A stretch of DNA of 64,000 nucleotides from Pseudomonadota bacterium (GTDB taxonomy: Bacteria > Pseudomonadota > Gammaproteobacteria > Steroidobacterales > JBCBZW01), in the NCBI GenBank assembly GCA_039193195.1, contig JBCCWS010000001.1:69338-133337 (forward strand), in the 5' to 3' direction. The notes beneath the pieces were generated by a model. It was not told the DNA's origin and ran no database searches. It saw nothing but the letters and a program-made list of their open reading frames with translations. Position 1 is the first letter of the stretch. Every line of letters starts with the position of its first letter. The translations under genes and the position numbers were made by a program. This document shows positions 1 through 64,000 of the stretch, in pieces.

Positions 1-30
1 CTGGCAGCCGCCGCTCCCGGTGGCTGCCAG
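1..30 (-). terminator. Possible terminator hairpin downstream of the S9 peptidase gene (9-bp stem ctggcagcc/ggctgccag, 12-nt loop), no U-tract
   Basis: Perfect inverted repeat read directly in the sequence, 24 nt past the stop at 54-56. The window edge truncates the context. Confidence 0.3.
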
Positions 31-53
31 AGCATCTGAGGGACCGGGCTTGA

Positions 54-2066
54 TCAGTGCCCAAGGCTCGCGGTGCGAGCACCACGGCCGAGGTGGCGAC
101 CGAGGAAGCTCTCTAGGGCTTGCAGCATCTCCAGGCGCGCGTTGCCGTTGAGCAGGCTGTGGCCCCCCTTCTCGATCTCCACGAAGGTCACATCGGCCCT
201 CGCGCGCTTGAGCGCGCCGGCCATGCCGCTGCCGTGGTCGAAGGGAACGCGGCCGTCGTCCTTAGCGTGCACGATGAGCACAGGAGAGCTGATCTTCTTG
301 GCCTGATCGACGGGCGAGTAGTCGGAGATGTTGACGCCCTTCAGGCCGATCAGCTCGTCGATCTGCCGCAGGCCACCGCGGGAGTAGCTGTACTCGCCGC
401 GCAGCTCCTTCAGGTCGCTGACGCCGTTGATGCTGGCCGCGCAGCGATACATCTGCGAGTTCTTGACGACCCCCATCAGTGCGGCGTAGCCGCCGTAGGA
501 CCAGCCCACGATGCAGATACGGCCACGGCTGGCGATGCCCTGCTCCACCATCCAGTTGACGCCGTCATCCAGATCGTCCTGCATTTTGCGACCCCACTCG
601 CCGTCACCCGCGTCCTCGAAGTCTCGACCCTGGTAGAGGGAGCCGCGGAAGTTCGGCTGAAGGACTGCATAGCCGCGACTGGCCACCATCTGCACGAGGA
701 AGTCGAAGCCCCAGGTATCTCTGCTCCAGGGCCCGCCGTGGGGCATGACTACCACGGGTAGGTTCTGGCGATCGGCACCTTTGGGAATCGTCAGGTAAGC
801 TGTGATCTCAAGGCCGTCGCGGGCCTTGTAGGTCACCTTCTCCATCGTGGAAAGTTGCTTTGGATCTAGGTCTGGGTAGTAGCGGCCTAGGGCGAAGATC
901 TTCGAGGCCTTTCGATCCCAGACGTAGATGGTGCCCGCGTCCACATCGCTGCGCGTGCGCACGAGCATCATGTTCTTGTCGTCGGTCCAGGACAGGATGC
1001 TCACCCTCTCATCAGGGAAAGTCGCGGAGAGCGAGTCGTACATCGCCTTCCACTTCTTGTCCGTGAGCACGAGTTCGTTGTCGCGAGCCGGTACGCCGTA
1101 GCCGATCAGTTTGCCCTCATCGAAGCGGGGGTAGATGTCGAAGTTCGGGTCTTCATGCAGGACCTCCAGGACCTTGTCATCCACGAGGTCTAGGCGGACG
1201 ATCGCCGTGCGGTCACTGTTCACCGGGCCTGCGGCGATGGCGTAGCGAGGGTCATCCTCGAAGCCGTAGGGGAAGATCTCGTTCTGCAGCCACTGCGTGT
1301 CGTTGACGTCGGTCCAGTCGCCGCCGGGCGGTCGGTAGGTGGCGAGAAGGCCGCCCTGTTCGTCACGGCCGTAGCCCACGCGAACCTCGTGCGCCTGGTC
1401 AGTCGCCCATTGAGAGATGCGGAAGCCGCCCTCGCGAAGCACCTTGAATTTTCCGTTCTTCAAGGAAACCTCGCGCACCTCGAAGTCGCCGTCGAGATCT
1501 GAGTCGAGTGCGGTCATGATGTGGTCTGGATCATCCGGCATCCAATCGATGACACGGTCTTGGAACAGCGGCTCTGGGCAACGATTGGCCACACGTGTCC
1601 CCGCGCCGCAACGACTTTCGGGCATCGCCAAGCGAACCGGACGCTTGCTGTCGGAGCCGTCGCGCTTGAAGGCGAATAGGCGTGATTGCTCCAAGTCCCC
1701 GCCGCCGAGCAGCGTTAGCTGGCCGAAGAAGCGCTGCGTTTGGGTGAAGCCGTAGGACACGACGACCTGCTTGTTGTTGCCCCAGCGAAACCACTTGACG
1801 TAAGACTCGGGGGACAGGGGCAGGATCGTGGGTTTGCTCGAGTCCGTGACCGGGTGGGCGATGACCACCTGACGTCCCTGCAAAGGATAGAGGTAAGCCA
1901 CCCAAGAGCCGTCCGGTGACAGTTTGATCTGCTGCAGGGAGCCGAGGGTGGCGAAAGACTCGAGCTTTGGGCCTGCTGCTAGGGCGAAGGTGGACCAAGC
2001 GGCCATCAGTACCGCGGCGACGCCAAACAAGCGACGGCGACTAGCCGTCGTCGGTGAATGATGCAT
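54..2066 (-). CDS. Secreted S9-family serine peptidase (prolyl oligopeptidase / dipeptidyl aminopeptidase-like, beta-propeller plus alpha/beta hydrolase)
   Basis: C-terminal GWSYGGYAA nucleophile elbow, with later DDGRVP and GGHSL triad-like motifs. Start moved to M45 (ATG 2066-2064), which is followed by signal peptide RRRLFGVAAVLMAAWSTFALA. The track's first 44 aa are Arg/Pro-rich and look non-coding. Confidence 0.85.
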   Translation of the reverse strand: MHHSPTTASRRRLFGVAAVLMAAWSTFALAAGPKLESFATLGSLQQIKLSPDGSWVAYLYPLQGRQVVIAHPVTDSSKPTILPLSPESYVKWFRWGNNKQVVVSYGFTQTQRFFGQLTLLGGGDLEQSRLFAFKRDGSDSKRPVRLAMPESRCGAGTRVANRCPEPLFQDRVIDWMPDDPDHIMTALDSDLDGDFEVREVSLKNGKFKVLREGGFRISQWATDQAHEVRVGYGRDEQGGLLATYRPPGGDWTDVNDTQWLQNEIFPYGFEDDPRYAIAAGPVNSDRTAIVRLDLVDDKVLEVLHEDPNFDIYPRFDEGKLIGYGVPARDNELVLTDKKWKAMYDSLSATFPDERVSILSWTDDKNMMLVRTRSDVDAGTIYVWDRKASKIFALGRYYPDLDPKQLSTMEKVTYKARDGLEITAYLTIPKGADRQNLPVVVMPHGGPWSRDTWGFDFLVQMVASRGYAVLQPNFRGSLYQGRDFEDAGDGEWGRKMQDDLDDGVNWMVEQGIASRGRICIVGWSYGGYAALMGVVKNSQMYRCAASINGVSDLKELRGEYSYSRGGLRQIDELIGLKGVNISDYSPVDQAKKISSPVLIVHAKDDGRVPFDHGSGMAGALKRARADVTFVEIEKGGHSLLNGNARLEMLQALESFLGRHLGRGARTASLGH

Positions 2067-2377
2067 TGCGTTGTTTCCCCTGTTCTTTTTCGATTTTCTC
2101 GGGGCCGCCCCACAGCGGGGAGGCCGACACGTCCGCCTCTTACCTGGGCGACTCGCGAGGCGTGAGCCTAACGCACTGGGCGCCGAGCTTCGAAACATCT
2201 GCCGCTCCGTGCCACAAGCTCCCCATGCAGGGGCTAGGCATGACCCCCTAGGCGGGGCGCATGAGTTTGTCGACGAGCAATCAGGGCGGGTCGACTGCCC
2301 CTAGGGAAGTGACCCACACGGCGGCCCTTTCGCATTTGTCCTTGCGGGACACCATTGCGCCAGGCCGTTAAGGTATC

Positions 2378-3406
2378 GTGGCGACCCGAATCCGCACGGC
2401 CCGAGAGAGGCACTCCGTGGAACGCGAGACCGAGAACGCCGTTCGCCGCGAGGCACTGGTCACCCTGCAGTCGCACATCCTCGCGGAGGAGGAACGCGCG
2501 CCGGTGGAGACCACCGGCACCTTATCCTGGATCATGTCGGCCATCTCCATCTCAGCGAAGATCATCGCCAGTCACCTGCGTCGCGCGCGCCTCGAGGACG
2601 TGCTGGGGGAAGCAGGTGAGGAGAACGTGCAAGGCGAGAAGCAACAGAAGCTGGACGTGATCGCCAACGAGACCCTGATCGCAATCCTCCGCGGCCGATC
2701 CGGTGTCGCCGCCATCGGCAGCGAGGAGGATGAAGAGCTGATTTTGGTCGACTCGACCGGGCGCCGCGGCCTGCGCCGCTACGCCGTCCTCTTCGACCCC
2801 TTGGACGGCTCTAGCAATATCGACATCGGTGGATCCACCGGCACGATCTTCTCGATCCTTCGCGTGGACGAGAACACCCCGGCGCTGCAGCCCGGCACGG
2901 CGCAGGTGGCGGCGGGCTACGTCCTCTATGGTTCGTCCACCATCATGGTGAGCAGTACGGGCAACGGCGTGAGCATGTTCGTGCTGGACCCCAACGTAGG
3001 CGCTTTCATGCGCGTGGCGGAGCACCTGCGCATTCCCGACCGAGGCAAGAGCTACTCGGTCAACGAGGCCAACGCCGACAGCTTCCCCCCGCAGTACGCG
3101 CGATTCCTCACCCGCTGTCGGCAGGCGGGATACTCCAGTCGCTACGTCGGCGCGATGGTGGCCGACGTGCACCGAGTGCTGCTCCAAGGCGGGGTCTTTC
3201 TCTATCCCCCCACGGCCAAGGCCCCGGCGGGCAAGCTGCGGCTCATGTACGAGTGCAACCCCCTGGCGTTCCTGATCACCCAGGCCGGGGGCATGGCGAC
3301 GACCGGAGAAGGCGACATCCTGAGCGTGCCGCCCACTGAATTGCATCAGCGCGTACCGATCGTTCTCGGCAGCCCCGAGGACGTGAAGGCCTTCCTCGAC
3401 AGCTAG
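2378..3406 (+). CDS. fbp: Fructose-1,6-bisphosphatase class 1
   Basis: FDPLDGSSNID metal-binding motif, plus GKLRLMYECNPLAFLITQAGG and YVGAMVADVHR, typical of class I FBPase. GTG start; the exact start is uncertain. Confidence 0.9.
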   Translation: MATRIRTARERHSVERETENAVRREALVTLQSHILAEEERAPVETTGTLSWIMSAISISAKIIASHLRRARLEDVLGEAGEENVQGEKQQKLDVIANETLIAILRGRSGVAAIGSEEDEELILVDSTGRRGLRRYAVLFDPLDGSSNIDIGGSTGTIFSILRVDENTPALQPGTAQVAAGYVLYGSSTIMVSSTGNGVSMFVLDPNVGAFMRVAEHLRIPDRGKSYSVNEANADSFPPQYARFLTRCRQAGYSSRYVGAMVADVHRVLLQGGVFLYPPTAKAPAGKLRLMYECNPLAFLITQAGGMATTGEGDILSVPPTELHQRVPIVLGSPEDVKAFLDS

Positions 3407-3413
3407 ACCTGCG

Positions 3414-3443
3414 AAATCGGGGCGCGCAACCGGGCGCCGATTT
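3414..3443 (+). terminator. Putative intrinsic terminator after fbp
   Basis: aaatc-(gg bulge)-ggcgc / loop gcaaccgg / gcgcc-gattt, 8 nt after the fbp stop. The 3' arm ends in TTT. Confidence 0.45.
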
Positions 3444-3503
3444 GCCTACAATGCCGCACCGCCGCGAACCGGCGCCCAGCCCTAGGGCCGGGCGGGCGCG
3501 TGC

Positions 3504-5351
3504 GTGCCTCCCAACTCCCACTTGCTACCTACGGTGTTCCCCGTGATCGACCGCCTTCGCAACATTGCCATCATCGCTCACGTCGACCACGGCAAGACCA
3601 CCCTCGTGGATCAGCTCCTACGCCAGTCAGGTACCCTCGATTCGCGCAAGGACACGGGCGATCGGGTGATGGACTCGAACGACCTCGAGCGCGAGCGCGG
3701 CATCACGATCCTGTCCAAGAACACGGCGATCAACTGGGGCAACTACCGCATCAACATCGTCGACACCCCGGGCCACGCCGATTTTGGCGGCGAGGTGGAG
3801 CGCGTCCTGTCCATGGTCGACGGCGTGCTGCTGCTGGTAGACGCGGTCGACGGCCCCATGCCGCAGACCCGCTTCGTCACCCAGAAGGCCTTTGCGCACG
3901 GCTTCTCACCCATTGTGGTGGTGAACAAGATCGACCGCGACGGCGCTCGGCCTGACTGGGTGATCGATCAAACCTTTGATCTCTTCGACCGCCTCGGCGC
4001 GAGCGACGAGCAGCTCGACTTCCCCATCGTCTACACCTCTGCCATCAACGGCATCTCCGGCCACGCGCCGGAGGACATGAGCGCAGACATGGAAGTGCTG
4101 TTCCAGACCATCGTCGATCGCTGCCCGCCCCCGCCAGTCGACCCGGACGGCCCCTTCCAGCTGCAGATCAGCGTGCTCGACTACTCCCAGTACGTGGGCG
4201 CCATCGGCATCGGGCGAATCGCTCGCGGTACCTTGAAGCGCAATGATCCGGTGACGGTGATCGACGACGACGGCAATCGCCGCAACGAGCGGGTGGGGCA
4301 GATCCTCGGCTTCATCGGTTTGGAACGGCACGAAGTACAGAGCGCCGGAGCCGGTGACATCGTCGCGGTGGCGGGTATCGAGGCGCCGCAGGTGTCCGAG
4401 ACGCTCTGCAGTCCGGAGGCGGTGCAGGCCCTCTCGCCCCTATCGGTGGACGAACCCACGATTCGCATGACCTTCGAGGCCAACACCTCGCCCTTCGCCG
4501 CCCGCGAAGGCAAGTACGTGACCTCACGGCAGGTTCGCGATCGGCTCATGCGCGAGGCCTCCTACAACGTGGCCCTGCGCGTGGAGGACACGGAAGATCC
4601 GGAGAAGCTCCAGGTCTGCGGACGCGGAGAGCTGCACCTGGCCGTGCTCCTCGAGACCATGCGTCGAGAGGGCTACGAGATTGCCGTCTCCCCGCCCCAG
4701 GTGGTGGTCAAGGAGGTGGATGGGCAGCGCCAGGAGCCCTTCGAGCAGCTTACGGTGGATATCGAGGAAGCGCACCAGGGCGCCGTGATGGAAGGTTTAG
4801 GCGAACGCGGCGGTGAACTGTCGAATATGATGCCGGACGGCAAGGGTCGGGTGCGCCTGGACTACATGATTCCTGCCCGCGGACTGATCGGCTTTCAAAC
4901 CGAGTTCCGCACGCTCACCTCGGGGACAGGTTTGCTTTATCACGTCTTCGATCACTACGGACCCGTACGCGACCGCGAGATTGCGCGCCGCGCAAACGGC
5001 GTGCTCATCGCCAACTCGAGCGGGAAGGCCTTGGCTTACGCGCTTGCCAACCTGCAGGAGCGTGGGCGCCTGTTCATTGGTCCTGGCGATGAGATCTATG
5101 AAGGCCAGATCGTGGGCATCCACACCCGCGATAACGATCTTGTGGTGAACCCGATGAAGGCGAAGCAGCTCACCAACGTGCGGGCCGCTGGCAAGGACGA
5201 GAACATCCTGCTCACCCCGGCCCTGCGCATGACCTTGGAGCAGGCGATGGAATTCATCGCCGAAGACGAACTAGTGGAGATCACGCCGCAGAGCCTGCGC
5301 GTACGTAAGCGGCTGCTCAAGGAGCACGAGCGCAAGCGCGCCTCGCGCTGA
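3504..5351 (+). CDS. typA: Translational GTPase TypA/BipA
   Basis: [20 protein letters not shown]1 motif, [13 protein letters not shown]3 motif, NKIDR G4 motif. About 600 aa with an EF-G-like domain order. Confidence 0.95.
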
Positions 5352-5362
5352 GCGGACGGTCT

Positions 5363-5410
5363 CGGGCGAATCCGCGCCCGGCGGGATCGCGTCGCCACGT
5401 TATGTGGCGA
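5363..5410 (+). terminator. Two short GC hairpins downstream of typA (cgggcg/cgcccg and tcgccac/gtggcga); weak terminator candidates
   Basis: Inverted repeats read directly. No U-tract. Confidence 0.25.
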
Positions 5411-5602
5411 GTGGGACCAAATGACTGCGAAGAAGTTCCCGGTGCCATCGTTCGATGGGCCGGGCTGTGAAGTGTGACACAGCCCTCAGACGACACTTTG
5501 GCACACTGCAAAATGTCAACGTGATTGTCGGCGGATAAGATCCGCCACTTAAGGGACTAGACTTCACGCTACCACTTCAGACAGTTACAAAGGGCCCACG
5601 CC

Positions 5603-6571
5603 ATGGCGTCACCCACACCGATCGACGAGGCCAGTCGCCTGCGCACGCTGCGCGCGCTTAACATCCTCGACACGCCCCGCGAGCGGCGCTACGACCGTTT
5701 CGTTTCCATCGCTACCCGCTTGTTCAATGCGCCCATCGCCGTGGTGAGCTTCATCGACGGTGACCGTCAATGGTTCAAGGCCGCCGCCGGTCTGGACGCT
5801 CGTCAGTTCCCACGGGGCGTGTCGCTCTGCGCCTATACGATCATGCAGGACGGCGCGCATGTGGTGGAGAACACCGCAGAGCATCCGGAGTTTGGCCACA
5901 ACCCCTCGGTCACCGGGCCGCTCGGCATCCGCTTCTACGCGGGGTGTGCCATCGAGGCGGAAGACGGCAGCCACGTAGGCACGCTCGCCGTCATGGACAC
6001 TCAGCCGCGCGCCTTCTCGCAAGCTGATCGAGTGATGTTGGAAGACCTAGCAGATTTGGTCTCCCGGGAGGTGTTTAGCCTAGGCGCGACGGCTCTCGAC
6101 CGCATCACCGGCCTGCCCACCCGTCGCGGCTTCGAGTCGGTGGCGCAGCAGGTGCTGGCGATAAGCCGTCGTCACGACCACTCCGCATCCTTGCTCCTCC
6201 TCGACATGGAGAATCTCTCGGATTTCGCCCAACAGCGTGGTTTGGAAGAGGCGGACGAGCTGCTCGCGGAAACCGGCGAGCTGCTCGGCTTCGCCTTCCG
6301 CCAGTCAGATGTCATCGCCCACCTCGGCAACGGTAAATTTTGCATCCTGCTCACCGGAGCAGGTGTCGATCAGGCGGAGCTGTGTCTGGAGCGCCTGCGC
6401 ACCGAGCTTCGCGGCCGCAACGCCGTGGCAGGGGCTCGCCACCGCATCAGCTATCGGTTGGGCTTTGCGGAGTTCCGCGACCCTGAGCACCGCTCGCTGG
6501 AAGATCTCATCGGAGAGGCCGAGCGCACGGCAACGCCCACGGACTTTACGGAGCAAGTCGCCCTCGCCTGA
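5603..6571 (+). CDS. GAF domain protein with a degenerate GGDEF domain (GNGKF in place of GGDEF, RxxD I-site retained)
   Basis: The N-terminal half matches the GAF pattern (RLFNAPIAVVSFIDGDRQWFKA). ITGLPTRRGF marks the GGDEF-domain entry. RQSD sits five residues upstream of GNGKF. Confidence 0.8.
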   Translation: MASPTPIDEASRLRTLRALNILDTPRERRYDRFVSIATRLFNAPIAVVSFIDGDRQWFKAAAGLDARQFPRGVSLCAYTIMQDGAHVVENTAEHPEFGHNPSVTGPLGIRFYAGCAIEAEDGSHVGTLAVMDTQPRAFSQADRVMLEDLADLVSREVFSLGATALDRITGLPTRRGFESVAQQVLAISRRHDHSASLLLLDMENLSDFAQQRGLEEADELLAETGELLGFAFRQSDVIAHLGNGKFCILLTGAGVDQAELCLERLRTELRGRNAVAGARHRISYRLGFAEFRDPEHRSLEDLIGEAERTATPTDFTEQVALA

Positions 6572-6583
6572 GGGCGTCCCAGC

Positions 6584-7291
6584 TTAGGCGCTCCGCGGCG
6601 TGGTGCCGTCGAAAGCCATCGGCGCGGCGGCGTCTGTCGCCGCGCTGCGCAGTGCCAGTCGCTGCTTCTGCCGCCAATGGCGGTATACCCGCCACCCCAG
6701 CAACACCGCCACCAGTACCGCGTACATGAGCGGGTTGGTGAGGTCCTTCTTTACCTGCCAGAAGTAGTGCCATAGGCCGAGCAGCACCACCACGTACACG
6801 AGACTGTGCAGCCTCTGCCAGTACTTACCCATGCGTCGGCGCAGGCCGTCGAACGACGTGATGGCAAGCGGAACGAGGAGCATCAGACCGGAGAAGCCGA
6901 TCGTGATATAGGGCCGCCTCAGCACGTCCTCCACGATCGTGTCGAACTCGAGGGCTCGGTCCAGGGTGAGGTAAACCGTGAGGTGCAGCGACAGGTAGAA
7001 GAAGGCGAAGAGCCCAAGCATTCGCCGTACTCGCCCGATCGCATGCCAGCCGGTGACTTGGCGCAGGGGCGTCACGCACAGGGTCAGTACGAGCAGGTTC
7101 AAGCCCCAGATGCCGGCGCGGTTGAGCAGCTCCTCCACCGGATTGGCGCCGAGGGAGGAACGCCCTAGGCCGAACAGTTCCATGCCGATCTCCGCCAACG
7201 CCTTGAGTAGCGGCGTGCAGGCCAGCAGAAACAGGGTCGGTTTGATCACCGGCCCCATGAGGCGATTGATGGTGAGGGCGGTGCTAGCCAT
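6584..7291 (-). CDS. msrQ: Protein-methionine-sulfoxide reductase heme-binding subunit MsrQ (YedZ)
   Basis: Polytopic membrane protein of about 235 aa directly downstream of msrP. Start moved to M30 (ATG 7291-7289) so that it no longer overlaps the msrP 3' end. Confidence 0.85.
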   Translation of the reverse strand: MASTALTINRLMGPVIKPTLFLLACTPLLKALAEIGMELFGLGRSSLGANPVEELLNRAGIWGLNLLVLTLCVTPLRQVTGWHAIGRVRRMLGLFAFFYLSLHLTVYLTLDRALEFDTIVEDVLRRPYITIGFSGLMLLVPLAITSFDGLRRRMGKYWQRLHSLVYVVVLLGLWHYFWQVKKDLTNPLMYAVLVAVLLGWRVYRHWRQKQRLALRSAATDAAAPMAFDGTTPRSA

Positions 7292-7322
7292 GACGTTGCT
7301 CGTTTCCGTAGGTAGTCGCGCG

Positions 7323-8291
<969 letters not shown>

Positions 8292-8633
8292 GTGCAAGTT
8301 AACTCCCTTGCGGTATTCAGTTGGCCACGCTAGCACACGGCTATCACGTGTTGCTCACGTCACCAAACGTTACGCCTCCAGAGAATTCGTCGCTGCCCAC
8401 GGGAGCGATTCTGAGATCTGGTCGTCCCCTCTAACTGACTGATGCTCTTGGCTTATGTGATCTTCCGGGGAGAAGTTCGCGGCTTGTGCCATGGCTCGGT
8501 TCTCGACCTTCAGGACCGAGGGCTAGGTCGCAGTGCCGCGCCCGGGTGCCGCCCTAGGATCGAAGGATCTGCGTGGTGCCCCGGTCCCTAGTGCCTGCCC
8601 CGCGTGCGATGACCATCTGCCGCGGGCCAACCC

Positions 8634-11099
8634 ATGTCACGTGCTTCTATCGCCGTCGTCCTCACTGTTGCGACCCTCCTGTGCGTGCCCGTTGCGGTTC
8701 GCGCGGACTCGGTGCTGGAGGCGGCACGACTGCAGCTCGATGGGTGGGCGCTGAGCGGAGCCGATCCCGCGGCGCAAGTGGTCGCGCACGGCAAGCAGGG
8801 TGCTGAGGCGCCGGGTCGCCTGCTGGTCCTGATCGTCGAGGGCCGGCGTTACGAGATCACCTTGTCGCCATCGCGCAGCGCGCTGGCGGGCTTGCCCGTA
8901 TCGCAGCGCCGTGCCTACGCGGATACTCAGCTGTACCGAGGAAGTATCGCCGGCATGCCCAACGGCTGGGCGCGGATCACCGTGGCTGGCGATAGGCTCT
9001 ACGCGCTGCTTTGGGACGGCACCGACTTCCTCGCCGTCGAACCGCAGGAAGCTGCACGAGTTGCGGGTTCCGCGAAGGCTGCTCGCGCGTTCGTCCACCA
9101 GGCTTACCGTCCCCTCGCCTACGAAGACCTTTCGTTCGAACAAGACACTCGTGCGGGGCACGACCACGCCCACCCGGTCGCACCGGCGTTGAAGGGGACA
9201 GTACCCTCCGCCGCTTTTGCGAAGGGTGAGGTCGGCGGCCGCATGCGGGTCGCGTGGATTGCCGATTCGCTTTTCAATACCCGCCACGGCGATGCTAGCC
9301 GGGAGGAGATGCTGGCGCGGATCAATATCGTCGCCGGCATCTTCCAGGAGCAGCTGGGCTTAGAGCTCGCCGTCGATGAGCTCACGATTCTCTCGCCGAG
9401 CGAAGATGGCTTCTCAACCAGCGACGCGGGGCGACTGCTGGATCAGGTGGAGCAGGCCAAACTCGCCACTGGCACGCGCCGTGCGGCAGGCGTTTTGCAC
9501 CTCATGACCGGTCGTGCCCTCGATGGCAACACGGTGGGGATCGCAGCGGTCGGGGCGGCCTGCAGTGCGCGCTTCGGGGTGTCGCTCACGGAAGCGCGCC
9601 GACCCGCGGCCGTCGACGCCCTCATCGCTGCACATGAGATTGGCCACAACTTCGATGCGCCGCACGACGGCGAGGGCGCCTGCGCCAGCGCGCCTGGTGG
9701 TTATCTGATGGCGCCGCGGCTGAGTCAGACCGATGAGTTTTCCCCCTGCAGCGTCGATGTGATGATCGACTTTCTGCAGCGCGCCAGCTGTGTGAGCGAG
9801 GTGCGGGCGAGTGACGTTGCGGTCAGTGGCGAGGCGCCGTCGGAGGTTCTGGTCGGTACTACCCATACGGTGGAGTACCTAATCGATTCACCTGGTGTGG
9901 GCGATGCGTACGACATCGCCGTGTCTCTGGCCTTCGCCGGCGCCGGTCTCGATCTGCGCAGCGTGACCCTGGAGGGGGGGATTTGCACCCGCGGGGAGCA
10001 GCGCATCGATTGCACGCTGCCCACCCTCGATGGTGGAGACGCCGCCCTGCTGCGCGCGACCTTCGTGGCGGTCGCGGTCGGCAGCTGGCCGTTCTCCGTC
10101 TCCGTGAGTGCTCCGGGTGATAGCAACCCCGATGACAATTTGAGCGAAGCGCTGGTCACCGTGCGCCCTGCGGCCGACCTCGCCGTCAGTTTCGCAGAAG
10201 CTGCCCTGGTTACCGCGCCAGGGGCTGCTCGCCGAGTGCCCTTCACCTTCCTCAACGCGGGTCCTCTCATCGCGCGCGACGTGGTACTGGAGTTCAGCGC
10301 TGATCGCAGCACTTTGCTAGCCGTCGAGCAGGTACAGGGCTGTCGGGCTGGCCCCGGCGAGCGCCAGTGGCGCTGCGATATTCCGAGCCTCGCCGTGGGC
10401 GAGCGTCGGCGCGGCGAGTTGTTGGCCGTGGCGAGCGCGGACGACGACGGCGAGGCGCGCCGTGAGGCGCTGCACGCCGAACTGCAGTCGGTCCTCACCG
10501 ATCCAGCGCCGGCCGACAACGTCGCGAGCAGCGACCTGATCGTCGCACGCACGGTCGCCGACCTGGCGGCTCGCCTGCTTAGCGCCGCGGTCGAGCTTGA
10601 GATTGGCCAGGCACGGTCCGTAGAGGTGGAGATCACCAACCATGGGCCGGACCCGGCGACCACAGTATCGCTAGAGGTGGCCTTCTCGCTGGGTACGGTC
10701 AGCGTCTTGGAGGCCACGCTGGCGAACGGTTCGCCCTGCACGGTCGAGGCCGCTGCAGTGCGTTGCCAACTAGAGGCGCTCGCGGTGGGCGAACGAGGCG
10801 TCGTGCGTCTGGTCCTGCAGGCCCTGTCGGGAGAGCGCCTGCGCCTCCTGTCGGCTGTGTCCGGGGCAGCCTACGACCCCGCTCGCGAGAACGACACGGT
10901 GACCAGCGACCTCGCCGTCGCTGAGAAGGCCGGGCCCGGAAGCGAGGATGCCGTGGCTCTACCCGCGCCGACGAACCCGGGCGCTGGGAGCGAGGCCTCT
11001 GGCGGCGGCGGCGCGTTCGATCCGACCGTGCTGGTGCTGCTCGCGCTGGCGGCCGTGAGCCGACGTTGGCGTCACCGGGTCCGTCGTGCGGGCAGGTAA
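8634..11099 (+). CDS. Secreted zinc metalloprotease (reprolysin/M12B-like HEIGHNFDAPHD) with repeated Ig-like/DUF11-type domains and a GlyGly-CTERM-like sorting tail
   Basis: Signal peptide MSRASIAVVLTVATLLCVPVAVRA. HExxHxxxxxH motif at 9633-9668. C-terminus SGGGGAFDPTVLVLLALAAVSRRWRHRVRR. Confidence 0.75.
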   Translation: MSRASIAVVLTVATLLCVPVAVRADSVLEAARLQLDGWALSGADPAAQVVAHGKQGAEAPGRLLVLIVEGRRYEITLSPSRSALAGLPVSQRRAYADTQLYRGSIAGMPNGWARITVAGDRLYALLWDGTDFLAVEPQEAARVAGSAKAARAFVHQAYRPLAYEDLSFEQDTRAGHDHAHPVAPALKGTVPSAAFAKGEVGGRMRVAWIADSLFNTRHGDASREEMLARINIVAGIFQEQLGLELAVDELTILSPSEDGFSTSDAGRLLDQVEQAKLATGTRRAAGVLHLMTGRALDGNTVGIAAVGAACSARFGVSLTEARRPAAVDALIAAHEIGHNFDAPHDGEGACASAPGGYLMAPRLSQTDEFSPCSVDVMIDFLQRASCVSEVRASDVAVSGEAPSEVLVGTTHTVEYLIDSPGVGDAYDIAVSLAFAGAGLDLRSVTLEGGICTRGEQRIDCTLPTLDGGDAALLRATFVAVAVGSWPFSVSVSAPGDSNPDDNLSEALVTVRPAADLAVSFAEAALVTAPGAARRVPFTFLNAGPLIARDVVLEFSADRSTLLAVEQVQGCRAGPGERQWRCDIPSLAVGERRRGELLAVASADDDGEARREALHAELQSVLTDPAPADNVASSDLIVARTVADLAARLLSAAVELEIGQARSVEVEITNHGPDPATTVSLEVAFSLGTVSVLEATLANGSPCTVEAAAVRCQLEALAVGERGVVRLVLQALSGERLRLLSAVSGAAYDPARENDTVTSDLAVAEKAGPGSEDAVALPAPTNPGAGSEASGGGGAFDPTVLVLLALAAVSRRWRHRVRRAGR

Positions 11100-11167
11100 A
11101 CCACTCGTCCCGCCATGACATCTAAATCCCCACGCGTACTTTTTGCTATTCCAGGGGGATATGCACC

Positions 11168-11983
11168 ATGACAGCTGATCCGCTTCGCTTCGCATCCCGC
11201 GTGCCGTTACTGCTCGCGCTGATAATGGGGATCACCTTCGCCAGCGGATCAGCCCAGGCCGACTGGTGGGGGGATGACTGCGAGGAGGAGACGCGCTTGG
11301 AGCGCGATGTGGATCTCGCCGGCATCCGCCTGGTGGCAATCGAAGCGGGGGCAGGCAGCCTCGAGGTGAACGGTCGCGCCGGCGTGGACCAGCTGGAGCT
11401 CATGGGGTTTGCCTGCGCTCGCACCTCAGAGCTGCTGCGGGAGGTGTCGCTGCAGGTGGAGCGCCGCGGTGACACGCTCGTGGTGGAGACCGTCTTGCCT
11501 CGCCGTCGCGACGAAAACGCTCGCTTGGACCTAGAAGTGGAGCTGCCACCTCACCTAGCGCTTCGCATCCGCGATTCCTCCGGCAGCTTGGAAGTGCGCG
11601 ATGTCGCCGCCCTAGAGCTGACCGACAGCTCCGGCTCGATCACCATCTCGCAAGTGCCGGGGGAGGTTTACATCGTGGCGGACTCGAGCGGCAGCATCGA
11701 TATCTCCGACGTCGGCGGCGTGCGGATCGACCAGGACTCGAGCGGAAGCATAGATGTGGCGCGCGCCGCGTCTGTCCATATCGAGCGCGACAGCTCTGGC
11801 TCGATTTCGGCCCGCGACGTGTTGGGCGATGTCTACGTGGGCAGCGACACCTCCGGCAGCATCGACGTCAACGATGTGGGAGGCAATTTCACCGTACGCC
11901 GCGATACGAGCGGCGGCGTTCGCCACCGCAACGTGGGCGGTGTGGTACAGATCGACGGCGAGCGCGGAGGCTCTCGCCGCTAG
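11168..11983 (+). CDS. Secreted repeat protein (DUF4097 / putative adhesin-like beta-helix) with about 7 DSSGSI repeats
   Basis: Signal peptide LLLALIMGITFASGSAQA. Repeats D(S/T)SGS(I/L) recur every 15-20 aa across 11573-11917. Confidence 0.6.
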   Translation: MTADPLRFASRVPLLLALIMGITFASGSAQADWWGDDCEEETRLERDVDLAGIRLVAIEAGAGSLEVNGRAGVDQLELMGFACARTSELLREVSLQVERRGDTLVVETVLPRRRDENARLDLEVELPPHLALRIRDSSGSLEVRDVAALELTDSSGSITISQVPGEVYIVADSSGSIDISDVGGVRIDQDSSGSIDVARAASVHIERDSSGSISARDVLGDVYVGSDTSGSIDVNDVGGNFTVRRDTSGGVRHRNVGGVVQIDGERGGSRR

Positions 11984-12012
11984 GTCCTACGCTTGGCGGG
12001 TACACTGGGGCC

Positions 12013-13122
12013 ATGCCACCCGCGCCCGTCCCCGGTGATCCGCCCTACGCAGAGCTCGTCGCTGCCTTCGGTTTCGCTGCCGCCGAGCCGCCGATTGCCT
12101 TCGGGCCCGGGCGCATCCACCGCAGCTTTCGCGTGGTCGATCGCGACGGAGCGTGGTTGCTGCAGCAGCTAAACACCCACGTGTTTCCGAACGTGTCTGC
12201 GCTGGCCGTAAATGTTGCCCGGGTCACCGCTCACCTCGCGGCGGCGTCCCGAAGCAGGCTTGAGGACGGGCGCCAGCGCCCGCAGCTAAGCCTGCGGGCC
12301 ACGGTCGATGGCGAGCCGCTGTACCAGGCAGAAGACGGCAGCTGGTGGCGGGCCTATCGGTTCATCGACGGCTGCGCGCCGAGCGAGCCCATCGATCTGG
12401 CTCAGGTCGAGCAAGCCGCCGCTTGCTTCGGCGAGTTCTTGCGCGCCTGCGCCGATCTGCCCGCCGACGGCTTGTTCCTGACCATCCCCGACTTTCACGA
12501 TACGGTGCGACGCTACGAGGTCTTCGCCAACGCCGTCGCAAGCGACGCTCTCGGCCGCGCCGCGGAGGCGAGCGAACTCATCGCTTTCGCCAAGGCGCGG
12601 GCGCCGCTCGCCGATCGACTCGAACGCCTCGCTCGTGACCATGGCATCCCCGAGCGCGTCGTACACAACGACTGCAAGCTGGACAACGTGCTGTTCGATG
12701 CGGATACGGGCGAAGCGTTGTGCGTGGTCGACCTGGACACGGTGATGCCGGGCTGGGCCTGGCATGACATCGGCGATCTGATCCGTTCGGCAGCTGCTAC
12801 TGGGGGCGAGGAGAGCGAGGCCCTGCGTATCGATGCCCAGCGCTTCGAAGCCGTGGTTAGGGGGTACCTGCGCGGCGTGGGCGATTTGCTGTCCCAGGCC
12901 GAAGTGGCCCATCTCACGGTGGCTGCTCAGGTGATTACCTATGAGCTCGGTTTGCGCTTCCTCGCAGATCATCTGAGCGGTGATCGCTACTTCCGAGTGC
13001 GGCAGGCGGGAGAGAACTTGCGCCGCGCGCAGCGGCAGTTCGCCCTGCTCAGCTCGATGGAGCGCCAGTCCAGAGTGCTGTCGGAGGTGGTCGACCGAGT
13101 GGTCATGGGTCTCGACGCCTAG
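12013..13122 (+). CDS. Aminoglycoside-phosphotransferase-fold kinase (APH/ChoK family; sugar or small-molecule kinase)
   Basis: Brenner-type catalytic loop HNDCKLDNVLFD and metal-binding VVDLDTVMPG. Confidence 0.7.
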   Translation: MPPAPVPGDPPYAELVAAFGFAAAEPPIAFGPGRIHRSFRVVDRDGAWLLQQLNTHVFPNVSALAVNVARVTAHLAAASRSRLEDGRQRPQLSLRATVDGEPLYQAEDGSWWRAYRFIDGCAPSEPIDLAQVEQAAACFGEFLRACADLPADGLFLTIPDFHDTVRRYEVFANAVASDALGRAAEASELIAFAKARAPLADRLERLARDHGIPERVVHNDCKLDNVLFDADTGEALCVVDLDTVMPGWAWHDIGDLIRSAAATGGEESEALRIDAQRFEAVVRGYLRGVGDLLSQAEVAHLTVAAQVITYELGLRFLADHLSGDRYFRVRQAGENLRRAQRQFALLSSMERQSRVLSEVVDRVVMGLDA

Positions 13123-13216
13123 GGCGGCGAAGCGAAGCAGCGTCACCTGGTTGCGCAGTAGCCGACCGACTTGGCATGCTGACAGACTGTCGTCTCCTGG
13201 GGTCACCTTCTCGCGC

Positions 13217-16200
13217 ATGTCGATTCGCCGAATCGCTCGCTGGCGTAGCGGCTGTGCTGCCACGCTCTCCTTCATCGCCCTGGTCTCGGTCGGCGCGGCA
13301 AACGGGCAGGAGGGACAACGACGAGAGGGTGCCGCCCTTAGCGTTGGCGTGCCCGTGCTCGGTGCCCCACTCTCCTACCGCGCTGAAGACGGAGAACCGG
13401 TCGGCGTGCTAGTCGACTACTGGCGCATGGCCCAGCGCGAGCTCGGCGCCCTGCGCGTGTCCCTATGTGCAGCGCCCGCCGATTGCTTGGCCGATCTGGA
13501 AGCCGGCATTCTCGACCTCGCCGGTCCGATGGCGGTCGTCGATGAGTCGCCAGCGGTGGCGTTTTCTTCCCCGATCCTAAGCCTGCCCATCGCGGCGGCC
13601 GTCCGCACCGCTCGCGAACGCGACGCGCGGTTGCTGAAGGGCGCACGCGTAGGCCTGCTGAAGGCGCAGGAAGACGCTGTGGCAGAGAGGTTTGGTGGCG
13701 GGCCCGAGGGGTGCCTCAGACACGGGGGCTGCGCGCCGATCGCCCGCTGGTCACCGGCGTCTGTGGTCACCGTCAGCGCAGACCGCGGTGCGGCCTCCCT
13801 GGGGACGATTTTGGGGACGGATGTCGATGTGTTGGTTGGCGCTCGAGCTAACCTTTCCTCAAGCCTAGGTGAGTCCTCTCGTGCGCAGCTAATCGACCTT
13901 TGGCGCCGCTGGCTGTACGTGGCGGCGCGGTCTGGTGATCGCGAGCGCTTGCAGGCGGTGCAGGGCGCGCTACTTGGGATATCGCCGACAGACCTTAGTG
14001 CGAACGCCGCGCTAGCGGAGGCCTTCGGTGGTGTCGAGGGCTTGGCCTTGCCGCTCGATGTGCCGCAGTTGAGCGATCGCGAGAAGCTGTTCATAGACCG
14101 CCATCCGGCGCTGCATCTCGCCGCGGCGGTATGGGAGCCGCTAACGGTGCTGGAGGGCCAACGTGCCACCGGCCTTGCGATCGATAGCGTGCGCTACCAC
14201 CTCGCCCGCCTTGGCGTCACCGCGGTGTTCGAGTTTGGCGATTGGTCGGCGGTTCGTGCCATGTCGGATGCGCGCCAGCTGGACGGCTTAGGGTACGTGG
14301 TCTCTAACCGACACCTGGAAGATGGGCAATACGTCCTGACCAACTCGGTGGTGGAGGCGCCGTTCGTCGTTGCCCTAGGGCCCGCGGCACCGTTCGTCGG
14401 CTCCGTGGATGAGATCGCCTCGCTGCCGGCAGTCATGGAACGCCGCTATCAGGGCTTTTTGCCGACGATCGAGGCAGCCTACCCAGGCCTAGATCCGAGA
14501 CTCGTGGCGAGCCCGCGGGAGGCAGTGGAGGCGCTGGCTCAAGGGCGCGCCCAGGTGTGGCTCGAGTTTCTGCCGATCGTGCGCTACACGATCGCTCAGT
14601 TCGGTGAGGATCGCGTGGGCGAGATTCGCACGATCGGCACACCGTTGTTCGAGCGTATGTCGACCGCCTTGGATCCTGAGCTGGCCCCCATGGTGACGCT
14701 GATTAATCGCTCGATCGACGCGGCGCCGGTGGGCCTGGCGGCGGTGCAGAGTCGTTGGCTTGAGTTGACTGTGGAACCGGAGCCCGGCGGGCGCAATCGC
14801 GGGGCCGGTCTCGGCCTCGGCGTATTGAGTCTGCTGCTAGCCGCCGGGTGCGCGCACTTGCTCCGCCAGCGGATGCTGCAGCGCGCGCGACTGCGTGCTA
14901 GTGAGGCAGCCCTGCGTCGCGCCCAGTTGCTGTCTGGCGTCGGTAGCTTGGAGGTGCCCCCACCCTACAACCGCGTGCTGCTGACCGGCGATACGGGCCA
15001 TTTACTCGGCCTGCCCCGGGGCACTGCCGAGCAGTCCTTGAGCGAGCACTTGGCGCTCTTTGGTAGGGAGGACGCCGCGCGTCTGGACCAGGCCTTAGAG
15101 TCGGCGTGGCGCGCCGGTTATGGCAACACGGTAGCGCTGTCGGCATCGGATCAGCGCCGCTTCTTGTATGAGTTCTCACCGCCTGAATCGACCGAACAGC
15201 AGACGGCTTCCGTGCTGGTCACCCTGCGCGACGTCACCGAGCAGACCCAGCGCGAAGAGCGAGAGCGCGCTCTGGAGCACGAAGTGATGGAGCGGCAGAA
15301 GCTCGATGCGGTCGGGCGCCTAGCCGCCAGTATTGCGCACGACTTCAACAACGTGCTGAGCGTGGTGTTGGGCAGCGCAGAGCTCGCCCTGCGCGATGTG
15401 CCTGAAGGACATCCTGCGCATAAACCGATCCAGCAGGTGCTGACCGCGGGCCTGCGCTCACGTGAGCTGATCGGTCAGATGCTCAACTCCGTGCGCCCTC
15501 CCGCGCGCGAGCGCCAGCGTTTCTCACTGCGGGCGGTGGTCTCCGACACCTTAGGACTGCTTAGCCACGGCATTCCCGCCACCGTTTCCCCTGCCATTGC
15601 CCTCGGACAGGATCCGCTCTACGTGGATGGCAACGACGTGCAGCTGCGACAGGTGGTGGGCAATCTGATCCGCAACGCCGTCGATGCCATGCCGCAGGGC
15701 GGTGAGCTCACAGTGGAGCTGAATAGTGAACAGACCTCGCTCGGTCCTCGGGCGCGCCTGCGCGTTGCCGACACCGGCGTGGGCATGAGCGAGGAGACCC
15801 TCGCCAACTGCTTCGAGTTCTTCTTCACCACTCGCGCGGAGGGAACCGGTCTGGGCTTGGCCATCGTGCGCAGCCTAGTCACCGCGCACCGTGGACGCGT
15901 GGAGGTGCGCTCGACGGTGGGCGAGGGCACTCAGTTCGACGTGTGGTTGCCCCTGGCGGAGGACCAACTAGATCCCCCGAGCCGCGATCGAGATGAGACC
16001 GCCTTGCAGCTCGTGTCCGACAACCCCGCGCAGAGGCCCGAGGAAGATCCTCCCACAGCATCTGCGGCGAGCGCTCTCGCCAGTAATCCACCGCACCTCC
16101 TGCTCGTAGATGACGAGCGCGAGATGCTAAGCGCCGTCTCCAGCGGCCTGCGGGCCCGTGGCTTTCGCGTGACGCCGGTGGTCGGCGCGGACGCTGCCCT

Positions 16201-16462
16201 GGCTGCCGTGGATCACCATCGCGCACTGTACGACATCGTGCTGACGGATCTGGCCATGCCGGGAATGTCCGGCCTCGATCTGGCCCGGGAGTTGAAGCGC
16301 CGCGAGCCGCGCCTGCCGGTCGTGCTGCTCGCCGCCGGCTCGGAAGATCCGAACGGCTTGGCGAGTTCGCGCCACATCGATCGGGTGCTCGACAAGCGAA
16401 TCAGTAATGACGATCTGTCCGGCGTCCTCGGTGAACTCGTCTACGGTTACGCGGCCTCCTGA
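13217..16462 (+). CDS. Hybrid sensor histidine kinase: two periplasmic solute-binding-like domains, TM, PAS, HisKA, HATPase, receiver
   Basis: H-box SIAHDFNNVLS, N-box LIRNAVDAM, G-boxes DTGVGM / GTGLGLAIV. C-terminal receiver LLLVDDERE ... DLAMPGMSG. Start moved to MSIRRIARW (ATG 13217) to remove the overlap with the upstream kinase. Confidence 0.85.
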   Translation: MSIRRIARWRSGCAATLSFIALVSVGAANGQEGQRREGAALSVGVPVLGAPLSYRAEDGEPVGVLVDYWRMAQRELGALRVSLCAAPADCLADLEAGILDLAGPMAVVDESPAVAFSSPILSLPIAAAVRTARERDARLLKGARVGLLKAQEDAVAERFGGGPEGCLRHGGCAPIARWSPASVVTVSADRGAASLGTILGTDVDVLVGARANLSSSLGESSRAQLIDLWRRWLYVAARSGDRERLQAVQGALLGISPTDLSANAALAEAFGGVEGLALPLDVPQLSDREKLFIDRHPALHLAAAVWEPLTVLEGQRATGLAIDSVRYHLARLGVTAVFEFGDWSAVRAMSDARQLDGLGYVVSNRHLEDGQYVLTNSVVEAPFVVALGPAAPFVGSVDEIASLPAVMERRYQGFLPTIEAAYPGLDPRLVASPREAVEALAQGRAQVWLEFLPIVRYTIAQFGEDRVGEIRTIGTPLFERMSTALDPELAPMVTLINRSIDAAPVGLAAVQSRWLELTVEPEPGGRNRGAGLGLGVLSLLLAAGCAHLLRQRMLQRARLRASEAALRRAQLLSGVGSLEVPPPYNRVLLTGDTGHLLGLPRGTAEQSLSEHLALFGREDAARLDQALESAWRAGYGNTVALSASDQRRFLYEFSPPESTEQQTASVLVTLRDVTEQTQREERERALEHEVMERQKLDAVGRLAASIAHDFNNVLSVVLGSAELALRDVPEGHPAHKPIQQVLTAGLRSRELIGQMLNSVRPPARERQRFSLRAVVSDTLGLLSHGIPATVSPAIALGQDPLYVDGNDVQLRQVVGNLIRNAVDAMPQGGELTVELNSEQTSLGPRARLRVADTGVGMSEETLANCFEFFFTTRAEGTGLGLAIVRSLVTAHRGRVEVRSTVGEGTQFDVWLPLAEDQLDPPSRDRDETALQLVSDNPAQRPEEDPPTASAASALASNPPHLLLVDDEREMLSAVSSGLRARGFRVTPVVGADAALAAVDHHRALYDIVLTDLAMPGMSGLDLARELKRREPRLPVVLLAAGSEDPNGLASSRHIDRVLDKRISNDDLSGVLGELVYGYAAS

Positions 16463-16542
16463 GGCGCCCTACGCGACGAGCAATGCGCAAAACCGCGCTC
16501 GGCGGTGGGCGCACGGCGGGGACTGCGGCACAATCCTGCGCC

Positions 16543-17553
16543 ATGTACTATGCAGCCGCCTGCCAGACCGATTTCCCCAGCCCAACCCACCGCCGGGAGA
16601 TCGCCGAGCGAACGAACCGTCAGTGCGAGATCATCACCCAGACCTTGAGCGGGTACGGGCCGTTCTTCGACGTGCGTTTGTTCGCGTTTCCGGAGTTCTC
16701 CCACGCGGCACCGGCCTACGAGCGCGTCGAAGACCTCCACTGTCACCTGGCGCTGCCAATACCGAACGAGCACACTGATCGCTATCAACGCCTGTGCCGC
16801 GAGCACGGCTGCTACCTGCAGACGGGCACCTTCCTCGAGCGCGATGACGATTGGCCGGGGCTTGTCTTCAACACGACGGTGTTGATCGGCCCCCACGGCA
16901 TCCTCTCCCGCTACCGCAAGGTGAACCCATGGTTGCCGTGGGAGGTACACACGAGCCCGCACGACCTGTTGCCCGACTACCCCGCCGATCCCTTTCCCGT
17001 CGTGGAAACGGAGCTCGGGCGCCTGGGCGCTGCCATCTGCTACGACTGGCTGTTCCCCGAGACCATTCGTGAACTCGCCTTTCGCGGCGCCGAGGTGCTT
17101 ATCCGTGTGTCCGCTTACATGGACCCTTGGGGCACGGCGCAGCCGATGGACTGGTGGACCTTGATCAATCGGACCCGTGCCCTGGAGAACACGGCCTACG
17201 TCGTAGCTGCTAATCAGGGTGCTAGCCTGCGGCACTACCCACCCTTCTCCTGGCCGGGTGGCAGCATGGTGGTCGACTACGACGGGCGTATCTTGGCTCA
17301 GGCCGAGGCAGGCGGTGGCGAGCGCGTGGTGGTGGCGCCGATCAACATCGAGACCCTACGCGCCGAGCGTGCGCGCCGCGCCGGCCACGACATGCGAAGT
17401 CACCTGCGCAGCGAAGTGCACGGCTATCTGCAGACGCCACGCCTTGCGCCTGGCGGCCGCGCCGCGCCGCAGGCCGGCGACATCGAGGCGCGAATTCGCG
17501 CCGCCAAAGCCACCTTGGGGCCGACCCCACCGACGTCAGAGAAGCAGGCGTGA
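16543..17553 (+). CDS. Carbon-nitrogen hydrolase (nitrilase superfamily) protein
   Basis: Glu-Lys-Cys triad context: FPEF, RYRKVNPW, AAICYDWLFPE. Start set at MYYAAACQTDF. The stop overlaps the next gene's start (GTGATG). Confidence 0.8.
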   Translation: MYYAAACQTDFPSPTHRREIAERTNRQCEIITQTLSGYGPFFDVRLFAFPEFSHAAPAYERVEDLHCHLALPIPNEHTDRYQRLCREHGCYLQTGTFLERDDDWPGLVFNTTVLIGPHGILSRYRKVNPWLPWEVHTSPHDLLPDYPADPFPVVETELGRLGAAICYDWLFPETIRELAFRGAEVLIRVSAYMDPWGTAQPMDWWTLINRTRALENTAYVVAANQGASLRHYPPFSWPGGSMVVDYDGRILAQAEAGGGERVVVAPINIETLRAERARRAGHDMRSHLRSEVHGYLQTPRLAPGGRAAPQAGDIEARIRAAKATLGPTPPTSEKQA

Positions 17554-20500
17554 TGCGTTACCGCGTGACCATTGCGACGGCCCTGCTGATGAGCGCATTC
17601 GCAGTCCTCCTTAGCGCCTGCGCCGGAGACGAGGGCAGGCAGGATAGCGGCTTGCCGAGTGAAGTTGTGGCCCTCAACAACCGCGGCGTAGGCCTGATGG
17701 GCTACTTCGACTACCCCGGCGCTCGAGAGGTGTTCGAGCAAGTCGTCGCCTCGCAGCCCGAGTGGATCGATGCCCGCGTGAATCTGGCGATCGCCACCTT
17801 GAACCGCCAGCAAGAGGGCGATGAGGCACGGGCCGACGCGATCCTGCAGGAGGTCCTCGCGCAGGCGCCGCAGCATCAGCGCGCGCACTTCGTGGCGGGT
17901 CTACTGCGCCTCTACGAAGGTGCGCAGAGCGCGGCCCTGATCCACTTCCAAAAGGTAGCGCAGGCTGATCCTGGCGATGCCTACGCCGCGTACTACACGG
18001 GGCAGCTGCTGGCCGTGGACTATCCGGAGCAGGCCCTCGATTGGTTCGAGCGCGCCATCGAGACTGACCCCTACCTACGCAGTGCTTACTACGGCGCCAG
18101 CATCGCCCTCAGGCGCTTGCGCCGGCGTGATGAGGCGGTGCGCATGCAGGAGCAGTACCTGCGCCTGGAGTCCAATCCGCGCGCTCGCTTGGCGGAGTTC
18201 AAGTACACCCGCATGGGACCCAAAGCCAACGCGCTGGCGGTGCCCGTACGAGGTCTGTCGCCTGCAGAGTCGACCACGGCGATTCCCGAGGGGGCCGCGT
18301 TCGCTGCCGCCGTGCCGGTCGCGCCGCAGTGGCAGTTACCCGAGTCGTCCACGCTGACCACGGCAGATCTCAATGGGGACGGTGAGCAGGATCTGTTCCT
18401 CAGCCGAGCGCGGACTAACGCGGCCCAAGCGTCCGCCAGCCTGGTGCTGCTCGCCGATGGCGATGGCTGGGGCGCCCTAGCCGATCATTCCCTAAGCGGT
18501 ATCGACGGCGTCGTGGCAGCGGCGTGGGCGGACTTCGACAACGATGGGGATGTCGACGCCTACCTGTGCCGCGCTGGAGTCGATCAGCTCTGGTATCGAG
18601 AAGGGGATAGCGAATGGCGGCTTCAGCCTGAGCAGCTGCTGGGACTTCGGCTGCCGGGCGACGATTGCCGCGACGTGGCCGCCTTCGATGCGGATCACGA
18701 CGGTGACGTCGACATCTTCGTGGTCGGGGAGCAAGCTAACGAACTGATCAACAATGATGGCGACGGCAGTTTTCGCGCCCTGGGGCAGTCCCAGGGACTG
18801 GCGGGATCGGGGGGAGGGCGTCAGGTGTTGGCCCTCGATATCGATGCTGACCGCGATACGGATATTGCCGTCCTGAACGCACAACCGCCCCACGCGCTGT
18901 TTCTCAACGATCGCCTGTGGCAGTACCGCACCCTGCAAACGCCCGCCTTCGCTGAGATCGGCGCGCGAGCGATGAGCGCCGGGGATGCGGATGCCGACGG
19001 CCAGGCTGAGCTGTACCTGCTGCAATCCGCCTCGGACGCGGTGACCGTGCTGGAGTGGGAGGGCGAGACGTTCACCGTTCAAGGCACGGCCGCCGTTGCT
19101 CCCGGCATGACCCAGCTCAGCCTGGGCGACTACGACGGCGATGGCGCGATGGAGCTGCTCGCGGCTGGCGAGGAAGGGGCCGTACGAATGGACGCGTCTA
19201 GTCTGCTCACCGATCGCCCGAGTGCGGGGCTGGCCGTGACCTCCTCCGCAGCCAGCACCCTCGTCCCTGTGCTCCGCGATGTGGCGGCAGGCCCGGGCTT
19301 GATGACCGTGGTCGACGGCGCTCTTCAGTGGCTCGGCCCCGGTGACGGACGTCATCCCTTCGCGTCGTTCGCCCTGGTGGGACGCGCGTCCGAGGCGGAT
19401 GCGATGCGCTCGAACGCCGCGGGGATCGGCACTCGCCTGGCCCTGCGTCGCGGTGAGTACTGGAGTGTGACCAGTACCTTCGACGGTGACTCTTCGCCCG
19501 GACAGAGCCTGCAGCCGGTGAGCCTCGGGCTCGGCGCCAGTGCCCAGGCGGACTTCGTGGCCATCGACTGGTCCGACGGGGTGTTCCAAACCGAGCTCGA
19601 CCTGCCTGCTGGCGCGCTGCATCGGATCGCCGAGACCCAACGCCAGCTGGCGAGCTGTCCAGTGTTGTTCGCGTGGAACGGTGAGGAATACGCCTTCGTA
19701 ACCGACCTGCTCGGTGTTGGTGGGATCGGCTTCCTTCTGGCACCGGGCGAGTACAGCACGCCGCGACCGTGGGAACGCATGCTCCTCAGCGAAGCGCAGC
19801 TGTCGCCGCGGCGCGGACGCCTGGCGCTCAAGCTCACCGAGCCGATGGAAGAGGTCGCCTACGTGGACCAGTTAGCGCTGCACGAGGTGCTAGTGCCGCC
19901 GGGCTGGCAGGTGATGCTGGATGAACGCCACAGCACGGATCCGCGGCGCCCACCGAGCGGCGAGCTGCGCTGGTATCGGGAATCGTTGCGGCCCCTAGGC
20001 GCACGCGATGGGCGAGGCCATGAGGTGCTGGCAGCCGTGCTCGATCGCGACGGTGTAGCAGTGCCGGTCGGGGTGCGTGACACGCGTTTCCTCGGCCGCC
20101 TGCAAGCGTCTCAGGTACTGACGATGGAGTTTGCCGCGGCCCTCGGCGAGCAGGACGGTAGAGCGCGCTGGCTGTTGGCCGATGGCTGGGTGGAGTACCC
20201 CTACTCGCAGACGCTATTCGCTGCCTGGCAGGCCGGTGTCACCTACGAACCGCCTTCGCTCGAGGTGAGTACCGACGGTGAGCATTGGCAGCTTGTTGCG
20301 GCGCGCTTCGGCTATCCCGCTGGGATGCCCCGGCAGATGGCCCTGCCGCTGCACGATCTTCCGCGAGGGGCCCGCTACCTGCGCCTGACAGGTAACTTGG
20401 AGATCTACTGGGATCGCTTGCGCGTGGCCCTGGTGGAGCCGGCGCCGACGCCGGCGCGGGTCACACCCCTGCCCCTGCAACGAGCGGTCTTGTCGCAGGT

Positions 20501-20894
20501 GGGTTTCCCCGTGCGCACGACCCATGCCCAGCGCCGCCCCCACTTCGATTATGGGCAACGCCAGACCTTCTGGGATACGCGCTACACGCGTGGTGCCTAT
20601 ACGGCCTTCGGTGACGTGCGCGAGCTGGTGGGTGAGCAGGATGACGCCCTTGCTCTGGTGGGTGCAGGGGAGGAGTTGCACGCTGAGTTTGCCGCGAGCG
20701 CCAGCTTCCCTGGCGAGGGCTGGTCGCGTCGCTATCTGTTGACCACCGCCGGCTGGGCCAAGGACATGGACCTGTACACACGCGACGGCGACTCGGTGGA
20801 CCCTATGCCCCATCGCAGCGACGAGCCCGGTGTTCTCGCCAGGCGCGACGCGCTGCACGCGCGCTTTCACACCCGCCCGCTCTCCGGAAAGTGA
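17550..20894 (+). CDS. Lipoprotein with N-terminal TPR repeats, FG-GAP/VCBS repeats, an ASPIC/UnbV-like segment and a roughly 480-aa uncharacterised C-terminal region
   Basis: Lipobox LLSAC. Repeated DxDxDGDxD calcium-loop motifs (DLNGDGEQDLFL, DFDNDGDVDAYL, DADHDGDVDIFV, DYDGDGAMELLA). UnbV-like GIGTRLALRRGEYWSV. Confidence 0.75.
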   Translation: MMRYRVTIATALLMSAFAVLLSACAGDEGRQDSGLPSEVVALNNRGVGLMGYFDYPGAREVFEQVVASQPEWIDARVNLAIATLNRQQEGDEARADAILQEVLAQAPQHQRAHFVAGLLRLYEGAQSAALIHFQKVAQADPGDAYAAYYTGQLLAVDYPEQALDWFERAIETDPYLRSAYYGASIALRRLRRRDEAVRMQEQYLRLESNPRARLAEFKYTRMGPKANALAVPVRGLSPAESTTAIPEGAAFAAAVPVAPQWQLPESSTLTTADLNGDGEQDLFLSRARTNAAQASASLVLLADGDGWGALADHSLSGIDGVVAAAWADFDNDGDVDAYLCRAGVDQLWYREGDSEWRLQPEQLLGLRLPGDDCRDVAAFDADHDGDVDIFVVGEQANELINNDGDGSFRALGQSQGLAGSGGGRQVLALDIDADRDTDIAVLNAQPPHALFLNDRLWQYRTLQTPAFAEIGARAMSAGDADADGQAELYLLQSASDAVTVLEWEGETFTVQGTAAVAPGMTQLSLGDYDGDGAMELLAAGEEGAVRMDASSLLTDRPSAGLAVTSSAASTLVPVLRDVAAGPGLMTVVDGALQWLGPGDGRHPFASFALVGRASEADAMRSNAAGIGTRLALRRGEYWSVTSTFDGDSSPGQSLQPVSLGLGASAQADFVAIDWSDGVFQTELDLPAGALHRIAETQRQLASCPVLFAWNGEEYAFVTDLLGVGGIGFLLAPGEYSTPRPWERMLLSEAQLSPRRGRLALKLTEPMEEVAYVDQLALHEVLVPPGWQVMLDERHSTDPRRPPSGELRWYRESLRPLGARDGRGHEVLAAVLDRDGVAVPVGVRDTRFLGRLQASQVLTMEFAAALGEQDGRARWLLADGWVEYPYSQTLFAAWQAGVTYEPPSLEVSTDGEHWQLVAARFGYPAGMPRQMALPLHDLPRGARYLRLTGNLEIYWDRLRVALVEPAPTPARVTPLPLQRAVLSQVGFPVRTTHAQRRPHFDYGQRQTFWDTRYTRGAYTAFGDVRELVGEQDDALALVGAGEELHAEFAASASFPGEGWSRRYLLTTAGWAKDMDLYTRDGDSVDPMPHRSDEPGVLARRDALHARFHTRPLSGK

Positions 20895-23656
20895 TGGCGA
20901 GATCGACTAGCAGGGCGCGGCCGCGCCCAGTGATCGGACCGCGCCTTCGCGTACTGCTGCAGGGCGTGTTCGTTCTGTTCGCGCTGCTGGTGGTCAACTC
21001 CGTGTACCTCGCAGGGACCTCCTTGCTCGAGTGGTTGAGTGGGGCCTCGTGGCAGGGCGCCGTGTTCCAGGTGATGTTTCTCGCCCACCTGGTGCTGGGT
21101 GTCGTGCTAATCGCACCGTTTCTGATCTACGCTGTAGTCCACGCGCGCAACGCGTGGCATCGGCCGAATCGCCGCGCCGTAGCCATGGGCCTGGTCTTAA
21201 CCGTGGCCGGCGGCGTTCTCCTGATTACTGGCCTTGTGCTAACCCGCGCCATACCCGGTTTGCCGTTGACCTCACCGGCCCTGCGTCAACCGCTCTACTG
21301 GGTGCACGCCTTGGTGCCGCTACTGGTCGTATGGGCCTTCGTGCTCCACCGTTTGGCAGGGCCTGCGATCGCTTGGCGCCGAGGTGCGGGGGCGTTCGCT
21401 GCGGCGCTGGCTGTCACGCTGGCAGTCGGTACGTGGAACTGGTGGTCCGCGCCGAGCGTCGGGGTGGCGACGGCCGACGATACTGATCGATACCACCTGA
21501 TGCCATCGTTGGCGAAGACTGCCGACGGTCAGCCGATAGGCGTCGAAGCGCTGGTCAACGATCAATACTGCGTCGACTGCCACGCCGACACCCATGAGCG
21601 CTGGGCCGCGAGCGCTCACCGCTTCGCGTCCTTCAACAATCCCGCCTACCGCTTCTCCGTGGCGAATACGCGGGCGGAGATGCTGGCGCGCGACGGCAAC
21701 GTAGAGGGCACGCGCTTCTGCGCTGGCTGTCACGACCCCGCGCCCCTGTTTAGCGGTGCCTTGGAGCAAGCCGACTTCGACCCCGATTCGGTCGCCGGTC
21801 AGGCGGGGATTACGTGCACCGCCTGTCACGCCATTACGAGCATCGACTCCCCGCGCGGCAACGCCGACTACACGATCGGCGCGCCAAGGCACTACCCGTT
21901 CGCGCGCAGCGAGGGTGGGCTCGGCAAGTGGGTCAATCACCTGCTCGTGCGTGCGAACCCGGAGTTTCACCGCCGCACGTTTCTGAAGCCTCTGCACAAG
22001 ACGCCGGAGTTTTGTGGTACCTGCCACAAGGTGCACCTACCCGAAGCGGTGAACGACTACAAGTGGCTGCGCGGGCAGAATCACTACGACACCTGGCTGC
22101 TGAGCGGCGTGTCGGGTCACGGTGTGTCGAGCTTCTACTACCCGCCCGCGGCCAAGCAGTGCAACGACTGCCACCTGGCCCCACTCCCCTCCGATGATTT
22201 CGGTGCGGTGGTGCGGGCCCCGGGCGAGCCGCCCACGGTGCACGATCACCTCATGGCGGCCGCTAACACGGCCTTAGGGCACTGGCTCGACTTCCCAGCG
22301 TGGAGTGAGCAAGCGACGAAAGACATGCTGGTGGGGTCCTTGCGTGCGGATATCTTTGCCGTGCGTGAGGGTGGTGATTTGACGGGCGCGCTGGTGGCGC
22401 CCCTGCGCCCCCAGGTGCCAACCCTGAAGGGCGGTGAGCGCTACCTCTTCGACGTTGTGTTGCGAACGCTAACGCTCGGCCATCCCTTCACCCAAGGCAC
22501 GGCCGACTCGAACCAGGTGTGGGTGGAGGTGCGGGCGAGCCTCGACGGCGTGCCGCTCGCCCACAGTGGCGCACGGGACCCGGGAAGCGGCGAGGTGGAT
22601 CCGGCCGCGCACTTCGTCAACGCCTTCGTCTTGGACCGCCAGGGCCAACGGATCGACGCACGCAACGCGGAAGACATCTTCACGGTGCTATACAACCACC
22701 AGATCCCGCCCGGTGCGGCCGATGTGGTGCACTATGCCCTCGCCCTACCCGAAGGCGCACACGGCACCTTGACCCTCGAGGTAGCGCTCAACTACCGCAA
22801 GTTCGACACTCGTTTCCTGGCCCTCATGAGGGACGACCCCGAGGTAGTGAACGCGCTCCCGATCACCGTCATCGCGCGAGATCAGTTGAGTTTCCCTGTC
22901 TCGGTTGAGGCCGGCGCTGCGCAGGCCCTTTCCGCGCCGGACATCCCGACCTGGCAACGGTGGAACGACTACGGCATCGGCCTGCTGCGCAAGCCCGGAG
23001 TTGGCGAGCTGCGTCAGGCGGAGCAGGCCTTCACTATGGTGGAGCGCCAGGGGCGGGGCGATGGCAGCCTCAACTTGGCACGGGTCTACTTGCGTGAAGG
23101 GCGCGTGGACGCCGCGGCGGACGCCCTGGTGCGCGCCGGGGGCAGCGCCGACGTGATGCCCTGGGTGGTGGCGTGGTTCAACGCGCAGGTCGATCGCCAG
23201 AACGGCTACCTCGATGAGGCGATCACTCAGCTCGAGGCCATCGTCGACACGCGCTTCACGCAGGCGCGTGAGCGCGGCTTCGACTTCGCCTCGGACTATC
23301 GCGTACTCAACGAACTTGCCCTCACCCACTACGAGCGCGCCCGATCACTGCGCGGCGAACGCCAACGGGATCGTCGCGGGGCGGATTTGGAGGCGGCTCG
23401 TCGTTGGTACACGGCCACGCTAGAGTTGGATCCGGAGAATCTAAGTGCGCACTACGGCCTAGCTCAGGTGTTCGCCGCCTTGGGCAAGATGTCTGAAGCC
23501 GACTATCATCGGGCGCAGCATGCGCGGTACAAACCCGACGACAACGCAGCGGACGTGGCCATCGCCGCCGCTCGCCGCGCCTACCCGCAAGCGGCGCGCG
23601 CCGCGGACGACACGGTGATCTACCCGCTGGTAGCGCCACGACAGTCGCGCCGATGA
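20891..23656 (+). CDS. Membrane-anchored multiheme c-type cytochrome (5 CXXCH) fused to C-terminal TPR repeats
   Basis: About 5 N-terminal TM helices carrying conserved His. CVDCH, CAGCH, CTACH, CGTCH and CNDCH lie between 21569 and 22174. TPR-like C-terminal third. Confidence 0.75.
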   Translation: MMARSTSRARPRPVIGPRLRVLLQGVFVLFALLVVNSVYLAGTSLLEWLSGASWQGAVFQVMFLAHLVLGVVLIAPFLIYAVVHARNAWHRPNRRAVAMGLVLTVAGGVLLITGLVLTRAIPGLPLTSPALRQPLYWVHALVPLLVVWAFVLHRLAGPAIAWRRGAGAFAAALAVTLAVGTWNWWSAPSVGVATADDTDRYHLMPSLAKTADGQPIGVEALVNDQYCVDCHADTHERWAASAHRFASFNNPAYRFSVANTRAEMLARDGNVEGTRFCAGCHDPAPLFSGALEQADFDPDSVAGQAGITCTACHAITSIDSPRGNADYTIGAPRHYPFARSEGGLGKWVNHLLVRANPEFHRRTFLKPLHKTPEFCGTCHKVHLPEAVNDYKWLRGQNHYDTWLLSGVSGHGVSSFYYPPAAKQCNDCHLAPLPSDDFGAVVRAPGEPPTVHDHLMAAANTALGHWLDFPAWSEQATKDMLVGSLRADIFAVREGGDLTGALVAPLRPQVPTLKGGERYLFDVVLRTLTLGHPFTQGTADSNQVWVEVRASLDGVPLAHSGARDPGSGEVDPAAHFVNAFVLDRQGQRIDARNAEDIFTVLYNHQIPPGAADVVHYALALPEGAHGTLTLEVALNYRKFDTRFLALMRDDPEVVNALPITVIARDQLSFPVSVEAGAAQALSAPDIPTWQRWNDYGIGLLRKPGVGELRQAEQAFTMVERQGRGDGSLNLARVYLREGRVDAAADALVRAGGSADVMPWVVAWFNAQVDRQNGYLDEAITQLEAIVDTRFTQARERGFDFASDYRVLNELALTHYERARSLRGERQRDRRGADLEAARRWYTATLELDPENLSAHYGLAQVFAALGKMSEADYHRAQHARYKPDDNAADVAIAAARRAYPQAARAADDTVIYPLVAPRQSRR

Positions 23657-25596
23657 GTGACCGACCCCGCCGGCCGAGCCCTAGCGAGGGCGATCGAGTC
23701 ATCGGTCGCGCCCTCAAGATCTCCCTGTTCTTCGCGATGGCCGGAGTTGTGCTTGTGGCGGCGGCTCTGTGGGTGCTGCGAACGCAGACGGGCGGCGACG
23801 TCCTGGTTGGTGATTCGAGTCCAACGCCCGCCCAGCCCGCGGTCGAGGAAACCCGCGCCTCCCGTCCTCGCTTCGTCGATGTCACTGAGGCTGCCGGCAT
23901 CGATGCCCCGCACGCGAGCGGCGCCGCCGGCGAGAGCCTGCTGCCCGAGACCATGGGCGGCGGCGTGGCTTTCTTTGATGCCGACAGCGACGGCGATCCA
24001 GACCTGCTGCTGGTCAACGGGGGCACGCTGCCCGGGGTGGCGCCGGCGTCAACTGCACCGGCACTCACCCTCTACCTAAACGACGGCACTGGGGCCTTCG
24101 CGGCCATGGCGCCTGAGGCGAGCGGACTGATCGGCAGCTTTTACGGCATGGGCGTGGCGACCGGCGACTACGATGGCGATGGACGCATCGACGTCTACGT
24201 GACCGCCGTAGGCCCGAATCGCCTCTACCGCAGTCTCGGCGAGGGGCGCTTCGAGGAAGTCACGGCCACCGCGCAGGTGACCGGCGCCGAAGATGCGTGG
24301 AGCAGCAGCGCGGTCTTCGTGGATATTGATCGTGACAACGACCTGGATTTGTTTGTCGTCAACTACGTGGCTTGGTCTCGGGAGATCGACTTCGAGGTGG
24401 ACTACCGCCTGGCAGGTATCGGCCGCGCCTACGGCCCGCCGACCAACTACCCCGGCAGCGCCAGCTATCTGTTCCGCAACGAAGGTGACGGCAGCTTTAC
24501 CGACGTCTCCGAGGAGGCCGGAGTGGTGGTGCGCAATCCGGCCACCGATGCGCCCAGTGGTAAGGGCCTCGCCGTGCTCGCCATGGACGTCAACGAGGAC
24601 GGCTGGGTCGATCTGCTCGTGGCCAACGACACAGTGGGCAACTACCTGCTCCTCGGCGATGGCGATGGCACCTTTACTGAAGTCGGCACCACGGCAGGGT
24701 TGGCCTTCGACAACACGGGCACGGCAACGGGCGCTATGGGCATGGACGTGGCCTGGTACGACGATGGCCAGACCCTTGGTGTGGCAGTGGGCAATTTCGC
24801 CAACGAGATGTCCTCCTACTATGTGACGGAACTTGCCGCAGCGGCGGCCGGTTCCGCCGAGGTGCACCCAGTGCCCGTGTTCACTGACGAGGCGGCGATC
24901 AGCGGGATCGGCGCGCCGAGTCGGCGTGCCCTCACTTTTGGCCTGCTGTTCTTCGACTATGACCTCGATGGTCACCAGGACCTGCTCCAAGTGAACGGCC
25001 ATGTGGAGGATGAGATCAATGTGGTTCAGCCCAGTCAGCAGTACGCCCAGGCCGCCCAGCTCTTCTGGCGCTGCGCGGCCAGCGACTGCGCGCGGCCTTT
25101 CGTCGCCTTGGAGACGGCGGACCTCGGCGCCCTCGCCCAACCGCGGGTGGGGCGAGGCGCCGCTCATGCCGACATTGACGGGGACGGCGATCTCGACCTT
25201 CTGCTGACGGCGATCGACGATCGCCCACTGCTTCTGCGCAATGACACACCGGGGCCCGATGAGCATTGGCTGCGTGTGCGCCTGCGCGATGAACGCGAGG
25301 GGAGCCAGAATCGCTTCGGCCTAGGAGCCACGGTCACGGTGGTGCTCGAAGACGGCAGTCTGCGTAGGCGCTTGTTGAGTCCCGCGAGATCCTACCTCTC
25401 GCAGGTGGAGACGGTGGCGAGCTTCGGCCTTGGGACAGCCGCGATCGTCAAGTCCGTACAGGTGCGCTGGCCCGATGGTAAAGAGCAGCGTATCGGGCCC
25501 CTAGCGGTGGATGGCGTCTGGGAGATTCGTCGTGGGGACAGCGCCCCTACACGCTACCCAAGCACGGCGGCGGAGGCAGAGTCCGCCACGCCCTAG
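23653..25596 (+). CDS. CRTAC1-family protein (FG-GAP/VCBS repeats plus ASPIC/UnbV domain), N-terminal membrane anchor
   Basis: FDADSDGDPDLLLV, DYDGDGRIDVYV, DIDRDNDLDLFV, DVNEDGWVDLLV, DIDGDGDLDLLL. UnbV-like GLGATVTVVLEDGSLRRRLL...VQVRWPDG. ATGA overlap with the upstream gene. Confidence 0.8.
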   Translation: MSDRPRRPSPSEGDRVIGRALKISLFFAMAGVVLVAAALWVLRTQTGGDVLVGDSSPTPAQPAVEETRASRPRFVDVTEAAGIDAPHASGAAGESLLPETMGGGVAFFDADSDGDPDLLLVNGGTLPGVAPASTAPALTLYLNDGTGAFAAMAPEASGLIGSFYGMGVATGDYDGDGRIDVYVTAVGPNRLYRSLGEGRFEEVTATAQVTGAEDAWSSSAVFVDIDRDNDLDLFVVNYVAWSREIDFEVDYRLAGIGRAYGPPTNYPGSASYLFRNEGDGSFTDVSEEAGVVVRNPATDAPSGKGLAVLAMDVNEDGWVDLLVANDTVGNYLLLGDGDGTFTEVGTTAGLAFDNTGTATGAMGMDVAWYDDGQTLGVAVGNFANEMSSYYVTELAAAAAGSAEVHPVPVFTDEAAISGIGAPSRRALTFGLLFFDYDLDGHQDLLQVNGHVEDEINVVQPSQQYAQAAQLFWRCAASDCARPFVALETADLGALAQPRVGRGAAHADIDGDGDLDLLLTAIDDRPLLLRNDTPGPDEHWLRVRLRDEREGSQNRFGLGATVTVVLEDGSLRRRLLSPARSYLSQVETVASFGLGTAAIVKSVQVRWPDGKEQRIGPLAVDGVWEIRRGDSAPTRYPSTAAEAESATP

Positions 25597-25604
25597 CCCA
25601 AGGC

Positions 25605-27044
25605 TCAGCCGGTAACTGCCTTGAGTGCCGATAGCGCTCGCTCGCGCGCCACTTTGTGCGCCACTACCGGCGCCGGGTAATCCCGCCCCAGCTTCACGCC
25701 TACGCTCTCCAGCACCGTTGTGGGTGCGGCGGCGGGCTCGTGGATGTACTTGTCGGGCACCGCCGCGATCTCAGGTACCCAACGGCGCACATAGGTTCCC
25801 TTAGCATCGAACTTCTTGCCCTGAAGCGTAGGGTTGAAGATCCGGAAGTAGGGCGCCGCGTCCGCTCCGGACCCTGCGGCCCACTGCCAACCGCCCGCGT
25901 TGTTCGCGAGATCCGCATCCACCAGCGTGTCCCAGAACCAATCCTCGCCGAGACGCCAGGGCAGCAAGAGATGTTTGACCAGGAATGAGCCGACGATCAT
26001 GCGCACGCGGTTGTGCATCCAGCCCGTGGTCCAGAGTTCGCGCATACCCGCGTCGACGATGGGGTAGCCGGTCTGGCCCTGCTGCCAGGCGCGCAGGCCC
26101 GGCAGGTCCTCGCGCCAGGGGAAGGCGTCGTAGGCGGGCTTGAAGGCCTGCTCGCCGATCGTCGGATAGGCGAGCAGGAGGTGACTGTTGAAGTCGCGCC
26201 AGCCAAGTTCGCGCAGATACGCTTCGGCGCGCGGGTCGGCGAGATTGCCGCCCACCTCGTTGGCCACCAGGTGCCAGATTTGACGCGGGCTGATTTCGCC
26301 GAAGCGAAGGTGGGCGGAGAGGCGCGACGTACCGCGCTCACCGGGGATGTCCCGCGCCTCGTGGTAGTCCGCCAGGCTGGTCTCCAGGAACCGCTCCAGG
26401 GCGGCTATGGCGCCACCTTCGCCCGGGCTCCACTGATCGGCAAAGCCTCCGGACCAGTCTGGCTTGGTGGGCAGTAGTCGCCAGTCGCTCAGCGAGTCGC
26501 TCGCCGGGGAGGATGCACAGGGCGTGAGCCTGCCTGGCGCGGGTACCGGCGCCTTCGGTGGATCGGCGCGCAGGCAAGCGCGCCAGAAGGGCGTAAAGAC
26601 CTTGTAGGTGTCGCCGCCGCCGGTGAGGATCCGTCCCGGTTCGAACAAAAGGCGCCCCGCGAAGCGCTTGACTGAGGCGCCCTGCGCGCTTAGCGCGTCG
26701 TTCAGCCGCTGTTCGGTCTCCACCACCCAGGGTTCGTAGCCGCGGCAGCAGTACAGCGCGTCGGCGCCGGTCTCCTCGACCAGGCGCGTGAGCACATCCT
26801 CGAAGCCACCGCGACGTAGCGTGAGGGGGATGGCGAGTTGCGCCAGTGATTGCTCGAGGCAGGTAAGGCTGTGATGCAACCACCAACGGCTAGCGCCGCC
26901 GAGTGTCCAGGCGCCTGGCGAGTGATCGTCTAGCACGTAGACCGCGATTACCGGTTGCCCGCTCTGGGCGGCGGCGTGCAGGGCTGGTTGGTCGGTGACG
27001 CGCAGATCGTCGCGGAACCAGACGACGATGGGTGAGGCACTCAT
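25605..27044 (-). CDS. phrB: Deoxyribodipyrimidine (CPD) photolyase, class I
   Basis: IVVWFRDDLRVTDQPAL N-terminus. FAD-binding region TGYPIVDAGMRELWTTGWMHNRVRMIVGSFLVKHL. Confidence 0.9.
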   Translation of the reverse strand: MSASPIVVWFRDDLRVTDQPALHAAAQSGQPVIAVYVLDDHSPGAWTLGGASRWWLHHSLTCLEQSLAQLAIPLTLRRGGFEDVLTRLVEETGADALYCCRGYEPWVVETEQRLNDALSAQGASVKRFAGRLLFEPGRILTGGGDTYKVFTPFWRACLRADPPKAPVPAPGRLTPCASSPASDSLSDWRLLPTKPDWSGGFADQWSPGEGGAIAALERFLETSLADYHEARDIPGERGTSRLSAHLRFGEISPRQIWHLVANEVGGNLADPRAEAYLRELGWRDFNSHLLLAYPTIGEQAFKPAYDAFPWREDLPGLRAWQQGQTGYPIVDAGMRELWTTGWMHNRVRMIVGSFLVKHLLLPWRLGEDWFWDTLVDADLANNAGGWQWAAGSGADAAPYFRIFNPTLQGKKFDAKGTYVRRWVPEIAAVPDKYIHEPAAAPTTVLESVGVKLGRDYPAPVVAHKVARERALSALKAVTG

Positions 27045-27694
27045 GGCTTCTCCGGTGGTAAGTCAGCGGCGGCGCTATCGAGGATGCGCGTGCGTACATC
27101 GCGATGCAGCTGGGGATGGTTGAGGATGCACTGATGGCACATCGAGTCGATACGTACGTTCGTGCCGATGGGTAAGGTGGAGCTTATCGCCGGCACGATG
27201 ACGAGATCGAAAGGCGTCCAGTAGCACGTAAGAGGGCGTTGGGTCAGGGTGTCTAGATCGTCGTTCAGGCGGGTCAGGAAGGCGCTGCCAGGGCGCATTT
27301 GCCGCATGGCGGGCAACGGGCCGAGCCAGGACCAGTGGGTGCCGCGGTGAGGGGCGCAAACGGAGATGAACTGGGCCGTACGCGCGATACCGCCGAGGGT
27401 TTGCAGGTAGTAGCGAGCGACGATGGCGCCCATGCTGAAGCCGAGCAGATGCACGGAGCGATGCGCAGGAACATGCTCCTCGACGTGCTCGGCGAGCTGT
27501 GCTGCCAGCACTTCCAGGGGTGCTGCTCCATGGTTAGGGACCAGGTTTGGTGCACTGCTGGCGATCCCAGCGTCAGCGAGCACACTCTGCAAAGGGCGGA
27601 AGATGCGCCCGCGATCCATGATGCCGTGGACGAGCACTGCAAGGGGGCCTTCTCCCGATGCTGGCGCCGCGTGCCTGCCGCTCAGCTCGCTCAC
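27041..27694 (-). CDS. Alpha/beta hydrolase (lipase/esterase-like), about 217 aa
   Basis: VLVHGIMD oxyanion region and GFSMGA (GxSxG) nucleophile elbow. GTG start at 27694-27692 overlaps the upstream stop (GTGA), and the stop overlaps the phrB ATG (ATGA). The track ORF to 28057 is an out-of-frame extension into the upstream gene. Confidence 0.7.
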   Translation of the reverse strand: MSELSGRHAAPASGEGPLAVLVHGIMDRGRIFRPLQSVLADAGIASSAPNLVPNHGAAPLEVLAAQLAEHVEEHVPAHRSVHLLGFSMGAIVARYYLQTLGGIARTAQFISVCAPHRGTHWSWLGPLPAMRQMRPGSAFLTRLNDDLDTLTQRPLTCYWTPFDLVIVPAISSTLPIGTNVRIDSMCHQCILNHPQLHRDVRTRILDSAAADLPPEKP

Positions 27695-29217
27695 GCCGCT
27701 TGCGTCTTCGCCTCGAGGAAGGCCTCGGCGGCGGCGAAGATCATCTCGCGTCGAGTGTCCTTCATTTTGTCCAGGGTGCGCGTCATCATCGATAGGCGGG
27801 GATTGCTCGCAAATTGCTTGCGGTGGCGCGCGATGAATCGCCAGTACAGGCCGTCCACTACATCGCACCACTCGCCCTTGCGATAGTCGCTCATCTTCAG
27901 CAGGTAATTCGAGCCGCAGATGTAGGGTTTGGTGGCAAATATGCCGCCGTCGCTGAAGATGCCCATGCCGTAGACGTTGGGGCCCATCACCCACTCGGAC
28001 GAGTCGACAAACATCTCCATGAACCAATCGTGCACGCGATGGGGATGGATCTCGCACAAGGTCATCAGATTGCCGAAGACCATCAGGCGCGGAATGTGGT
28101 GCACCCAGCCGAGCCGCTGCAGGTCGCGGATCGAGTCGTCCAGGGGCGGGATTCCGGTGGTGCCCTCGTACCAGTCAGCAGTAAAGGTGCGCGTGTGATT
28201 CCAGTGGTTGCGCTCTGCTTGGGTCTCACCGTGATAGCGGTAGATGCCGCGGATGAACTCGCGCCAGCCGATGAGTTGGCGAATGAACCCCTCGATGCTC
28301 TGCAATGGTAGCTGGGGATCGTCTCGGTAGGCTTGCTGCACCCGTTCGAGCGCGTCGCGCGGGGTGATCAAGCCGAGGTTCAGCATGGGCGTCAGCACGC
28401 TGTGGAACACGGTGGGCGAGCGGGTGGTAAGAGCGTCCTGATAGGGGCCGAACAGGGCCAGGCGCTCATCGATGAAGCGCTTGAGCCAGCTGAGGGCTTG
28501 GCGGCGGGTCACGGGGAACCAGAACCGGTGGGCATCTCCTGGGTGATCGGCGAACTCCTTGGCCACCAGTTCGATCACCGCCTGGGTGATCTCATCGAGG
28601 CGCCGTCCGGGCACCTCGGGAATGCTCTGGGCTGCCGGCAGCTTGCGCCGGTTGTCCGCATCGAAGCTCCACTGGCCGCCGACGGGACTCTCGCCATCGT
28701 CCTCCATGAGCACGCCAAGTCGCTTGCGTTCCTGTTTGTAGAACTCGGCCATGAAGGGGCGGCGGGCACCCTCGAGGTAGTCGGCGAAGCGCGCACGTGG
28801 GCATAGGAACATGGGGTTCTCCAGCACCTCGACGGCGAGATTTTGGTCCTCGGCGAAGCGTTGCAGCCGCTGCTCGAAGGGCTTGTCCTCCACCTCGAAG
28901 TGGACGAGGGCGGTCGCCTTCGCCCGCTGCAAGCAGGCGGCGAGCTTATCCTCGTAGGGGGTATCGCCATCCACTTCCAGGGTGTGGTACTCCACGGCGT
29001 AGCCCGCTTCGCGCAGCGCTTGCGCGTGGTGACGCATGGCGGCGAGGAAGAGCACAATCTTCTGCTGGTGATGGCGAACGTAGGTGCACAGGTGACGGTC
29101 CTCGGCCATGAAGATCAGCACCGAATCGACCGCGGGCAGCGCACTGGGTGCGAACAGGTGGTTGCCGAGCAGCGGCATCACGCGGCGAGCGGACGTTGAG
29201 GCGTTGCGCTTGGTCAC
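27691..29217 (-). CDS. Cryptochrome/photolyase-family protein of the COG3046 type (related to prokaryotic (6-4) photolyase / FeS-BCP)
   Basis: About 500 aa. Motifs WREFIRGIY, HIPRLMVFGN and KPYICGSNYLLKMSDY are typical of the photolyase-related family. The start could be M1 (29217) or M14 (29178). Confidence 0.75.
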   Translation of the reverse strand: MTKRNASTSARRVMPLLGNHLFAPSALPAVDSVLIFMAEDRHLCTYVRHHQQKIVLFLAAMRHHAQALREAGYAVEYHTLEVDGDTPYEDKLAACLQRAKATALVHFEVEDKPFEQRLQRFAEDQNLAVEVLENPMFLCPRARFADYLEGARRPFMAEFYKQERKRLGVLMEDDGESPVGGQWSFDADNRRKLPAAQSIPEVPGRRLDEITQAVIELVAKEFADHPGDAHRFWFPVTRRQALSWLKRFIDERLALFGPYQDALTTRSPTVFHSVLTPMLNLGLITPRDALERVQQAYRDDPQLPLQSIEGFIRQLIGWREFIRGIYRYHGETQAERNHWNHTRTFTADWYEGTTGIPPLDDSIRDLQRLGWVHHIPRLMVFGNLMTLCEIHPHRVHDWFMEMFVDSSEWVMGPNVYGMGIFSDGGIFATKPYICGSNYLLKMSDYRKGEWCDVVDGLYWRFIARHRKQFASNPRLSMMTRTLDKMKDTRREMIFAAAEAFLEAKTQAA

Positions 29218-29315
29218 TGGGGCTCCTCGAGGTGGCCGCGCTCGCGCGGGCGCTGATGACTATACAATTTCGTCCTGGGGCGCTGGCCCGTTGCATCGAA
29301 GTGGGGGTAGCCAAC

Positions 29316-30143
29316 ATGCCTTGTTATCGCGTACGCGCAAGCACCAGTCGCTGGCTTCAGATCGTCATTGGCAGTGCTCTCGGAGTCCTGTGGGCCCAGC
29401 CGATGACGGGGGTAGCTGCGGCCGCGGATGCGTCGCCGCCCAGCGCCTCCCGCGAGGCGCGCCCAGCGGCAAGGTTGGACGCGGTGCAGACGCACCTCGT
29501 CGTACGCGCGCGAGCCCGCGGCGCAAACTACGTCACCACCGATATGGGCGTGAAGGTGACGCTCAAAGACACGGCCAACGGCGCGATCCTGGCAGAGGGT
29601 CTCACGATCGGCAACGTAGCGGGAACGGACCCGGAGCTGACGGCGGCGTTCCGTACCACCCTCTCGCTGACCGGTCCGACGCGAATCGAGGCAAGCCTCC
29701 GCGCCCCTCTCAGCTACCCCCACGCGAGCGTCAGCGTCAGCAGCACCGCGTGGGTGCTGCCGGGCAAGCACATCACGGGCGAGGGTTGGGTCCTCGAGCT
29801 GCCCGGGTTCGTCGTCACCCTGTTGGAGGTTCCACGCGAGATTGCGCTGGCTGAAGGCGCTGAGCAGACCGTAGAGGTGCTGGCCAAGGTGGTGATGATG
29901 TGCGGGTGCCCCACGGAGCCGGGCGGTCGGTGGGACTCGGACGGCTACGAGCTGCGCGCTTCCCTCGTCCAGTCGGGAGTCACCGTGCACGAAGCCGCGC
30001 TTGCCTACGCCGGGGAGAAGAGCACCTATGGCACTCGATTACCAGTGCCGGAGGCAGCGGGCCACTACGAGCTGCTGGTCACGGCCTTCGATCCAGCCAC
30101 CGGCAATGTCGGTGTAGCGAGCGCTCCCCTCGACGTCCTCTGA
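29316..30143 (+). CDS. Hypothetical secreted protein (about 275 aa)
   Basis: ATG 29316 followed by signal-like WLQIVIGSALGVLWAQPMTGVAAAADA. GC3-rich frame. I recognise no family motif. Confidence 0.5.
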   Translation: MPCYRVRASTSRWLQIVIGSALGVLWAQPMTGVAAAADASPPSASREARPAARLDAVQTHLVVRARARGANYVTTDMGVKVTLKDTANGAILAEGLTIGNVAGTDPELTAAFRTTLSLTGPTRIEASLRAPLSYPHASVSVSSTAWVLPGKHITGEGWVLELPGFVVTLLEVPREIALAEGAEQTVEVLAKVVMMCGCPTEPGGRWDSDGYELRASLVQSGVTVHEAALAYAGEKSTYGTRLPVPEAAGHYELLVTAFDPATGNVGVASAPLDVL

Positions 30144-30342
30144 CCTAGAGAAATCCTAGGTTGACGCCGTTATTGATCCGCCAGCGAGCTGCCGCCGCAG
30201 GTGAACCCCGCGTCCAGAAACATCATTGAGCGCTAGCTAGCGGCTGCTCTTGTTGGGGCGGTGTCGGTCGCGCTGCTCTCGGGCGCCGCCAGGTTCAGTG
30301 CCCAGGCGCTGGTGGGGGTCCTGGGCGCAGCCTCCGGGCCGA

Positions 30343-30364
30343 AACGCCAGGTCACCCTGGCGTT
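30343..30364 (-). terminator. Hairpin (9-bp stem aacgccagg/cctggcgtt, loop tcac) 31 nt downstream of the ompA-like stop
   Basis: Perfect inverted repeat in a convergent intergenic region. No U-tract. Confidence 0.4.
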
Positions 30365-30394
30365 CGACTGGTGCGGAGGCCGCGCTTGGATCCT

Positions 30395-31690
30395 CTACTG
30401 GATGACCTTGAGGGTCACCCGACGGTTGGCGGCGCGGCCTTCGGCCGTCTCGTTCGAGGCGATAGGCTGGCTCTCGCCGTAGCCGCGTGCGCTCAAGCGA
30501 TCACCGTCTATGCCGCGGCCTTCGAGGTAGTCACAGACCGCCACAGCGCGACGCTGGGACAGGTTCTGGTTGTACTCGGCGGCGCCACGCGAGTCCGTGT
30601 GGCCGTCGCACTCCACCACCAGGTCGGCGTAGCGACGCAGGGTGTCTACCGCACCGTTCAAGGTGCGGACGGAGCTCGGCAGGAGGATGTCCGAGTTGTT
30701 CTCGAAGTTCACACCCGGGAGGCTGATCTCATCGCGGATCTCGCAGCCGCGGAAGTCGACGCGCACGCCCGCAGGAGTGTTCGGGCAATCGTCGTTGACG
30801 TTGAGCACGCCGTCGCCGTCATCGTCGAGGGAGCAGCCGTCCTCGCCGACGGGGGTGCCAGGGGGCGTGTTCGGGCAGCGGTCGCGATAGTCGGGCACGC
30901 CGTCACCATCGCTGTCGAGGGCGCAGCCATTGCTGTCGACTTCGACGCCACGAGTCGTGCCGGGGCAGCGGTCGATGCGATCGGGCACCCCGTCGCCGTC
31001 GCTGTCGAGCTCACAGCCGGTGGAGTCGACGATAGCGCCGAGCGGGGAATTCGGGCAGCGGTCGATGTCGTCGGTGACGCCGTCGCCGTCGCTGTCTGCG
31101 GGGATCGCAGCGCTGACCTTACCGAACGGGAACATCATGCCGGCGGAGACAAGGATGTCCGTCAGGTTGGCGCCGTCGATCTGGTCGTTGCGCACGCGCA
31201 CTTCCGTGCGCAGCTTGCCGGGGAAGCTGCCGAGGTTGTACAGCGCACCACCGCCTAGGGAGAGGCTAAGGTTGTCCGTGTCCTCGACGCGAGGAGAGTT
31301 GGGCGCCTCGGCGATGTTGGAGTTCAGCAAGCCCACGCCGAACACGGCATAGGGGGCGACAGTGCGTTGCGTATCGCCGATAGCCAGCAGGTCGATGTTG
31401 ATGCCGAACTGTCCAGTCTCGTTGAAGCCGGTGATGCGCCCGCCGTTGACGTTCAGCTCCATGCCGATGTGATCACCGAGCATGTGGCCGATACCGAACT
31501 GGCCGCCCCAGCCGCTGTCTCCGACGCGGTCCGTGTCCGGCTCAATGAATGTGGCCATGGGCGAGACCCACCACTGGCCCTTCTCGATGATCGCATCGTC
31601 GGACTGCGCGAGCAGTGCGGGGGAGGCGCCCATCAGCAGTGCCGCCATGCCGGCAGCACACACAAGTTTGTTGACGGAGGAAACGAACAT
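30395..31690 (-). CDS. OmpA-family outer-membrane protein: N-terminal beta-barrel, four thrombospondin type-3-like calcium-binding repeats, C-terminal OmpA peptidoglycan-binding domain
   Basis: Signal peptide AAGMAALLMGASPALLA. Repeats DSDGDGV(P/T)D..DRCPN x4 (30740-31099). C-terminal GHTDSRGAAEYNQNLSQRRA and NRRV. Confidence 0.85.
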   Translation of the reverse strand: MFVSSVNKLVCAAGMAALLMGASPALLAQSDDAIIEKGQWWVSPMATFIEPDTDRVGDSGWGGQFGIGHMLGDHIGMELNVNGGRITGFNETGQFGINIDLLAIGDTQRTVAPYAVFGVGLLNSNIAEAPNSPRVEDTDNLSLSLGGGALYNLGSFPGKLRTEVRVRNDQIDGANLTDILVSAGMMFPFGKVSAAIPADSDGDGVTDDIDRCPNSPLGAIVDSTGCELDSDGDGVPDRIDRCPGTTRGVEVDSNGCALDSDGDGVPDYRDRCPNTPPGTPVGEDGCSLDDDGDGVLNVNDDCPNTPAGVRVDFRGCEIRDEISLPGVNFENNSDILLPSSVRTLNGAVDTLRRYADLVVECDGHTDSRGAAEYNQNLSQRRAVAVCDYLEGRGIDGDRLSARGYGESQPIASNETAEGRAANRRVTLKVIQ

Positions 31691-31784
31691 AGTGCGTGGC
31701 TCCTGTTTTCTAGTTGCCTATCCGTGCCGGGAACTTTTTTGCAGCGCGCAAGGATAAGGCCTGACCCGTCTGTTTTCCAGGGTT

Positions 31785-32717
31785 TTACGATTCTTTGCGC
31801 CGACGGGCAGCGAGGGCCGTGAGTGCCGAACCGATCACGAGGATCACGGCCCCGGACAGGCTTAGGGCGTCCAGCGGCTCGCGCCCAAGGCGCTCCGGCG
31901 TGATCCAGGCCAGGACCTGCATCAGGCCGATGGTCAGCAGGGGAGTGATGGCCAGCACGGCGCTCACTCGGGAGGCCTCCCAATGGGCTAGCGCCTCGGC
32001 AAAGCAGCCGTAGGCGACTACCGTATTGAGGCTTGCGAAGATCAGCAGGGCTAGCGTGGCGCCGTCCAGAGCAAACAGCCGCACAGGCTCGGCAAGGGGC
32101 AGGAACAGGAGGACCGCGGCGGCGTAGACGCACCACATGATCGCGTCCGAACGCCAGTGATTGAGCAACTGCTTTTGGGCCAGTGCGTAGGTCGCCCAGC
32201 TGGCCGCGGCACCGACCACGATGAGCACCCCGTGACCGAACTCGTCGAAGCGAACGATCTCGCCAAGGCGAGCGTGAAAGTAGAGCCCGAGGCCGCCAAT
32301 CACGAGCGCGAAGCCAATCCACTGCATGGTGCTGAAGCGTTCGCGAAAGAGCGCTAGGCCGCCGAGTGCGAGGAACAGGGGAGCGAGCTGAATGACCACT
32401 TGAGCTGCGCTCGGCGTCACGCGCTCCAGGCCAAGGAGGTAGAGGATGTAGTTGCCGCACAAGCCGAGCACCACCAGCAGCAGGAGCACCCGGTCGCCTC
32501 CGCGAAGCTCCCAGGGGACTGGCAGCCGCCCGCGCCAGGCAAGCCAGGCACCTACCAGCAGGGCGGATACGGCGAAGCGCAGCCACGTCAGGGTGTAGGC
32601 GTCGATGCGCTCTAGCAGTAACTTCAACGCGATGGGCAGGGACCCCCATAGGGTCACCGTGACCAGCGTCAGGGCGAGCCCGAGCTGCCAACGTCCGGAA
32701 GTCACGTGCTTGGCCAT
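31785..32717 (-). CDS. DMT-superfamily (EamA-like) transporter, about 10 TM
   Basis: Hydrophobic repeat architecture with two EamA-like halves. Start moved to MAKHVTSGRW (ATG 32717), because the 136 upstream codons of the track ORF look non-coding. Confidence 0.8.
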   Translation of the reverse strand: MAKHVTSGRWQLGLALTLVTVTLWGSLPIALKLLLERIDAYTLTWLRFAVSALLVGAWLAWRGRLPVPWELRGGDRVLLLLVVLGLCGNYILYLLGLERVTPSAAQVVIQLAPLFLALGGLALFRERFSTMQWIGFALVIGGLGLYFHARLGEIVRFDEFGHGVLIVVGAAASWATYALAQKQLLNHWRSDAIMWCVYAAAVLLFLPLAEPVRLFALDGATLALLIFASLNTVVAYGCFAEALAHWEASRVSAVLAITPLLTIGLMQVLAWITPERLGREPLDALSLSGAVILVIGSALTALAARRRKES

Positions 32718-32885
32718 GGGAGGTACCGATAAGGGGGCTGGAGACGGAGCAGCGCGATTGTACAGGCCGCTCGCTGGGGGTGCCCTGCGTACGCTGCAAC
32801 CGATGTCGGCTCGGTGGTGGTTTGCTTTAGGGTCGCTTACCATGATCGGCCAGTGGAGTGATCCTGGGACGAGGCAGCGAGCGGA

Positions 32886-34148
32886 ATGAGCGAAGAGATC
32901 AGCGGCCGTTACGTCAGCCGCCTTACGCGAGAGACCCTTGCCTTGGTACTCGCCGGCGGTCGCGGCAGCCGCCTCAAGCACCTCACGATCAACCGAGCCA
33001 AACCGGCCACGCCCTTCGGTGGTAAGTTCCGGATCATCGATTTTCCGCTTTCCAACTGCGTTAACTCTGGGATTAGGCGTATCGGCGTGCTCACGCAGTA
33101 CAAGGCGCATCCCTTGATTCAGCATCTCCAGCGAGGTTGGAGCTTCCTGCGCGGCGAATTCGGTGAGTACCTCGAGCTACTCCCCGCACAGCAGCGCGTG
33201 GACGGATCCTGGTATCAGGGGACGGCCGATGCGGTCTACCAAAACCTGGATATCATTCGCGCGCACAGGCCTACTCACGTGCTCGTGCTGGCCGGCGATC
33301 ACATCTACAAGATGGATTACGGTCCGATGATCGCCCAGCATGTCGAGCGCGAGGCGAAGATCACCGTGGGCTGTATTGAGGTCTCCCTAGAGGAGGCGCG
33401 CGAGTTCGGCGTCATGTCCGTAGACGATGAGCTACGGGTGAAGGCTTTCACGGAGAAGCCCGCGCAGCCGGATCCGATCCCAGGGCGCACGGACACGGCG
33501 CTCGCCTCCATGGGAATCTACGTGTTCGACGCCGATTTCCTCGCGCAGGAGCTGACGGCGGACGCTAAGAACTTCGAGTCCAGCCACGATTTCGGCAAGG
33601 ACATCGTGCCGCGCAACGTGCCCGACGGCACCGTGTGGGCCTACCCCTTCCGTGACGTGAAGACCCGCGCCCAGCACTACTGGCGCGACGTGGGAAATGT
33701 GGATGCGTTCTTCGAAGCCAACCTCGAACTTGTTGGCGTGAACCCGGAGTTGAACCTCTACGATGAGGCTTGGCCCATCTGGACCGAGCAGCGCCAGTCA
33801 CCACCTGCCAAATTTGTGCTCAACGATCCTGAGCGCCAAGGCGTCGCGCTCAACTCGATGGTCTCCGGTGGTTGCATCATCTCCGGCGCGCGCATCGAGC
33901 AGTCCCTGCTGTTCTGGGATGTGCGCGTGGAGTCCTACAGTCGCATCCACCGAGCAGTCATCTTGCCCGGCGTGCGCATCCGTCGGCACTGCCGCCTGAG
34001 CAACTGCGTGATCGACGAGAACGTACAGCTGCCGGAAGGCACGGTGATTGGCGAGGACCCGGAGGCGGATCGCGAGCGGTTCTTCGTCACCAACAAGGGT
34101 GTCGTACTGGTCACGCCGGACATGCTCGGCGACGAACCAAGCGTCTGA
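32886..34148 (+). CDS. glgC: Glucose-1-phosphate adenylyltransferase
   Basis: [42 protein letters not shown]-terminal signature, and a C-terminal left-handed beta-helix region. Confidence 0.95.
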
Positions 34149-34151
34149 GGA

Positions 34152-35258
34152 GTGCTACCGGGCGGGTTCATCCGCAAGCAGCTGCCAGCTGACATTCGTC
34201 GCTGGACGCTTCGGTTCTACGGGCGCCTTCGCAGTCTCACCTGGTGGCTGTTGCTGGTCTTGGTGGTCCTGCACTTCTCCGTCTGCTACGTCCTGCTCAC
34301 CGGCCTGGGTGAGCACTCACTCGCCGATCTCGATGTCTTTTGGTACTTCTACGTTACTACTGCCACAACGGTCGGCTATGGAGACTATTCGCCGCAGACT
34401 GTCGGTGGTCGCTACGTCACCACCTTGCTGCTCATGCCGGGTGGCATCCTGTTGTTCACTTCCGCCCTGGCCAAGCTCGCCCAGGCCTTCATCGATCAGT
34501 GGAGGAGCCGCATGAAGGGCTACGCAGATCTGCAGCACCTGCAGGATCATATCGTCATCGTGGGCTGGCACGGTCGCCGGTCCCAGCGCATGTTCGAGTT
34601 GCTCAAGGCGGACCCGAGCGAGGAACGAGCGATCGTCATCCTCGCCAACCTGCCGGAAAACCCTCAGCCCGAGGCGGCCTACTTCGTGGCGAGCAGCTTG
34701 CTGAGCGACCCCGAATCCATGCGACGAACGGGCATTGCGCGCGCCGCACTAGTGATCGTCGTCGGGCGCGATGACAACGAGACCTTGGGCGCGTCCCTGG
34801 CAGCGGGAGCGCTCAACAGTCGGGCGCATCTGGTGTCTTACTTTATCGACCCGGCGCCCGCCAACATCCTGCGCCTGCACTGCCCGCAGGCCGAGTGCAT
34901 CGTCTCTATGTCGATCGAGAACACGGTGCGCGCCGCGCAGGACCCTGGAGCCTCGAGGTTGGTGCGCCAGCTCCTGTCATCGCTAGAAGGCAATGCCAAC
35001 GTTTATCGCATGGCTGTGCCCGGGGGAGCGCATGAGACCACCTACTGGCAGCTATTGGTGCATCTGAAGGAGGAGCACGACGCCACGCTGATCGCCATGG
35101 ATCATGGCAGCGACGCAGATGGGGTGTTGCTCAACCCAGCTGGCGATACACCGATTCGCGGCGGTGATGAGGTGTTTCTCATCGCGGCTCAGCGCCTCGG
35201 GGCCGATCAGGTGCGGTGGGAGTCAGTACTGCGCCCGTCGGTGCCGCGCGACGCCTAG
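34152..35258 (+). CDS. Two-TM potassium channel with a cytoplasmic RCK/TrkA-N domain
   Basis: Selectivity filter TTVGYGD. Rossmann-like IVIVGWHGRRSQ after the pore. GTG start 4 nt after the glgC stop; the exact start is uncertain. Confidence 0.8.
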   Translation: MLPGGFIRKQLPADIRRWTLRFYGRLRSLTWWLLLVLVVLHFSVCYVLLTGLGEHSLADLDVFWYFYVTTATTVGYGDYSPQTVGGRYVTTLLLMPGGILLFTSALAKLAQAFIDQWRSRMKGYADLQHLQDHIVIVGWHGRRSQRMFELLKADPSEERAIVILANLPENPQPEAAYFVASSLLSDPESMRRTGIARAALVIVVGRDDNETLGASLAAGALNSRAHLVSYFIDPAPANILRLHCPQAECIVSMSIENTVRAAQDPGASRLVRQLLSSLEGNANVYRMAVPGGAHETTYWQLLVHLKEEHDATLIAMDHGSDADGVLLNPAGDTPIRGGDEVFLIAAQRLGADQVRWESVLRPSVPRDA

Positions 35259-35269
35259 GGAGTCGGGAT

Positions 35270-35295
35270 GCCTCGGGCAGCGTACTGCCCGAGGC
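35270..35295. terminator. Bidirectional terminator-like hairpin (11-bp perfect stem gcctcgggcag/ctgcccgaggc, loop cgta) between convergent genes
   Basis: Read directly. Lies 12 nt after the channel stop and 10 nt after the small minus-strand ORF stop. No U-tract. Confidence 0.5.
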
Positions 35296-35304
35296 GCGGT
35301 GGCC

Positions 35305-35565
35305 TCAGAGCGAGCGCGCCGCCTCTTCGATGGGGCGTACGCCCTCAGCAGTCGAGATGACGATCGACTCGACAGGCTGCTCCTTGCGAGCGTTGACGTA
35401 GTCGTTGATGGACCAGGCGCCTGAGCCGGCAGCTGGGGCGCCAGACACCACCCTGCTTGAGGTCTCCCGGGGTAGCGCAGAGCTGAAGTCGTCAGCCCAG
35501 GCGTCGCCGAGGGCGGCAAAGAAGGCAACAGAAGCGAGAGCTGCAGGTCCAACGTAGTTCGTCAT
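35305..35565 (-). CDS. Small secreted hypothetical protein (86 aa)
   Basis: Strong SD (aggaga) 8 nt upstream of the ATG. Signal peptide AALASVAFFAALGDAWA. Confidence 0.5.
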   Translation of the reverse strand: MTNYVGPAALASVAFFAALGDAWADDFSSALPRETSSRVVSGAPAAGSGAWSINDYVNARKEQPVESIVISTAEGVRPIEEAARSL

Positions 35566-35777
35566 GAGGTATCTCCTAGGGCGTTTGGGGCGGGCGCGCC
35601 GCCTCGATGTGCCTAGGATCAGCTGGATTGAGTCTAAGTGAAAATCGATTGTTTTTATCGATGCGATATCCCCTGGCTATCAGTCACTTCGCTCGCCGGC
35701 GCGATTCGCGAAATGCACTTGTTGGGTGGCGGCGGCCGTCGTGCTCTCCCAGGCCCTGCGGGTCTGGCACTGGGTGC

Positions 35778-36328
35778 TCAGCCATGCACCGAACTATCTT
35801 CATAGGTACCGTCGTGCTCCATGGCGTCGCTGATAGACTGCTCTTCGGGTGCAGCGAACTCGTAGATATCGGCGCCGGATAGAACGCTGTCGAGCATCGG
35901 GTTGTTGGCCCCCCTCCCCTTGCTCCAGCCGTTCGATACTGCTTGCCACGTAGGCGTCTGCAGGATCCGCGTGTCGGATCTCCGTTTCGATTTCCATGTC
36001 CGCGCGGAGGGCAGCCTCAGACGCTGGCCGCACGCTCTCCACCACGGCGAGGGTGCCGGGCTGTGCGCTCGACCGCCTGGGCGATCTCCAGCGCCTTGCC
36101 GAGCTTGTCGATAGTGTCGAAGTGCTTGCCGATGGCTTCGGTCTTCTGTGCGAGATCGGCGTAGTGCTCAAGGCGGTGGACCGCGTCGATGGCCATGTCC
36201 CAGTCCTTCGCCTTGGCCGCTGACACCAGTGTCTGAAGAGACTAGCTCTGTCCGTGTTTGGCCGCCCACGCCGCCAGATCGTTGAAGGTCTTCGCTTCGC
36301 TTGGGACTTCAGGGGGATCGCCAGCCAT
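35778..36328 (-). pseudogene. Possible decayed gene for an acidic helical protein: SD plus ATG, in-frame TAG after 28 codons, then two apparent frame changes
   Basis: AGGAG-N6-ATG at 36328. TAG at 36244-36242 is in frame with the GTG ORF at 36226. Protein-like translation passes through three frames, with one switch at a C6 homopolymer (35909-35914). Confidence 0.3.
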
Positions 36329-36472
36329 CTCATGCTCCTGGGTGGCGTTGCGCGTACCTGATTGGGCGCTGAACGGGTGGCAAGCGGCTCACCGAGGCTG
36401 CCCGCCATCGACCGTGAGCCAAGCTGGCGTCCGATCACGCCTGAACAGGCAAGGACCCTAGGAGGCCGTTCT

Positions 36473-36937
36473 ATGTCTGCAGCCCAATCCCCTCGCGCCG
36501 GGGCACCGTCCATCGTGTATCGCTACGGGGCCCTCGCTTGGGTCTGGCGCGCCCTGATCGCTGTGGCCTTCTCCCTGACCGGTGCGGCCCTGCTCCTGTC
36601 CTTCAAGATTGGAGATTGGGGTCTCGTCTACGTGGCTTTGCCTATGTTCATACCGGCCGCCGTCGGCGGCTGGGTCACCGTGACGCGCATCGAGGTCCCC
36701 GCTGGCGAGCGCAGCGTGCTCCAGGTCAGTAACCTCCTGGGCGTGCCGAGGCGAATCGAGCGCCGGCGCCTGCGGGGCACATGGAAGCGGGACACGGTCT
36801 ACGGCACCTATGGGCAGCCGATTCCCGCACCGCGCCTTTGGGTCTGGGTGCGTGGAGGCATGCCCCTGTACCTCGATCTCTTAGCGCCGCTCGTCGATCG
36901 CAGCGCCCTCCAGTGCCTGATCAGCACCGGTTCCTGA
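36473..36937 (+). CDS. Membrane protein with two TM helices and a small beta-rich C-terminal domain (bacterial PH-like?)
   Basis: SD ggagg 8 nt upstream of ATG 36473. TM helices LAWVWRALIAVAFSLTGAALLL and LVYVALPMFIPAAVGGWV. Confidence 0.55.
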   Translation: MSAAQSPRAGAPSIVYRYGALAWVWRALIAVAFSLTGAALLLSFKIGDWGLVYVALPMFIPAAVGGWVTVTRIEVPAGERSVLQVSNLLGVPRRIERRRLRGTWKRDTVYGTYGQPIPAPRLWVWVRGGMPLYLDLLAPLVDRSALQCLISTGS

Positions 36938-36997
36938 GCCGATTTCGAGTTCCCCCACGCCTGAAGGAACAACCCTCACACGAATCGACGGAGCTAG

Positions 36998-37882
36998 ATG
37001 ATGGCTGATGGCAAGACCCCGGATCAGGAACAGGACACCGCCACCGAGCTCGGTCCGAACATGTGGTTCACCGAGTACGGCATGCCTTTCACGACCATGA
37101 TCCTCGAGGCGGAGGCGGCCGAGCGAAACAACCCGGACACGCCGCCGCAAGAGGAACGCAGCGAACTCGCCCAGTTCATCATCGATCAGGAAACGGCGGT
37201 TGCGCGCGATTACCACGCAGGGCTCATTGGCAAGGAGGAGTTCGAGGGCTACAAGGCGGATGCCCAGGACCGCTTCGACAACATGGTCGACAAGCTGAGC
37301 ACGGAGATCGAGGAGTTTGGTGATGATTTCGAGGACTGGGGCAAGGACTTTGAAGTCTCCGTGAAGGACTTCGCCAACGAGCACGGCGGGGAGATCGAGT
37401 CCATCGTAGACCTTGCCAAGACGCGTGAGCTCGAGGCCAAGGACGTCTCCCTGCACCTGATGGCAGATGCCATGGGACTCGGTGTGGACGGCGTGGACGA
37501 TCTGCTCGAGCGTATGCCGCCTCACCTGCACGATATCGTTGAGACCTTAGGTGAAGAGACTGTGGGCGTAGCCCACCACCTGCTCGATGCGCGCGAAGAA
37601 CTTAGCTCCGCCGAGGAACACGATCTCAGCCGGGACGAGGCGCGTCTGGAGGCGATCGAACCTGTATTCGAGGCGCAGATTGACGAGGCGCACGAGGGTA
37701 TCGACCAGGACTTCGACCGCATCGACAACGACCTCGGCATCGTCCAGGACTACGTCGAGGCCGCCAAGGATCACGGTGAACTCAATCCGCAGCTCACGGT
37801 GGAGCACATGCCCTACCGCACCACGGAAGACTACGACCTGCCGGAGCAGGTCGAAGATAACACCGGCATCACGGACGCCTAG
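36998..37882 (+). CDS. Highly acidic cytoplasmic hypothetical protein (294 aa)
   Basis: Long GC3-biased ORF with no TM helices. D/E-rich helical sequence. 13 nt upstream of the FHA gene. Confidence 0.6.
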   Translation: MMADGKTPDQEQDTATELGPNMWFTEYGMPFTTMILEAEAAERNNPDTPPQEERSELAQFIIDQETAVARDYHAGLIGKEEFEGYKADAQDRFDNMVDKLSTEIEEFGDDFEDWGKDFEVSVKDFANEHGGEIESIVDLAKTRELEAKDVSLHLMADAMGLGVDGVDDLLERMPPHLHDIVETLGEETVGVAHHLLDAREELSSAEEHDLSRDEARLEAIEPVFEAQIDEAHEGIDQDFDRIDNDLGIVQDYVEAAKDHGELNPQLTVEHMPYRTTEDYDLPEQVEDNTGITDA

Positions 37883-37894
37883 GCACCCATACCC

Positions 37895-38518
37895 ATGAGC
37901 GCTGTAGACTCCACCGTTCACGGCGGCGTAGGTACACGGGTCCTGCGTACTACGAGCTTGTACACCGTGGCCGCTTGGTGCGCCGCGCTCGGTGCCCCAG
38001 AGCTGCTGCCAAGCTTCGGCCTCGAGGGCGATGTGTACGTGCGCTGGATTGCGCTCGGTGCTGCCGCCAGCGTGCCGATCGTGGCGCTTAGCGCCTGGTG
38101 CTGGGAGCGTGCTTGGCACCGTACTTGCGCAGGCCCAGCGCCGTCGCCCGCTCAGTCACCGACGATCGCCATGGAGCCTACCGTCGCGACCATCGGCAAG
38201 GCGGCCATCTCCATGCAATGGCGAGGCGAGCTGCATCACTTCGACCAAGACCTCGTCATCGGGCGTGCCCCGAGCTGCTCCCTGCACCTGGACGACCCGC
38301 AGATCTCCCGCCGCCATGCAGCCATCGAGTATCGCCGCGGCCGCTGGGTACTGAAGGATCTCGGTTCGCGCAACGGAACACGCCTCGATGGGCAGTTGAT
38401 CGACGGCCAGGTGGTGCTCGGTGCTAAGGGCCGGATCGACTTCTACGAAGGCGGTGTGCCCTTAGTCGTGCACACGGGGCTCGGCGGCGCGACAACTGTC
38501 AGCGACAGTACTGATTGA
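37895..38518 (+). CDS. Membrane-anchored FHA-domain protein
   Basis: Two N-terminal TM segments. FHA core LVIGRAPSCSLHLDDPQISRRHAAIEYRRGRWVLKDLGSRNGTRLDG. Confidence 0.8.
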   Translation: MSAVDSTVHGGVGTRVLRTTSLYTVAAWCAALGAPELLPSFGLEGDVYVRWIALGAAASVPIVALSAWCWERAWHRTCAGPAPSPAQSPTIAMEPTVATIGKAAISMQWRGELHHFDQDLVIGRAPSCSLHLDDPQISRRHAAIEYRRGRWVLKDLGSRNGTRLDGQLIDGQVVLGAKGRIDFYEGGVPLVVHTGLGGATTVSDSTD

Positions 38519-40982
38519 GTCGCTCCTCCACAGGTTCCAGACCGCCGGCAACATCGGCTGCAGACAGGGTTGCCCCCGCCCGTTGTAGTCCTCGGTAGAG
38601 GGTTTGCGCGTGACGGTAGTAGGGGCAGCCATCGGCCGCCACCCCGTCGGCCGCTGCAATGTCACCGAAATCGGTCAGGGCGATCGCCTGGTCGCGGATC
38701 AGCGCGTCGTTTTCCTCCTCATCCTCCGCCAGCTTGCGGAACGTGGCTACGGCGGTGTCGATGCTGCTGCGCGCCTCCTTATGTCGCTCGAGACCGGAAA
38801 GCGCCTTGGCGACCTGTTGGTGGGTGAGGCCTAGGTTGCGTCGGTTCTGCGCATCGCCCGGCTCCGCGATGACGAGCGTCTGGGCTGCCGTGCGGCTAGC
38901 GATGCCGTAGCGCAGCGCCTCGTCGAATTGCTCGAGGGAGGCGTGCAAGTTGCCTAAGTTGTGATTGAAGCGGATCAGTTGCACTAGGAACTGAACGTTC
39001 TCCGGCTCCTCGGCGGCGCGTTCCTCGTAGAAATGTAGGGCCTCGAGGTAGTCAGGGATCGCGGCTTGAGCGTTGCCTGCGTCGGCGTAGGTCTCCCCGC
39101 GCAGGCCGTAGGCGTAGGCGCGCTTGCCAGCCCAGTTGCGCAAGTTCTCCCGCCAGTCGGATTGCTCCAGCTGAGGCAAGTACTCGCCAAGCAACCCTAG
39201 TGCGTCGTCGAAGTTGCGCGCCCATACGAGCACCTTCACCAGGTCGATGCGAAGGTTCCAGCGTCGACTCTGGAGCGTCCAGTCCGCGTCGCCCAGCCGT
39301 GCTAGGGTGCGATCGGCCAGGGTCAGGCCTTCGCGCGCATGTGCCTGCGCCACGTCGGTATCCATGTCGTAGTGGAGCGTGTGGTTGGTGGCGAGCCGCT
39401 TGACCCAAACCATCTCTGCCACCGCTTGGGCGTTGTTGGGTTCGAGCGTAATCAGCTTCTCGAGGGCCAGCTCTGCCTTCTCCAGTTGCTCCAAGCCCTT
39501 CTGGTTCTGTCCTAGGCTGGAGACCCCGAGCCCAGCGAATACATCGTATAGGCGAGAGTAGTTCGAGCCAATGTCCAGCAGTAGATCCGGTGGTGCGGAA
39601 GGGTCGGCTGCGAGCTCATCTAGGAAGCGCTCACCTGTAGCGGCAAGCTGCTCCCGGGCCGGGAGCGTGCCCTGCACATGGGACATGCGATCGTACACGT
39701 CGTACAGCACCTCGCGAGCTAGCTGCCGCGCCTGGCCGAAGCGCGCTTCGGCTCGTTGCTGTGCTTCGGTGGCTGCTTGGTATTGCACTAGGGTGACGGC
39801 GTAGGCCACGGCGAGCGCCGTGCCCGCAAGCACAGCGCTGGCCACTGCTAGGCGTCGGCGGCGAATGAACTTTCCCAACCGATAGGTAAGCGAATCACCC
39901 TTGGCGTGCACCGGGAACCCACTGAGGTAGCGGCGAAGATCATCAGCGAAGGCGGCGACGGAGGGGTAGCGCCTGCTAGGTTCCTTCGCCATCGCCTTTA
40001 GCACGATGGCGTCGAGATCACCACGTAGGCGTCCCCAGTCGGGCAGATCGCGCCGGCGTGCCCGCTGGCTAGGGGCATCTGGGCGCCGCTGGGTAATCAC
40101 CTGCTCGTACTGTGCTGGCGAGAGGCTCTCGGTCTCGAAGGGGCGTTCGCCCGTCAGCATTTGGTAGAGAGCAACCCCCAGCGAGTAGACATCCGTGGCG
40201 GTGGTAAGGGGCTCGCCGCTGACCTGTTCGGGGCTTGCGTAGGCGGGCGTCAAGAGCATGGCCACCGTCTCCTCGCCAGTTTCCTTCGGCAGCAGTGAAC
40301 GTGCGATACCGAAGTCTAGGAGTTTAGGTTCGCCGCCCGCGCTCACCAGCACGTTGCTCGGCTTGATGTCGCGGTGGATCACCAGTGCTCGGTGGGCGTG
40401 TTCGACGGCCGAGCAGACTTTCAGGAACAGCTCGATGCGCTCTGGGATGCTCGAGGGATGAGCGCGCAGGTAGACATCGAGGGGATCGCCGTCGATGTAC
40501 TCCATTACCACGAAGGGCAAGCCATCTTCGGTGGTGCCACCGTCGAGGAGAATGGCGATTCCCGGATGGCGCATGTCCGAGAGAATTTGGCGCTCGCGCT
40601 CGAACTGAGCGACGGCCCGGCTGCCGATGGCGGAAGCGCGGATCACCTTGACGGCCACCTTGGCGTCGAAGGCACCGTCGTCGCGCTGGGCGAGGTACAC
40701 CTGACCCATTCCACCTTCGCCGATGAGCTCGAGCACTCGATAGGGGCCGATGCGCTTGCCCGTGAGCTGTTGCTCGGCGCAGCGCACCATCAGTGTGATC
40801 TCCTCCTCCCCCATACCGGTCTCCTGAGCGGCGGCGCTGATCAGGCGATCGGCGCGTGAGCGCAGGAGTGCCGGGCAGTGCGCATCTAGCCAGTTGCCGC
40901 GTCGGGCCTCTGGAACATCGAGGGCGCTCTCCACCAACCTCAGCAGTTGTTTTCCCGTGTCATGGGAGTCGGGTTTTGTCAT
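38499..40982 (-). CDS. Ser/Thr protein kinase with one TM helix and a long TPR-repeat C-terminal region
   Basis: GEGGMGQVYLA glycine loop, VAVKVI, HRDIKPSNVL catalytic loop, DFGIA, PAYASPEQ. TM LAVASAVLAGTALAVAYAV. TPR-like repeats to the C-terminus. Confidence 0.9.
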   Translation of the reverse strand: MTKPDSHDTGKQLLRLVESALDVPEARRGNWLDAHCPALLRSRADRLISAAAQETGMGEEEITLMVRCAEQQLTGKRIGPYRVLELIGEGGMGQVYLAQRDDGAFDAKVAVKVIRASAIGSRAVAQFERERQILSDMRHPGIAILLDGGTTEDGLPFVVMEYIDGDPLDVYLRAHPSSIPERIELFLKVCSAVEHAHRALVIHRDIKPSNVLVSAGGEPKLLDFGIARSLLPKETGEETVAMLLTPAYASPEQVSGEPLTTATDVYSLGVALYQMLTGERPFETESLSPAQYEQVITQRRPDAPSQRARRRDLPDWGRLRGDLDAIVLKAMAKEPSRRYPSVAAFADDLRRYLSGFPVHAKGDSLTYRLGKFIRRRRLAVASAVLAGTALAVAYAVTLVQYQAATEAQQRAEARFGQARQLAREVLYDVYDRMSHVQGTLPAREQLAATGERFLDELAADPSAPPDLLLDIGSNYSRLYDVFAGLGVSSLGQNQKGLEQLEKAELALEKLITLEPNNAQAVAEMVWVKRLATNHTLHYDMDTDVAQAHAREGLTLADRTLARLGDADWTLQSRRWNLRIDLVKVLVWARNFDDALGLLGEYLPQLEQSDWRENLRNWAGKRAYAYGLRGETYADAGNAQAAIPDYLEALHFYEERAAEEPENVQFLVQLIRFNHNLGNLHASLEQFDEALRYGIASRTAAQTLVIAEPGDAQNRRNLGLTHQQVAKALSGLERHKEARSSIDTAVATFRKLAEDEEENDALIRDQAIALTDFGDIAAADGVAADGCPYYRHAQTLYRGLQRAGATLSAADVAGGLEPVEERLNQYCR

Positions 40983-41064
40983 CGTTGATCTACTTCTGCA
41001 AGACTGCTTGTAAGGTCGGCGCTGGTTTGCGACAGGCAGTCATTGGAAAAGAGCTTCACAGGCC
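40983..41064. promoter_or_regulatory. Divergent promoter region between the STK and ECF sigma genes
   Basis: 82-bp, relatively AT-richer spacer between divergent starts. I could not identify specific -35/-10 elements with confidence. Confidence 0.4.
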
Positions 41065-41619
41065 ATGAGTGACATCACCCAAGTGCTCCAGAACTGGTCG
41101 CAGGAGTCGTCGGAGGAGCGTGGTCGCGTGGTGGCGGCCATGTACGATGAGCTGCGGCGAAACGCCGTATCCCATCTGCGCAACGAGCGCCACGGAGATC
41201 TGCAACCCACTTCGTTGGTCAACGAAGCATTCATGCGGCTAATCAACATAACGCGCATCGACCTGAAGGGGCGAAACCACTTCCTAGGCCTCGCCGGGCG
41301 GATCATGCGCGAGATTCTGGTAGACGAAGCTCGCAAGCTGCGTGCCGCCAAGCGCGACCATGGCCTGCAGACCCGCTTCACGGGCGAGCACATGGGCGGC
41401 GACATGCCGGTGAGCGACTTGCTCGAACTTGATGAGCTGCTCAACGGGTTGGAGGCGATCGACCCCGTCTATGTGAAGCTCTTCGAAGCTCGCGCCTTCG
41501 CCGGCATGACGATCGAAGAAGCAGCCGAGGTGCTGGAGATGTCCCCGGCCACGGTGAAGCGCAAGTGGAAGGTCGCCATGGCCTGGGTGCGCGAACATAT
41601 GGGCGAGCCTACTGAATGA
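41065..41619 (+). CDS. ECF sigma factor of the TIGR02999 / ECF43-like (kinase-associated) type
   Basis: N-terminus MSDITQVLQNW..., YDELRRNAVSHL, LQPTSLVNEAFMRL (region 2), and region 4 FAGMTIEEAAEVLEMSPATVKRKWKVAMAWV. Divergent STK neighbour, with no anti-sigma gene adjacent. Confidence 0.9.
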   Translation: MSDITQVLQNWSQESSEERGRVVAAMYDELRRNAVSHLRNERHGDLQPTSLVNEAFMRLINITRIDLKGRNHFLGLAGRIMREILVDEARKLRAAKRDHGLQTRFTGEHMGGDMPVSDLLELDELLNGLEAIDPVYVKLFEARAFAGMTIEEAAEVLEMSPATVKRKWKVAMAWVREHMGEPTE

Positions 41620-42253
41620 CGATGGCCTGCTCCCAGATCTGAGCGATCTGCGAGAAGGGGACAGGTTGCGTGTAGTACGCCATCGGATCGTTGATGATCA
41701 GCATCGGCTCCATGGTGCCAAAGGGTGTCGGCATCCACGCCATACCGCGCAACACCACCACGTGCCCGGAGAACGGTGAGCTTTTTACGGCCATGATGAT
41801 CGCCTTACCCGCCGCAAGCGTCTGATACAGAGTCATCGGATCCGTAGGGTGTTGCACCGAGGAGTGCCTGCCGCCGTACTCGGCGATCAGGCCCTGAATC
41901 TGAGGTAGCTGTCCGGTGACCGTGCAGTTGGCTGGATTGGCGCAGCAGGTGTTGGGGTGCTGGCCGTAGGCGCGGGCCACTAAGGCGCACTGGGGCGGCG
42001 TCGCCTGGGGACCGTGCGTGGCCAGGATGATCTGCTGTGCCACCGCCGCCCAGCACCAGACTTGAGTCTCCTGCGGGATGTTCTGGATCGGCAGGTCAAC
42101 GGGGGGCGGAGGCTGCTGCGCTTGAGTCGGCCCCCAGCCCGGCGTGTGGCCAGGCTGGGAGTAGGGGGGTTGCGCCAGGGTGAGGCTGCTCGCTAGCAGT
42201 AGCACAAGGGCGGTGCAACGCGCGATGCTGCGCACGGCCGTGGTGCCCGTCAT
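41609..42253 (-). CDS. Secreted papain-fold cysteine peptidase (C39-like / C70 AvrRpt2-like)
   Basis: Signal peptide CTALVLLLASSLTLA. Q....WCWAAVAQQI candidate nucleophile context and downstream SGHVVVLRG candidate His. Start set at M9 (42253). Confidence 0.6.
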   Translation of the reverse strand: MTGTTAVRSIARCTALVLLLASSLTLAQPPYSQPGHTPGWGPTQAQQPPPPVDLPIQNIPQETQVWCWAAVAQQIILATHGPQATPPQCALVARAYGQHPNTCCANPANCTVTGQLPQIQGLIAEYGGRHSSVQHPTDPMTLYQTLAAGKAIIMAVKSSPFSGHVVVLRGMAWMPTPFGTMEPMLIINDPMAYYTQPVPFSQIAQIWEQAIVIQ

Positions 42254-42270
42254 CACACGGTGATGGCAGC

Positions 42271-42810
42271 TCACCACTCCCCGTCCGCTTCGTTACCGTC
42301 GATGACCACTTCAACGGCCTGATTCCAGCCCGTGTTCGGGCCCTGCGGGCCGTAGCCAGGTGCCTGGGGCCCGTAGCCCGGCGTCTGGGGTCCGTACCCG
42401 GGCGCCTGCGGACCTTGCGGGCCGTAGCCCGGCGTTTGGGGCCCGTAGCCCGGGGCGTGAGGGCCTTGCGGGCCGTAGCCTGGAGTCTGAGGCCCGTAGC
42501 CGGGTCCTTGCGGGCCGTACCCAGGACCTTGAGGGCCATAGGGAGCGGGCTGCGGGCCGGCGGGACCATAGCCTGGCCCGTTGCTAGGCACGGCGGCGCA
42601 GCCGCCGTTGCTGCCCGGTCCCGCCGTGGGGAGCATGCCCGGTGGGCACTGAGAGTAGGCCTGCTGGTTGCCCCAGGGCTGATTGGCGTACGGATCGCCG
42701 AGCATCCCCTGCTGCTCCGCCCAAAAGTATCCGCCCATACCCACCGCGATGGCGGCGATGAGGACGATTCGCTGTTGGCCGGTGAGTGTCTTTAGCTTAT
42801 TTAGGTCCAT
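42271..42810 (-). CDS. N-terminally membrane-anchored low-complexity protein with about 11 tandem PGYGPQ repeats
   Basis: TM IVLIAAIAVGMGGYFWA. Repeats (G/A/T)PGYGPQ span aa 77-160 (nt 42331-42582). Confidence 0.6.
   Translation of the reverse strand: MDLNKLKTLTGQQRIVLIAAIAVGMGGYFWAEQQGMLGDPYANQPWGNQQAYSQCPPGMLPTAGPGSNGGCAAVPSNGPGYGPAGPQPAPYGPQGPGYGPQGPGYGPQTPGYGPQGPHAPGYGPQTPGYGPQGPQAPGYGPQTPGYGPQAPGYGPQGPNTGWNQAVEVVIDGNEADGEW
42331..42582 (-). repeat. Coding tandem repeat (degenerate 18-27-nt units, core GGGCCGTAGCCNGG on the plus strand) encoding PGYGPQ units
   Basis: Repeated core seen directly about 11 times on the plus strand. Confidence 0.8.
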
Positions 42811-42883
42811 TGTTTTCGCTCCGGTGTGATGCCCGTTTCCCTAGGCGCACGAGGGGCGCCGATCGGCTCATGGGCAGATCGCG

Positions 42884-43297
42884 TTAGAGGTTGCCCTGGT
42901 AGTAATCCGGGTCGGGGTTCACGTAGCCAGGCTGCGGATACATGGCGCTGTCCATGCCTGGCGATAGGGCGGGGTAGGCGCCGGACTGCCCCGTCGGGCC
43001 GGGATAGCCGGGTTGGGGATAGCCGTTCGCTGGGTAACCCTGCTGGGGGTAGCCCGGCTGTGGGTAGTAGGCGGCGCCGGGGCCCTGCTGCATCAGGCCG
43101 TTCATTTGCTGCATCTCGAGCATCATCTGCTGCTGCTGCTGTTCGAGTTGCTGCTGCATCCAGGTTGCGGACTCCTGGGCCTGCTGCTGCATGGCCGCGT
43201 TCTGCGCCGCCACGCTGAGGGGGCCGGCCAGCTTGGCCAAGACGATCAGGCCGATGATGCCGAGGAGGAAGAGTTTTGGGAGGACGCTGCTGTTCAT
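42884..43297 (-). CDS. Signal/anchor-bearing low-complexity protein: Gln-rich coiled segment followed by a (Q)PGYP Tyr/Pro/Gly-rich tail
   Basis: ATG 43297. LFLLGIIGLIVLAKLAG, then MQQQAQESATWMQQQLEQQQQQMMLEMQQMNGLMQQ, then YYPQPGYPQQGYPANGYPQPGYPGP. Confidence 0.55.
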   Translation of the reverse strand: MNSSVLPKLFLLGIIGLIVLAKLAGPLSVAAQNAAMQQQAQESATWMQQQLEQQQQQMMLEMQQMNGLMQQGPGAAYYPQPGYPQQGYPANGYPQPGYPGPTGQSGAYPALSPGMDSAMYPQPGYVNPDPDYYQGNL

Positions 43298-43453
43298 GGC
43301 CTGGTGGCTCCGGTGGTCTGGGGGCTGTATCGGTCTAGGCGCGAGCGCGGGGGATTTCGGCTCACGCAGCGTGTGGCGATGGTGCGTGAGCTGATTCGCG
43401 CCTGCTCCGCGCCTAAGGGAGCAACCCATCCCCAAGAACGAGCGGAGCCGATC

Positions 43454-44299
43454 ATGACTGCCACCGAACCCACCATCGCCTGTCCCAAGTGCGCAAACCC
43501 AAATCCGCTCGGCGCCAAGTTCTGCAGCAGCTGCCGGGCTCCCCTGGGCGTCGCCACTGCGCCTCCGGGCCCTGCCGCCGCGCCGCCCCCGCGTCCCGCC
43601 GCGGGCCTCGCCGGCATGGTGGGTGCGGGCGCCGGCAAGAGTGAGACTCGCCAGCTACAGGCGGACGCGGCATCCGTCTTCGAGCACCTCTCCAACGGCC
43701 TGCGCAACCGCGGCGGCCAGGTGCAGCAGGAGATGCCGATGCAGTTGAATATCAAAGTGCCTTACAAGAGCTTCTGGCTCACGTTGGGCGCGGTGATCCA
43801 GGTCGATACCGCCATGCAGGTGGTGCCGACAGCGGCCGGCCAATGTCAGGCCACGCTCACCACCAAGACCGATGGCAGCAGTTTGAACAACGTGTGGACG
43901 TGGTTCGCCGTGTCTTTCACGATCCTGCTCTTCTTGAACCTCTACATCTTCCCTATCATCATTCTGCTGGGAGCGGTCAGCGCCTTCTTCAACCACCGCC
44001 AGCTCAACAGCCAGCCTGGCGCAAAGATCACCGAAGAGCTCTTCGCCGATCTCAACAACAACCTATCGTCCTTGACAGCCAGTGCGGATCAAGCCACTCA
44101 ACCCGCGCCTGGACCTAGCCTCCAACCAGAGCCGCAACCCGCGCCACAGGCCAGCAACTGCGCAAGCGAAGAGAAGCAGGGACTCGAGCAGGAAGAGGTC
44201 TTTGACCGCTTGGCTAAGCTCGCCAAGCTGCGCGAGATGGGCGCGGTGACGGAGGAGGAGTTCGACGCCAAGAAGGCTGAACTTCTCAAGCGCATCTAG
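43454..44299 (+). CDS. Zinc-ribbon / TM / SHOCT-domain protein
   Basis: N-terminal CPKCANPNPLGAKFCSSC. TM region VWTWFAVSFTILLFLNLYIFPIIILLGAVSAFF. C-terminal SHOCT-like EEVFDRLAKLAKLREMGAVTEEEFDAKKAELLKRI. The track's N-terminal extension is antisense to the previous gene. Confidence 0.65.
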   Translation: MTATEPTIACPKCANPNPLGAKFCSSCRAPLGVATAPPGPAAAPPPRPAAGLAGMVGAGAGKSETRQLQADAASVFEHLSNGLRNRGGQVQQEMPMQLNIKVPYKSFWLTLGAVIQVDTAMQVVPTAAGQCQATLTTKTDGSSLNNVWTWFAVSFTILLFLNLYIFPIIILLGAVSAFFNHRQLNSQPGAKITEELFADLNNNLSSLTASADQATQPAPGPSLQPEPQPAPQASNCASEEKQGLEQEEVFDRLAKLAKLREMGAVTEEEFDAKKAELLKRI

Positions 44300-45798
44300 T
44301 GGCGAGCGAAGCGGTCGCGCAGTACTGCGTCGCCTGCGGTCATACCCTGCAGGTCGGCGCCAGCTTTTGCACCGAGTGCGGGCACGAGATCGGCAAGGTG
44401 CCGGCGGCAACCGGCAGTTGGCAGGCGCCGCAGATGCTCGGCGGCACCTGCACGACCTGCGGCGGCGACGGCTCCCTGCTCGAGGCAAGCCAGGTCTACT
44501 GCCCAAGCTGCCGCTGGCTGCGCCCCCTAGGCGAGGACTACTTCGTCGACCTCGACGCCTTCATTTGGCAAATGGACGCTCAGGCCATGCAGGCGCTCAA
44601 CAGCACGGGCGCCGTTGCGAGCGCAGCGCACTCCATCGCCGAGCGCTACGGTCGTCCGGTCTTCGAGGCGGCGACCAATGGTATACGCCTCTCCGAGCGG
44701 CAAATGCCAGAGATCTTCGACATTGCGATCCGCGCGGCGCGTTTGCTGTCGCTATCGCACATGCCGGAGGTGTACATCTCCGGCCAGCGCATGTGGGACG
44801 TCTACTCGCTCGGGGGCTTCAGCGGCAGCTTCGTCTCGATAGGCAGCGTCTTGATTAACTTCAAGCCGAAGGACCTGTTGTTCCTGATCGCCCGGGAGAT
44901 GGGCCACGTGCGGGCGGGCCACGTGTACTGGTCCACCGCGATGCAGTTTCTCATGGGGCAGTCCAAGGGCCAGGGGACGATCCTTGGGGAGGGTGTGTTT
45001 CAGTTCTTAAACCCCACCAAGATCATCGAGTCTGCGATAGAAGCGCCGATGATGCGCTGGGCCCGTCACTCGCAGATCACGGCGGATCGTGCCGCGGCGC
45101 TGGTGACTGGGGACATCGACACGGCACGCCGGGTGTTGACCCAATGGGCCATGAAGTCCTTCCCGGTCGCGGGCAAGATGAATCTCGACGCCTGGCTTGA
45201 GCAGGAAGCGGCGGCCGACGATCCCTACCTCAAGCTGTCCGAGTGGACGATGTCCACCGAGCCCTATCTGGCGCCACGGTTGAAGTCCCTGAACGCGTTC
45301 GTGCACTCGCAGGCCTTCCTCGAGTGGTTCGCGTACATCCAACACTGGAGCGAGCAAGCAGGCCTTCCCTCGTTTGACGATGGTGCCGCGAAGAAAGCCA
45401 AGCGCGCTAAGCCCGCGCCATCGCCGCCGCCGAACACGGAGAGGATCGAGTGTCGGGCCTGCGGTGAGGCCATGCGCGTGCCCACCCACATCCTGGAGGG
45501 CGACAAGCCCGTCAACGTGCGCTGCCCGAACAAGGCCTGTCGCAAGGTACTGCGGGTCAAGCCGAGGAAGAGGCGGACGGCGAGCGAGGAGTCCCCACGA
45601 ACCCGTCGTGCGCGCGAAAAGGTCAAGCTCAACTGCGCTGCCTGTGGGGAGGCGATGATGGTGAACCGGGCGGATCTGGCGGGAGATGAACCCGTCAACG
45701 TGCGCTGCCCGAACGCCGCGTGCGGCGAGATTCTCACGATCAAACCGAAGAGGCGCGATGACGCATCGACCAATCGACCGGATCTGATGGCGGACTAG
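44299..45798 (+). CDS. Double zinc-ribbon protein with an M48-like peptidase domain carrying a degenerate HExxH (REMGH) and two C-terminal zinc-ribbon repeats
   Basis: CVACGH..CTECGH and CTTCGG..CPSC. FLIAREMGHVRAGH at 44893-44907. Duplicated C(R/A)ACGEAM...PVNVRCPN(K/A)AC modules. The GTG start overlaps the upstream TAG by 1 nt. Confidence 0.65.
   Translation: MASEAVAQYCVACGHTLQVGASFCTECGHEIGKVPAATGSWQAPQMLGGTCTTCGGDGSLLEASQVYCPSCRWLRPLGEDYFVDLDAFIWQMDAQAMQALNSTGAVASAAHSIAERYGRPVFEAATNGIRLSERQMPEIFDIAIRAARLLSLSHMPEVYISGQRMWDVYSLGGFSGSFVSIGSVLINFKPKDLLFLIAREMGHVRAGHVYWSTAMQFLMGQSKGQGTILGEGVFQFLNPTKIIESAIEAPMMRWARHSQITADRAAALVTGDIDTARRVLTQWAMKSFPVAGKMNLDAWLEQEAAADDPYLKLSEWTMSTEPYLAPRLKSLNAFVHSQAFLEWFAYIQHWSEQAGLPSFDDGAAKKAKRAKPAPSPPPNTERIECRACGEAMRVPTHILEGDKPVNVRCPNKACRKVLRVKPRKRRTASEESPRTRRAREKVKLNCAACGEAMMVNRADLAGDEPVNVRCPNAACGEILTIKPKRRDDASTNRPDLMAD
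45508..45714 (+). repeat. Intragenic duplication: 24-bp perfect copies (cccgtcaacgtgcgctgcccgaac) at 45508-45531 and 45691-45714, within two 61-aa-spaced zinc-ribbon modules
   Basis: Identical 24-mers read directly. The flanking protein sequence is similar but diverged. Confidence 0.85.
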
Positions 45799-45811
45799 GG
45801 GAGGCCGATCG

Positions 45812-46315
45812 ATGAGCGAAAGAGAGCCACCGCAGGAGTTTGAAGTCTACCTCGCTGAGGATGGGCATCAGGAAGTGCCGGCGGAGGGTTTCGTCCCGCA
45901 AGAGGGTGTTGTTGTGGAGCGCGCTGCCTCCGCGCGCGACAGCGTTGCCCCGAGCGCTCAGGGCGCTGCGAATTCCGCCCAGAGTCAAGCGCAGGCATTT
46001 CAGGCTGCTCAAGCCAATGCCCAGGTTCAGCAGAGCCTAGCCGAGAGTGAGGTGGCTGCGGCCGATCTGCTCGCTGAGGAGCAGGCGCGGGAGCGCGAGG
46101 AAGAGCACCGACTCGAGGTGGAGATCGCTGAGGATCAGCGCCAGGAAGCCCTCGAAGCGCAAGCCGATGCCGAGGCGGAGCGCCTGGAGGCGCAGGAGGA
46201 GCGCGCCCGAGAAGAGCAGGCGCGTGAGCGGGAGGAAGCAGAGGCCCGCGAGCGGGAAGAGCAAGAAGAGGACGAGGACGACGCGCAAGACGACGGATCG
46301 GACCTCTACGTTTGA
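45812..46315 (+). CDS. Glu/Arg/Ala/Gln-rich coiled-coil-like acidic protein (167 aa)
   Basis: SD ggggagg upstream. EEQAREREEEH / EERAREEQAREREEAEAREREEQEEDEDD low-complexity tail. 13 nt after the previous stop. Confidence 0.5.
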   Translation: MSEREPPQEFEVYLAEDGHQEVPAEGFVPQEGVVVERAASARDSVAPSAQGAANSAQSQAQAFQAAQANAQVQQSLAESEVAAADLLAEEQAREREEEHRLEVEIAEDQRQEALEAQADAEAERLEAQEERAREEQAREREEAEAREREEQEEDEDDAQDDGSDLYV

Positions 46316-46377
46316 GCCAATCCGCCGGTCGTGCACGCCTAGGCAGATAGGCACCCGAACCAACCGAGGAACGTCCC

Positions 46378-46959
46378 ATGGCCGAATTACGTTTCACTGA
46401 CATCGATCGCCCTGAACCCGGCACCGCCGAGGCCGTCGAAGCGGAGTACGAAGTCGAGCTCGCCGGTCTGAACGACAACGAGAGCGCTCAGGTAAAGGAG
46501 GCCATCAGTGAGGCCGAGTTCAACAACGAGCTCGATCAGTTGGACGTGAGCGAAGAGCTGCAGCAGGCCCAGTTTGCCGAAGAGGACCGAGCCGCCGCGG
46601 AGACCTTGCGTGAGGAGCAAGTGGAAGCCGCTGACGTTGGCAACTACGACGCGGCGCGCGAACGCGCTGAACAGGTTCGCGAAGAGCTACGCGAATCCAG
46701 CGACGAACACGGCGGGCAACTCGACGCGGCGCTGGCAGAGAACGCGCACGACGTGGAAGTGCTGAGCGAAGCGGACTTCCAGCAGGAGAACGCCGAGTTC
46801 TTCGAGAATGCGGTAGTGGATATGCCGAGTGCCGAGGGCGTCGATGGGGCCGTGGACGACGCTTGGGATGCGCAGGATGCTGCGGACGACGCGGCTGCGG
46901 ACAGCACGGATTTCGCCGACACGGGCGGCGATAGCTCTATCTACACCGACGTTAGCTAG
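46378..46959 (+). CDS. Highly acidic hypothetical protein (193 aa)
   Basis: SD gagga upstream. D/E/A-rich, with no TM. Confidence 0.5.
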   Translation: MAELRFTDIDRPEPGTAEAVEAEYEVELAGLNDNESAQVKEAISEAEFNNELDQLDVSEELQQAQFAEEDRAAAETLREEQVEAADVGNYDAARERAEQVREELRESSDEHGGQLDAALAENAHDVEVLSEADFQQENAEFFENAVVDMPSAEGVDGAVDDAWDAQDAADDAAADSTDFADTGGDSSIYTDVS

Positions 46960-46964
46960 GCCCC

Positions 46965-47270
46965 ATGAGCAGGCAGCGCAGCGGGCGTTGGATCGAGGCC
47001 GTCCCGGCGAATACGGCGCGCGCCGAACAGCGTCGCGCCCAGGTCACAACGCCGCCTGCGCACTCAATACCCGGCGACGGCAACCCGCCGTTAGGGGGTG
47101 AGGATGTGCAGCCACCGCCAGTGCAGGGCGAGCGCCTCATCGAGGCCAAACCCTCGGACGCCGGCGCAGACGATCACCCCGTAGATGAAGACGGCTCAGC
47201 GAGCGACCTAGACGATCAGGCGCAGGGCCATTCCCCTGACGTCCTCTGCGACCCTTCCGACGAAGATTAG
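46965..47270 (+). CDS. Small acidic/Pro-rich hypothetical protein (101 aa)
   Basis: ATG 5 nt after the previous stop suggests coupling. The composition is weakly protein-like. Confidence 0.35.
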   Translation: MSRQRSGRWIEAVPANTARAEQRRAQVTTPPAHSIPGDGNPPLGGEDVQPPPVQGERLIEAKPSDAGADDHPVDEDGSASDLDDQAQGHSPDVLCDPSDED

Positions 47271-47277
47271 TGTCACC

Positions 47278-48180
47278 TCAGGCCCTGCGGGCGGATGCCC
47301 CGAAGTTTGGATCGTAGGGTCCGCCATCGCCGAGCGCGAGATGGCGTGCTCGCACCAGGGGCTTGCGCTGCTCCTTGCGCTCGTTGAGGGACCTGTCCGC
47401 TCGGGTCAGCGCGATGGAGATGTCTTCCTCCTCCTCGAGCCAGGTCGTGCCGATACTGCAGCGGACCGCGGTAGGGCCCGTGCCCGACCTGCGCGGGGCG
47501 GACAAGGTCAGTGAGGTGCACTGCGTTTGTAACGCGTGTTCGAGGCACTGTGCTTCGCCATGCGCGGCGCTGACGACGAAAGCGAACTCATCGCCGCCGA
47601 GACGACCGACTATCCCGTAGTCGCCGATGAGGGCTTCGAGCGCCTCGCTCACGCGCACCAGCGCGCTGTCGCCGACTTCGTAACCGAATCTGTCGTTTAG
47701 TGCCTTAAAATGATCAATATCGACCATGCCAATCAAGCAGCTTTGCGTGGAGCGGCGCTCGCTATGTAGGCGCGCGACGGCGGTAAAGAAACCTCGTCGG
47801 TTATAGGTACCGGTGAGTGGATCGGTGGTCGATAGGTGAAGCGCCAGGGCCAGCGTGTTGTCCAGATGCCCCAACAGGCGCACGATCAGCAGCGTGGCCG
47901 CGGGTGCTACCACCGCCGGTATCAGACCGGCTAGGGCGAAGGCGAAGCGGGTATCTTGTGTGGTGAAGGCCCCGGCACGAATCTGGGCAGCGAGGCCCAC
48001 CGCCGTAAGGGCCTCGGACATCACGATCGAGAAGACCGTCACGCAGGCGATGATGCCGCCGCCGCCAACATCGCGGTACACGCTCAGGAGGCGGCTATTC
48101 AGCCTATCGAGGGTCAGTTCGTGGTCTTCTTGGGTCACGCTACTCTCCACCCCGTAAGTCGCGAGGCGAGAGGCTGGCAC
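47278..48180 (-). CDS. Membrane-anchored diguanylate cyclase (intact GGDEF, no RxxD I-site)
   Basis: N-terminal TM helices. LTGTYNRRGFF and GRLGGDEFAFVV. Confidence 0.85.
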   Translation of the reverse strand: MPASRLATYGVESSVTQEDHELTLDRLNSRLLSVYRDVGGGGIIACVTVFSIVMSEALTAVGLAAQIRAGAFTTQDTRFAFALAGLIPAVVAPAATLLIVRLLGHLDNTLALALHLSTTDPLTGTYNRRGFFTAVARLHSERRSTQSCLIGMVDIDHFKALNDRFGYEVGDSALVRVSEALEALIGDYGIVGRLGGDEFAFVVSAAHGEAQCLEHALQTQCTSLTLSAPRRSGTGPTAVRCSIGTTWLEEEEDISIALTRADRSLNERKEQRKPLVRARHLALGDGGPYDPNFGASARRA

Positions 48181-48367
48181 TACCGACGGCTGAGCGAAAC
48201 GCGGTAGATCGCAGTCTTGGATTAGGCCGCGAGCGATCGCAGGGTTCGATGCCCGAAGTGTGACGGTAGTCGGTAGCGTAGCGGCGCAGCGAGATCGTGA
48301 TTTTCTGTAAAGCGAATTATTCTGTTAGCCTTACAGTAGGCGATTCGTGCCAGCCGGGCGGCTAGGG

Positions 48368-49588
48368 TCAGGATGCGCAAACCTGCACGGTCTCGCCGAT
48401 GTCGTTGAGGATATGTCGCAGGTGGTCGTAGTCCGGATGGCGAACGCGCATCCAGGCGCCGGCCATGTAGCCACCCTCGACGGAACCTGCGGGCGCTCCG
48501 GGGCTCGGGATGTTCGCGGCCACAATGTCGTTATGGTAGCGCTTGCCGATTTCATCGAGACCCTCCACGTGGGTGACGCGGCCGTCGCGGTCGGCGCGCA
48601 GGGCGATCATGCCGCAGGCGAAGCGACGCGAGGGTCGCTGTACGGTGCGCCCGTGACAGACGGCCATGGCCCAGTCGCGGTACAGATCGATGTCGTTGCC
48701 CGCGTTGTACACATCCCACTGACACACGCCCGGTGGCCGGCAGCCGATCTCTGAGAACTTAAGCCCCTTCGGCCCGATGAACCACTCCATGTGGGTGGCG
48801 GCCGTGGGGATGCCGAGCACGTCGATGACCTTTTGCGCCATCGCTTTGACCTCACTGTACCCCTCCGCGTCCACTCGGTTGGTGGCCACCATCTGGGGTG
48901 AGATCCAGCGCGTGCGCATGGCCTCGAGCACGTTCGGGTAGTAGTGGGTGATGAACTCGTAGGCGATCTGACCGTTCACGGTGATGGTGTCGAGGAAGCC
49001 CTCGTGGCCTTCGATGAACTCTTCTACCGCTGTCGGCGCGCCGCGGTCGACGCCGCTCTCGCTGATCGCCACCTTGAGCTCTTCATTGGTACGGGCCTTC
49101 CAGGTGCCGGCCGCGCCGGCCGCGGCACGCGGCTTCAGGATCACCGGCAGGCCGACCTCGTCGACGAAGTCACGCACTTCCTCGGCGGAGCTGGCGCCGG
49201 TGGAGAGGGCGCAGGGCACGCCGGCAGCCCGCAGCACTTCCTTCATCGCGGGCTTATCGCGGCAGAGGTAAGCGGTGCGCGCGGAGACGCCCGGGATGCC
49301 GCAGCGTTCACGGACGTTCGCCGCGGCCTCCACGTGGGCTTCCACGGTCGCTTCCAAGCGATCGACCCAGAGGCGACTCTGCACGTTGCGCACCGCCTCC
49401 TCGAGCTGACGCTCGTTCACTACCGAGCCGATCTGCACGTAATCGAACAGCCAGCTCGAGAGCTGCGGATCGAGCCAGTCTCGCGGACGTTCGCCGATGC
49501 CGATCACCGTGGCGCCGGCGGCGTGCAGGCCGCGCACGAACTCGCGCTGGTTGGCAGGGAAACAGGGTTCGACGAAGATCACGTTCAT
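48368..49588 (-). CDS. ATP-grasp domain ligase (carboxylate-amine/thiol ligase superfamily)
   Basis: Pre-ATP-grasp Rossmann-like N-terminus. Central CRDKPAMKEVLRAAGVPCA...LPVILKPRAAAGAAG...VEEFIEG...EIGCRPPG pattern typical of ATP-grasp enzymes. Confidence 0.8.
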   Translation of the reverse strand: MNVIFVEPCFPANQREFVRGLHAAGATVIGIGERPRDWLDPQLSSWLFDYVQIGSVVNERQLEEAVRNVQSRLWVDRLEATVEAHVEAAANVRERCGIPGVSARTAYLCRDKPAMKEVLRAAGVPCALSTGASSAEEVRDFVDEVGLPVILKPRAAAGAAGTWKARTNEELKVAISESGVDRGAPTAVEEFIEGHEGFLDTITVNGQIAYEFITHYYPNVLEAMRTRWISPQMVATNRVDAEGYSEVKAMAQKVIDVLGIPTAATHMEWFIGPKGLKFSEIGCRPPGVCQWDVYNAGNDIDLYRDWAMAVCHGRTVQRPSRRFACGMIALRADRDGRVTHVEGLDEIGKRYHNDIVAANIPSPGAPAGSVEGGYMAGAWMRVRHPDYDHLRHILNDIGETVQVCAS

Positions 49589-49626
49589 GGCGTCACCACA
49601 GCGGATGCTGATTGAGTTAGCGGAAG

Positions 49627-51120
49627 TTATAGGTTGCGCATGCGCGCGTAGACGTGGAGGTACTCGCGGGCGCGGCGGGGCCAGCTGAAGTCAGCGCGCA
49701 TGCCGTTGTCCATCATCTTGCGCCAGTGGTTGGGCTGGCGCCAAAGGCTCAGGGCCCGCTCGATGGCCCAGATCACGCCCCCCGAGTCGAAGTGGTCGAA
49801 GACGATGCCGTTGCCTTCGCCGGAGCCGGTGTCGTACTGCTCCACCGTGTCGGCGAGCCCGCCCGTGCGCCGCACGATGGGGATGGTGCCGTAGTTCAGG
49901 CTGTACATCTGGTTCAGGCCGCAGGGCTCGTAGCGCGAGGGCATGAGGAACATGTCGGCCCCCGCCTCGATGAGGTGGGCGAGGCGCTCGTTGTAGCCTC
50001 GGTAGAAGCAGACGCGGCCTGGGTAACGGCTTTGGAGGCTCGCGAAGAACTCCTCGTACTTGCCCTCGCCGCTGCCGAGCACGGTCACCTTCATCGGGTG
50101 GCGCTCCAGCAGGTGGGGCAGGGAATCGAAGAGGATCTCGAGGCCTTTCTGGTAGGTGAGGCGCGTGACCATGCCGAGCACGGGGGTCTTCTCATCCACC
50201 GTCGGGTTGCCGCTGCTGATGCCGAGCGCTTGCAGCAGCGCTACCTTGTTGTCGGCCTTGCCGGCGGGTGCGTCCGCGGAGTAGGGCTGCTCGAGGTGCT
50301 CGTCTTCCTCCGGGCTCCACACCTCCGTATCGATACCGTTCAGGATGCCGACGAAGGTGGCGTGGCGCGCGCGCAGCATATCGTCGAGGCCTTCGCCATG
50401 CTCGGGCGTTTGTACCTCCCGGGCGTAGGTCGGGCTCACCGTCGTGAGTGCGTGGGCGTGCAAGACGCCGGTCTTCAGGAAGGACATGACCCCGCGCCCC
50501 AGGTCCTCCTGATGCACCTGGTTTCGGTGTTCGCTCAGCCCGACGTCTACCACTGCCTGCTCGCCGAACCAGCCCTGGTAGGCCATGTTATGGATCGTGA
50601 GCAGGGAGCGTGTCCGATAGAACAGGCTGTCCCAAGCGAACAATGTTCTCAGGTAGAGCGGGATTAGGCCGGTCTGCCAGTCGTGGCAGTGGACCACGTC
50701 CGGGTCGAAGCCCATGCGTTGGCAGCACTGCAGCGCCACGTGCGAGAGCACGGCGAAGCGCAGGTGCTCGTCGACGTCGTTGGTGTACAGGGCGCCGCGG
50801 TGGTAGAGCACGGGGCAGTCGATCAGGTAGATCCACAGGCCTGAGCCCGGCAGGGGCACCGTGTACACGTTGCAGATGTAGTCGTGGGGGCCGAGTTGCA
50901 CGCGCAGGTTTTGCAAGAACTCCACTGGCACGAAGTAGGCCTGGCTACGATCGATCGTGTCGTACAGCGGCATGAAGATGCGCTGCTCGACACCTAGGTC
51001 GTGTAGGTGCCGCGGCAGGGCCGCCGCCACATCGCCGAGCCCGCCCGCCTTGGCAAAGGGGGCGAGCTCAGAGGTGACGTGAACGACGCGCAAGGTGGCG
51101 TCGCGGTTCTCCTCGCTCAT
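49627..51120 (-). CDS. glgA: Glycogen synthase (ADP-glucose type, GT5)
   Basis: VVHVTSELAPFAKAGGLGDVAAALP N-terminal signature and C-terminal LMPSRYEPCGLNQMYSLNYGTIPIVRRTGGLADTV. Confidence 0.95.
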   Translation of the reverse strand: MSEENRDATLRVVHVTSELAPFAKAGGLGDVAAALPRHLHDLGVEQRIFMPLYDTIDRSQAYFVPVEFLQNLRVQLGPHDYICNVYTVPLPGSGLWIYLIDCPVLYHRGALYTNDVDEHLRFAVLSHVALQCCQRMGFDPDVVHCHDWQTGLIPLYLRTLFAWDSLFYRTRSLLTIHNMAYQGWFGEQAVVDVGLSEHRNQVHQEDLGRGVMSFLKTGVLHAHALTTVSPTYAREVQTPEHGEGLDDMLRARHATFVGILNGIDTEVWSPEEDEHLEQPYSADAPAGKADNKVALLQALGISSGNPTVDEKTPVLGMVTRLTYQKGLEILFDSLPHLLERHPMKVTVLGSGEGKYEEFFASLQSRYPGRVCFYRGYNERLAHLIEAGADMFLMPSRYEPCGLNQMYSLNYGTIPIVRRTGGLADTVEQYDTGSGEGNGIVFDHFDSGGVIWAIERALSLWRQPNHWRKMMDNGMRADFSWPRRAREYLHVYARMRNL

Positions 51121-51124
51121 CGCG

Positions 51125-52366
51125 TCAGGCCGCGCCGCCTTCCTCGGCGAGGTAGTGCTGGATGCGGTTCCAGAACAGCTCCGTGAACTCCTCGTGCTCG
51201 TGCTCGGGGAACAGGGCCTTCACCTTCTGGTTCACCGCGTCCCGCGCCATCGGCGAGGAGAAGAACTCGGCCGCCACTTCATCTAGGTGGGAAAGGTGCT
51301 TGTCGCAGAATTCCTCGAAGCGGTCGGTTTCGAAGCGCAGGCGGGCAATCTTGGCGTAGGCGCGCAGGCGCTCGCGGTAGGGCAGATCCTGCTCGGCGAT
51401 CTTGTAGTAGGGATCGAAGTTCAGGTTCGAGTGAAAGCGACGATCCGTCGCCGCGCAGAAGATCGACCAGCGAAGGTTGGCCTTGATCAGCCACGGGAAG
51501 TGGTAGTGCAGGGAGGTGACCTGCGAGTCCGGGCAGGCGTTGGCGTAGTCGATCGGATGCCACACGGTGCCCTGGCGCAGGGCCTCGCAGCTGTTGAAGT
51601 CCCAGCCAAAGAAGCTGTTGATCGTGAGCGTCATGTCTTCGAGGAGCGAGGCGTCCTCGGCGCTCAGGAAGTCGTGATCCATCGTGTAGCGGTCGTGCAG
51701 GGGAGCACTCGGCGCGTAGTTCACCAGGCGGATCTGCGGCCCCAGGCCCACGGCGCGGATGTAGAAGTCATGCGGGAGCACGGCCTTTTGCACGTTCATC
51801 ACCGTCTTGCCGCTCGCGTCGTAGGCGGCCCGCAGCTGCTCCGAGTTGTCGGCCTTGGTCACGCCCACCCAGCCGCCGCCGTGGTACGGCTTCATGAAGA
51901 CGGGGTAGCCGATTTGCTCGCCGATCTCATCGAGGTCGAAAAGCTTGGCGTAGCGTCCCAGGGTGACGTCCAGGTCTGCCGAGGATTCGTACTCCTTAGC
52001 CGGGATCATCCAGGTACGGGGCACGGGGAGCCCTAAGCGCATCATGGCGCAGTAGGTGGTCTGCTTCTCCATCGACTGCAGCGACCAGGGATTGTTGTAT
52101 ACGTAGAGGTCATCGAGGATCACGGACTTCTTGATCCACTCGCGGGTGGGCGAATACCAGTGCGTGAGGCGATCGATCACTACCTCATACCTGCAGGGCT
52201 GCTGCAGATCGAAGGGTTCGATGGTCACCCGCTCGCTCTCGAAGCGCAGCGTGTCGCCCCCCATGGGCACGCGCAGGTCGAGGCGCTGCAGAATCTCCTC
52301 GTAGCAAATCGGCCAGCACACGTCGGCCCCGAGCGAGAGCCCAATCAGTCTCGTTACCTCAGCCAC
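51125..52366 (-). CDS. ATP-grasp-like protein (RimK/glutathione-synthetase-like fold, divergent) with a C-terminal helical extension
   Basis: EKQTTYCAMMRLGLPVPRTW...GYPVFMKPYHGGGWVGV...NVQKAV resembles the ATP-grasp central/ATP-binding segments. 4 nt upstream of glgA. The family assignment is tentative. Confidence 0.6.
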   Translation of the reverse strand: MAEVTRLIGLSLGADVCWPICYEEILQRLDLRVPMGGDTLRFESERVTIEPFDLQQPCRYEVVIDRLTHWYSPTREWIKKSVILDDLYVYNNPWSLQSMEKQTTYCAMMRLGLPVPRTWMIPAKEYESSADLDVTLGRYAKLFDLDEIGEQIGYPVFMKPYHGGGWVGVTKADNSEQLRAAYDASGKTVMNVQKAVLPHDFYIRAVGLGPQIRLVNYAPSAPLHDRYTMDHDFLSAEDASLLEDMTLTINSFFGWDFNSCEALRQGTVWHPIDYANACPDSQVTSLHYHFPWLIKANLRWSIFCAATDRRFHSNLNFDPYYKIAEQDLPYRERLRAYAKIARLRFETDRFEEFCDKHLSHLDEVAAEFFSSPMARDAVNQKVKALFPEHEHEEFTELFWNRIQHYLAEEGGAA

Positions 52367-52430
52367 GTTCGTCTCCCCATAGCCATTGATGCCGGCGCCG
52401 CAGTCCCCCGCGTGCGCCGCGAAGTGTCCG

Positions 52431-53594
52431 TTACTCGTAGGTCATCCAGAGGGGCCCGGGGAACAGCCAGCTGAGCGCGTCCTGCAGGCGGTCGCGCCAG
52501 TTCTCCCAGTTGTGGCCGTCTCGCACCTCACGGTAGCGGATGTCCGGCCCCTTGTCCTGCAAGAACGCGATCATGGCGCGGTTCTCGCGGATCAGAGATT
52601 CGTAGACCCCACAACTGATGAACATGCGGTCGGCCGGCAGCCCTGGGGCCGCGCGCCACTCGTTCATGAAGCGGACCACAGGGTCGAACACTTCGCCGCG
52701 ATCGTGGTGGCCGATGTCCGTAAAGGCGAAGGAGCCCGACTGCAGCAGCAAGTTGCCGAAGACGCCGGGGTGGCGCCATGCGCAGTAGAGCGAGGCCACG
52801 CCGCCGAAGCTCGCGCCCATCAGCGCGCGGGCGTTGGGCGTATCGCGCAGGGGCAGGCGTGAGGTGAGCGTCGGCACGAGTTCCTCGGCGACGAAGCGTG
52901 CGTGGCGGTCGTCAGCAGCGTACTCGCGCAGGCGATCTGGCGAATGGGTCAGCGCCACAATCATCGGCTCGATCTCGAGGCGATGGGTCAGGTTATCGAG
53001 CACCGCGTGCAGATCGGCAAAGCGCAGAAAGTCATCGCCGTCGTGCACCACCAGCAGCGGGTACTGGCGGCTGCGCCGAAAGCGTGCCGGCAGGTAGAGG
53101 CGGACGCGACGGGTGTCGCCGAAGGCGCCGGAGGCGATGCCGATCTCCTCCAACGAGCCGTGGCGAGACTCGGCGTTGGGAATGGACCAGTCGGGCCGCT
53201 CGTAGCCGTGCGCCTGGCAAACCGAGTTGGCGCCGAACGGGTCTTCGGCCAGCCGCGGGTTCAGCGGATCGAGGATCCAGCGCGTGCCGCCCTCTTCCTG
53301 CTCGAGTTCGATCTTGTACTCGACGCGTGAGCCCGGGGGCAGGTCCATTCGCACCCACCAAAGCTCCGTGCCATCGATTGCGTGCAGGGGCTCCGCATGC
53401 GGGAGACCGAAGCCGAAGTGGCGCAGACGCACGGCCTTGGCGCGACCTCGGAAGAGGAAGGTGACGCCGAGGGGGTCGCTGACCGGCCATTCGTGCTCGG
53501 CGATGAAGGCGTCGAGGCGCTCGGGACTTGGGTTGCCATCGGCCAGTAAGGGCACGAGGAAGTCAGGCGGGGCCACCGCGTCCGATGGGCTCAT
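52431..53594 (-). CDS. Esterase (esterase D / enterochelin-esterase-type alpha/beta hydrolase) with an N-terminal E-set/CBM48-like domain
   Basis: N-domain pattern VTFLFRGRAKAVRLRHFGF...GTELWWVRMDLPPGSRVEYKIEL...WILDPLNP. Catalytic domain YPLLVVHDG, GASFGG nucleophile elbow, and a C-terminal DGHNW His context. Confidence 0.75.
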   Translation of the reverse strand: MSPSDAVAPPDFLVPLLADGNPSPERLDAFIAEHEWPVSDPLGVTFLFRGRAKAVRLRHFGFGLPHAEPLHAIDGTELWWVRMDLPPGSRVEYKIELEQEEGGTRWILDPLNPRLAEDPFGANSVCQAHGYERPDWSIPNAESRHGSLEEIGIASGAFGDTRRVRLYLPARFRRSRQYPLLVVHDGDDFLRFADLHAVLDNLTHRLEIEPMIVALTHSPDRLREYAADDRHARFVAEELVPTLTSRLPLRDTPNARALMGASFGGVASLYCAWRHPGVFGNLLLQSGSFAFTDIGHHDRGEVFDPVVRFMNEWRAAPGLPADRMFISCGVYESLIRENRAMIAFLQDKGPDIRYREVRDGHNWENWRDRLQDALSWLFPGPLWMTYE

Positions 53595-54529
53595 GCGGGC
53601 GTCTCCATCGTGGCGGTAGTGAGCGTGCCCCGCGCGTGCAGTCGCTGGCAGGCGTCGATCGACTGCCAGCCGTCGTCGTTGCCGAGGATGCGCGAGCCGG
53701 CATCCAGGGTGATGGCCGGATCCGGACCGAAGCGGCGCGCCATTAGGGCTACGCGTTCTGGGTCGTTCAAGCGCAGGCGCTCGCGCGCGTGAGGTAGGGG
53801 CAGCAGCGCGGGCAGCAGGTCTAGGCCGGCGTCGAGCACTTCGGCGTAGCCTGGACCTTGGGGAGGCGAGTCATGGAATAGCACGATGCGTCGCGAGAGC
53901 GCCATGGCGCCCGCAGACCACGCGATGATCGGCTTGCGGGCGATGATCTCGCCGAGGCCGAACAGGCGCAGTCGGCCGATGAGCGTGCTGACGTGACCGC
54001 CGGCCACGAGTACCGCCGCGGCGCGATCGACCTGTTCGGCGACTCGCTCGCGGACAGGAGCCAAGCTTGGGTGGCGACCGGGAGCCCAGGTCTGATCGAA
54101 GGCTGCATGAACGTCTTTGATGTGCCGCAGGTGTTGGCGGTCTAGGGTGCGCAGCGAGTTGATCGCCGCACGCCGTTCGCGTTGCACGATTTGTGCGTCG
54201 CCCTTGGCGCCGAGCATCTCCACTGCGGCGGCGGCGGCGTGGTTCAGCCGTCTGCGGTAGAGCGCCTGCAGCAGCCGAAGCTTGTCTTGACGGGCGCGGT
54301 GCGCGCGGAACAGCTCGGGATCGGCGCTGAACGCGTCGTTGACGGCCTTGTACAGACCAAGATCGGTGCAGGGTCGACCGATATGGCCGACCAAGTCGTC
54401 CAACTCTCCCTCGCGCTCCTGCCAGCCGGCGGTCACCGCGCACACGGCCCCGTCGATGGCGAGGACATCGAGAGTCTCAGCCAAGTTGGGTACGTGTCTT
54501 TGGGGGCCGAGTACGGCGATAGGGGGCAT
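53591..54529 (-). CDS. Peptidase S51-like (PepE/cyanophycinase-type, type-1 glutamine-amidotransferase-like fold) hydrolase with a roughly 100-aa helical insert
   Basis: VLVAGGHVSTLIGRL ... PIIAWSAGAMAL (GxSAG nucleophile context) ... LLPLPHA. ATGA overlap with the esterase gene. Confidence 0.65.
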   Translation of the reverse strand: MPPIAVLGPQRHVPNLAETLDVLAIDGAVCAVTAGWQEREGELDDLVGHIGRPCTDLGLYKAVNDAFSADPELFRAHRARQDKLRLLQALYRRRLNHAAAAAVEMLGAKGDAQIVQRERRAAINSLRTLDRQHLRHIKDVHAAFDQTWAPGRHPSLAPVRERVAEQVDRAAAVLVAGGHVSTLIGRLRLFGLGEIIARKPIIAWSAGAMALSRRIVLFHDSPPQGPGYAEVLDAGLDLLPALLPLPHARERLRLNDPERVALMARRFGPDPAITLDAGSRILGNDDGWQSIDACQRLHARGTLTTATMETPA

Positions 54530-54717
54530 GGCGAGGCGGCGATTTTAGCGATGAAAGGGAGGCGAGGCTGGCTCGCCACAAACCGGGCAGGCGCGATGGT
54601 AGGGGCGAGCTCGGGCAGCGGTCAAACCGCCGTCGAGGCCATGGCATACTCGCCCTCCCGTGGCTTCTCGGTGCTCGAGTGCAGCCGCGCTGAACCGCCG
54701 TCGCCTGGAGCCGACCC

Positions 54718-56028
54718 TTGAACCTAGCAACCCTATTGTCTCGCGCCGTAGTCATCCTGCTGGGCGTTCTGCTCTGCGCCGATCCTGCTCGCGCCTGTGA
54801 CGCCGACAACGGTGGTATCGCCCTGCCCGAGGGCTTTTGCGCCACGGTCTTCGCCGATGAGGCGGGACGCGCCCGGCGTCTGGTCGCAGCACCGAACGGC
54901 GTGGTTTACGTGGCCAATCAGAGCCGCGATGGCGATGGGATCATTGCGCTGCAAGACGTCGACGGCGACGGTAGGGCAGACCGGCGCGCGAGCTTCGCGG
55001 CTCCCGGTGGCGGTGGCTTAGGACTGCGCGGAGACTGGCTGTACTACGGTCTGGACGATCGCATCGTACGCTACGCCCTGCCGCCGGCCGGGGAGCTGGT
55101 GCCCGAAGCCAAGGCAGAGGTGGTCGTTAGTGGCTTTCCGAGCCAGCGTCAGCACGCCACCAAGACGTTCGCCTTCGACGGCGAAGGAAATCTCTTCGTC
55201 AATGTTGGGGCGCCCTCCAACGCATGCCAGCGCGAAATGCGCGAGGCCGGGTCGCCGGGGCTAGATCCCTGCCCTCAGTTGGCGCGCCAAGGCGGTGTCT
55301 GGCGCTTCAACGCGGATCGGCTGGGTCAAACTCAGGAGCGGCACGGCGAGCGCTACGCGAGCGGCATTCGAAACGCCGTGGCGATCACATGGGACGGTGT
55401 GGGCGATCGCCTCTACGTGGTCCAACACGGGCGCGACCAGCTCGCCGAGCTATGGCCGCAGAGGTTCACCGACGCGCAGCGCGCTGAGCTCCCCGCCGAG
55501 GAGCTATTCGCCGTCAAGCGCGGCGATGACTTCGGTTGGCCCTATTGCTACTACGACCCGATGGCGCAAGCTAAGCGCTTAGCGCCAGAGTACGGGGGGG
55601 ATGGGAAAGCGGTGGGTCGCTGCGAGGAGGCTGAGGCACCGGTCGTCGCTTTCCCGGCGCATTGGGCGCCAAACGACATCGTGTTCTACCACGGCGATCA
55701 ATTTCCGCCTGCCTACCGAGGGGGAGCTTTCGTCGCGTTTCACGGTTCCTGGAATCGCCAGCCCTTCGCGCAGCAGGGCTTCCGCGTGACCTTCGTGGCC
55801 GCCGACGAGGTTGGCCTGGCATCGTCTTACGATGACTTTGCCACCGGCTTCATCGGGCGCGAGGGCATCACCTCCCCGGGGCAAGCCCGCCATCGTCCAG
55901 CCGGCTTGGCGATCGACCGGGATGGCGCGCTATACATTGCCGATTCGACGGGAGGGCGCATTTGGCGCGTTACCTACAGCGCCAGTGCGAAGGCAGCCCT
56001 TCGCGGCCACGGCGAGGGCCGCCAGTGA
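54718..56028 (+). CDS. Periplasmic PQQ-dependent sugar (glucose/sorbosone) dehydrogenase-like beta-propeller protein
   Basis: Signal peptide with a TTG start. Motifs FVNVGAPSNAC, GIRNAVAITWD, GDDFGWPYCYYD and HRPAGLAIDRDGALYIADS are typical of soluble aldose sugar dehydrogenases. Confidence 0.75.
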   Translation: MNLATLLSRAVVILLGVLLCADPARACDADNGGIALPEGFCATVFADEAGRARRLVAAPNGVVYVANQSRDGDGIIALQDVDGDGRADRRASFAAPGGGGLGLRGDWLYYGLDDRIVRYALPPAGELVPEAKAEVVVSGFPSQRQHATKTFAFDGEGNLFVNVGAPSNACQREMREAGSPGLDPCPQLARQGGVWRFNADRLGQTQERHGERYASGIRNAVAITWDGVGDRLYVVQHGRDQLAELWPQRFTDAQRAELPAEELFAVKRGDDFGWPYCYYDPMAQAKRLAPEYGGDGKAVGRCEEAEAPVVAFPAHWAPNDIVFYHGDQFPPAYRGGAFVAFHGSWNRQPFAQQGFRVTFVAADEVGLASSYDDFATGFIGREGITSPGQARHRPAGLAIDRDGALYIADSTGGRIWRVTYSASAKAALRGHGEGRQ

Positions 56029-57077
56029 CCGCCGTTGGCAGCTTCTTCAGCGATAACGAGGCCACGGTGGCTGCGCCGATCATGCAGGCACTGCAGGCGG
56101 TAAACGCAGATGCCGTGCACTCCTACGGCGATGATCCCACCACCGCCGCCCTCGAGGCACGCCTGCGCGAGTGGTTCGAACGTGACGATCTGCAGGTGTT
56201 CCCGGTGGTCACGGGCACTGCCGCGAACTCCCTCGCTGCCGCTCAGCTGGTACCTCCCTACGGCGCGCTCTACTGCCAGCAGCACGCGCACGTCAATACG
56301 GACGAGTGCGGTGCGCCGGAGTTCTTTACGGCGGGCGCCAAGCTCATCGGGATCGAAGGCGAGCACGGCAAGATCGACGCTGGCGCCTTCGCTCGCGTCC
56401 TGTCGACGGCGGGCGACCTTGGCGTTCACGAGGTGCGGCCTTGTGCCCTCACCCTGACGCAGGGCACGGAGCTCGGCACCGTGTACACGCGCCAAGAGGT
56501 GCAGGCTCTGGCCGACCTGGCCCACGACCGCGACCTCAGCGTTCACATGGACGGGGCACGCTTCGCCAACGCCTTGGTGCACCTGGGTTGCAAGCCCGCG
56601 GACATCACCTGGCGCGCCGGCATCGACATGCTGTCCCTTGGCGCCACTAAAAACGGTGCCATGGCGGCGGAGGCGCTGATCACCTTCGGCAGCGAACAAC
56701 ATGGTGAGGCGCTCGCCTTCCGTCGCAAGCGTGCGGGGCACCTACTGTCTAAGCAACGCTACGTATCCGCCCAGTTGCTGGCTTGGCTGGAAAACGACCT
56801 GTGGCGAGATTTGGCGGGGCGTGCCAACCGTGGTGCCCAGCGCCTAAGTGCGGGCCTGCAGCGCCTCGCGCAGGTCGAGGTGGCCCACCCGACCCAGATC
56901 AACGAGGTCTTCGTGGTGATGCCCCCGGCGCTCGTGGCGGGGCTGCACGAGCAGGGCTTCGGCTTTTACGACTGGCCGGGTGGTCTAGCGAATCTGCACC
57001 GCCTGGTGGTGCGGTGGGATACGCCCGACGAGCATATCGAGGCGCTACTCGACAGCGCGCGGCGGCTCACGAACTGA
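56025..57077 (+). CDS. ltaE: Low-specificity L-threonine aldolase (PLP-dependent beta-eliminating lyase family)
   Basis: FFSDNEATVAAPIMQAL, YGDDPTT, VTGTAANSLA, DGARFANAL, and SLGATKNGAMAAEA (PLP Lys context). The GTG start overlaps the upstream TGA (GTGA). Confidence 0.85.
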   Translation: MTAVGSFFSDNEATVAAPIMQALQAVNADAVHSYGDDPTTAALEARLREWFERDDLQVFPVVTGTAANSLAAAQLVPPYGALYCQQHAHVNTDECGAPEFFTAGAKLIGIEGEHGKIDAGAFARVLSTAGDLGVHEVRPCALTLTQGTELGTVYTRQEVQALADLAHDRDLSVHMDGARFANALVHLGCKPADITWRAGIDMLSLGATKNGAMAAEALITFGSEQHGEALAFRRKRAGHLLSKQRYVSAQLLAWLENDLWRDLAGRANRGAQRLSAGLQRLAQVEVAHPTQINEVFVVMPPALVAGLHEQGFGFYDWPGGLANLHRLVVRWDTPDEHIEALLDSARRLTN

Positions 57078-57127
57078 CCCGATAGGGCACTAGGGTAGAG
57101 ACCGATTCAAGACAAGGAAAAGGAGCT

Positions 57128-57955
57128 TTGATGAACGAGCAAACAACGTGTGCCGTCGGCGCCGTGGCTGTGGCAATGGCGTCCCTGCTCATGGCGGGAC
57201 CGGCCAGCGCCGAGCACCTCGAGGGACTGGCAGTGGCCACCTGGGGGGATCACCGCGCGGAGGGAAACCGCGAGCGCAACCGCTACCGGCATCCGATCGA
57301 GACCCTCACCTTCTTCGGGGTGGCACCGAATATGACGGTGGCCGAGGTCAGTCCTGGGGGCGGGTGGTACACGGAGATTCTCGCGCCGTACCTCCGCGAG
57401 CAAGGCAAGCTCTACGCCGCCGCCTACGATCCCGAGAGCGAAGGTGAGTACTACCGCAACAGCGCCAAGCGCTTCCGCGACAAGCTGGCGGCTCATCCGC
57501 AGGTCTACGACAAGGTGGAGCTCGCAGTTTTCGAGCCACCGGGCAAGCTCGAGGTGGCACCGGCGGGTAGCGCGGATGTGGTGCTGACTTTCCGTAACAT
57601 GCACGGCTGGCTGAGGAACGATACGGCGCGCGCCGCGGTGGACGCCATGCACCGCGCCCTCAAGCCCGGTGGCGTGCTCGGCGTGGTGCAGCATCGCGGC
57701 GATCCTGCAAACCCAGCCCATCGCACCGGCGATGAGGGCTACATAGACGAGAATTACGTCATCGGCTTCATCGAAGCGGCCGGTTTCGAGCTGGTCGATA
57801 GCAGCGAGATCAATGCAAATCCCGCCGATCCGGGCGATCATGCCGTCGGCGTGTGGGCCCTGCCGCCCTCCCTGGAGCTCGGGGAGCAGGATCGGGAGCG
57901 CTACCTGCGCATCGGCGAGAGCGATCGCATGACGCTGAAGTTCGTCAAGCGCTGA
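57128..57955 (+). CDS. Signal-peptide-bearing class I SAM-dependent methyltransferase (COG4798-like)
   Basis: SD aaggag upstream. Signal AVAVAMASLLMAGPASA. SAM motif VAEVSPGGGWYTEIL, then LKPGGVLGVVQH. Confidence 0.75.
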   Translation: MMNEQTTCAVGAVAVAMASLLMAGPASAEHLEGLAVATWGDHRAEGNRERNRYRHPIETLTFFGVAPNMTVAEVSPGGGWYTEILAPYLREQGKLYAAAYDPESEGEYYRNSAKRFRDKLAAHPQVYDKVELAVFEPPGKLEVAPAGSADVVLTFRNMHGWLRNDTARAAVDAMHRALKPGGVLGVVQHRGDPANPAHRTGDEGYIDENYVIGFIEAAGFELVDSSEINANPADPGDHAVGVWALPPSLELGEQDRERYLRIGESDRMTLKFVKR

Positions 57956-58057
57956 GACCGGCGGCAGCCCGGTGCTGACGAACGGTCGGCACCTGGCACG
58001 CTTGTCGGCACGCCCCAGCAGTTGCTTAGTTTTCGGAAATACGCGAATCTGCGGCCC

Positions 58058-59455
58058 ATGAGCACGGATCCACACCTTGAACACTTCGGCCTGAGTGAGC
58101 CGCCCTTCCTGCTTGCTCCGGATCCGGAATTTCTGCATCTGAGCACGCAGCATTCGCTCGCTCAGGCGTACCTGAGCTACGCCCTGCTCAACCGCGACAG
58201 CTTCGTCATGCTCACCGGCGAGACCGGCACGGGCAAGACCACCCTGATCAACAAGCTGATCGCGTCAGCCGGGCAGAAGGTGGTGATCGCCCGCATCGCG
58301 CACTCCCAGCTCACGCCGCTCGAGTTACTGCAGTCCGTGCTCCTCGGCTTTGGCATTCGCGCCTTCGACAAGCAGAAGGTCGAGCTGCTGACCATGCTTG
58401 AGGACTACATCAACGAGCAGTACCAACAGAAGCGTCAGGTGCTAATCGTCGTCGATGACGCCCACAACCTCGGCGTCGACGTGCTGGAGGAGATCCGCCT
58501 GGTCACCCAACTGGTGACGCGTAAGGACGCGGCGGTCAACTTGATCTTGAGCGGTAGGCCGTCGCTTCGCGACGTGCTGGAGCTACCCGTCTTGGAGCAG
58601 CTGCGCCAACGAATTCGCTTCAACTTCCAGCTCAAGCCCCTCTCCGGGCAAGAGACGGCGGAGTACATCACGCGTCGCCTGCAGGTAGCGGGCGCGGAGC
58701 GAGAGCTCTTCTCCGACGAGTGTGTAGAAACTATTTACGAGTACACGGGTGGCATTCCGCGCCTGATCAACATCCTGTGCGACACGGCACTGATGTCTGC
58801 TTACACGGAGGGTTCGCCGGACGTGCAGGCCGTTACGCTGCGTACGGCGATCGAGGAACTAGACTGGCATCCCGTGCAGGGACTTGGCGATCGGGACGAC
58901 GTGGACACCACAGGATTCGATCACGAAGTCGCAGAGCCCCTCGACCTGCCGCTACCGGGCGATGACGTGGAGTTAGCGGAGGACATCGATCGTTCCATCG
59001 CGAGCTTGGCGAGCCTTCGCGGTGGTAGCTCACAAGAGGCGCGCGCTGCCGCCGCAAATAGCGCCCCACGCACGGAGACAAGGGCGTCCTTTCAGTTGTT
59101 TCTCGACAATGATGCCGTGGCCGAGCATCGCCTAACGAGCGAACGCCTCACGATTGGTAGAGACCAGGACAACGACATCCAAATCAACGCTGAGTACGTA
59201 AGCCGTCACCACGCCCAGGTAAGCTGGCTGCGCGGTGGGTGCTGGATAGCCGACCTGAACAGCACTAACGGGACCTTCGTCAACGGACTGCGCGTGCGCC
59301 GACGGCTGCTTCGTGACGGCGATGAGATTCAGTTCGGACGCCACCGTTTGCGCGTGCACTGCGCGTCACCCTCAGCCGAGGCCGTGGAAGTAGATAACGA
59401 CGATCGATGGCGCGAGACCTTGGTGATATCCGAGGAACAAGCGCAAAAAGCCTGA
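58058..59455 (+). CDS. ExeA/MshM-like AAA ATPase fused to a C-terminal FHA domain
   Basis: FGLSEPPF N-terminus. Walker A GETGTGKT, Walker B VLIVVDDAH. FHA core LTIGRDQDNDIQINAEYVSRHHAQV...DLNSTNGTFVNG (about 59147-59358). Confidence 0.8.
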   Translation: MSTDPHLEHFGLSEPPFLLAPDPEFLHLSTQHSLAQAYLSYALLNRDSFVMLTGETGTGKTTLINKLIASAGQKVVIARIAHSQLTPLELLQSVLLGFGIRAFDKQKVELLTMLEDYINEQYQQKRQVLIVVDDAHNLGVDVLEEIRLVTQLVTRKDAAVNLILSGRPSLRDVLELPVLEQLRQRIRFNFQLKPLSGQETAEYITRRLQVAGAERELFSDECVETIYEYTGGIPRLINILCDTALMSAYTEGSPDVQAVTLRTAIEELDWHPVQGLGDRDDVDTTGFDHEVAEPLDLPLPGDDVELAEDIDRSIASLASLRGGSSQEARAAAANSAPRTETRASFQLFLDNDAVAEHRLTSERLTIGRDQDNDIQINAEYVSRHHAQVSWLRGGCWIADLNSTNGTFVNGLRVRRRLLRDGDEIQFGRHRLRVHCASPSAEAVEVDNDDRWRETLVISEEQAQKA

Positions 59456-59507
59456 GTCTTCTTAATGCCTCGGGCGTAGGCCCTGATCGTGGTGGTAGCG
59501 GGTGGTG

Positions 59508-60575
59508 TCAACCTTCGCCGGCCAACCGTGTGAGGTGGTGGAAGGTGACCTCGGCGGGACAATTCAAACGCAATCGCAGCGGCGTCGCGCCACACCCCGC
59601 AGACGTGTAGCCGCTCATCTGGCCATGGCGCCAGCTTCCCCTAGACACCTTGAAGGGCGCTCTCCCCGTGTGTACAAGCGGCTTGCCATTGGGCAAGCAT
59701 AGCTGGCCGCCGTGCGTGTGGCCGCAGAGCATCGCGTGGAAGCATGCGCCTGCGGCGCGCCGGTAGATCTCCGGCGAGTGTGCCAGCAGTACGGTGGTCG
59801 CGCCGGCGGGTATGCACTGCTGCGCCGCCTCCACATCGTCCGCCTTGAAGTAGGCCGGATCGTCAACGCCGGCCAGGTACAGGCGATCCTCTCCGTAGCT
59901 CAAGGCCACGCTCTCGTTCACGAGCACGCGAAGGCCGATCTGCTCGAGCCGTGGCACCGCCCACAGAGAGTCCTCGTCACCGAGCACGGCGAAGGCCGGG
60001 CCGCCGTGTTGCTCGAGCACCCGGGAAAGGGCGTCTAGGGCGGCGCCAGCGCGGGCCGGTGCCAGGGCGCTGGTGAACAGGTCACCGGTGATTACCAGGG
60101 CGTCGCTCGCTTCGGAGCTTGCCGCCGCCGCAAGCGCCCCCACGCGGGGACCCGCGCAGAGGTCTAGGTGAAGATCAGAGATATGAGCGAGCGTCAGACC
60201 CTCGAGGGAGGCGGGGAGACCGCGCATCTCTAAGTTGTGATGTACCACCCGTGGCGGTCGCCGGTCGGTCGCGTTGCCGAGGCCCGCCAGCCGCGCGAGG
60301 CGGGCGATCAGAGCGATGGGCGCCAAGCCCGTGCCCGTGTGGCCCCATCCGTCGCGCACGATGCCCGGTTCCACCGCTTGGCGCTTGGCTTCCAGGCTGA
60401 GCCGGTAGCGTGCATGCAGAGAACCAACGCGGTTCTCAAGGCTGTTATCTCGAGTCTCCCGCCTCCAGAGCGGCAGGCCGGCGACCTCATCGGCCCACAG
60501 CATCGCCGCCACGTCACCGGAGCTGGTCGCAAGGCGCTCCGCTCGACGCTGTTCTCCTCGCACCGAATCAGGCAT
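59508..60575 (-). CDS. Calcineurin-like metallophosphoesterase
   Basis: LAHISDLHLD, ITGDLF, LGDED and CGHTHGGQ motifs. Confidence 0.8.
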   Translation of the reverse strand: MPDSVRGEQRRAERLATSSGDVAAMLWADEVAGLPLWRRETRDNSLENRVGSLHARYRLSLEAKRQAVEPGIVRDGWGHTGTGLAPIALIARLARLAGLGNATDRRPPRVVHHNLEMRGLPASLEGLTLAHISDLHLDLCAGPRVGALAAAASSEASDALVITGDLFTSALAPARAGAALDALSRVLEQHGGPAFAVLGDEDSLWAVPRLEQIGLRVLVNESVALSYGEDRLYLAGVDDPAYFKADDVEAAQQCIPAGATTVLLAHSPEIYRRAAGACFHAMLCGHTHGGQLCLPNGKPLVHTGRAPFKVSRGSWRHGQMSGYTSAGCGATPLRLRLNCPAEVTFHHLTRLAGEG

Positions 60576-60690
60576 TTAAATCACTGATTTATTTGTATAT
60601 TTCCCAGGCTTCTTGTGTGCCCGGGCTACCCCTCAAAGGTAGGTCGTTATCCTGCCGTAAAGCGGGTGTCGAGGGAAACTTTTTTCCGAA

Positions 60691-60856
60691 CTAGTGGCCT
60701 GTCCCAGCAGTTTCGAAAGTGCTGAGCGAGCCCTTCATCGACGATCTGCGCGTTGCACTTCCTCGCAATGGCTCAGGCCATTACTCGTCAGCGCGCTTCA
60801 TCTCGCCGACGAATGACTCGCTCATCACTCCCGAAACTGCTGGGACAGGCTACTAG
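60691..60856. repeat. 166-bp imperfect palindromic element: 50-bp arms (43/50 complementary) at 60691-60740 and 60807-60856, with a central mini-hairpin aatggc-tcag-gccatt (60767-60782)
   Basis: Arms aligned base by base from the sequence. The right arm overlaps the stop codon of the deacetylase gene (60853-60855). Confidence 0.75.
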
Positions 60857-61785
60857 GCGTCGAGCAATGCCGCTACGTGGGCGCAAGCGCTGCTGGCTAG
60901 CGCCTGCAGGTCGTAGCCCCCTTCGAGCGCGGAGACGATCCCCTTGGACTCGCTCTCTTGGCAAACACTCGCCATGGCATTGGTCAACCACCGGTAGTCG
61001 CTCTCCTGGAGGGCTAGGCCGCCCAGGGGATCGCGCGCGTGGGCGTCGAAGCCGGCTGAGATCAGGATCAGCTCAGGTGCGTGGGCGCGAAGAGCCGGGG
61101 CCCAGTCTCGTTCCCAAGCCTCGCGCAGCGCGGCTCCGCCAGCACCGGGCCGCAGCGGCACATTGACCATGCGTCCGGGCACGTTGGCGGCCACTTGGTA
61201 GGGGTAGAGTGGGGATTGGTAGAGGGAGCACATGAGTACCTCCAGATCCTCGAAGCCCGCGAGGATGTGCTCCGTCCCATTGCCGTGATGGACGTCGAAG
61301 TCGAACACCGCCACCCGGCTCAGGCCGTGGACCTGCAGGGCGTGCAGCGCCGCCACGGCGATGTTATTGAACAAGCAAAAACCCATCGCCCGGGCGCGCT
61401 CAGCGTGGTGTCCGGGGGGGCGCACGTTGCAGAACGCCGCGTCAGCACCGCCGGCGACTACCTCGTCCACGGCGGTGACCGCGGCCCCCGCGGCGTGCAG
61501 GGCTGCGGCGAGCGTGTGAGGAGTCATCGATGTGTCGCCGTCGAGGTGCACTCGGCCGTTTGCCGGAGCTGCGGCGAAAATTGCCTCGATATGCGCCGAG
61601 TCGTGCGCTCGTTCCAACTGGTCGCGAGTGGCCCTGGGGGCGCTTAGGCGCTCGCTCACTCGATCCATCAAGCCCTGCTTGGTCGCGGCCGCTTCGATGA
61701 CCTCCAGGCGCGCTGGAACCTCCGGGTTGCCGACTTCGTTTTCGTGCTCGATGCACGCTGGATGGGTGATCCATAGGGTCTGCAC
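60853..61785 (-). CDS. Histone deacetylase-family (class II HDAC-like / acetylpolyamine amidohydrolase-like) zinc hydrolase
   Basis: RPPGHHA, DFDVHHGNGT and SAGFDAH motifs. Start set at the GTG (VQTLWITHP) preceded by gagg. The track's upstream 36 codons are doubtful. Confidence 0.85.
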   Translation of the reverse strand: MQTLWITHPACIEHENEVGNPEVPARLEVIEAAATKQGLMDRVSERLSAPRATRDQLERAHDSAHIEAIFAAAPANGRVHLDGDTSMTPHTLAAALHAAGAAVTAVDEVVAGGADAAFCNVRPPGHHAERARAMGFCLFNNIAVAALHALQVHGLSRVAVFDFDVHHGNGTEHILAGFEDLEVLMCSLYQSPLYPYQVAANVPGRMVNVPLRPGAGGAALREAWERDWAPALRAHAPELILISAGFDAHARDPLGGLALQESDYRWLTNAMASVCQESESKGIVSALEGGYDLQALASSACAHVAALLDA

Positions 61786-62021
61786 CGTACTTACCTCGCT
61801 CGGTGAATCGCCGTATTTTTCATGGGTGTTTAGGCCCGCCGAGCAGGGGCGAAAGTCTGCCGATTTCGGCGCCCAGAGGGCCAGTCGACGCATTTGCGAA
61901 CCAGTCGGCGGGCTGGTTGCTCTGGCGCCGTTCCACTACACTGACGCACTGCACTGCGTGGGTTGCGTCGGACCCGCGTCCCGCGCGCGATCCCCGCGTC
62001 GGATTTGTCAGAGGGCTTTGA

Positions 62022-63308
62022 ATGACTGAAATGGTAACGGTGAAGCTGGCCGACGGCAGGGAAGTTCAACTCCCGGTACGCCACGGCACGTCCGGCGCAC
62101 CGGTCATTGACATCTCCCGCTTGCCTGCGGAATCGGGTCACTTCACGTTGGATCCGGGGTTCGTGGCAACGGCAAGTTGCGAAAGCGCCATTACCTACCT
62201 CGATGGCGCAGCCGGCGAGCTGCTCTACCGTGGCTACCCGATCGAGCAGCTCGCAGAGCGATGCTCCTATCTCGAGGTCTGCTACCTGCTGCTATACGGG
62301 GAATTGCCCGATCGTGCTCAGCACGCGGACTTCGTTGATCTCATCACCCACCACACGATGATCAACGAAGGCGTTCGTCGATTCCTCGACGGATTTCGCT
62401 ACGACGCCCACCCAATGGCAATGATGACTGCCAGTGTCGCCTCACTCTCCGCCTTCTATCATGACACGCTGGACATCAACAATCCGCAGCATCGAAAGAT
62501 CACTGCTCACCGCCTGATCGCGAAGATGCCGACCATCGCCGCCGCGGCGTATAAGCACAGTATCAGTGAGCCTGTGATGTACCCGCGTAACGACCTAAGC
62601 TACTGCGGCAATATGCTCTACATGATGTACGCGCGCCCGCCGCTCAGTTACGAAGTGGATCCGGTGGCCGAGAAGGCGATGGACGTGTTGTTCATTCTCC
62701 ACGCGGACCACGAGCAGAATGCATCCACCTCCACGGTGCGCTTGGCAGGCTCATCTGAGGCAAACCCGTACGGTGCGATTGCCGCGGGGCTCGCGAGCCT
62801 GTGGGGGCCGGCCCACGGCGGTGCCAACGAAGCCGTTCTGCGCATGCTCAACGAGATTGGGGACGTCAGCAATATCGATAAGTACGTCGCCAAGGCTAAG
62901 GATCGCGACGATCCGTTCCGACTCATGGGCTTCGGTCATCGCGTGTACAAGAACTACGATCCACGGGCCAAGATCATCCGCAAGATCGCCCACGAGGTAC
63001 TCGCCAAGTACGGGAACGATCCCCGCATGGAGCTGGCGATGCGTTTGGAGGAGATCGCGCTCAAGGATGAGTTCTTCATCGAGCGCAAGCTCTACCCGAA
63101 CGTCGACTTCTACAGTGGCATCATCTACCAGGCCTTGGGTGTGCCCGTAAGCATGTTTACGGTCATGTTCGCGATCGGTCGTACGGTGGGGTGGATGGCC
63201 CACTGGATGGAGATGATCTCGGACCCGAAGCGCAAGATCGGCCGTCCGCGCCAGCTGTACACTGGCGCCGGAGCGCGTGCCGTGACGGCCATGGACGAGC
63301 GCGGCTAA
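62022..63308 (+). CDS. gltA: Citrate synthase (type II, hexameric Gram-negative type)
   Basis: About 428 aa. [24 protein letters not shown] and [15 protein letters not shown] signatures. Confidence 0.95.
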
Positions 63309-63347
63309 GGCCAAGTGGGTCGGCGCGCGAAGCCGCAAGGCGCGCCC

Positions 63348-64000
63348 ATGATGACCTGCCAAAGGCCTCGGGCCCGGTGGGTGGGCCTCGCACTGCTCGT
63401 CGCCGCCGCCAGCCTCGCTGCTGGCTCGGCCGCTGCGCGCGTGCTCGAAATCGAGATTGACACCACCTGGGAGGTGCCTCGAGTTCCCGGGGCTACCCAT
63501 CCTGATTACGTCGTAGACGTCGGCCGCGTGCAGTTCGGCGTCGATCCTAACTTGCCCGCTAACCGCGCGGTCATCGATATCGATCGGGCTCCGCGCGATG
63601 CAGACGGTCTGGTTCGGTCCACCGCAGACCTCGTGATCCTTCGCCCCCGTGATCCCGAAGAGGGTGCGCGTAGCTGCCTGATGGAGGTCAGCAACCGCGG
63701 CGGCAAGGCCCTGCTGCGTTACTTCAATGCGGGCGCCCGCGGCCCCATCTCGCCCGACTCTCCCGAGATCTTCGGCGACGGTCTACTCATGGAGCTCGGC
63801 TTCACCATCATCTGGGTGGGATGGCAGGCTGATGTGCCGCGAGAGCCCGGCAGGCTGCGCCTCGACGTGCCTGTCGCCACCGAGAACGGCCGGCCGATCG
63901 GTGGCCTGGTGCGCACGGACTGGGTGGTGGATCAGCGCGTCGATAGACTCGCCCTAGGGCATCGCGGTCACGTCGCCTATCCCGTGGTAGAGCCGGACGA
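63348..64000 (+). CDS. Partial (3'-truncated by the window) secreted hypothetical protein, possibly an alpha/beta-hydrolase-domain family member
   Basis: Not in the ORF track because it has no stop in the window. I translated it by hand: ATGATG at 63348, signal WVGLALLVAAASLAAGSAAA, open to 64000 with GC3 bias, and contains the EVSNRGGK motif. Confidence 0.5.
   Translation, partial: MMTCQRPRARWVGLALLVAAASLAAGSAAARVLEIEIDTTWEVPRVPGATHPDYVVDVGRVQFGVDPNLPANRAVIDIDRAPRDADGLVRSTADLVILRPRDPEEGARSCLMEVSNRGGKALLRYFNAGARGPISPDSPEIFGDGLLMELGFTIIWVGWQADVPREPGRLRLDVPVATENGRPIGGLVRTDWVVDQRVDRLALGHRGHVAYPVVEPD

Follow-up and report, generated by a model that had tools for sequence, protein, structure and literature searches.

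A widespread bacterial gene pair encoding a predicted five-haem membrane cytochrome and a CRTAC1-family propeller protein

Analysis of a 64,000-nucleotide stretch of a gammaproteobacterial contig (the window) led us to a hitherto undescribed gene pair, present in hundreds of bacterial species, that encodes a multidomain membrane cytochrome (g3) and a CRTAC1-family protein (g4). A literature search found no published description of this pair. In the window, g3 and g4 follow genes for a nitrilase-superfamily amidase (g1) and a propeller lipoprotein (g2) in a forward-strand chain joined by stop/start overlaps, spanning positions 16543-25596. The chain had been proposed in an initial annotation of the window, whose open reading frames (ORFs), junctions and domain calls for all four genes were reproduced here, the last by Pfam. 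The features of the cluster are as follows:

16543-17553, + strand: g1, 336 aa, cytoplasmic nitrilase-superfamily amidase nearest the formamidase/aliphatic-amidase branch
17550-17555, + strand: g1/g2 junction GTGATG, in which the stop TGA overlaps the start
17553-20894, + strand: g2, 1113-aa lipoprotein of five-part architecture
19593-20891, + strand: g2 C-terminal all-beta region (residues 681-1113), lectin/CBM32-like jelly rolls with no Pfam family
20891-20896, + strand: g2/g3 junction GTGATG
20894-23656, + strand: g3, 920-aa membrane cytochrome with the four domains that follow
20939-21448, + strand: g3 transmembrane domain (residues 16-185), five predicted helices and a putative di-haem b site
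21491-22303, + strand: g3 penta-haem c domain (residues ~200-470), CXXCH at 226, 276, 308, 374 and 423
22340-22903, + strand: g3 Ig-like beta-sandwich (residues 483-670), AF2 strands, within the alignment to 5ZE8
22949-23653, + strand: g3 C-terminal TPR domain (residues ~686-920), from Pfam TPR families and PDB profile matches to TPR proteins
23653-23656, + strand: g3/g4 junction ATGA
23653-25596, + strand: g4, 647-aa CRTAC1-family protein with a membrane anchor (16-45), an FG-GAP Ca-loop propeller and UnbV_ASPIC (556-621)

At the GTGATG junctions the genes overlap by 1 nt if ATG is taken as the start and by 4 nt if GTG is, such that g2 (end 20894) begins at 17550 or 17553 and g3 (end 23656) at 20891 or 20894. 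An alternative ATG for g1 lies at 16483, and every homologue starts at MYYAA, matching the 16543 start. The NCBI model of g3 (MEM9383485.1, 908 aa) starts 12 codons later, which would abolish the g2/g3 overlap; the longer, basic N-terminus is kept in homologues. Overlaps of 4 bases are frequent in GC-rich operons and are not unusual as such. Those linking g1 to g4 support co-transcription as a prediction from gene layout, and we found no excess of terminator-like or promoter-like sequence inside the cluster. With longest-ORF start calls, the g3/g4 gap value matched the 4-nt ATGA overlap in 10 of 56 loci, including the window's own.

The pairing of g3 with g4 is strongly conserved. Of 72 informative genome loci, drawn from at least five phyla, 66 have a g4 orthologue as the next gene after g3; the carriers are found among Planctomycetota, Verrucomicrobiota, Gammaproteobacteria, Acidobacteriota, Latescibacterota and Methylomirabilota. 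Matching loci number at least 597 in species-representative genomes, and metagenomes hold more than 6900 related proteins. Cultured carriers include Rhodopirellula, Stieleria, Wenzhouxiangella and Pseudoalteromonas, which are aerobic heterotrophs. The initial annotation had named an unconserved neighbourhood as grounds for refuting a link between these genes; as the pair is retained this widely, that refutation fails for g3-g4, while the four-gene unit itself resolved into two modules. We found no g3-g4 gene fusion, two apparent cases being out-of-frame artefacts. When all ORFs from 80 g3 loci were clustered, no conserved neighbour family emerged beyond CRTAC1 paralogues, TPR proteins and g1, and conserved genes for porins, outer-membrane cytochromes or additional multihaem proteins were absent. 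The hybrid kinase gene that ends at 16462 does lie 80 nt upstream of g1 as annotated, with one clear SBP_bac_3 domain; the second solute-binding domain ascribed to it was not clearly detected. Its suggested control of the operon found no support, as the kinase adjoins the cluster in no other locus.

The second module, g1-g2, joins g3-g4 in about a quarter of loci, g2 being the gene just before g3 in 16 of 57 and g1 being present in 13 of 50. Among 64 informative metagenome loci centred on g1, g2 was directly downstream in 29, and in about 11 others it was a neighbour in some other orientation; about 20 lacked the cluster, and g1 may therefore have an independent role. The two modules could be functionally unrelated and share an operon in this lineage by chance, as would fit the occurrence of g3-g4 alone in most planctomycetotal and verrucomicrobial loci, of g1-g2 without g3 in two loci, and of g1 alone within 10 kb flanks in three. 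We consider this unlikely, as the order g1-g2-g3-g4 recurs in Gammaproteobacteria, Isosphaeraceae, other Planctomycetota and Phycisphaerae, g1 directly adjoins g3 in Pseudoalteromonas, and g2 and g4 have the CRTAC1 architecture in common.

The periplasmic part of g3 can be placed by homology. The protein contains exactly five CXXCH motifs, whose fifteen Cys and His residues are invariant across 56 homologues, and it is predicted from these motifs to bind five haems covalently. At least five more His residues in the domain are conserved (H242, H359, H368 and H452, together with the near-invariant H397, H234, H409 and H450), which would be enough for bis-His ligation of each c haem. Sequence searches matched g3 to the cytochrome c552 structure 5ZE8 (E 2.9e-5 with phmmer, 1.3e-6 using a profile) in an alignment that covers haem motifs 1-3 and the first distal His, and 5ZE8 was likewise the top Foldseek match (E 3.7e-10, probability 1.00, 503 aligned columns, target TM 0.56). 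By sequence and structural-model comparison, the haem domain belongs to the c552/ExtKL penta-haem family, a relationship not spotted in the initial annotation. The adjoining Ig-like domain carries a motif, G529-H530-x-F-T-x-G-T-x-D-S-N540, that is invariant among the 56 homologues, and in Foldseek it weakly resembled the Ig-like folds of CARDB and transglutaminase domains. The protein scored 19 bits against the NapC/NirT/NrfH model TIGR03153 (cut-off 134.2). Its five predicted helices and five haem motifs do not fit a CymA-type quinol dehydrogenase, which has four haems and a single N-terminal helix.

The transmembrane domain of g3 has five AF2 helices (16-49, 56-87, 93-116, 128-153 and 161-185) and basic residues in its cytoplasmic loops. 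Helix 2 carries His65 and His83, and helix 4 carries His138 and His152; His65 and His138 are predicted to lie near the periplasmic side, His83 and His152 near the cytoplasmic side. None of the four varies among 25 sequences that represent several phyla, nor among the 56 proteins, and the domain therefore has the features of a di-haem b site, namely two helices that each carry two conserved His, one at each of two membrane depths. Given the five helices and four invariant His, g3 is probably a b/c cytochrome fusion tied to the quinone pool, a point overlooked in the initial annotation. Searches of Pfam, NCBIfam and PDB by sequence and profile gave no significant match to this domain: of 25 members, 1 matched PF01292 (E 0.013) and 6 matched DUF2231 (E 0.0055 at best). 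As no known cytochrome b family proved significantly similar in these searches and Foldseek returned no match to the transmembrane domain, haem b binding is predicted from the His pattern and topology alone. The domain was restricted to 483 cluster representatives among 1.84 billion, and we regard it as new, with haem b as its possible ligand. The absence of detectable cytochrome b relatives and the confinement of the domain to the g3 family would also suit a reading in which the membrane His hold no haem, with g3 acting as a tethered penta-haem cytochrome served by soluble periplasmic carriers or as a redox sensor, or with the helices forming a metal-ion site or anchor. This seems improbable to us: the four His, which stay invariant across phyla, sit at equivalent membrane depths on two helices and are flanked by conserved Arg, Tyr and Trp, a classical di-haem pattern that a simple anchor would not keep, and anchoring needs fewer than five helices.

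The product of g4 is a clear CRTAC1-family member, with FG-GAP_3 (E 1.2e-33, 115.9 bits), UnbV_ASPIC (62.5 bits, gathering cut-off 23.4) and homology to human CRTAC1 (9etn_A, E 3.8e-20), preceded by a hydrophobic N-terminal segment predicted to anchor it in the membrane. Cytochrome-linked g4 orthologues had a median score of 501 bits, compared with 217 bits for other CRTAC1 paralogues from the same loci; on these scores, g4 proteins are a distinct orthogroup, apparently dedicated to the cytochrome. Its invariant residues are, by appearance, mostly structural motifs of the FG-GAP repeats and Ca loops, and no redox cofactor site was recognisable among its conserved residues. The statement that bacterial CRTAC1 proteins have no established function agrees with the searchable literature, in which we found none described, and g2, g3 and g4 are all predicted to face the periplasm, consistent with the extracytoplasmic placement assigned to them before. 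Pairing of TPR with CRTAC1-type domains is recurrent: the two are fused in g2, come from two neighbouring genes in 10 of 14 cases, and meet again where the g3 TPR domain is encoded beside g4. From this synteny, we propose that the g3 TPR domain is a docking module for g4.

The g2 lipoprotein has a lipobox (LSAC, Cys23, with the Cys at least 90% conserved in homologues), followed by TPR (~36-216), an FG-GAP propeller (~260-620; four FG-GAP_3 stretches by Pfam), an ASPIC-like domain (624-688) and the all-beta C-terminal region. Because Ala occupies position +2, it is probably sorted to the outer membrane. Its UnbV_ASPIC score of 21.3 bits falls just below the gathering cut-off of 23.4, the precomputed Pfam list of the identical protein P0121 includes PF07593, and the match to human CRTAC1 (9etn) is weak (E 1.6e-4). 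The architecture is full-length in more than 1600 homologues. Residues 681-1113 were modelled by AF2 with pLDDT 87 and pTM 0.87, and their CBM32/discoidin matches by Foldseek against PDB were weak and local (E ~3e-3, target TM ~0.5).

As for g1, the CN_hydrolase domain is unambiguous (E 3.5e-36, 125.3 bits, gathering cut-off 23.2), the triad Glu51-Lys126-Cys166 is present with each residue at least 97% conserved in 121 homologues, and there is no hydrophobic N-terminal segment. The best solved relatives are the formamidases 5g3o and 2dyu (E 1e-25 to 1e-23). The best NCBIfam match, formamidase (NF009803), reached 110 bits against a curated cut-off of 406, and aliphatic amidase (NF009802) 84.6 bits against 427, both far too low for assignment to these equivalogs. 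The g1 product shares the CN_hydrolase fold and Glu-Lys-Cys triad of AmiF/AmiE (nitrilase superfamily branch 2) but forms its own highly conserved subfamily, with 65-74% identity across phyla.

Gene order, domain content, conservation, the fold homology of the haem domain and predicted topology are the direct basis of a model in which g3 and g4 form the core. In this model g3 would sit in the cytoplasmic membrane with its N-terminus inside and its C-terminus outside, and the two invariant His pairs on helices 2 and 4 are the probable ligands of two b-type haems, one above the other in the membrane. Through this pair, a site for quinone or quinol would be linked to five c-type haems that form a chain in the periplasm, housed in the c552/ExtKL 'PHC'-type domain with its Ig-like domain, and the C-terminal TPR solenoid would dock the membrane-anchored Ca-propeller g4 as the substrate-binding, or otherwise redox-addressed, terminus of the electron chain. 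In the second module, g2 would be an accessory capture or scaffold protein, probably at the outer membrane, and g1 a cytoplasmic short-amide-type amidase genetically tied to it. That g3 binds haem b, couples to quinone and docks g4, and what part g4 plays, is inferred; we give slightly less than even chances to the proposal that g3 connects the quinone pool with the periplasm by electron transfer while docking g4 through its TPR domain, with a weak preference for flow from quinol to periplasm. The further step, that g3-g4 is an unrecognised widespread periplasmic oxidoreductase in which a dedicated cytochrome with two b and five c haems and a family-specific membrane domain feeds g4 as substrate-binding or catalytic subunit, is offered tentatively and is rather less likely.

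An envelope-maintenance or oxidative-stress module of MsrPQ-like logic, with g3 supplying quinol electrons for periplasmic repair or detoxification and g4 as client-binding adaptor, would suit the resemblance of a membrane haem protein with a periplasmic partner to MsrQ/MsrP, and the vanadium-haloperoxidase-like gene directly upstream of the cytochrome in three verrucomicrobial loci. The spread of g3-g4 among organisms regarded as aerobic heterotrophs speaks for such a module, and the lifestyle of the cultured carriers speaks against a role in extracellular electron transfer. The haloperoxidase link was confined to those 3 of 80 loci, however, no molybdoenzyme or peroxidase partner is conserved, and the cluster holds no Oxidored_molyb gene. 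An MsrPQ-like pair is already present elsewhere in the window (6584-8336), and the g3 transmembrane profile showed no homology to its MsrQ-like protein (hhalign probability 0.3%). We consider this explanation unlikely, and the cluster does not match an MsrPQ-type system made up of a ferric-reductase-type membrane subunit and a molybdopterin partner. Least likely of all is a conduit for extracellular electron transfer or Fe/Mn redox, the latter raised in the initial annotation, in which g3 would take quinol electrons and the propellers present a surface mineral or metal: the haem fold is shared with Geobacter ExtKL of a porin-cytochrome cluster (PMC11976967) and with PtdA of a putative porin-cytochrome operon (bioRxiv 10.1101/2023.11.21.568154), and g2 is probably in the outer membrane, but just five c-haems are available to bridge the periplasm, and no adjacent porin or multihaem partner is conserved in the 80 loci, so that the cluster does not match the MtrCAB/ExtHIJKL type.

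Proteins of the CRTAC1/ASPIC-UnbV type occur in animals and are plentiful in several bacterial groups, Planctomycetota, Verrucomicrobiota and Gammaproteobacteria among them. The nearly constant link of one orthogroup to g3 provides the first testable functional context for this family, in the form of a genetically tractable hypothesis that pairs the propeller g4 with a quinone-linked electron wire, and gives a functional context to the uncharacterised penta-haem c552/ExtKL fold. The cultured carriers in Pseudoalteromonas, Wenzhouxiangella, Rhodopirellula and Stieleria make it testable. If true, the model would add an extra electron-transfer branch to organisms regarded as common aerobic heterotrophs; were the oxidoreductase reading also true, it would give the CRTAC1/ASPIC-UnbV family its first biochemical role and extend a TPR-to-propeller docking rule to many CRTAC1 paralogues.

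The proposed logic of g3, a membrane domain contacting the quinone pool fused to a periplasmic multihaem wire, is that of Geobacter CbcL, in which a di-haem b HydC/FdnI-type domain is fused to a multihaem c domain, and of the quinol dehydrogenases NapC/NrfH/CymA. These proteins show no sequence relationship to g3, and they differ from it in how their domains are ordered, in the number of haems, and in the TPR and propeller partner. With Thermochromatium tepidum c552 (5ZE8) and the PHC family, here comprising Geobacter ExtKL, cable-bacteria sPHC/lPHC and PtdA, g3 shares the succession of five CXXCH haems and an Ig-like beta-sandwich. Those cytochromes are described as soluble or lipoprotein, and T. 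tepidum c552, the closest solved relative, has no assigned function (PMC11976967; bioRxiv 10.1101/2023.11.21.568154). Unlike them, g3 has an N-terminal five-helix four-His membrane domain, a C-terminal TPR domain of ~230 aa and, almost always, a CRTAC1-type neighbour. Both g4 and, more distantly, g2 resemble human CRTAC1 and bacterial ASPIC-UnbV proteins in their FG-GAP Ca-loop repeats and their UnbV_ASPIC domain, which is a putative one in g2, whereas g4 differs from CRTAC1 in its N-terminal membrane anchor, its lack of an EGF domain by Pfam and its cytochrome-tied orthogroup. A CRTAC1-family gene has also been found inside a haem-protein cluster of non-anammox bacteria, between genes for hydrazine-synthase-like subunits (PMC12758564). 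These clusters are an independent precedent for an association of CRTAC1 with haem proteins: as in g3-g4, a CRTAC1-type FG-GAP protein is encoded among periplasmic haem proteins, although there the partners are HZS alpha and beta-gamma homologues, with neither a membrane b/c cytochrome nor a TPR fusion.

The window holds four + strand ORFs (16543-25596), encoding an amidase (g1), a TPR/FG-GAP lipoprotein (g2), a penta-haem membrane cytochrome (g3) and a protein of CRTAC1 type (g4), that is, an FG-GAP calcium-loop propeller with a UnbV_ASPIC domain. As the initial annotation proposed, every stop codon overlaps the next start, because the junctions read GTGATG (17550-17555), GTGATG (20891-20896) and ATGA (23653-23656). 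The operon and other genes of the window are as follows:

8634-11099, + strand: reprolysin-like M12B metallopeptidase with a DUF11 domain
12980-16462: hybrid histidine kinase with HisKA, HATPase_c, Response_reg and one clear SBP_bac_3 domain
16543-25596, + strand: g1-g4
25605-27044, opposite (-) strand: DNA photolyase, the next gene downstream of g4
27041-28057, - strand: alpha/beta hydrolase
27691-29217, - strand: DPRP photolyase-related protein
30395-31690, - strand: OmpA-family protein with thrombospondin type 3 repeats

The three genes at 25605-29217 are convergent with the operon; the longest ORFs of the hydrolase and DPRP genes overlap at 27691-28057, so one of the two starts is probably shorter than listed. 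The kinase stop lies exactly 80 nt before g1, whose start is, judging from its homologues, most likely at 16543; in all g1 homologues from 160 loci the alignment begins at g1 residue 1. Given this 80-nt gap upstream and the opposite-strand photolyase downstream, g1-g4 form a discrete unit, inside which no promoter-like or terminator-like excess was found. The overlaps argue for co-transcription of the four genes but are not in themselves remarkable: in operons as GC-rich as this one (65-67%), overlaps of four bases are commonplace. In the NCBI protein records (g2, MEM9383484.1; g3, MEM9383485.1), the 908-aa g3 model starts twelve codons after the ATG at 20894, omitting window positions 20894-20929. 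It thereby hides the stop/start overlap between g2 and g3 and trims a basic N-terminus that g3 homologues keep.

More than 6900 relatives of the g3 family are present in the protein collection, and species-representative genomes contain at least 597 loci; among the carriers are cultured Rhodopirellula, Stieleria, Wenzhouxiangella, Thioalkalivibrio sp. XN8 and Pseudoalteromonas sp. SSM20. Among the informative loci in the best 80 of these at least 597, a g4 orthologue lay directly 3' of g3 on the same strand in 66 of 72 and anywhere in the locus in 69 of 72, which supports the proposed link between cytochrome and propeller. Within the same 80, a g2-type gene was directly 5' of g3 in 16 of 57 informative loci, and g1 was present in 13 of 50, or in 10 of 15 where g2 was directly upstream of g3. 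By longest-ORF start calls, the g3/g4 gap matched the ATGA overlap in 10 of 56 loci. A survey centred on g1 (80 metagenome loci, 64 informative) placed g2 directly 3' of g1 in 29 loci and adjoining it in another orientation in ~11 more; the cluster was missing from ~20, and two loci (L159 and L160) carried g1-g2 with no g3 in the following 6 kb. The operon is therefore a near-universal g3-g4 core juxtaposed with a g1-g2 module, and the four-gene unit of the initial annotation survives as that core, with g1-g2 a separate module joined to it in some loci. The union of both recurs in several phyla (L010, L019, L071, Gammaproteobacteria), and we think it improbable that the two modules are functionally independent.

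All-against-all ORF clustering of the 80 g3 loci revealed no other conserved neighbour family; porin, second cytochrome, cytochrome-maturation, transport, cofactor and kinase genes were all absent as conserved neighbours. The hybrid kinase had been suggested to control the operon and to carry two solute-binding domains at a distance of 80 nt. The distance is exact, only one such domain is clear, and the suggestion of control found no backing, as tblastn against the 160 loci returned only generic kinase-core matches at other positions. Some groups of loci carry additional genes. In three verrucomicrobial loci (L013:6990-9847, L025 and L032), a ~700-aa vanadium-haloperoxidase-like protein (DUF6851/VCPO_2nd/PAP2) and a DUF1559/N-methyl pseudopilin-like protein are encoded directly 5' of the cytochrome. 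A LytS-type kinase is carried by L013, L034, L052 and L057, along with a gene family whose representative (L013:6069-6842) reads, from its translation, as LytTR-type response regulator-like. In Pirellulales (L029:599-1015, L051, L055, L056 and L067), a ~140-aa ORF that contains Cys, has a hydrophobic N-terminus and matches no Pfam family is found directly 5' of the cytochrome.

The cytochrome g3 comprises 920 aa, and an AlphaFold2 model of residues 1-700 (pLDDT 79.6, pTM 0.75) places five transmembrane (TM) helices (16-49, 56-87, 93-116, 128-153 and 161-185) before a helical haem domain, a beta-sandwich (483-670) and the start of a TPR solenoid. Read from the sequence, basic residues are found at the N-terminal end and in the two loops that follow helices 2 and 4; the N-terminus is therefore predicted to be cytoplasmic and everything after helix 5 periplasmic. 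Four TM histidines are invariant in Gammaproteobacteria, Planctomycetota, Verrucomicrobiota, Acidobacteriota, Latescibacterota and Methylomirabilota: His65 (helix 2) and His138 (helix 4) towards the periplasmic side, and His83 and His152 towards the cytoplasmic side, at spacings of 18 and 14 residues. Such an arrangement ligates two stacked b haems in FdnI, NarI and cytochromes b and b561. By analogy with these proteins, we infer that the TM region is a putative di-haem b domain that would connect the periplasmic haems with the quinone pool or with the cytoplasmic side of the membrane; that these histidines bind no haem at all is, to our minds, unlikely.

The TM domain itself (residues 16-185) matched nothing significantly, either in Pfam and NCBIfam, scanned with 25 members, or in the PDB by profile search and Foldseek. 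An MsrQ/MsrP-like pair is also encoded in the window on the - strand (6584-8336), where a Ferric_reduct membrane protein is encoded at 6584-7378 and an Oxidored_molyb protein at 7323-8336; kinship of the g3 domain with the MsrQ-like protein was considered and rejected, as hhalign found the pair unrelated to it, with no significant match. Exhaustive phmmer of 1.84 billion representatives recovered the domain in only 483 sequences, all compatible with the g3 family or fragments of it and none of another architecture, which makes it a membrane module specific to this family.

In the periplasmic part of g3, the haem domain and beta-sandwich share homology with the Thermochromatium tepidum penta-haem cytochrome c552 (5ZE8). 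Foldseek gave an E of 3.7e-10 over 503 columns, and the sequence E was 2.9e-5 (1.3e-6 with a profile), with the first distal His and haem motifs 1-3 aligned. Earlier publications place c552 together with Geobacter ExtKL, the penta-haem cytochromes of cable bacteria and PtdA, and describe its function as unknown (PMC11976967; bioRxiv 10.1101/2023.11.21.568154). The five CXXCH motifs of g3, exactly that number, are invariant across 56 homologues, and conserved histidines outside the motifs are numerous enough to give each of the five haems two His ligands, which would suit an electron wire more than a catalytic haem. A caveat to the wire reading is the loop at residues 387-417 (window 22052-22144; WLRGQNHYD...SGVSGHG...SFYYP), which is invariant yet has a pLDDT below 50; such strong conservation without confident structure suggests a candidate contact with a cofactor or partner.

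In the propeller protein g4 (647 aa), a hydrophobic N-terminal anchor is combined with FG-GAP repeats and a UnbV_ASPIC domain that scores strongly; human CRTAC1 (9etn; E 3.8e-20) is a homologue. Cytochrome-linked g4 proteins scored a median of 501 bits against the g4 of the window and other CRTAC1 paralogues from the same loci 217, and by this measure the former are a distinct orthogroup. We sought a catalytic site in g4 and rejected it: the invariant residues are largely repeat and calcium-loop motifs, with no obvious metal or cofactor signature.

A TPR region and a CRTAC1-type propeller occur together in three formats: fused in g2, as separate neighbouring genes, and in g3-g4, where g3 has the TPR at its C-terminus and the next gene, g4, supplies the propeller. 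In the second format, 10 of 14 cases have a ~520-aa TPR protein and a CRTAC1 paralogue (~570 aa) encoded side by side on one strand, the paralogue being ~545-620 aa in nine and ~1085 aa in one. This gene pair is a second, cytochrome-free module near many clusters, with neighbours of this kind in the following loci:

TPR-CRTAC1 gene neighbours: L002, L006, L018, L020, L022, L024, L038, L045, L063

From the three formats we infer that the TPR domain docks the propeller protein. Two apparent cytochrome-CRTAC1 fusions (L042:10048-14637 and L065:10123-14697; ~1525 aa), which would have favoured such docking, were discarded as out-of-frame, Arg-rich readings of GC-rich DNA without CXXCH. In non-anammox bacteria, a CRTAC1-family gene is embedded between hydrazine-synthase-like haem-protein genes (PMC12758564), an independent example of this family accompanying periplasmic haem proteins.

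In the lipoprotein g2 (1113 aa), a lipobox (L-S-A-Cys23; the +2 residue is Ala) is followed by a TPR region and four FG-GAP_3 stretches, then by a UnbV_ASPIC domain of borderline score and a C-terminal region of 430 residues that matches no Pfam family. This last region is modelled confidently as all-beta (pLDDT 87), its sole resemblance being a weak one to lectin-like jelly rolls (CBM32, discoidin; E ~3e-3). The amidase g1 (336 aa; CN_hydrolase, E 3.5e-36 in Pfam) has no signal peptide or hydrophobic segment in its sequence, an intact and conserved Glu51-Lys126-Cys166 triad, and unusually high conservation (65-74% identity across phyla). Among characterised proteins it is nearest to formamidases and aliphatic amidases (PDB 5g3o, 2dyu and 2uxy), and its equivalog score is far under the cut-off (110 versus 406 bits).

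Our best model as a whole, which we hold tentatively as close to, if short of, probable, is that g3, with two b and five c haems, would carry electrons between the quinone pool and the periplasm, where its TPR would hold the membrane-anchored propeller g4. The latter may bind a substrate or be otherwise the addressed end of the chain, with g2 as an accessory capture or scaffold lipoprotein and g1 as a linked cytoplasmic amidase. A role in envelope repair or oxidant handling is suggested by analogy and by the haloperoxidase-like neighbour in the three verrucomicrobial loci; we give it little credence. The metal or extracellular electron conduit envisaged initially is very unlikely, since the 80 g3 loci have no conserved outer-membrane component and the cultured carriers are presumably aerobic heterotrophs.

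Every domain of g1-g4 appears to fall in a known superfamily, except that the membrane domain of g3 fits no described family. In the searchable literature on UnbV, ASPIC, CRTAC1, FG-GAP, multihaem proteins and Wenzhouxiangella, we found nothing on the g1-g4 cluster and no description of the domain combination of g3 or its obligate CRTAC1 partner. In its logic, g3 is like CbcL and other b/c quinol-linked cytochromes.

Follow-up and report, generated by a model that had tools for sequence, protein, structure and literature searches.

A probable ECF43-type sigma factor and membrane Ser/Thr kinase pair lies within a putative regulon marked by a conserved ECF-type promoter motif

In the ECF43 group of sigma factors, region 2.2 has the consensus QTTA, the acidic DAED/DxxD residues are absent, and the third position is a Thr in 88% of members (PMC13147305). 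Two sigma-kinase pairs of this group are the closest described systems, PknS/EcfK of Xanthomonas citri (PMC13147305; PDB 9EED) and PknT/EcfP of Vibrio parahaemolyticus (Iyer et al. 2020). According to the accounts of the Vibrio system given in PMC8999054 and PMC13147305, the third-position Thr of EcfP is the phospho-acceptor, and its phosphorylation has been proposed to enable binding of the β' subunit. In the Xanthomonas system the output is T6SS, and no anti-sigma gene is present.

The DNA analysed here is a 64-kb stretch (the window, taken at its whole length) from an uncultured Pseudomonadales-related MAG, whereas the host of PknS/EcfK belongs to the Xanthomonadales. An earlier note had placed a TIGR02999-type sigma factor, a divergent Ser/Thr kinase and a convergent FHA protein at 37895-41619, and all three ORFs are present at exactly those coordinates:

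37895-38518, + strand, FHA protein gene (207 aa)
38499-40982, - strand, kinase gene (827 aa)
41065-41619, + strand, sigma gene (184 aa)

We consider it probable that this locus encodes a signalling pair of ECF43 type, comparable to PknS/EcfK and PknT/EcfP, with a regulon marked by a promoter motif and an FHA protein as output. It would add a new case to a known class of switches, those in which phosphorylation by a membrane Ser/Thr kinase probably activates an alternative sigma. Around the pair lies what is likely its own small regulon, with a membrane protein that binds phospho-threonine among the likely members. As a sigma-kinase pair it is ordinary for the ECF43 kind; the conserved ECF-type promoter motif is the new part.

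The sigma scores 159.7 bits against TIGR02999 (cut-off 126.15), with residues 1-179 covered, and matches PF07638 with E=6e-40; by these profile matches it belongs to the TIGR02999/PF07638 family, as do EcfK-like proteins. The ECF43-type label is applied through this membership and through an alignment to EcfK, whose sequence was rebuilt from published peptides and is about 33% identical to the sigma. Two Thr residues are singled out by that alignment:

41209-41211, + strand, codon of candidate phospho-acceptor T49 in the sigma2.2 motif QPTS
41380-41382, + strand, codon of candidate phospho-acceptor T106 in the sigma2-sigma4 linker

The segment around T49, LQPTSLVNEAFMR, aligns with the EcfK phosphopeptide LQATELVHEAWMR (Table S3 of PMC13147305), such that T49 pairs residue-for-residue with the mapped phosphosite T51; the Thr that the earlier note had picked out as a candidate phospho-acceptor therefore does align within the ECF43 family, as represented by EcfK. 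The region 2.2 motif of the sigma, Q47-P48-T49-S50, is uncharged, with no acidic residue of the DAED/DxxD type and with Thr in third position, as in the ECF43 group. In this it goes further than EcfK, which retains one acidic residue (QATE), and is more like EcfP, whose STTA motif is described in PMC8999054 and PMC13147305 as having none of the acidic residues of the DAED position, a likeness taken from that description. Among 118 homologues, Q47, P48 and T49 are near-invariant, position 49 being Thr in 103 and Ser in five more (108/118 T or S).

The second conserved Thr, T106, was overlooked in the earlier note; it pairs with the second functional site of EcfK. Position 106 is S, T, D or E in 110 of the 118 homologues, and a profile-guided alignment sets T106 opposite EcfK T106 and E108 opposite EcfK S108. 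It should be noted that the linker alignment is ambiguous, as an ungapped pairwise alignment instead pairs T103 with EcfK T104.

The kinase consists of four parts:

40743-40982, - strand, N-extension (residues 1-80), conserved in 5 related kinases
39966-40742, - strand, kinase domain (Pkinase match, catalytic motifs)
39780-39854, - strand, TM helix (residues 377-401)
38502-39776, - strand, predicted periplasmic TPR solenoid (structure model, fold matches)

The Pkinase domain spans residues 81-339 (E=1e-44) and its catalytic motifs are complete (GEGGMG88, VAVK109-112, HRDIKPSN203, DFG223 and SPE250). It is followed by a single strong TM helix and by 425 C-terminal residues that are modelled as 17 helices (pLDDT 85.5), the best fold matches of which are the LGN/Pins TPR domain, a designed consensus TPR and the OGT TPR domain. 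The TM helix and the TPR fold agree with what had been claimed, namely a TM helix and about 450 aa of TPRs; of the two locations that had been left open for the TPRs, the predicted topology places them outside the cytoplasm. The best PDB match of the kinase is 9EED, that is, PknS (E=8.5e-53), and its layout is PknS-like: the same order of N-extension, kinase domain, single TM helix and periplasmic TPR domain, including an N-extension of about 80 aa, in proteins of 833 aa (PknS) and 827 aa. The two N-extensions give no phmmer alignment to each other. PknT/EcfP, as it is portrayed in the sources named above, differs in sensor domain, in gene order and in regulon, which in Vibrio concerns polymyxin resistance. 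The kinases of two related loci (L005 and L006) are short and have no TPR domain.

A Hanks kinase adjoins the sigma gene in 72 of 80 related sigma loci, within 500 bp in 64 of these. The divergent arrangement found here, with a gap of 82 bp, is shared by 6 of the 72 kinase-bearing loci and is unlike that of Xanthomonas. Adjacency is not obligatory, because two sigma orthologues (L007 and L008) that have no kinase within 8 kb keep the QPT motif. Family score, Thr alignment, PknS match and kinase adjacency all agree with the earlier proposal of a kinase-activated, ECF43-type sigma. The accompanying term "phospho-relay" is a loose one: the kinase-sigma pairing stands, and a one-step Ser/Thr phosphorylation would fit. 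Among about 57 plausible ORFs that together span the 64-kb window, none matched a PP2C/SpoIIE phosphatase, in line with the earlier note. The description "anti-sigma-less" is tenable in so far as no island protein in the 64-kb window matches an anti-sigma domain, an absence of matches that falls short of proof, and several small uncharacterized membrane proteins remain.

What sets this pair in a wider context is an ECF-type motif, TGAGCC-N17-CGCCTA, for which a weight matrix finds six matches in the window where about 0.13 are expected (a strict pattern finds 3, with 0.075 expected). All six lie within 36.3-46.4 kb and point at a start codon about 31-38 nt downstream. The sites and the putative regulon genes behind them, together with the gene at the left edge of the island, are as follows:

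35817-36328, - strand, decayed gene behind the motif site at 36356-36395
36356-36395, - strand, putative promoter before the decayed gene (18.9 bits)
36473-36937, + strand, conserved 154-aa membrane protein gene, left island edge (start set by orthologue alignment)
36931-36970, + strand, putative promoter P(acid294-FHA) (TGAGCC-N17-CGCCTG, 24.0 bits; -10 ends 34 nt before the ATG at 36998)
36998-37882, + strand, acidic 294-aa protein gene (pI 4.06, 27% D+E), first gene of the FHA operon
41609-42277, - strand, secreted papain-like Cys peptidase, second gene of operon 41609-42810 (Peptidase_C70/AvrRpt2-like match, E=5.6e-7)
42271-42810, - strand, PGYGPQ-repeat membrane-anchored protein, first gene of operon 41609-42810
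42835-42874, - strand, putative promoter P(PGY179-C70) (30.1 bits; 31 nt upstream of start 42810)
42884-43297, - strand, Q/P/G/Y-rich membrane-anchored protein gene, putative regulon gene
43329-43368, - strand, putative promoter of the Q/P/Y-rich membrane protein gene (34.6 bits; probable start 43297)
43383-43422, + strand, putative promoter P(Zn-ribbon/SHOCT - M48 - acid167) (27.9 bits; 38 nt upstream of ATG 43454)
43454-44299, + strand, zinc-ribbon, TM and SHOCT protein, operon 43454-46315
44299-45798, + strand, double-zinc-ribbon M48 metallopeptidase, operon 43454-46315
45812-46315, + strand, acidic 167-aa protein, operon 43454-46315
46309-46348, + strand, putative promoter P(g193-g101) (29.3 bits; 36 nt upstream of start 46378)
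46378-47270, + strand, conserved 193-aa protein and 101-aa protein, putative regulon operon

Orthologous operons in L089, L001, L005, L006 and L008 are preceded by the same motif sites. Those equivalent to P(acid294-FHA) score 30.0 bits in L089, a locus from a congeneric MAG, and 41.5 bits in L001, and the L089 counterpart of the 36356-36395 site precedes an intact 338-aa gene. In L003, where the sigma-kinase pair lies in a different context, the motif flanks the neighbouring genes of the pair. In addition, 1.27 Mb of distant TIGR02999 loci contain 12 matches, with 0-2 expected, several of them beside the sigma gene. By this co-occurrence the motif is putatively assigned to the sigma, and its sites, as read from the sequence, outline a compact putative regulon around the sigma-kinase pair. 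The motif bears out the earlier suggestion to test the PGY/protease and the zinc-ribbon operons, as a motif promoter stands before both. The 154-aa gene has upstream of it only a weak motif-like site (36415-36443). In contrast to the T6SS output of PknS/EcfK, the island here is small and comprises secreted and membrane proteins and peptidases.

Family membership, the alignment of the phosphosites, intact catalytic and binding residues, synteny, and the enrichment and placing of the motif can be read directly from the sequences; the steps of the pathway that they suggest, taken together with the two described systems, are inferred and run as follows. The single-pass membrane kinase would sense an envelope or extracellular cue through its periplasmic TPR solenoid; its cytoplasmic Hanks domain would autophosphorylate and then phosphorylate Thr49 in region 2.2 of the sigma and, probably, also Thr106 in the sigma2-sigma4 linker. 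The QPTS motif replaces the acidic residues that contact RNA polymerase β' in ordinary ECF sigmas, and the sigma should therefore be inert until phosphorylation gives it the missing negative charge. The phosphorylated sigma could then bind core polymerase and read TGAGCC-N17-CGCCTA promoters, six of which would drive the operons flanking the pair: those for the acidic and FHA proteins, for the P/G/Y/Q-rich membrane proteins and the papain-like peptidase, for the zinc-ribbon/SHOCT protein and the M48 peptidase, and for small uncharacterized proteins. A weight-matrix scan of the window places no motif before either the sigma or the kinase gene, and both are therefore presumably expressed constitutively.

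The FHA protein, for which PknS/EcfK has no counterpart in its neighbourhood, has two recognizable parts:

37934-38128, + strand, predicted helical hairpin anchor (orthologue alignments, model)
38207-38476, + strand, FHA domain (PF00498, binding residues)

The FHA domain (PF00498, E=5e-19; beta-sandwich modelled at pLDDT about 90) is joined to the anchor by a disordered linker and keeps its predicted pThr-binding residues G123-R124, S138-R-R-H141 and N160-G161-T intact; every orthologue has G123-R124, S138-R-R-H141 and N160-G161. The anchor, a distinct and modest family of about 17 clusters at 50% identity, is modelled as helices 14-41 and 46-78. The two TM segments claimed earlier are thus represented by a conserved hairpin, the first segment of which is weakly hydrophobic and modelled with modest confidence. 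The gene follows that of the acidic 294-aa protein after a 12-nt gap; the latter protein has no Pfam match, and its orthologues in L089, L001, L005 and L006 are 51-91% identical. At its other end, the 20-nt convergent overlap with the kinase gene at 38499-38518 is real, a TGA serving as the stop of both genes. This overlap is a genus-level feature: it recurs in L089 and is lost further out, where an MFS transporter gene (L001), an 82-nt gap (L090) or four genes (L005) intervene.

Because the FHA gene lies in an operon with a motif promoter, the FHA protein would be an output of the pathway. Its most likely role is feedback, by binding to a phosphorylated threonine of the kinase or else of the sigma or a further substrate, because it carries a cytoplasmic pThr-binding domain tethered at the membrane beside the kinase; this role is suggested by lineage-specific synteny and by the shared promoter motif. 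Remoter members of the FHA family occur in unrelated contexts that lack the motif (a T6SS cluster, the vicinity of an autotransporter, or sites without a nearby kinase), and a second FHA protein is encoded 17 kb away in the window. It is possible, if on balance unlikely, that the FHA gene is a mere neighbour whose product works with the upstream acidic protein or in other pThr signalling. An FHA ORF lies near the sigma in only 2 of 80 related loci, so that the FHA protein does not belong to ECF43 systems in general; L006 has the island without it; and both the remoter family members and the second FHA protein, which means that other pThr signalling exists, fit such a reading. However, all five full-length orthologues adjoin the orthologous kinase despite rearrangements, all are downstream of a motif promoter (immediately ahead of the FHA gene itself in L090; ahead of the FHA operon in L089, L001 and the window), and no Hanks kinase other than the adjacent one was found in the 64-kb window.

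FHA proteins have been linked to Hanks kinases elsewhere. As in the case of two known membrane or adaptor FHA proteins of Hanks-kinase pathways, FhaB/FipA (Rv0019c) with PknA/PknB and Fha/TagH with PpkA-PppA in T6SS, the FHA protein here is small, has a membrane anchor and a C-terminal FHA domain, and is encoded beside a transmembrane Hanks kinase; unlike these settings, the window contains no cell-division or T6SS genes. FhaB_Rv0019c is also the best NCBIfam match (E=1.3e-15), but the match covers the FHA domain only and reaches 57.8 bits against an equivalog cut-off of 125, and the protein is thus not an orthologue. A pThr reader in an ECF43-type neighbourhood is also seen in two Acidobacteriota loci (L056 and L060), where FHA-GAF-SpoIIE phosphatases lie beside TIGR02999 sigmas. 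There, however, FHA domain and PP2C-type phosphatase form one fusion protein, which in L056 also includes the kinase itself, whereas the FHA protein here has no catalytic domain and no phosphatase nearby.

Considerably less probable is a scheme in which the sigma is controlled mainly by sequestration and proteolysis, with the zinc-ribbon/TM/SHOCT protein as an unconventional anti-sigma, the M48 peptidase degrading it and the kinase as an accessory. The genes for these two proteins are indeed more strictly associated with the sigma than the kinase gene is, as L008, which has no kinase within 8 kb, still carries them; and many anti-sigma factors share the general layout of the zinc-ribbon/SHOCT protein, in which a Zn-binding N-terminus in the cytoplasm precedes a membrane segment. 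Yet the zinc-ribbon/SHOCT protein has no zf-HC2/RskA-type match, its Zn site being a ribbon rather than a helical anti-sigma domain; the two genes are not co-transcribed with the sigma but have their own motif promoter, like other regulon members; and release alone should not activate a sigma that lacks the acidic 2.2 residues. Activation by phosphorylation remains the preferred reading. Finally, it is hardly credible that the kinase serves anti-phage defence (as a PD-T4-6, Stk2 or MADS type) and lies next to the sigma by chance: the PADLOC PD-T4-6 and mad6 models (E down to 1.8e-69) and NCBIfam MADS6 do match it, but only within the generic catalytic domain (MADS6 reaches 152 bits where the cut-off is 460), none of the other island proteins matches a PADLOC defence model, the closest solved relative is PknS, and sigma-kinase adjacency is a hallmark of the family.

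Members of the ECF43 group of sigma factors are recognized by a co-encoded Hanks kinase, the absence of an anti-sigma factor, and a Region 2.2 that has lost its acidic DAED/DxxD motif (PMC13147305, PMC8999054). In its place, Region 2.2 contains a Thr-bearing motif (consensus QTTA; STTA in EcfP of Vibrio parahaemolyticus; QATE in EcfK of Xanthomonas citri), whose Thr is the phospho-acceptor and is required for binding of the β' subunit (PMC13147305, PMC8999054). For EcfK, phosphorylation of T51 or T106 is 'required and sufficient' (PMC13147305). Experiments have demonstrated activation of a sigma through Ser/Thr phosphorylation in just a handful of pairs (EcfP/PknT, EcfK/PknS, and a Hyphomonas pair), and both the off-switch of kinase-activated sigmas and the targets of most of them are open questions of the field. 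The earlier note had described three ORFs, which are present exactly as described, and had read them as a kinase-switched sigma factor of the ECF43 type with its partners, an interpretation that is supported by the results below:

37895-38518 (+), FHA protein of 207 aa (PF00498, E=5e-19)
38499-40982 (-), Hanks Ser/Thr kinase of 827 aa (Pkinase domain, residues 81-339)
41065-41619 (+), ECF43-type sigma factor of 184 aa (TIGR02999 and PF07638 matches)

The sigma factor is of the TIGR02999 type, as had been proposed: it scores 159.7 bits against a cut-off of 126.15, with residues 1-179 covered, and it matches PF07638 with E=6e-40; direct sequence search gave no solved structure at E<=0.01. About 94% of EcfK was rebuilt from the phosphopeptides in Table S3 of PMC13147305. 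In a profile-guided alignment, LQP-T49-SLVNEAFMR of the window sigma lies opposite LQA-T51-ELVHEAWMR of EcfK, which bears out the suggestion that the Thr of LQPTS is a candidate phospho-acceptor, and the linker T103-R-F-T106-G-E108 lies opposite V103-T104-L-T106-I-S108. The linker assignment is less certain than that of T49, because a plain pairwise alignment moves the linker by one residue and places T103 opposite EcfK T104. Judged by these alignments, both activating residues of EcfK (T51 and T106) appear to have Thr counterparts here, the linker one less surely. Among 118 sigma homologues, Q47 is kept in 115 and P48 in 116; position 49 is Thr in 103 and Ser in 5, and position 106 is T, S, D or E in 110. 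The QPTS motif of the window sigma has no acidic residue and in this respect is closer to EcfP than to EcfK.

The divergent kinase has a full set of catalytic motifs (GEGGMG88, VAVK, HRDIKPSN203, DFG223, and SPE250) and one strong TM helix (residues 377-401). Its top match among solved structures is 9EED_A (E=8.5e-53), the structure of PknS(1-364), with M. tuberculosis PknB ranking behind. PknS, the partner of EcfK, is 833 aa long: an N-terminal extension of 83 residues precedes the kinase domain, and a TM helix and periplasmic TPRs follow. The window kinase has its parts in the same order. The motif LL-L-E-ALD-P---R--WL---CP of the N-terminal extension is kept in the kinases of L001, L003, L005, and L006, which are loci of close sigma orthologues. 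The extracytoplasmic 425 residues are modelled as 17 successive helices (mean pLDDT 85.5, pTM 0.74); since the top fold matches of this model are TPR superhelices (LGN/Pins, designed consensus TPRs, and OGT, with target TM-scores of ~0.6), the earlier figure of about 450 aa of TPRs was essentially right. These had been placed either outside or inside the cytoplasm; the topology puts them on the extracytoplasmic side, and the cytoplasmic option falls away. The model was built on a 3-sequence alignment, because a word-based search gave only 2 relatives of the sensor domain, which by that search is lineage-restricted; the kinases of L005 and L006 lack a TPR sensor domain entirely. An assignment as an anti-phage kinase was rejected, as the PADLOC and NCBIfam matches span the catalytic domain only and the companion genes are unmatched. 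Comparison with PADLOC models also excluded known defence systems for the proteins of the surrounding island, that is, the putative-regulon operons that flank the sigma-kinase pair.

How typical this arrangement is was judged from a census of 80 loci with TIGR02999-type sigmas, taken from reference genomes (mostly Acidobacteriota), whose flanks were scanned. A Hanks kinase is found in 72 of the 80, within 500 bp in 64; where at least 3 kb is available on both sides, a kinase lies within 3 kb in 53 of 57 loci. The commonest order has the kinase downstream of the sigma on the same strand (59/72), and the divergent order of the window occurs in 6/72. By comparison, an FHA-domain ORF is present in the flanks of only 2 of the 80 loci, and in both cases it is an FHA-GAF-SpoIIE phosphatase. 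Consequently, the sigma-kinase pair is a family hallmark and unremarkable, and FHA is not a general component of TIGR02999-type sigma loci. Among the close sigma orthologues, the kinase adjoins the sigma in the window, in the congeneric MAG locus L089, and in L001, L003, L005, and L006; no kinase lies within 8 kb of the sigma in L007 or L008, where the sigmas still have the QPT motif. The two FHA-containing loci of the census (L056:10552-15944 and L060:18478-20139), which come from two Acidobacteriota genomes, represent an independent and differently built link of pThr readers with ECF43-type sigmas; in L056 the PP2C-type phosphatase adjoins the sigma, along with a Zn-ribbon-kinase-FHA fusion and a small FHA protein.

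Comparison of the upstream regions of orthologous island genes yielded a bipartite element, TGAGCC(A/G)nTTT ... GCGCCTA, or TGA[GAT]CC-N17-CGCCTA. The strict pattern occurs at 3 sites in the window, compared to 0.075 expected from 200 Markov shuffles, and with a weight matrix, 6 sites reach 14 bits or higher, compared to 0.13 expected. All six lie between 36356 and 46348, each directed at the adjacent gene, and the -10 element of each ends 31-38 nt ahead of the start codon:

Genes preceded by the six motif sites
Site 1: decayed gene, 35817-36328 (-)
Site 2: acidic protein-FHA operon
Site 3: genes for a PGY-repeat protein and a C70-like peptidase
Site 4: gene for a Q/P/Y-rich membrane protein
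Site 5: genes for a Zn-ribbon/SHOCT protein, an M48 peptidase, and an acidic 167-aa protein
Site 6: the g193-g101 pair

The motif also precedes orthologous operons in L089 (6 sites), L001 (3), L005 (8), L006 (6), and L008 (2), and a 25.7-bit site is immediately upstream of the FHA gene in L090, a locus identified through its FHA orthologue. In L003 the sigma-kinase pair is in another context without the island, and two motif sites flank genes for a Sel1 protein and a second kinase. Distant TIGR02999 loci (1.27 Mb) contain 12 matrix sites, compared to 0-2 in shuffles; these sites conserve the -35 half and vary in the -10 half, and several of them are beside the sigma gene. On three grounds (a spacer of fixed length, an even distance from start codons, and joint occurrence with the sigma in different contexts), the motif is most likely the promoter type recognized by this sigma family; a published ECF43 consensus for comparison was not retrieved. 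The weight-matrix scan gave no site ahead of the sigma or kinase genes, and an autoregulatory promoter was rejected, the motif being absent from the 82-bp kinase-sigma intergenic region. No common motif was seen upstream of the sigma gene among seven loci, and scans of 35.2-47.5 kb for sigma-70 promoters and terminators did not rise above shuffled expectation.

Several features of the island genes may be recorded here. The decayed gene at 35817-36328 is the remnant of a gene for a 338-aa acidic protein, of which L089 has an intact copy. Three stretches (residues 1-88, 244-290, and 295-327) can be aligned, each in a different frame, and ~155 codons are missing; the motif promoter of the remnant (36356-36395) is still present. 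The zinc ribbon of the SHOCT protein, at 43454-43550 (+), weakly matches the NCBIfam model '4Cys_prefix_kin' (E=1e-4, 22.4 bits against a cut-off of 24), a domain named for its occurrence as a kinase prefix. In L005 (13469-16549), L006 (13117-16558), and L008 (3615-6380) the island goes on with a ~900-aa Peptidase_C11 (clostripain-like) protein, and in L005 and L006 also with an autotransporter; in the window and L089 the island lacks this extension and ends at a GGDEF gene (47278-48180 in the window).

The FHA protein ends 20 nt inside the 3' end of the kinase gene, as the earlier note had observed (overlap 38499-38518, each stop being TGA). It has the canonical pThr-binding residues G123-R124, S138-R-R-H141, and N160-G-T, which are invariant among its orthologues; these also have in common the N-terminal segment R(K/R)V--VT--Y-VAAWG--LG--EL-PSFG ... 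AW-YE. In the structural model, helices 14-41 and 46-78 form a hairpin (pLDDT 55-69), which a disordered linker joins to a confidently modelled FHA sandwich. Because basic residues precede the first helix and follow the second, a cytoplasmic location is predicted for both termini and thus for the FHA domain. Each of the five independent full-length orthologues (window, L089, L090, L001, and L005) is beside the orthologous kinase: the 20-nt convergent overlap recurs in L089, the genes are convergent with an 82-nt gap in L090, an MFS transporter gene is inserted in L001, and four genes intervene in L005. An exhaustive HMMER search found the hairpin-plus-FHA architecture in ~17 further 50%-identity clusters. 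The contexts of these distant members differ (L091 has no kinase; L093/L094 have a non-orthologous kinase 6 kb off, plus an autotransporter and a caspase-like peptidase; in L095/L096 the gene is within a T6SS cluster), and neither the promoter motif nor an ECF43-type kinase was found near them, which argues that the FHA-kinase linkage is specific to this gammaproteobacterial subfamily. The L095 member (6253-6924; also in L096), 45% identical, lies amid VgrG, PAAR, TagH-type FHA, TssJ, and VipA/B, and its 3' end convergently overlaps a TPR-methyltransferase gene; this setting echoes the T6SS link of EcfK/PknS, and that contig has no kinase or sigma. The acidic operon partner was considered as the bearer of a conserved C-terminal pT-x-x-D ligand, an idea that was rejected since the Thr position is not conserved.

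By itself, then, the sigma-kinase pair of this uncultured gammaproteobacterium is an ordinary new member of a well-described kind, that of ECF43 and PknS-EcfK. The additions are modest but concrete: a membrane FHA protein, which is lineage-specific, follows the kinase, and is encoded in the putative regulon; and six candidate target promoters, which form a clearly bounded set. Sequence analysis directly shows the family membership, the alignment of the EcfK activating sites, and the intact kinase and FHA residues, and likewise the TPR sensor fold, the lineage-specific synteny, and the enrichment and placement of the motif. The locus is unusually compact and explicit: the sigma appears to keep both known activating sites (the linker site less surely) with zero residual acidic charge, the sensor kinase is PknS-like, six recognizable target promoters fall within 10 kb, and a pThr reader is encoded within the putative regulon with no phosphatase nearby. 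In the mechanism we propose, a periplasmic cue would activate the kinase, which would phosphorylate T49 and/or T106; the added negative charge would permit β' binding, and the resulting holoenzyme would read the six motif promoters. The FHA protein would be an output of the pathway, because its gene is downstream of one of these promoters. From its membrane anchor next to the kinase, it could recognize a pThr of the kinase, of the sigma, or of some other substrate, and thereby provide feedback.

That the FHA protein is a mere neighbor of the kinase-sigma pathway is a real, if somewhat doubtful, possibility. It is rather improbable, and put forward tentatively, that it is a regulon-encoded third component of the ECF43 system, induced by the phosphorylated sigma and setting the gain or duration of signalling by binding pThr of the kinase or sigma (pT49-S-L-V). 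In the extreme form, it would be a phospho-specific anti-sigma factor that keeps the activated sigma at the membrane, an off-switch that makes up for the missing anti-sigma factor and phosphatase alike. Control of the sigma by sequestration and proteolysis through the Zn-ribbon/SHOCT protein and M48 peptidase is unlikely, given that no anti-sigma domain was found, that these genes carry their own regulon-type promoter, and that the sigma lacks acidic Region 2.2 residues. If the predictions of the kinase-switched mechanism hold, the locus would supply part of the ECF43 family with a promoter consensus and would offer a candidate for feedback control that can be tested, and its significance would be greater should the FHA protein prove to be a feedback component.

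In line with the earlier reading that the window has no PP2C phosphatase, no PP2C/SpoIIE domain was found in ~57 plausible ORFs across the whole 64 kb. The ORF at 59508-60575 (-) was rejected as a PPP-type phosphatase: its Metallophos_2 (calcineurin-like) match is weak, and its nearest NCBIfam relatives are YaeI/LpxG phosphodiesterases. Its convergent neighbor, at 58022-59455 (+) and ~17 kb from the module, encodes a second FHA protein, in which an N-terminal P-loop ATPase (AAA_22) is fused to a C-terminal FHA domain (E=4e-22) and which resembles the XrtA/PEP-CTERM-system ATPase (251 bits, below the cut-off of 324); its presence implies further pThr signalling in this organism. Unrelated to the module, the region 17550-25596 (+) contains three large consecutive genes for FG-GAP/ASPIC-UnbV repeat proteins with TPRs, and a protein with multihaem cytochrome-like and TPR regions. 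An operon at 48368-53594 (-) encodes two ATP-grasp proteins, a GT5 starch/glycogen-synthase-like glycosyltransferase, and an esterase; it is followed by an S51 peptidase gene (53591-54529), and a glgC gene is located at 32886-34148.

What the first reader, a model, noticed from the sequence alone, without database searches (positions are those of the whole stretch)
41609..43297. Operon of two membrane-anchored Tyr/Pro/Gly/Gln low-complexity (prion-like/elastomer-like) proteins plus a secreted papain-fold protease
Three co-directional minus-strand genes, with gaps of 73 and 17 nt.

Gene 1 encodes a signal/anchor, a poly-Q-rich helix (QQQLEQQQQQMMLEMQQMNGLMQQ) and a QPGYP-type tail.

Gene 2 encodes an N-in TM anchor and then about 11 tandem PGYGPQ units. 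These resemble the elastomeric PGQGQQ/GYYPTSPQQ-type repeats of glutenins and silks. They would also be ideal dityrosine cross-linking or phase-separating sequences.

Gene 3 encodes a signal-peptide protease with a Q....WCWAAV Cys context (C39-like or AvrRpt2/C70-like). Its own mature N-terminus is P/Q-rich.

The positive-inside rule places all the repeat regions outside the cytoplasm. This suggests an envelope-associated matrix or gel whose components are processed by a dedicated protease. The operon sits directly beside the ECF sigma / STK pair. I know of no described bacterial system of this composition.
Basis: partly seen in the sequence, partly recalled or inferred. Interest (0 to 1): 0.75.

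Follow-up and report, generated by a model that had tools for sequence, protein, structure and literature searches.

The report
Kinase-sigma regulon: periplasmic silk-like proteins, protease
Two membrane-anchored, silk- or gluten-like disordered proteins and a secreted papain-type protease are real, conserved genes that share one special promoter with their neighbours, so they form the cell-envelope output of an undescribed stress regulon probably driven by the adjacent kinase-activated sigma factor.

Summary
Three minus-strand genes lie at 41609-43297 with gaps of 73 and 17 nt.

- **g1**: signal/anchor, a Gln/Met-rich helix and a GYP tail.
- **g2**: N-in transmembrane anchor, 10 YGP units (9 of them PGYGP) and a conserved acidic C-terminus ending in Trp.
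- **Protease**: Sec-exported, scores above threshold on Pfam Peptidase_C70, has an invariant Cys/His/Asp set and a confident papain-fold model.

g1 and g2 are under purifying selection (pN/pS 0.30 and 0.07), so they are not shadow ORFs.

New here: a 31-nt ECF-type promoter motif, TGAGCC-N17-GCGCCTA. It precedes g1, g2 (with the protease co-transcribed), the divergent Zn-ribbon/SHOCT and M48-like operon, an acidic-protein gene and the u294/FHA operon. That is six sites in 64 kb against 0.1 expected, all inside the cluster. The same motif and gene set recur in about 9 gammaproteobacterial and 7 alphaproteobacterial loci.

Anchored P/G/Q/Y-rich periplasmic proteins occur in 15 of 16 cluster-type loci but only 2 of 53 loci where the protease stands alone.

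Best reading: this is the envelope output of a phospho-activated ECF43-type sigma/Hanks-kinase pair. That the protease cleaves the repeat proteins (P-G-Y-G|P resembles AvrRpt2's PxFG|xW) is plausible but untested. The matrix or gel idea has no direct support.

The parts
42884..43297 (-). g1: 137-aa protein with an N-terminal signal/anchor, a Gln/Met-rich helix and a Tyr/Pro/Gly/Gln tail (4 GYP units)
   Evidence: ORF and sequence. 83% identical to its L001 homologue, with pN/pS 0.30. Analogous genes occur in L013, L081 (two copies), L002, L009/L010 and L012. No Pfam or NCBIfam family.
43334..43364 (-). ECF-type promoter motif upstream of g1 (TGAGCCGAAATCCCCCGCGCTCGCGCCTAGA); it ends 36 nt before the ATG
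   Evidence: Regex and PWM scans.
42271..42810 (-). g2: 179-aa N-in bitopic protein. It has a transmembrane anchor, a Cys-x15-Cys loop (CPPGMLPTAGPGSNGGC), 10 YGP units (9 of them PGYGP[QA]) and the conserved acidic C-terminus ...EVVIDGNEADGEW
   Evidence: pN/pS 0.07 against L001, and indels are whole repeat units. The C-terminal motif SGEVDLGEPTEADGW is conserved in L009, L010, L012, L013, L014 and L081.
42840..42870 (-). ECF-type promoter motif in the 73-nt g1-g2 gap (TGAGCCGATCGGCGCCCCTCGTGCGCCTAGG); it ends 29 nt before the g2 ATG
   Evidence: The homologous site is present in L001 at 5334 (+).
41609..42253 (-). Sec-exported papain-fold cysteine peptidase (C70/C39-like). It has a signal peptide, a P/Q/G-rich linker containing PGWGP, and a catalytic domain with Cys67, His164, Asn188/Asp189 and four further invariant Cys
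   Evidence: Pfam PF12385 at 30 bits, above the gathering cut-off of 19. Invariant columns in a 20-sequence alignment. AF2 model with pLDDT 85.6. Foldseek matches to staphopain and C39-like structures. 17 nt after the g2 stop here; overlapping g2 by 4 or 1 nt in L001 and L002.
41065..41619 (+). ECF sigma factor of the kinase-associated type (TIGR02999; QPTS replaces the acidic DAED motif of region 2.2)
   Evidence: Sequence ...DLQPTSLVNEAF.... The ECF43 rule comes from PMC8999054 and PMC13147305.
38499..40982 (-). Hanks-type Ser/Thr kinase with one transmembrane segment (residues 378-396) and a periplasmic TPR-containing domain of about 430 aa
   Evidence: Pfam Pkinase and TPR hits. Transmembrane segment and architecture conserved in gamma and alpha loci.
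43387..43417 (+). ECF-type promoter motif upstream of the divergent Zn-ribbon/SHOCT and M48-like operon
   Evidence: Aligned upstream regions. Scans.
43454..44299 (+). Zn-ribbon, transmembrane, SHOCT-domain protein
   Evidence: Pfam SHOCT and Zn_Ribbon hits. Conserved in 12 loci.
44299..45798 (+). Zn-ribbon M48-like protein with REMGH where HExxH is expected (probable pseudo-peptidase)
   Evidence: Pfam Peptidase_M48 at 35.8 bits. Motif present in 16 loci.
46313..46959 (+). Promoter motif (46313-46343) and a 193-aa highly acidic protein with no signal peptide
36935..38518 (+). Promoter motif (36935-36965), a conserved acidic 294-aa protein (36998-37882) and an FHA-domain protein (37895-38518)

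Best explanation
g1, g2 and the protease are the periplasmic output genes of a conserved regulon. The regulon is most likely transcribed by the adjacent ECF43-type sigma factor after the neighbouring membrane Hanks kinase phosphorylates it.

- **g1 and g2** are inner-membrane-anchored, periplasm-facing, intrinsically disordered Tyr/Gly/Pro/Gln proteins. g2 is a flexible tether ending in a conserved acidic C-terminal tag with a terminal Trp.
- **The third gene** encodes a Sec-exported, disulfide-stabilised papain-fold cysteine peptidase of the C70/C39-like group.

**Shown here:**
- the genes are real and selected;
- they share a promoter motif with the rest of the cluster;
- anchored P/G/Q/Y-rich proteins accompany the protease whenever it sits in this sigma/kinase cluster.

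**Inferred:**
- the motif is read by the cluster's own sigma factor;
- the kinase's periplasmic TPR domain senses an envelope signal;
- once induced, the peptidase trims or sheds the anchored repeat proteins, probably after Tyr-Gly in the P-x-Y-G|P units, and so remodels a disordered periplasmic layer.
For: **Real genes.** pN/pS is 0.07 (g2) and 0.30 (g1), and indels are in-frame repeat units. Homologues or analogues occur in 53-58% GC genomes.

**Shared promoter.**
- The regex TGARC-N16-18-GCGCCT gives 3 hits in 64 kb against 0.77 expected. All three lie within 520 bp, in front of g1, g2 and the SHOCT gene.
- At a PWM threshold with 0.1 expected hits per 64 kb there are 6 hits. All are in the cluster; five end 29-36 nt upstream of the start codons of named cluster genes, and the sixth (36391, -) has no confirmed downstream gene.
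- The same motif precedes g1-like, g2-like, protease, SHOCT, acidic-protein and u294 genes in gamma loci. In alpha loci it precedes the protease, SHOCT and low-complexity lipoprotein genes.

**Sigma and kinase.** The sigma scores 159.7 bits on TIGR02999 against a cut-off of 126. It has QPTS where DAED should be, as in phospho-activated ECF43 sigmas. The kinase has one transmembrane segment and a periplasmic TPR domain.

**Protease.** Pfam C70 hit above threshold. Invariant C67, H164 and N188-D189 plus 4 further Cys. Confident papain-fold model matching staphopain and C39-like structures.

**Coupling to g2.** The genes are 17 nt apart here and overlap by 4 or 1 nt in L001 and L002.

**Co-occurrence.** Anchored low-complexity proteins are present in 15 of 16 cluster loci against 2 of 53 solo loci. 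The alpha clade uses a non-homologous low-complexity lipoprotein.

**Substrate lead.** AvrRpt2, the founder of C70, recognises PxFGxW and cuts after the Gly. g2 carries nine P-G-Y-G-P units and the protease's own linker has PGWGP.
Against: - There are no expression, localisation or cleavage data.
- Most protease homologues (about 50 of 69 loci) occur without any low-complexity protein or sigma/kinase cluster. The enzyme therefore has a function independent of g1 and g2.
- Only Y-G-P is invariant across the g2 family. The Pro at P4 is absent in several relatives, g1 has GYP rather than YG, and Pro at P1' is unfavourable for many proteases.
- The sigma and kinase genes themselves lack the motif. 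Assigning the motif to this sigma factor rests on proximity alone.
- The co-occurrence statistic rests on two clades, not on 16 independent events.
Confidence: 0.4

Rival explanations
1. The genes are co-regulated but mechanistically independent. The protease acts on other envelope targets, such as misfolded or foreign proteins, peptides, or a component of the signalling pathway. g1 and g2 act on their own as periplasmic spacers, protectants or sacrificial Tyr/Met-rich antioxidants.
For: The protease family is widespread and about 60-65% identical across Alteromonas, Aeromonas, Photobacterium, Acinetobacter, Nitrospirales and others. It usually has no low-complexity neighbour (51 of 53 solo loci). 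In 8 loci it is instead paired with a coiled-coil/transmembrane/helical-repeat protein. The regulon also contains unrelated cytoplasmic acidic proteins.
Against: g2 and the protease are tightly juxtaposed or overlapping in L001, L002 and the window. A non-homologous anchored low-complexity protein was recruited into the alpha version of the cluster. The repeat unit resembles the C70 recognition motif.
Confidence: 0.33
2. The module is a sensor rather than an output. The C-terminal acidic Trp tag of the tethers, or fragments released by the protease, is the ligand of the kinase's periplasmic TPR domain. Tether integrity or periplasmic geometry would then control sigma phosphorylation.
For: The C-terminal short motif is conserved on an otherwise fast-evolving disordered chain. 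The kinase has a periplasmic TPR-containing domain of about 430 aa. From general knowledge, TPR domains often bind C-terminal acidic peptides.
Against: L002 and L012 carry g2 and the protease but show no kinase within the DNA fetched. The genes sit behind the regulon promoter like outputs. Nothing was found by homology to tie the protease to the kinase: the conserved partner of solo proteases shows no detectable homology to the kinase sensor domain (hhalign probability below 3%). No interaction test was possible.
Confidence: 0.12
3. The papain-fold enzyme modifies the Gln-rich proteins rather than cleaving them. It would act as a glutamine deamidase or transglutaminase and change their charge or cross-link them.
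For: From general knowledge, the Cys-His-Asp papain-like fold is shared by transglutaminases and bacterial Gln deamidases. g1 and g2 contain 24 and 20 Gln.
Against: The sequence and fold matches are to peptidases: C70, staphopain, C39-like. g1 and g2 have almost no Lys to cross-link (K+R is 2 and 3). Solo homologues have no Gln-rich partner.
Confidence: 0.05
4. The protease is an antibacterial or host-directed toxin or effector, and the neighbouring genes are accessory or immunity genes.
For: Foldseek also matches CDI and papain-like toxin domains (8ssm, 9l5u). The Pfam family is named after a type III effector. In L016 the gene is bracketed by inverted copies of one mobile element.
Against: The protein has a classical Sec signal peptide and four conserved Cys pointing to periplasmic disulfides. 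No delivery domain or secretion-system genes are nearby. It is embedded in a housekeeping-like signalling cluster conserved in two classes.
Confidence: 0.04
5. g1 and g2 are GC-driven shadow ORFs and are not expressed.
For: The region is 65-70% GC, and many long spurious ORFs overlap it.
Against: pN/pS is 0.07 and 0.30 with high pS, and indels are in-frame. Termini are conserved. Equivalent genes occur at 53-58% GC. Each has its own promoter motif and Shine-Dalgarno-like GGAG.
Confidence: 0.01

Closest known systems
AvrRpt2 / MEROPS C70 papain-like cysteine peptidases (Pfam PF12385), and the related Peptidase_C39_2 group
   Same: The Pfam C70 model matches above its gathering score. The Cys...His...Asp order is invariant. 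The papain fold is confirmed. The candidate substrate repeat P-G-Y-G-P resembles AvrRpt2's PxFG|xW site.
   Different: The protein is Sec-exported to the periplasm with four extra conserved Cys, rather than being a type III effector activated by host cyclophilin. The match is weak (30 bits) and no PDB sequence relative was found. It is chromosomal and lies in a sigma/kinase regulon. Its specificity is unknown.
ECF43 sigma factor / Hanks kinase pairs (EcfP-PknT of Vibrio parahaemolyticus, EcfK-PknS of Xanthomonas citri)
   Same: The sigma matches TIGR02999. It carries Q-P-T-S where DAED should be, with a Thr at the phospho-site position, and lies next to a transmembrane Hanks kinase.
   Different: The known regulons are for polymyxin resistance and a type VI secretion system. 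Here the candidate regulon is low-complexity periplasmic proteins, a C70-like protease, Zn-ribbon/SHOCT and M48-like proteins, and acidic proteins. I could not read the EcfP regulon paper, so overlap with it is unchecked.
LapG/LapD periplasmic proteolysis of the LapA adhesin (functional analogy only)
   Same: A periplasmic papain-superfamily cysteine protease under inside-out signalling control could release a membrane- or envelope-retained protein (paper seen, PMC3032553; otherwise general knowledge).
   Different: There is no sequence relationship: no LapG-family Pfam hit. Control would be transcriptional through sigma phosphorylation, not through c-di-GMP and LapD. The putative substrates are small disordered tethers, not a giant adhesin.
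Elastomeric repeat proteins: spider MaSp2 (GPGGY/GPGQQ) and wheat HMW glutenin (PGQGQQ/GYYPTSPQQ)
   Same: The composition and repeat grammar are the same. The window has PGYGPQ, and relatives L009/L010 have GPGGYGPQQ, nearly the silk motif as I recall it.
   Different: This is convergent low complexity, not homology. An exhaustive HMMER search matches only the repeat region, in 206 unrelated proteins, and the word-index search returns mainly mycobacterial cutinase linkers. The bacterial proteins are 100-220 aa, membrane-anchored and periplasmic.

Membership tests
Peptidase C70 (AvrRpt2-like), Pfam PF12385 | Sequence match to the family model above the curated threshold | tested here: met
   30.0 bits against a gathering score of 19, E 5.6e-7, residues 65-200. 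Many homologues carry precomputed PF12385 and/or PF13529 hits.
Peptidase C70 (AvrRpt2-like), Pfam PF12385 | Papain-like fold with a catalytic Cys, His and Asp in that order | tested here: met
   C67, H164 and N188/D189 are invariant in 20 diverse sequences. AF2 model with pLDDT 85.6. Top Foldseek hits are staphopain (1cv8, TM 0.57/0.69) and the C39-like 3erv. The geometry of the triad in the model was not inspected.
Peptidase C70 (AvrRpt2-like), Pfam PF12385 | Cleavage at PxFG|xW-type sites | not testable with these tools
   Only a resemblance: nine PGYGP units in g2 and PGWGP in the enzyme's own linker. The motif is taken from bioRxiv 10.1101/583054.
Peptidase C70 (AvrRpt2-like), Pfam PF12385 | Type III-secreted effector biology (N-terminal T3S signal, host activation) | tested here: not met
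   The N-terminus is a Sec-type signal peptide (hydrophobic residues 9-27, TLA|Q). There are four conserved extra Cys and no secretion-system genes nearby.
ECF43 sigma factors (kinase-activated) | Membership of the TIGR02999 / Sigma70_ECF subfamily | tested here: met
   TIGR02999 at 159.7 bits against a cut-off of 126.15. PF07638 at 137.5 bits.
ECF43 sigma factors (kinase-activated) | Acidic DAED motif of region 2.2 replaced by uncharged residues with a conserved Thr | tested here: met
   The sequence is ...GDLQPTSLVNEAF.... The ECF43 consensus is QTTA, or STTA in EcfP. Alignment to EcfP itself was not done.
ECF43 sigma factors (kinase-activated) | Adjacent Hanks-type Ser/Thr kinase and no anti-sigma factor | tested here: met
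   The kinase gene is 82 bp away and divergent (Pfam). No neighbouring product matches an anti-sigma family in Pfam or NCBIfam.
ECF43 sigma factors (kinase-activated) | Phosphorylation-dependent activation, and recognition of the TGAGCC-N17-GCGCCTA motif | not testable with these tools
   Inferred from proximity and from conservation of the motif.
M48 metallopeptidases (for the neighbouring gene 44299-45798) | HExxH zinc-binding motif | tested here: not met
   Pfam M48 scores 35.8 bits, but the motif reads REMGH in gamma loci and REMGR in alpha loci, across all 16 loci. Its position relative to the Pfam model was judged by eye.
Elastomeric silk or glutenin proteins | Homology beyond repeat composition | tested here: not met
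   Exhaustive phmmer finds only the query's own cluster at full length. All other hits cover only residues of about 78-160.
Bacterial transglutaminase-like cysteine proteinases (LapG type) | Sequence match to the family | tested here: not met
   No such family appears among the Pfam hits at E <= 0.1.

The most novel reading that the evidence does not exclude
The cluster encodes a previously unrecognised kind of envelope stress response. Sigma-factor phosphorylation would switch on a layer of inner-membrane-tethered, silk-like elastomeric polypeptides. These would span or fill the periplasm and carry a C-terminal acidic-Trp docking tag. A dedicated papain-fold protease would tune their length or release by cutting at the Y-G|P repeat units. 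The result would be a proteolytically adjustable periplasmic 'spring or gel' that also reports envelope geometry back to the kinase.
Probability: 0.12. Interest if true: 0.85.

Novelty: new variant of a known kind. Interest (0 to 1): 0.6.

Why it matters
Only two regulons of phosphorylation-activated ECF43 sigma factors are cited in the papers I could read: polymyxin resistance in Vibrio and a type VI secretion system in Xanthomonas. This cluster offers a third regulon, conserved in two proteobacterial classes. It comes with a clear candidate promoter motif, so it can be tested directly.

It also points to membrane-anchored, intrinsically disordered, silk- or gluten-like proteins as regular inhabitants of the Gram-negative periplasm. 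They are paired with a widespread but uncharacterised family of secreted cysteine peptidases, which NCBI annotates only as 'papain-like cysteine protease family protein'.

If the enzyme does cut the Y-G-P repeats, three things would follow:
- a substrate for that family;
- a bacterial-physiology counterpart to the plant-pathogen effector AvrRpt2;
- a model for regulated proteolysis of disordered envelope proteins.

Cultured carriers of the alphaproteobacterial version exist (Asticcacaulis biprosthecium C19 and Asticcacaulis sp. YBE204), so experiments are feasible.

Tried and rejected
1. **Shadow-ORF explanation.** Rejected by codon-level comparison and by conservation in lower-GC genomes.
2. 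**Kinase sensor domain homologous to the conserved partner of 'solo' proteases**, which would have tied protease and kinase together. The partner families are homologous to each other (hhalign probability 76-95%) but not to the kinase domain (probability below 3%). The partner occurs in only 8 loci.
3. **Finding the g2 family by sequence.** The word-index search returned only the identical protein plus mycobacterial cutinase linkers. Exhaustive phmmer returned only low-complexity matches. A metagenome scan with the C-terminal motif found one uninformative 1.4-kb contig.
4. **PDB sequence search with the protease profile.** No hit.
6. **Generic sigma-70 promoter and terminator scan of 41000-43600.** One weak internal promoter-like site and no terminator.
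7. **Literature.** No paper links C70-like proteases, SHOCT or M48 to ECF43. The key EcfP paper (Iyer et al. 2020) is not held, so I could not compare its regulon or promoter.
8. **Looking for the protease in Hyphomonas neptunium**, an ECF43 model organism. It is not among the top hits; Asticcacaulis species are the cultured carriers.
9. **NCBIfam.** No hit for g1, g2 or the protease.


Full report
**1. The observation**

The three minus-strand genes exist as described.
- g1 is 42884-43297, 137 aa from the ATG at 43297.
- g2 is 42271-42810, 179 aa.
- The protease gene is 41609-42253, 214 aa from its ATG. The mechanical ORF begins at an upstream GTG at 42277.
- The gaps are 73 and 17 nt, and GGAG-like ribosome-binding sites precede g1 and g2.

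g1 has a hydrophobic N-terminus (LFLLGIIGLIVLAKLAGPL, then VAA|Q). It then has the Gln/Met-rich stretch QQQLEQQQQQMMLEMQQMNGLMQQ and a tail with four GYP units.

g2 begins MDLNKLKTLTGQQR, with a net positive charge, followed by a hydrophobic segment. This gives an N-in, C-out topology. After that come a CPPGMLPTAGPGSNGGC loop, nine PGYGP[QA] units plus one APYGPQ, and the C-terminus ...AVEVVIDGNEADGEW. The DNA shows only degenerate tandem repeats of period 21, 30 and 51 at 72-82% match.

The sigma gene (41065-41619, +) is convergent with the protease gene and overlaps its 3' end by 11 nt. The Ser/Thr kinase gene (38499-40982, -) follows.

**2. Are g1 and g2 real genes?**

Yes. The identical g2 protein is annotated in NCBI as a hypothetical protein of a Pseudomonadota MAG (AAGA68_00450) on a 542-kb contig.

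A relative whose protease is 92% identical (L001, GCA_039815145) has the same gene order. A codon-wise comparison between the window and L001 gives:

| Gene | pS | pN | pN/pS |
|---|---|---|---|
| g2 | 0.57 | 0.04 | 0.07 |
| g1 | 0.37 | 0.11 | 0.30 |
| protease | 0.43 | 0.11 | 0.24 |
| sigma | 0.40 | 0.005 | 0.01 |

The two g2 length differences are in-frame insertions of whole repeat units. Architecturally equivalent genes occur in genomes of only 53-58% GC (L009, L010, L013, L081). GC-driven shadow ORFs are therefore excluded.

**3. The protease**

- Pfam Peptidase_C70 (AvrRpt2) matches at 30 bits, above the gathering score of 19. NCBIfam has nothing.
- The family is large. There are 417 clusters at E <= 1e-3, annotated by NCBI only as 'papain-like cysteine protease family protein'. 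Its members are unusually conserved, about 60-65% identical between this MAG and Alteromonas, Aeromonas, Photobacterium and Shinella.
- In a 20-sequence alignment the invariant residues are C67 (in VWCWAAV), H164 (GHVVV), N188-D189 (INDP) and four further Cys (C89, C103, C104, C110). The extra Cys fit two periplasmic disulfides.
- An AlphaFold2 model is confident, with mean pLDDT 85.6 and above 90 over the domain.
- Foldseek against the PDB returns staphopains first (1cv8, 1pxv, 8oig). It then returns a C39-like peptidase (3erv), papain-like CDI toxins and cathepsins, all at probability 1.00.
- No solved structure is detectable by sequence.

**4. The three genes belong to a larger conserved cluster**

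I fetched 71 genome loci through a protease alignment, plus loci found by exact protein look-up. I compared them with the window by tblastn. The loci fall into three groups.

*Group A* comprises about 9 distinct gammaproteobacterial MAG loci (L001, L002, L008-L010, L012-L014, L081), with protease identity of 64% or more. These carry:
- the ECF sigma (56-98% identical);
- a Zn-ribbon/transmembrane/SHOCT protein;
- a Zn-ribbon M48-like protein;
- a 193-aa very acidic protein;
- usually also the kinase, an FHA protein and an acidic 294-aa protein.

*Group B* comprises 7 alphaproteobacterial loci from Hyphomonadaceae, Caulobacteraceae and Asticcacaulis (L019, L024, L025, L027, L034, L043, L079). 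They have sigma, kinase and protease together with the SHOCT, M48-like and acidic proteins.

*The remaining loci*, about 50, have the protease alone. In 8 of them it is paired with a coiled-coil/transmembrane/helical-repeat protein.

**5. The repeat proteins travel with the cluster, not with the protease as such**

Every group A locus of useful length has one to three anchored Tyr/Gly/Pro/Gln proteins.

g2-like proteins share three features:
- an N-terminal transmembrane anchor;
- variable YGP[QNS] repeats, for example GPGGYGPQQ in L009/L010 and NGYGPQ in L081;
- a strikingly conserved C-terminus, SGEVDLGEPTEADGW-COOH.

g1-like proteins share a signal/anchor, a Gln/Met-rich helix and a Tyr-rich tail, often ending in an acidic ...W-x-W.

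Gene order is shuffled in L012-L014 and L081, but the genes stay within about 5 kb.

All seven group B loci instead carry a lipoprotein. It has a 90-110-aa Gln/Pro/Asn/Gly(/Tyr) region, for example QPGYPNQPGYPQQPGYP, and a small folded domain. In the Hyphomonadaceae/Caulobacteraceae loci (L019, L025, L027, L079) it ends in ...QW.

I applied one uniform criterion: an ORF with a 40-residue window of at least 70% P/G/Q/Y/N preceded by a hydrophobic segment. By this test 15 of 16 cluster-type loci are positive, and the exception is a 1.8-kb contig. Only 2 of 53 solo loci are positive, and one of those (L043) is really a cluster locus. Fisher's p is 4e-12. The loci represent two clades, so this is not 16 independent events. 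Even so, the second clade has a non-homologous anchored low-complexity protein, and that is informative.

**6. A shared promoter**

Aligning the regions upstream of the SHOCT gene in nine loci revealed a conserved TGA(G/A)CC...N...GCGCCTA element.
- The regex TGARC-N16-18-GCGCCT hits the 64-kb window three times against 0.77 expected. All three hits lie within 520 bp: 43387 (+) before the SHOCT gene, 43364 (-) before g1, and 42870 (-) in the g1-g2 gap before g2.
- I built a position weight matrix from 12 sites and set a threshold at which shuffled sequence gives 0.1 hits per 64 kb. It finds six sites in the window, all inside the cluster. They are those three plus 36935 (+) before the acidic 294-aa/FHA operon, 46313 (+) before the 193-aa acidic gene, and 36391 (-).
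- Five of the six end 29-36 nt before the start codon of a named cluster gene. The site at 36391 (-) has no confirmed downstream gene; the nearest plausible small ORF starts about 135 nt away.

In other loci the same motif precedes:
- g1-like and g2-like genes;
- the protease where it is not behind g2 (L013, L014, L081, L079, L019, L024);
- the SHOCT, acidic-protein and 294-aa genes;
- the alpha low-complexity lipoprotein (L025, L027).

The spacing (-35-like TGAGCC, 17 nt, -10-like GCGCCTA) and the position are those of an ECF-type promoter. The sigma and kinase genes themselves lack it.

I infer, but cannot show, that the cluster's own sigma factor reads it. No terminator-like structure separates g1, g2 and the protease. 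g2 and the protease overlap by 4 or 1 nt in L001 and L002.

**7. The regulator**

- The sigma scores 159.7 bits on TIGR02999 against a cut-off of 126.
- It has ...LQPTSLVNEAF..., that is Q-P-T-S where ordinary ECF sigmas have the acidic DAED motif.
- This is the hallmark of group ECF43 (consensus QTTA; STTA in EcfP). In that group a neighbouring Hanks kinase phosphorylates the Thr and so licenses binding to RNA polymerase (PMC8999054, PMC13147305, PMC7826278).
- The kinase here has a single transmembrane segment (residues 378-396) and a C-terminal domain of about 430 aa containing TPR repeats, which would be periplasmic. This architecture is conserved in both clades.

**8. How it probably works**

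*Shown:* three real genes encode exported or anchored products. They are co-regulated with a conserved gene set next to an ECF43-type sigma/kinase pair. Anchored low-complexity proteins and the protease are specifically associated in that context.

*Inferred:*
- An envelope signal sensed by the kinase leads to sigma phosphorylation and then to transcription from the TGAGCC-N17-GCGCCTA promoters.
- The outputs are disordered tethers on the periplasmic face of the inner membrane and a periplasmic cysteine peptidase, together with cytoplasmic Zn-ribbon and acidic proteins of unknown role.

The most economical role for the peptidase is to process the tethers. One lead comes from AvrRpt2, the founding C70 member. 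It recognises PxFGxW and cuts after the Gly (bioRxiv 10.1101/583054 citing Chisholm et al. 2005). The g2 unit is P-G-Y-G|P-Q nine times over, and the enzyme's own linker contains PGWGP.

There are cautions:
- The homology to AvrRpt2 is distant.
- Only Y-G-P is invariant across the g2 family.
- g1 has GYP rather than YG.
- Most homologues of the enzyme live without such proteins.

I therefore give the full model a probability of about 0.4. The 'co-regulated but independent' rival gets about 0.33.

**9. What I could not support**

- No evidence bears on gel or matrix formation, dityrosine cross-linking or phase separation.
- One idea that would have tied the protease to the kinase was that the conserved partner of solo proteases is homologous to the kinase sensor domain. 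It failed, with hhalign probability below 3%. This does not directly test whether the kinase TPR domain binds the tethers' C-terminal tag.
- The g2 repeats are not a unique sequence type. An exhaustive HMMER search finds 206 unrelated proteins matching only the repeat region. A word-index search finds mainly mycobacterial cutinases with PGYGPQ-like linkers.

**10. Comparison with what is known, and novelty**

- The enzyme is a new, periplasmic branch of the C70/C39-like papain-fold peptidases. It meets the sequence and fold criteria but not the effector biology.
- The regulator is a member of the ECF43 sigma/kinase type.
- The repeat proteins resemble silk MaSp2 and glutenin repeats only by convergence.
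- LapG/LapD is a functional analogy only.
- I found no publication describing this cluster, its promoter motif or the g1 and g2 families. However, the paper on the EcfP regulon could not be read.

I class the finding as a new variant of a known kind: a kinase-controlled ECF regulon with an unprecedented output module. It is of moderate to high interest because it is directly testable in cultured Asticcacaulis.

Noticed in passing
window 44299-45798 (+); also L001, L002, L010, L013, L014, L019, L025, L027, L079, L081: The Zn-ribbon M48-like protein has REMGH (gamma loci) or REMGR (alpha loci) where the HExxH zinc-binding motif of M48 peptidases is expected. It is probably a catalytically dead pseudo-peptidase. 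It also carries two N-terminal and two C-terminal zinc-ribbon modules.
   Followed up: partly
window 36391 (-), 36935 (+), 42870 (-), 43364 (-), 43387 (+), 46313 (+): A 31-nt ECF-type promoter motif (TGAGCC-N17-GCGCCTA) occurs six times in the window, only inside the cluster. The site at 36391 (-) has no clear downstream gene; the nearest plausible small ORF is 36017-36226 (-), about 135 nt away.
   Followed up: partly
window 36998-37882 (+), 45812-46315 (+), 46378-46959 (+): Three extremely acidic, probably disordered proteins without signal peptides belong to the same cluster. They have no Pfam family. Two of them sit behind the shared promoter motif, and the 294-aa and 193-aa ones are conserved in 8-11 loci. 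The cluster therefore encodes disordered proteins for both the cytoplasm (acidic) and the periplasm (Tyr/Gly/Pro/Gln).
   Followed up: partly
L002 7548-10628 (-); L081 18469-18669 (-): In two group A loci a large Peptidase_C11 (clostripain-like, 908-929 aa) gene lies in or beside the cluster. In L002 it lies directly downstream of a g1-like gene that carries the promoter motif. This is a second cysteine peptidase associated with the regulon.
   Followed up: no
L005 6561-7364, L028 8635-9444, L015 8603-9478, L031, L064, L039 8626-9852, L057 225-1115, L061: In 8 'solo' loci the protease is paired with a conserved protein made of a cytoplasmic coiled coil, one transmembrane segment and a helical-repeat (weakly TPR-like) periplasmic domain. 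The four sub-families are homologous by hhalign (probability 76-95%). The Aeromonas and 'Ca. Scalindua' versions are 53% identical, which suggests horizontal transfer of a two-gene module.
   Followed up: partly
L016 5727-7474 (-) and 8744-10491 (+): In a Nitrospirales MAG the protease gene is bracketed by two inverted copies of one two-ORF element (375 aa and 211 aa; the ORF termini printed are identical). This looks like a composite transposon carrying the protease.
   Followed up: no
proteins P0122-P0166: Many mycobacterial cutinase-family proteins contain a PGYGPQ-like repeat linker that is 60-79% identical to the g2 repeat region. The same repeat grammar is therefore used as a linker in secreted actinobacterial enzymes.
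   Followed up: no
L009 2973-3323 (+), L010 7429-7785 (+): A third small anchored YGPQ protein lies between g2 and the protease in these relatives. It has a transmembrane segment and QYGPQQ repeats, and ends in ...SNDDW or ...SNDGW. The number of tether genes therefore varies from one to three per cluster.
   Followed up: partly
L020 4821-5585 (-): A Phenylobacterium MAG contig has a transmembrane-anchored YGP/PYGP-rich protein 3 kb from the protease. No sigma/kinase/M48 cluster is detectable in the 14 kb available.
   Followed up: no
window 41609-41619: The convergent sigma and protease genes overlap by 11 nt at their 3' ends. No terminator-like hairpin was found in the region.
   Followed up: no
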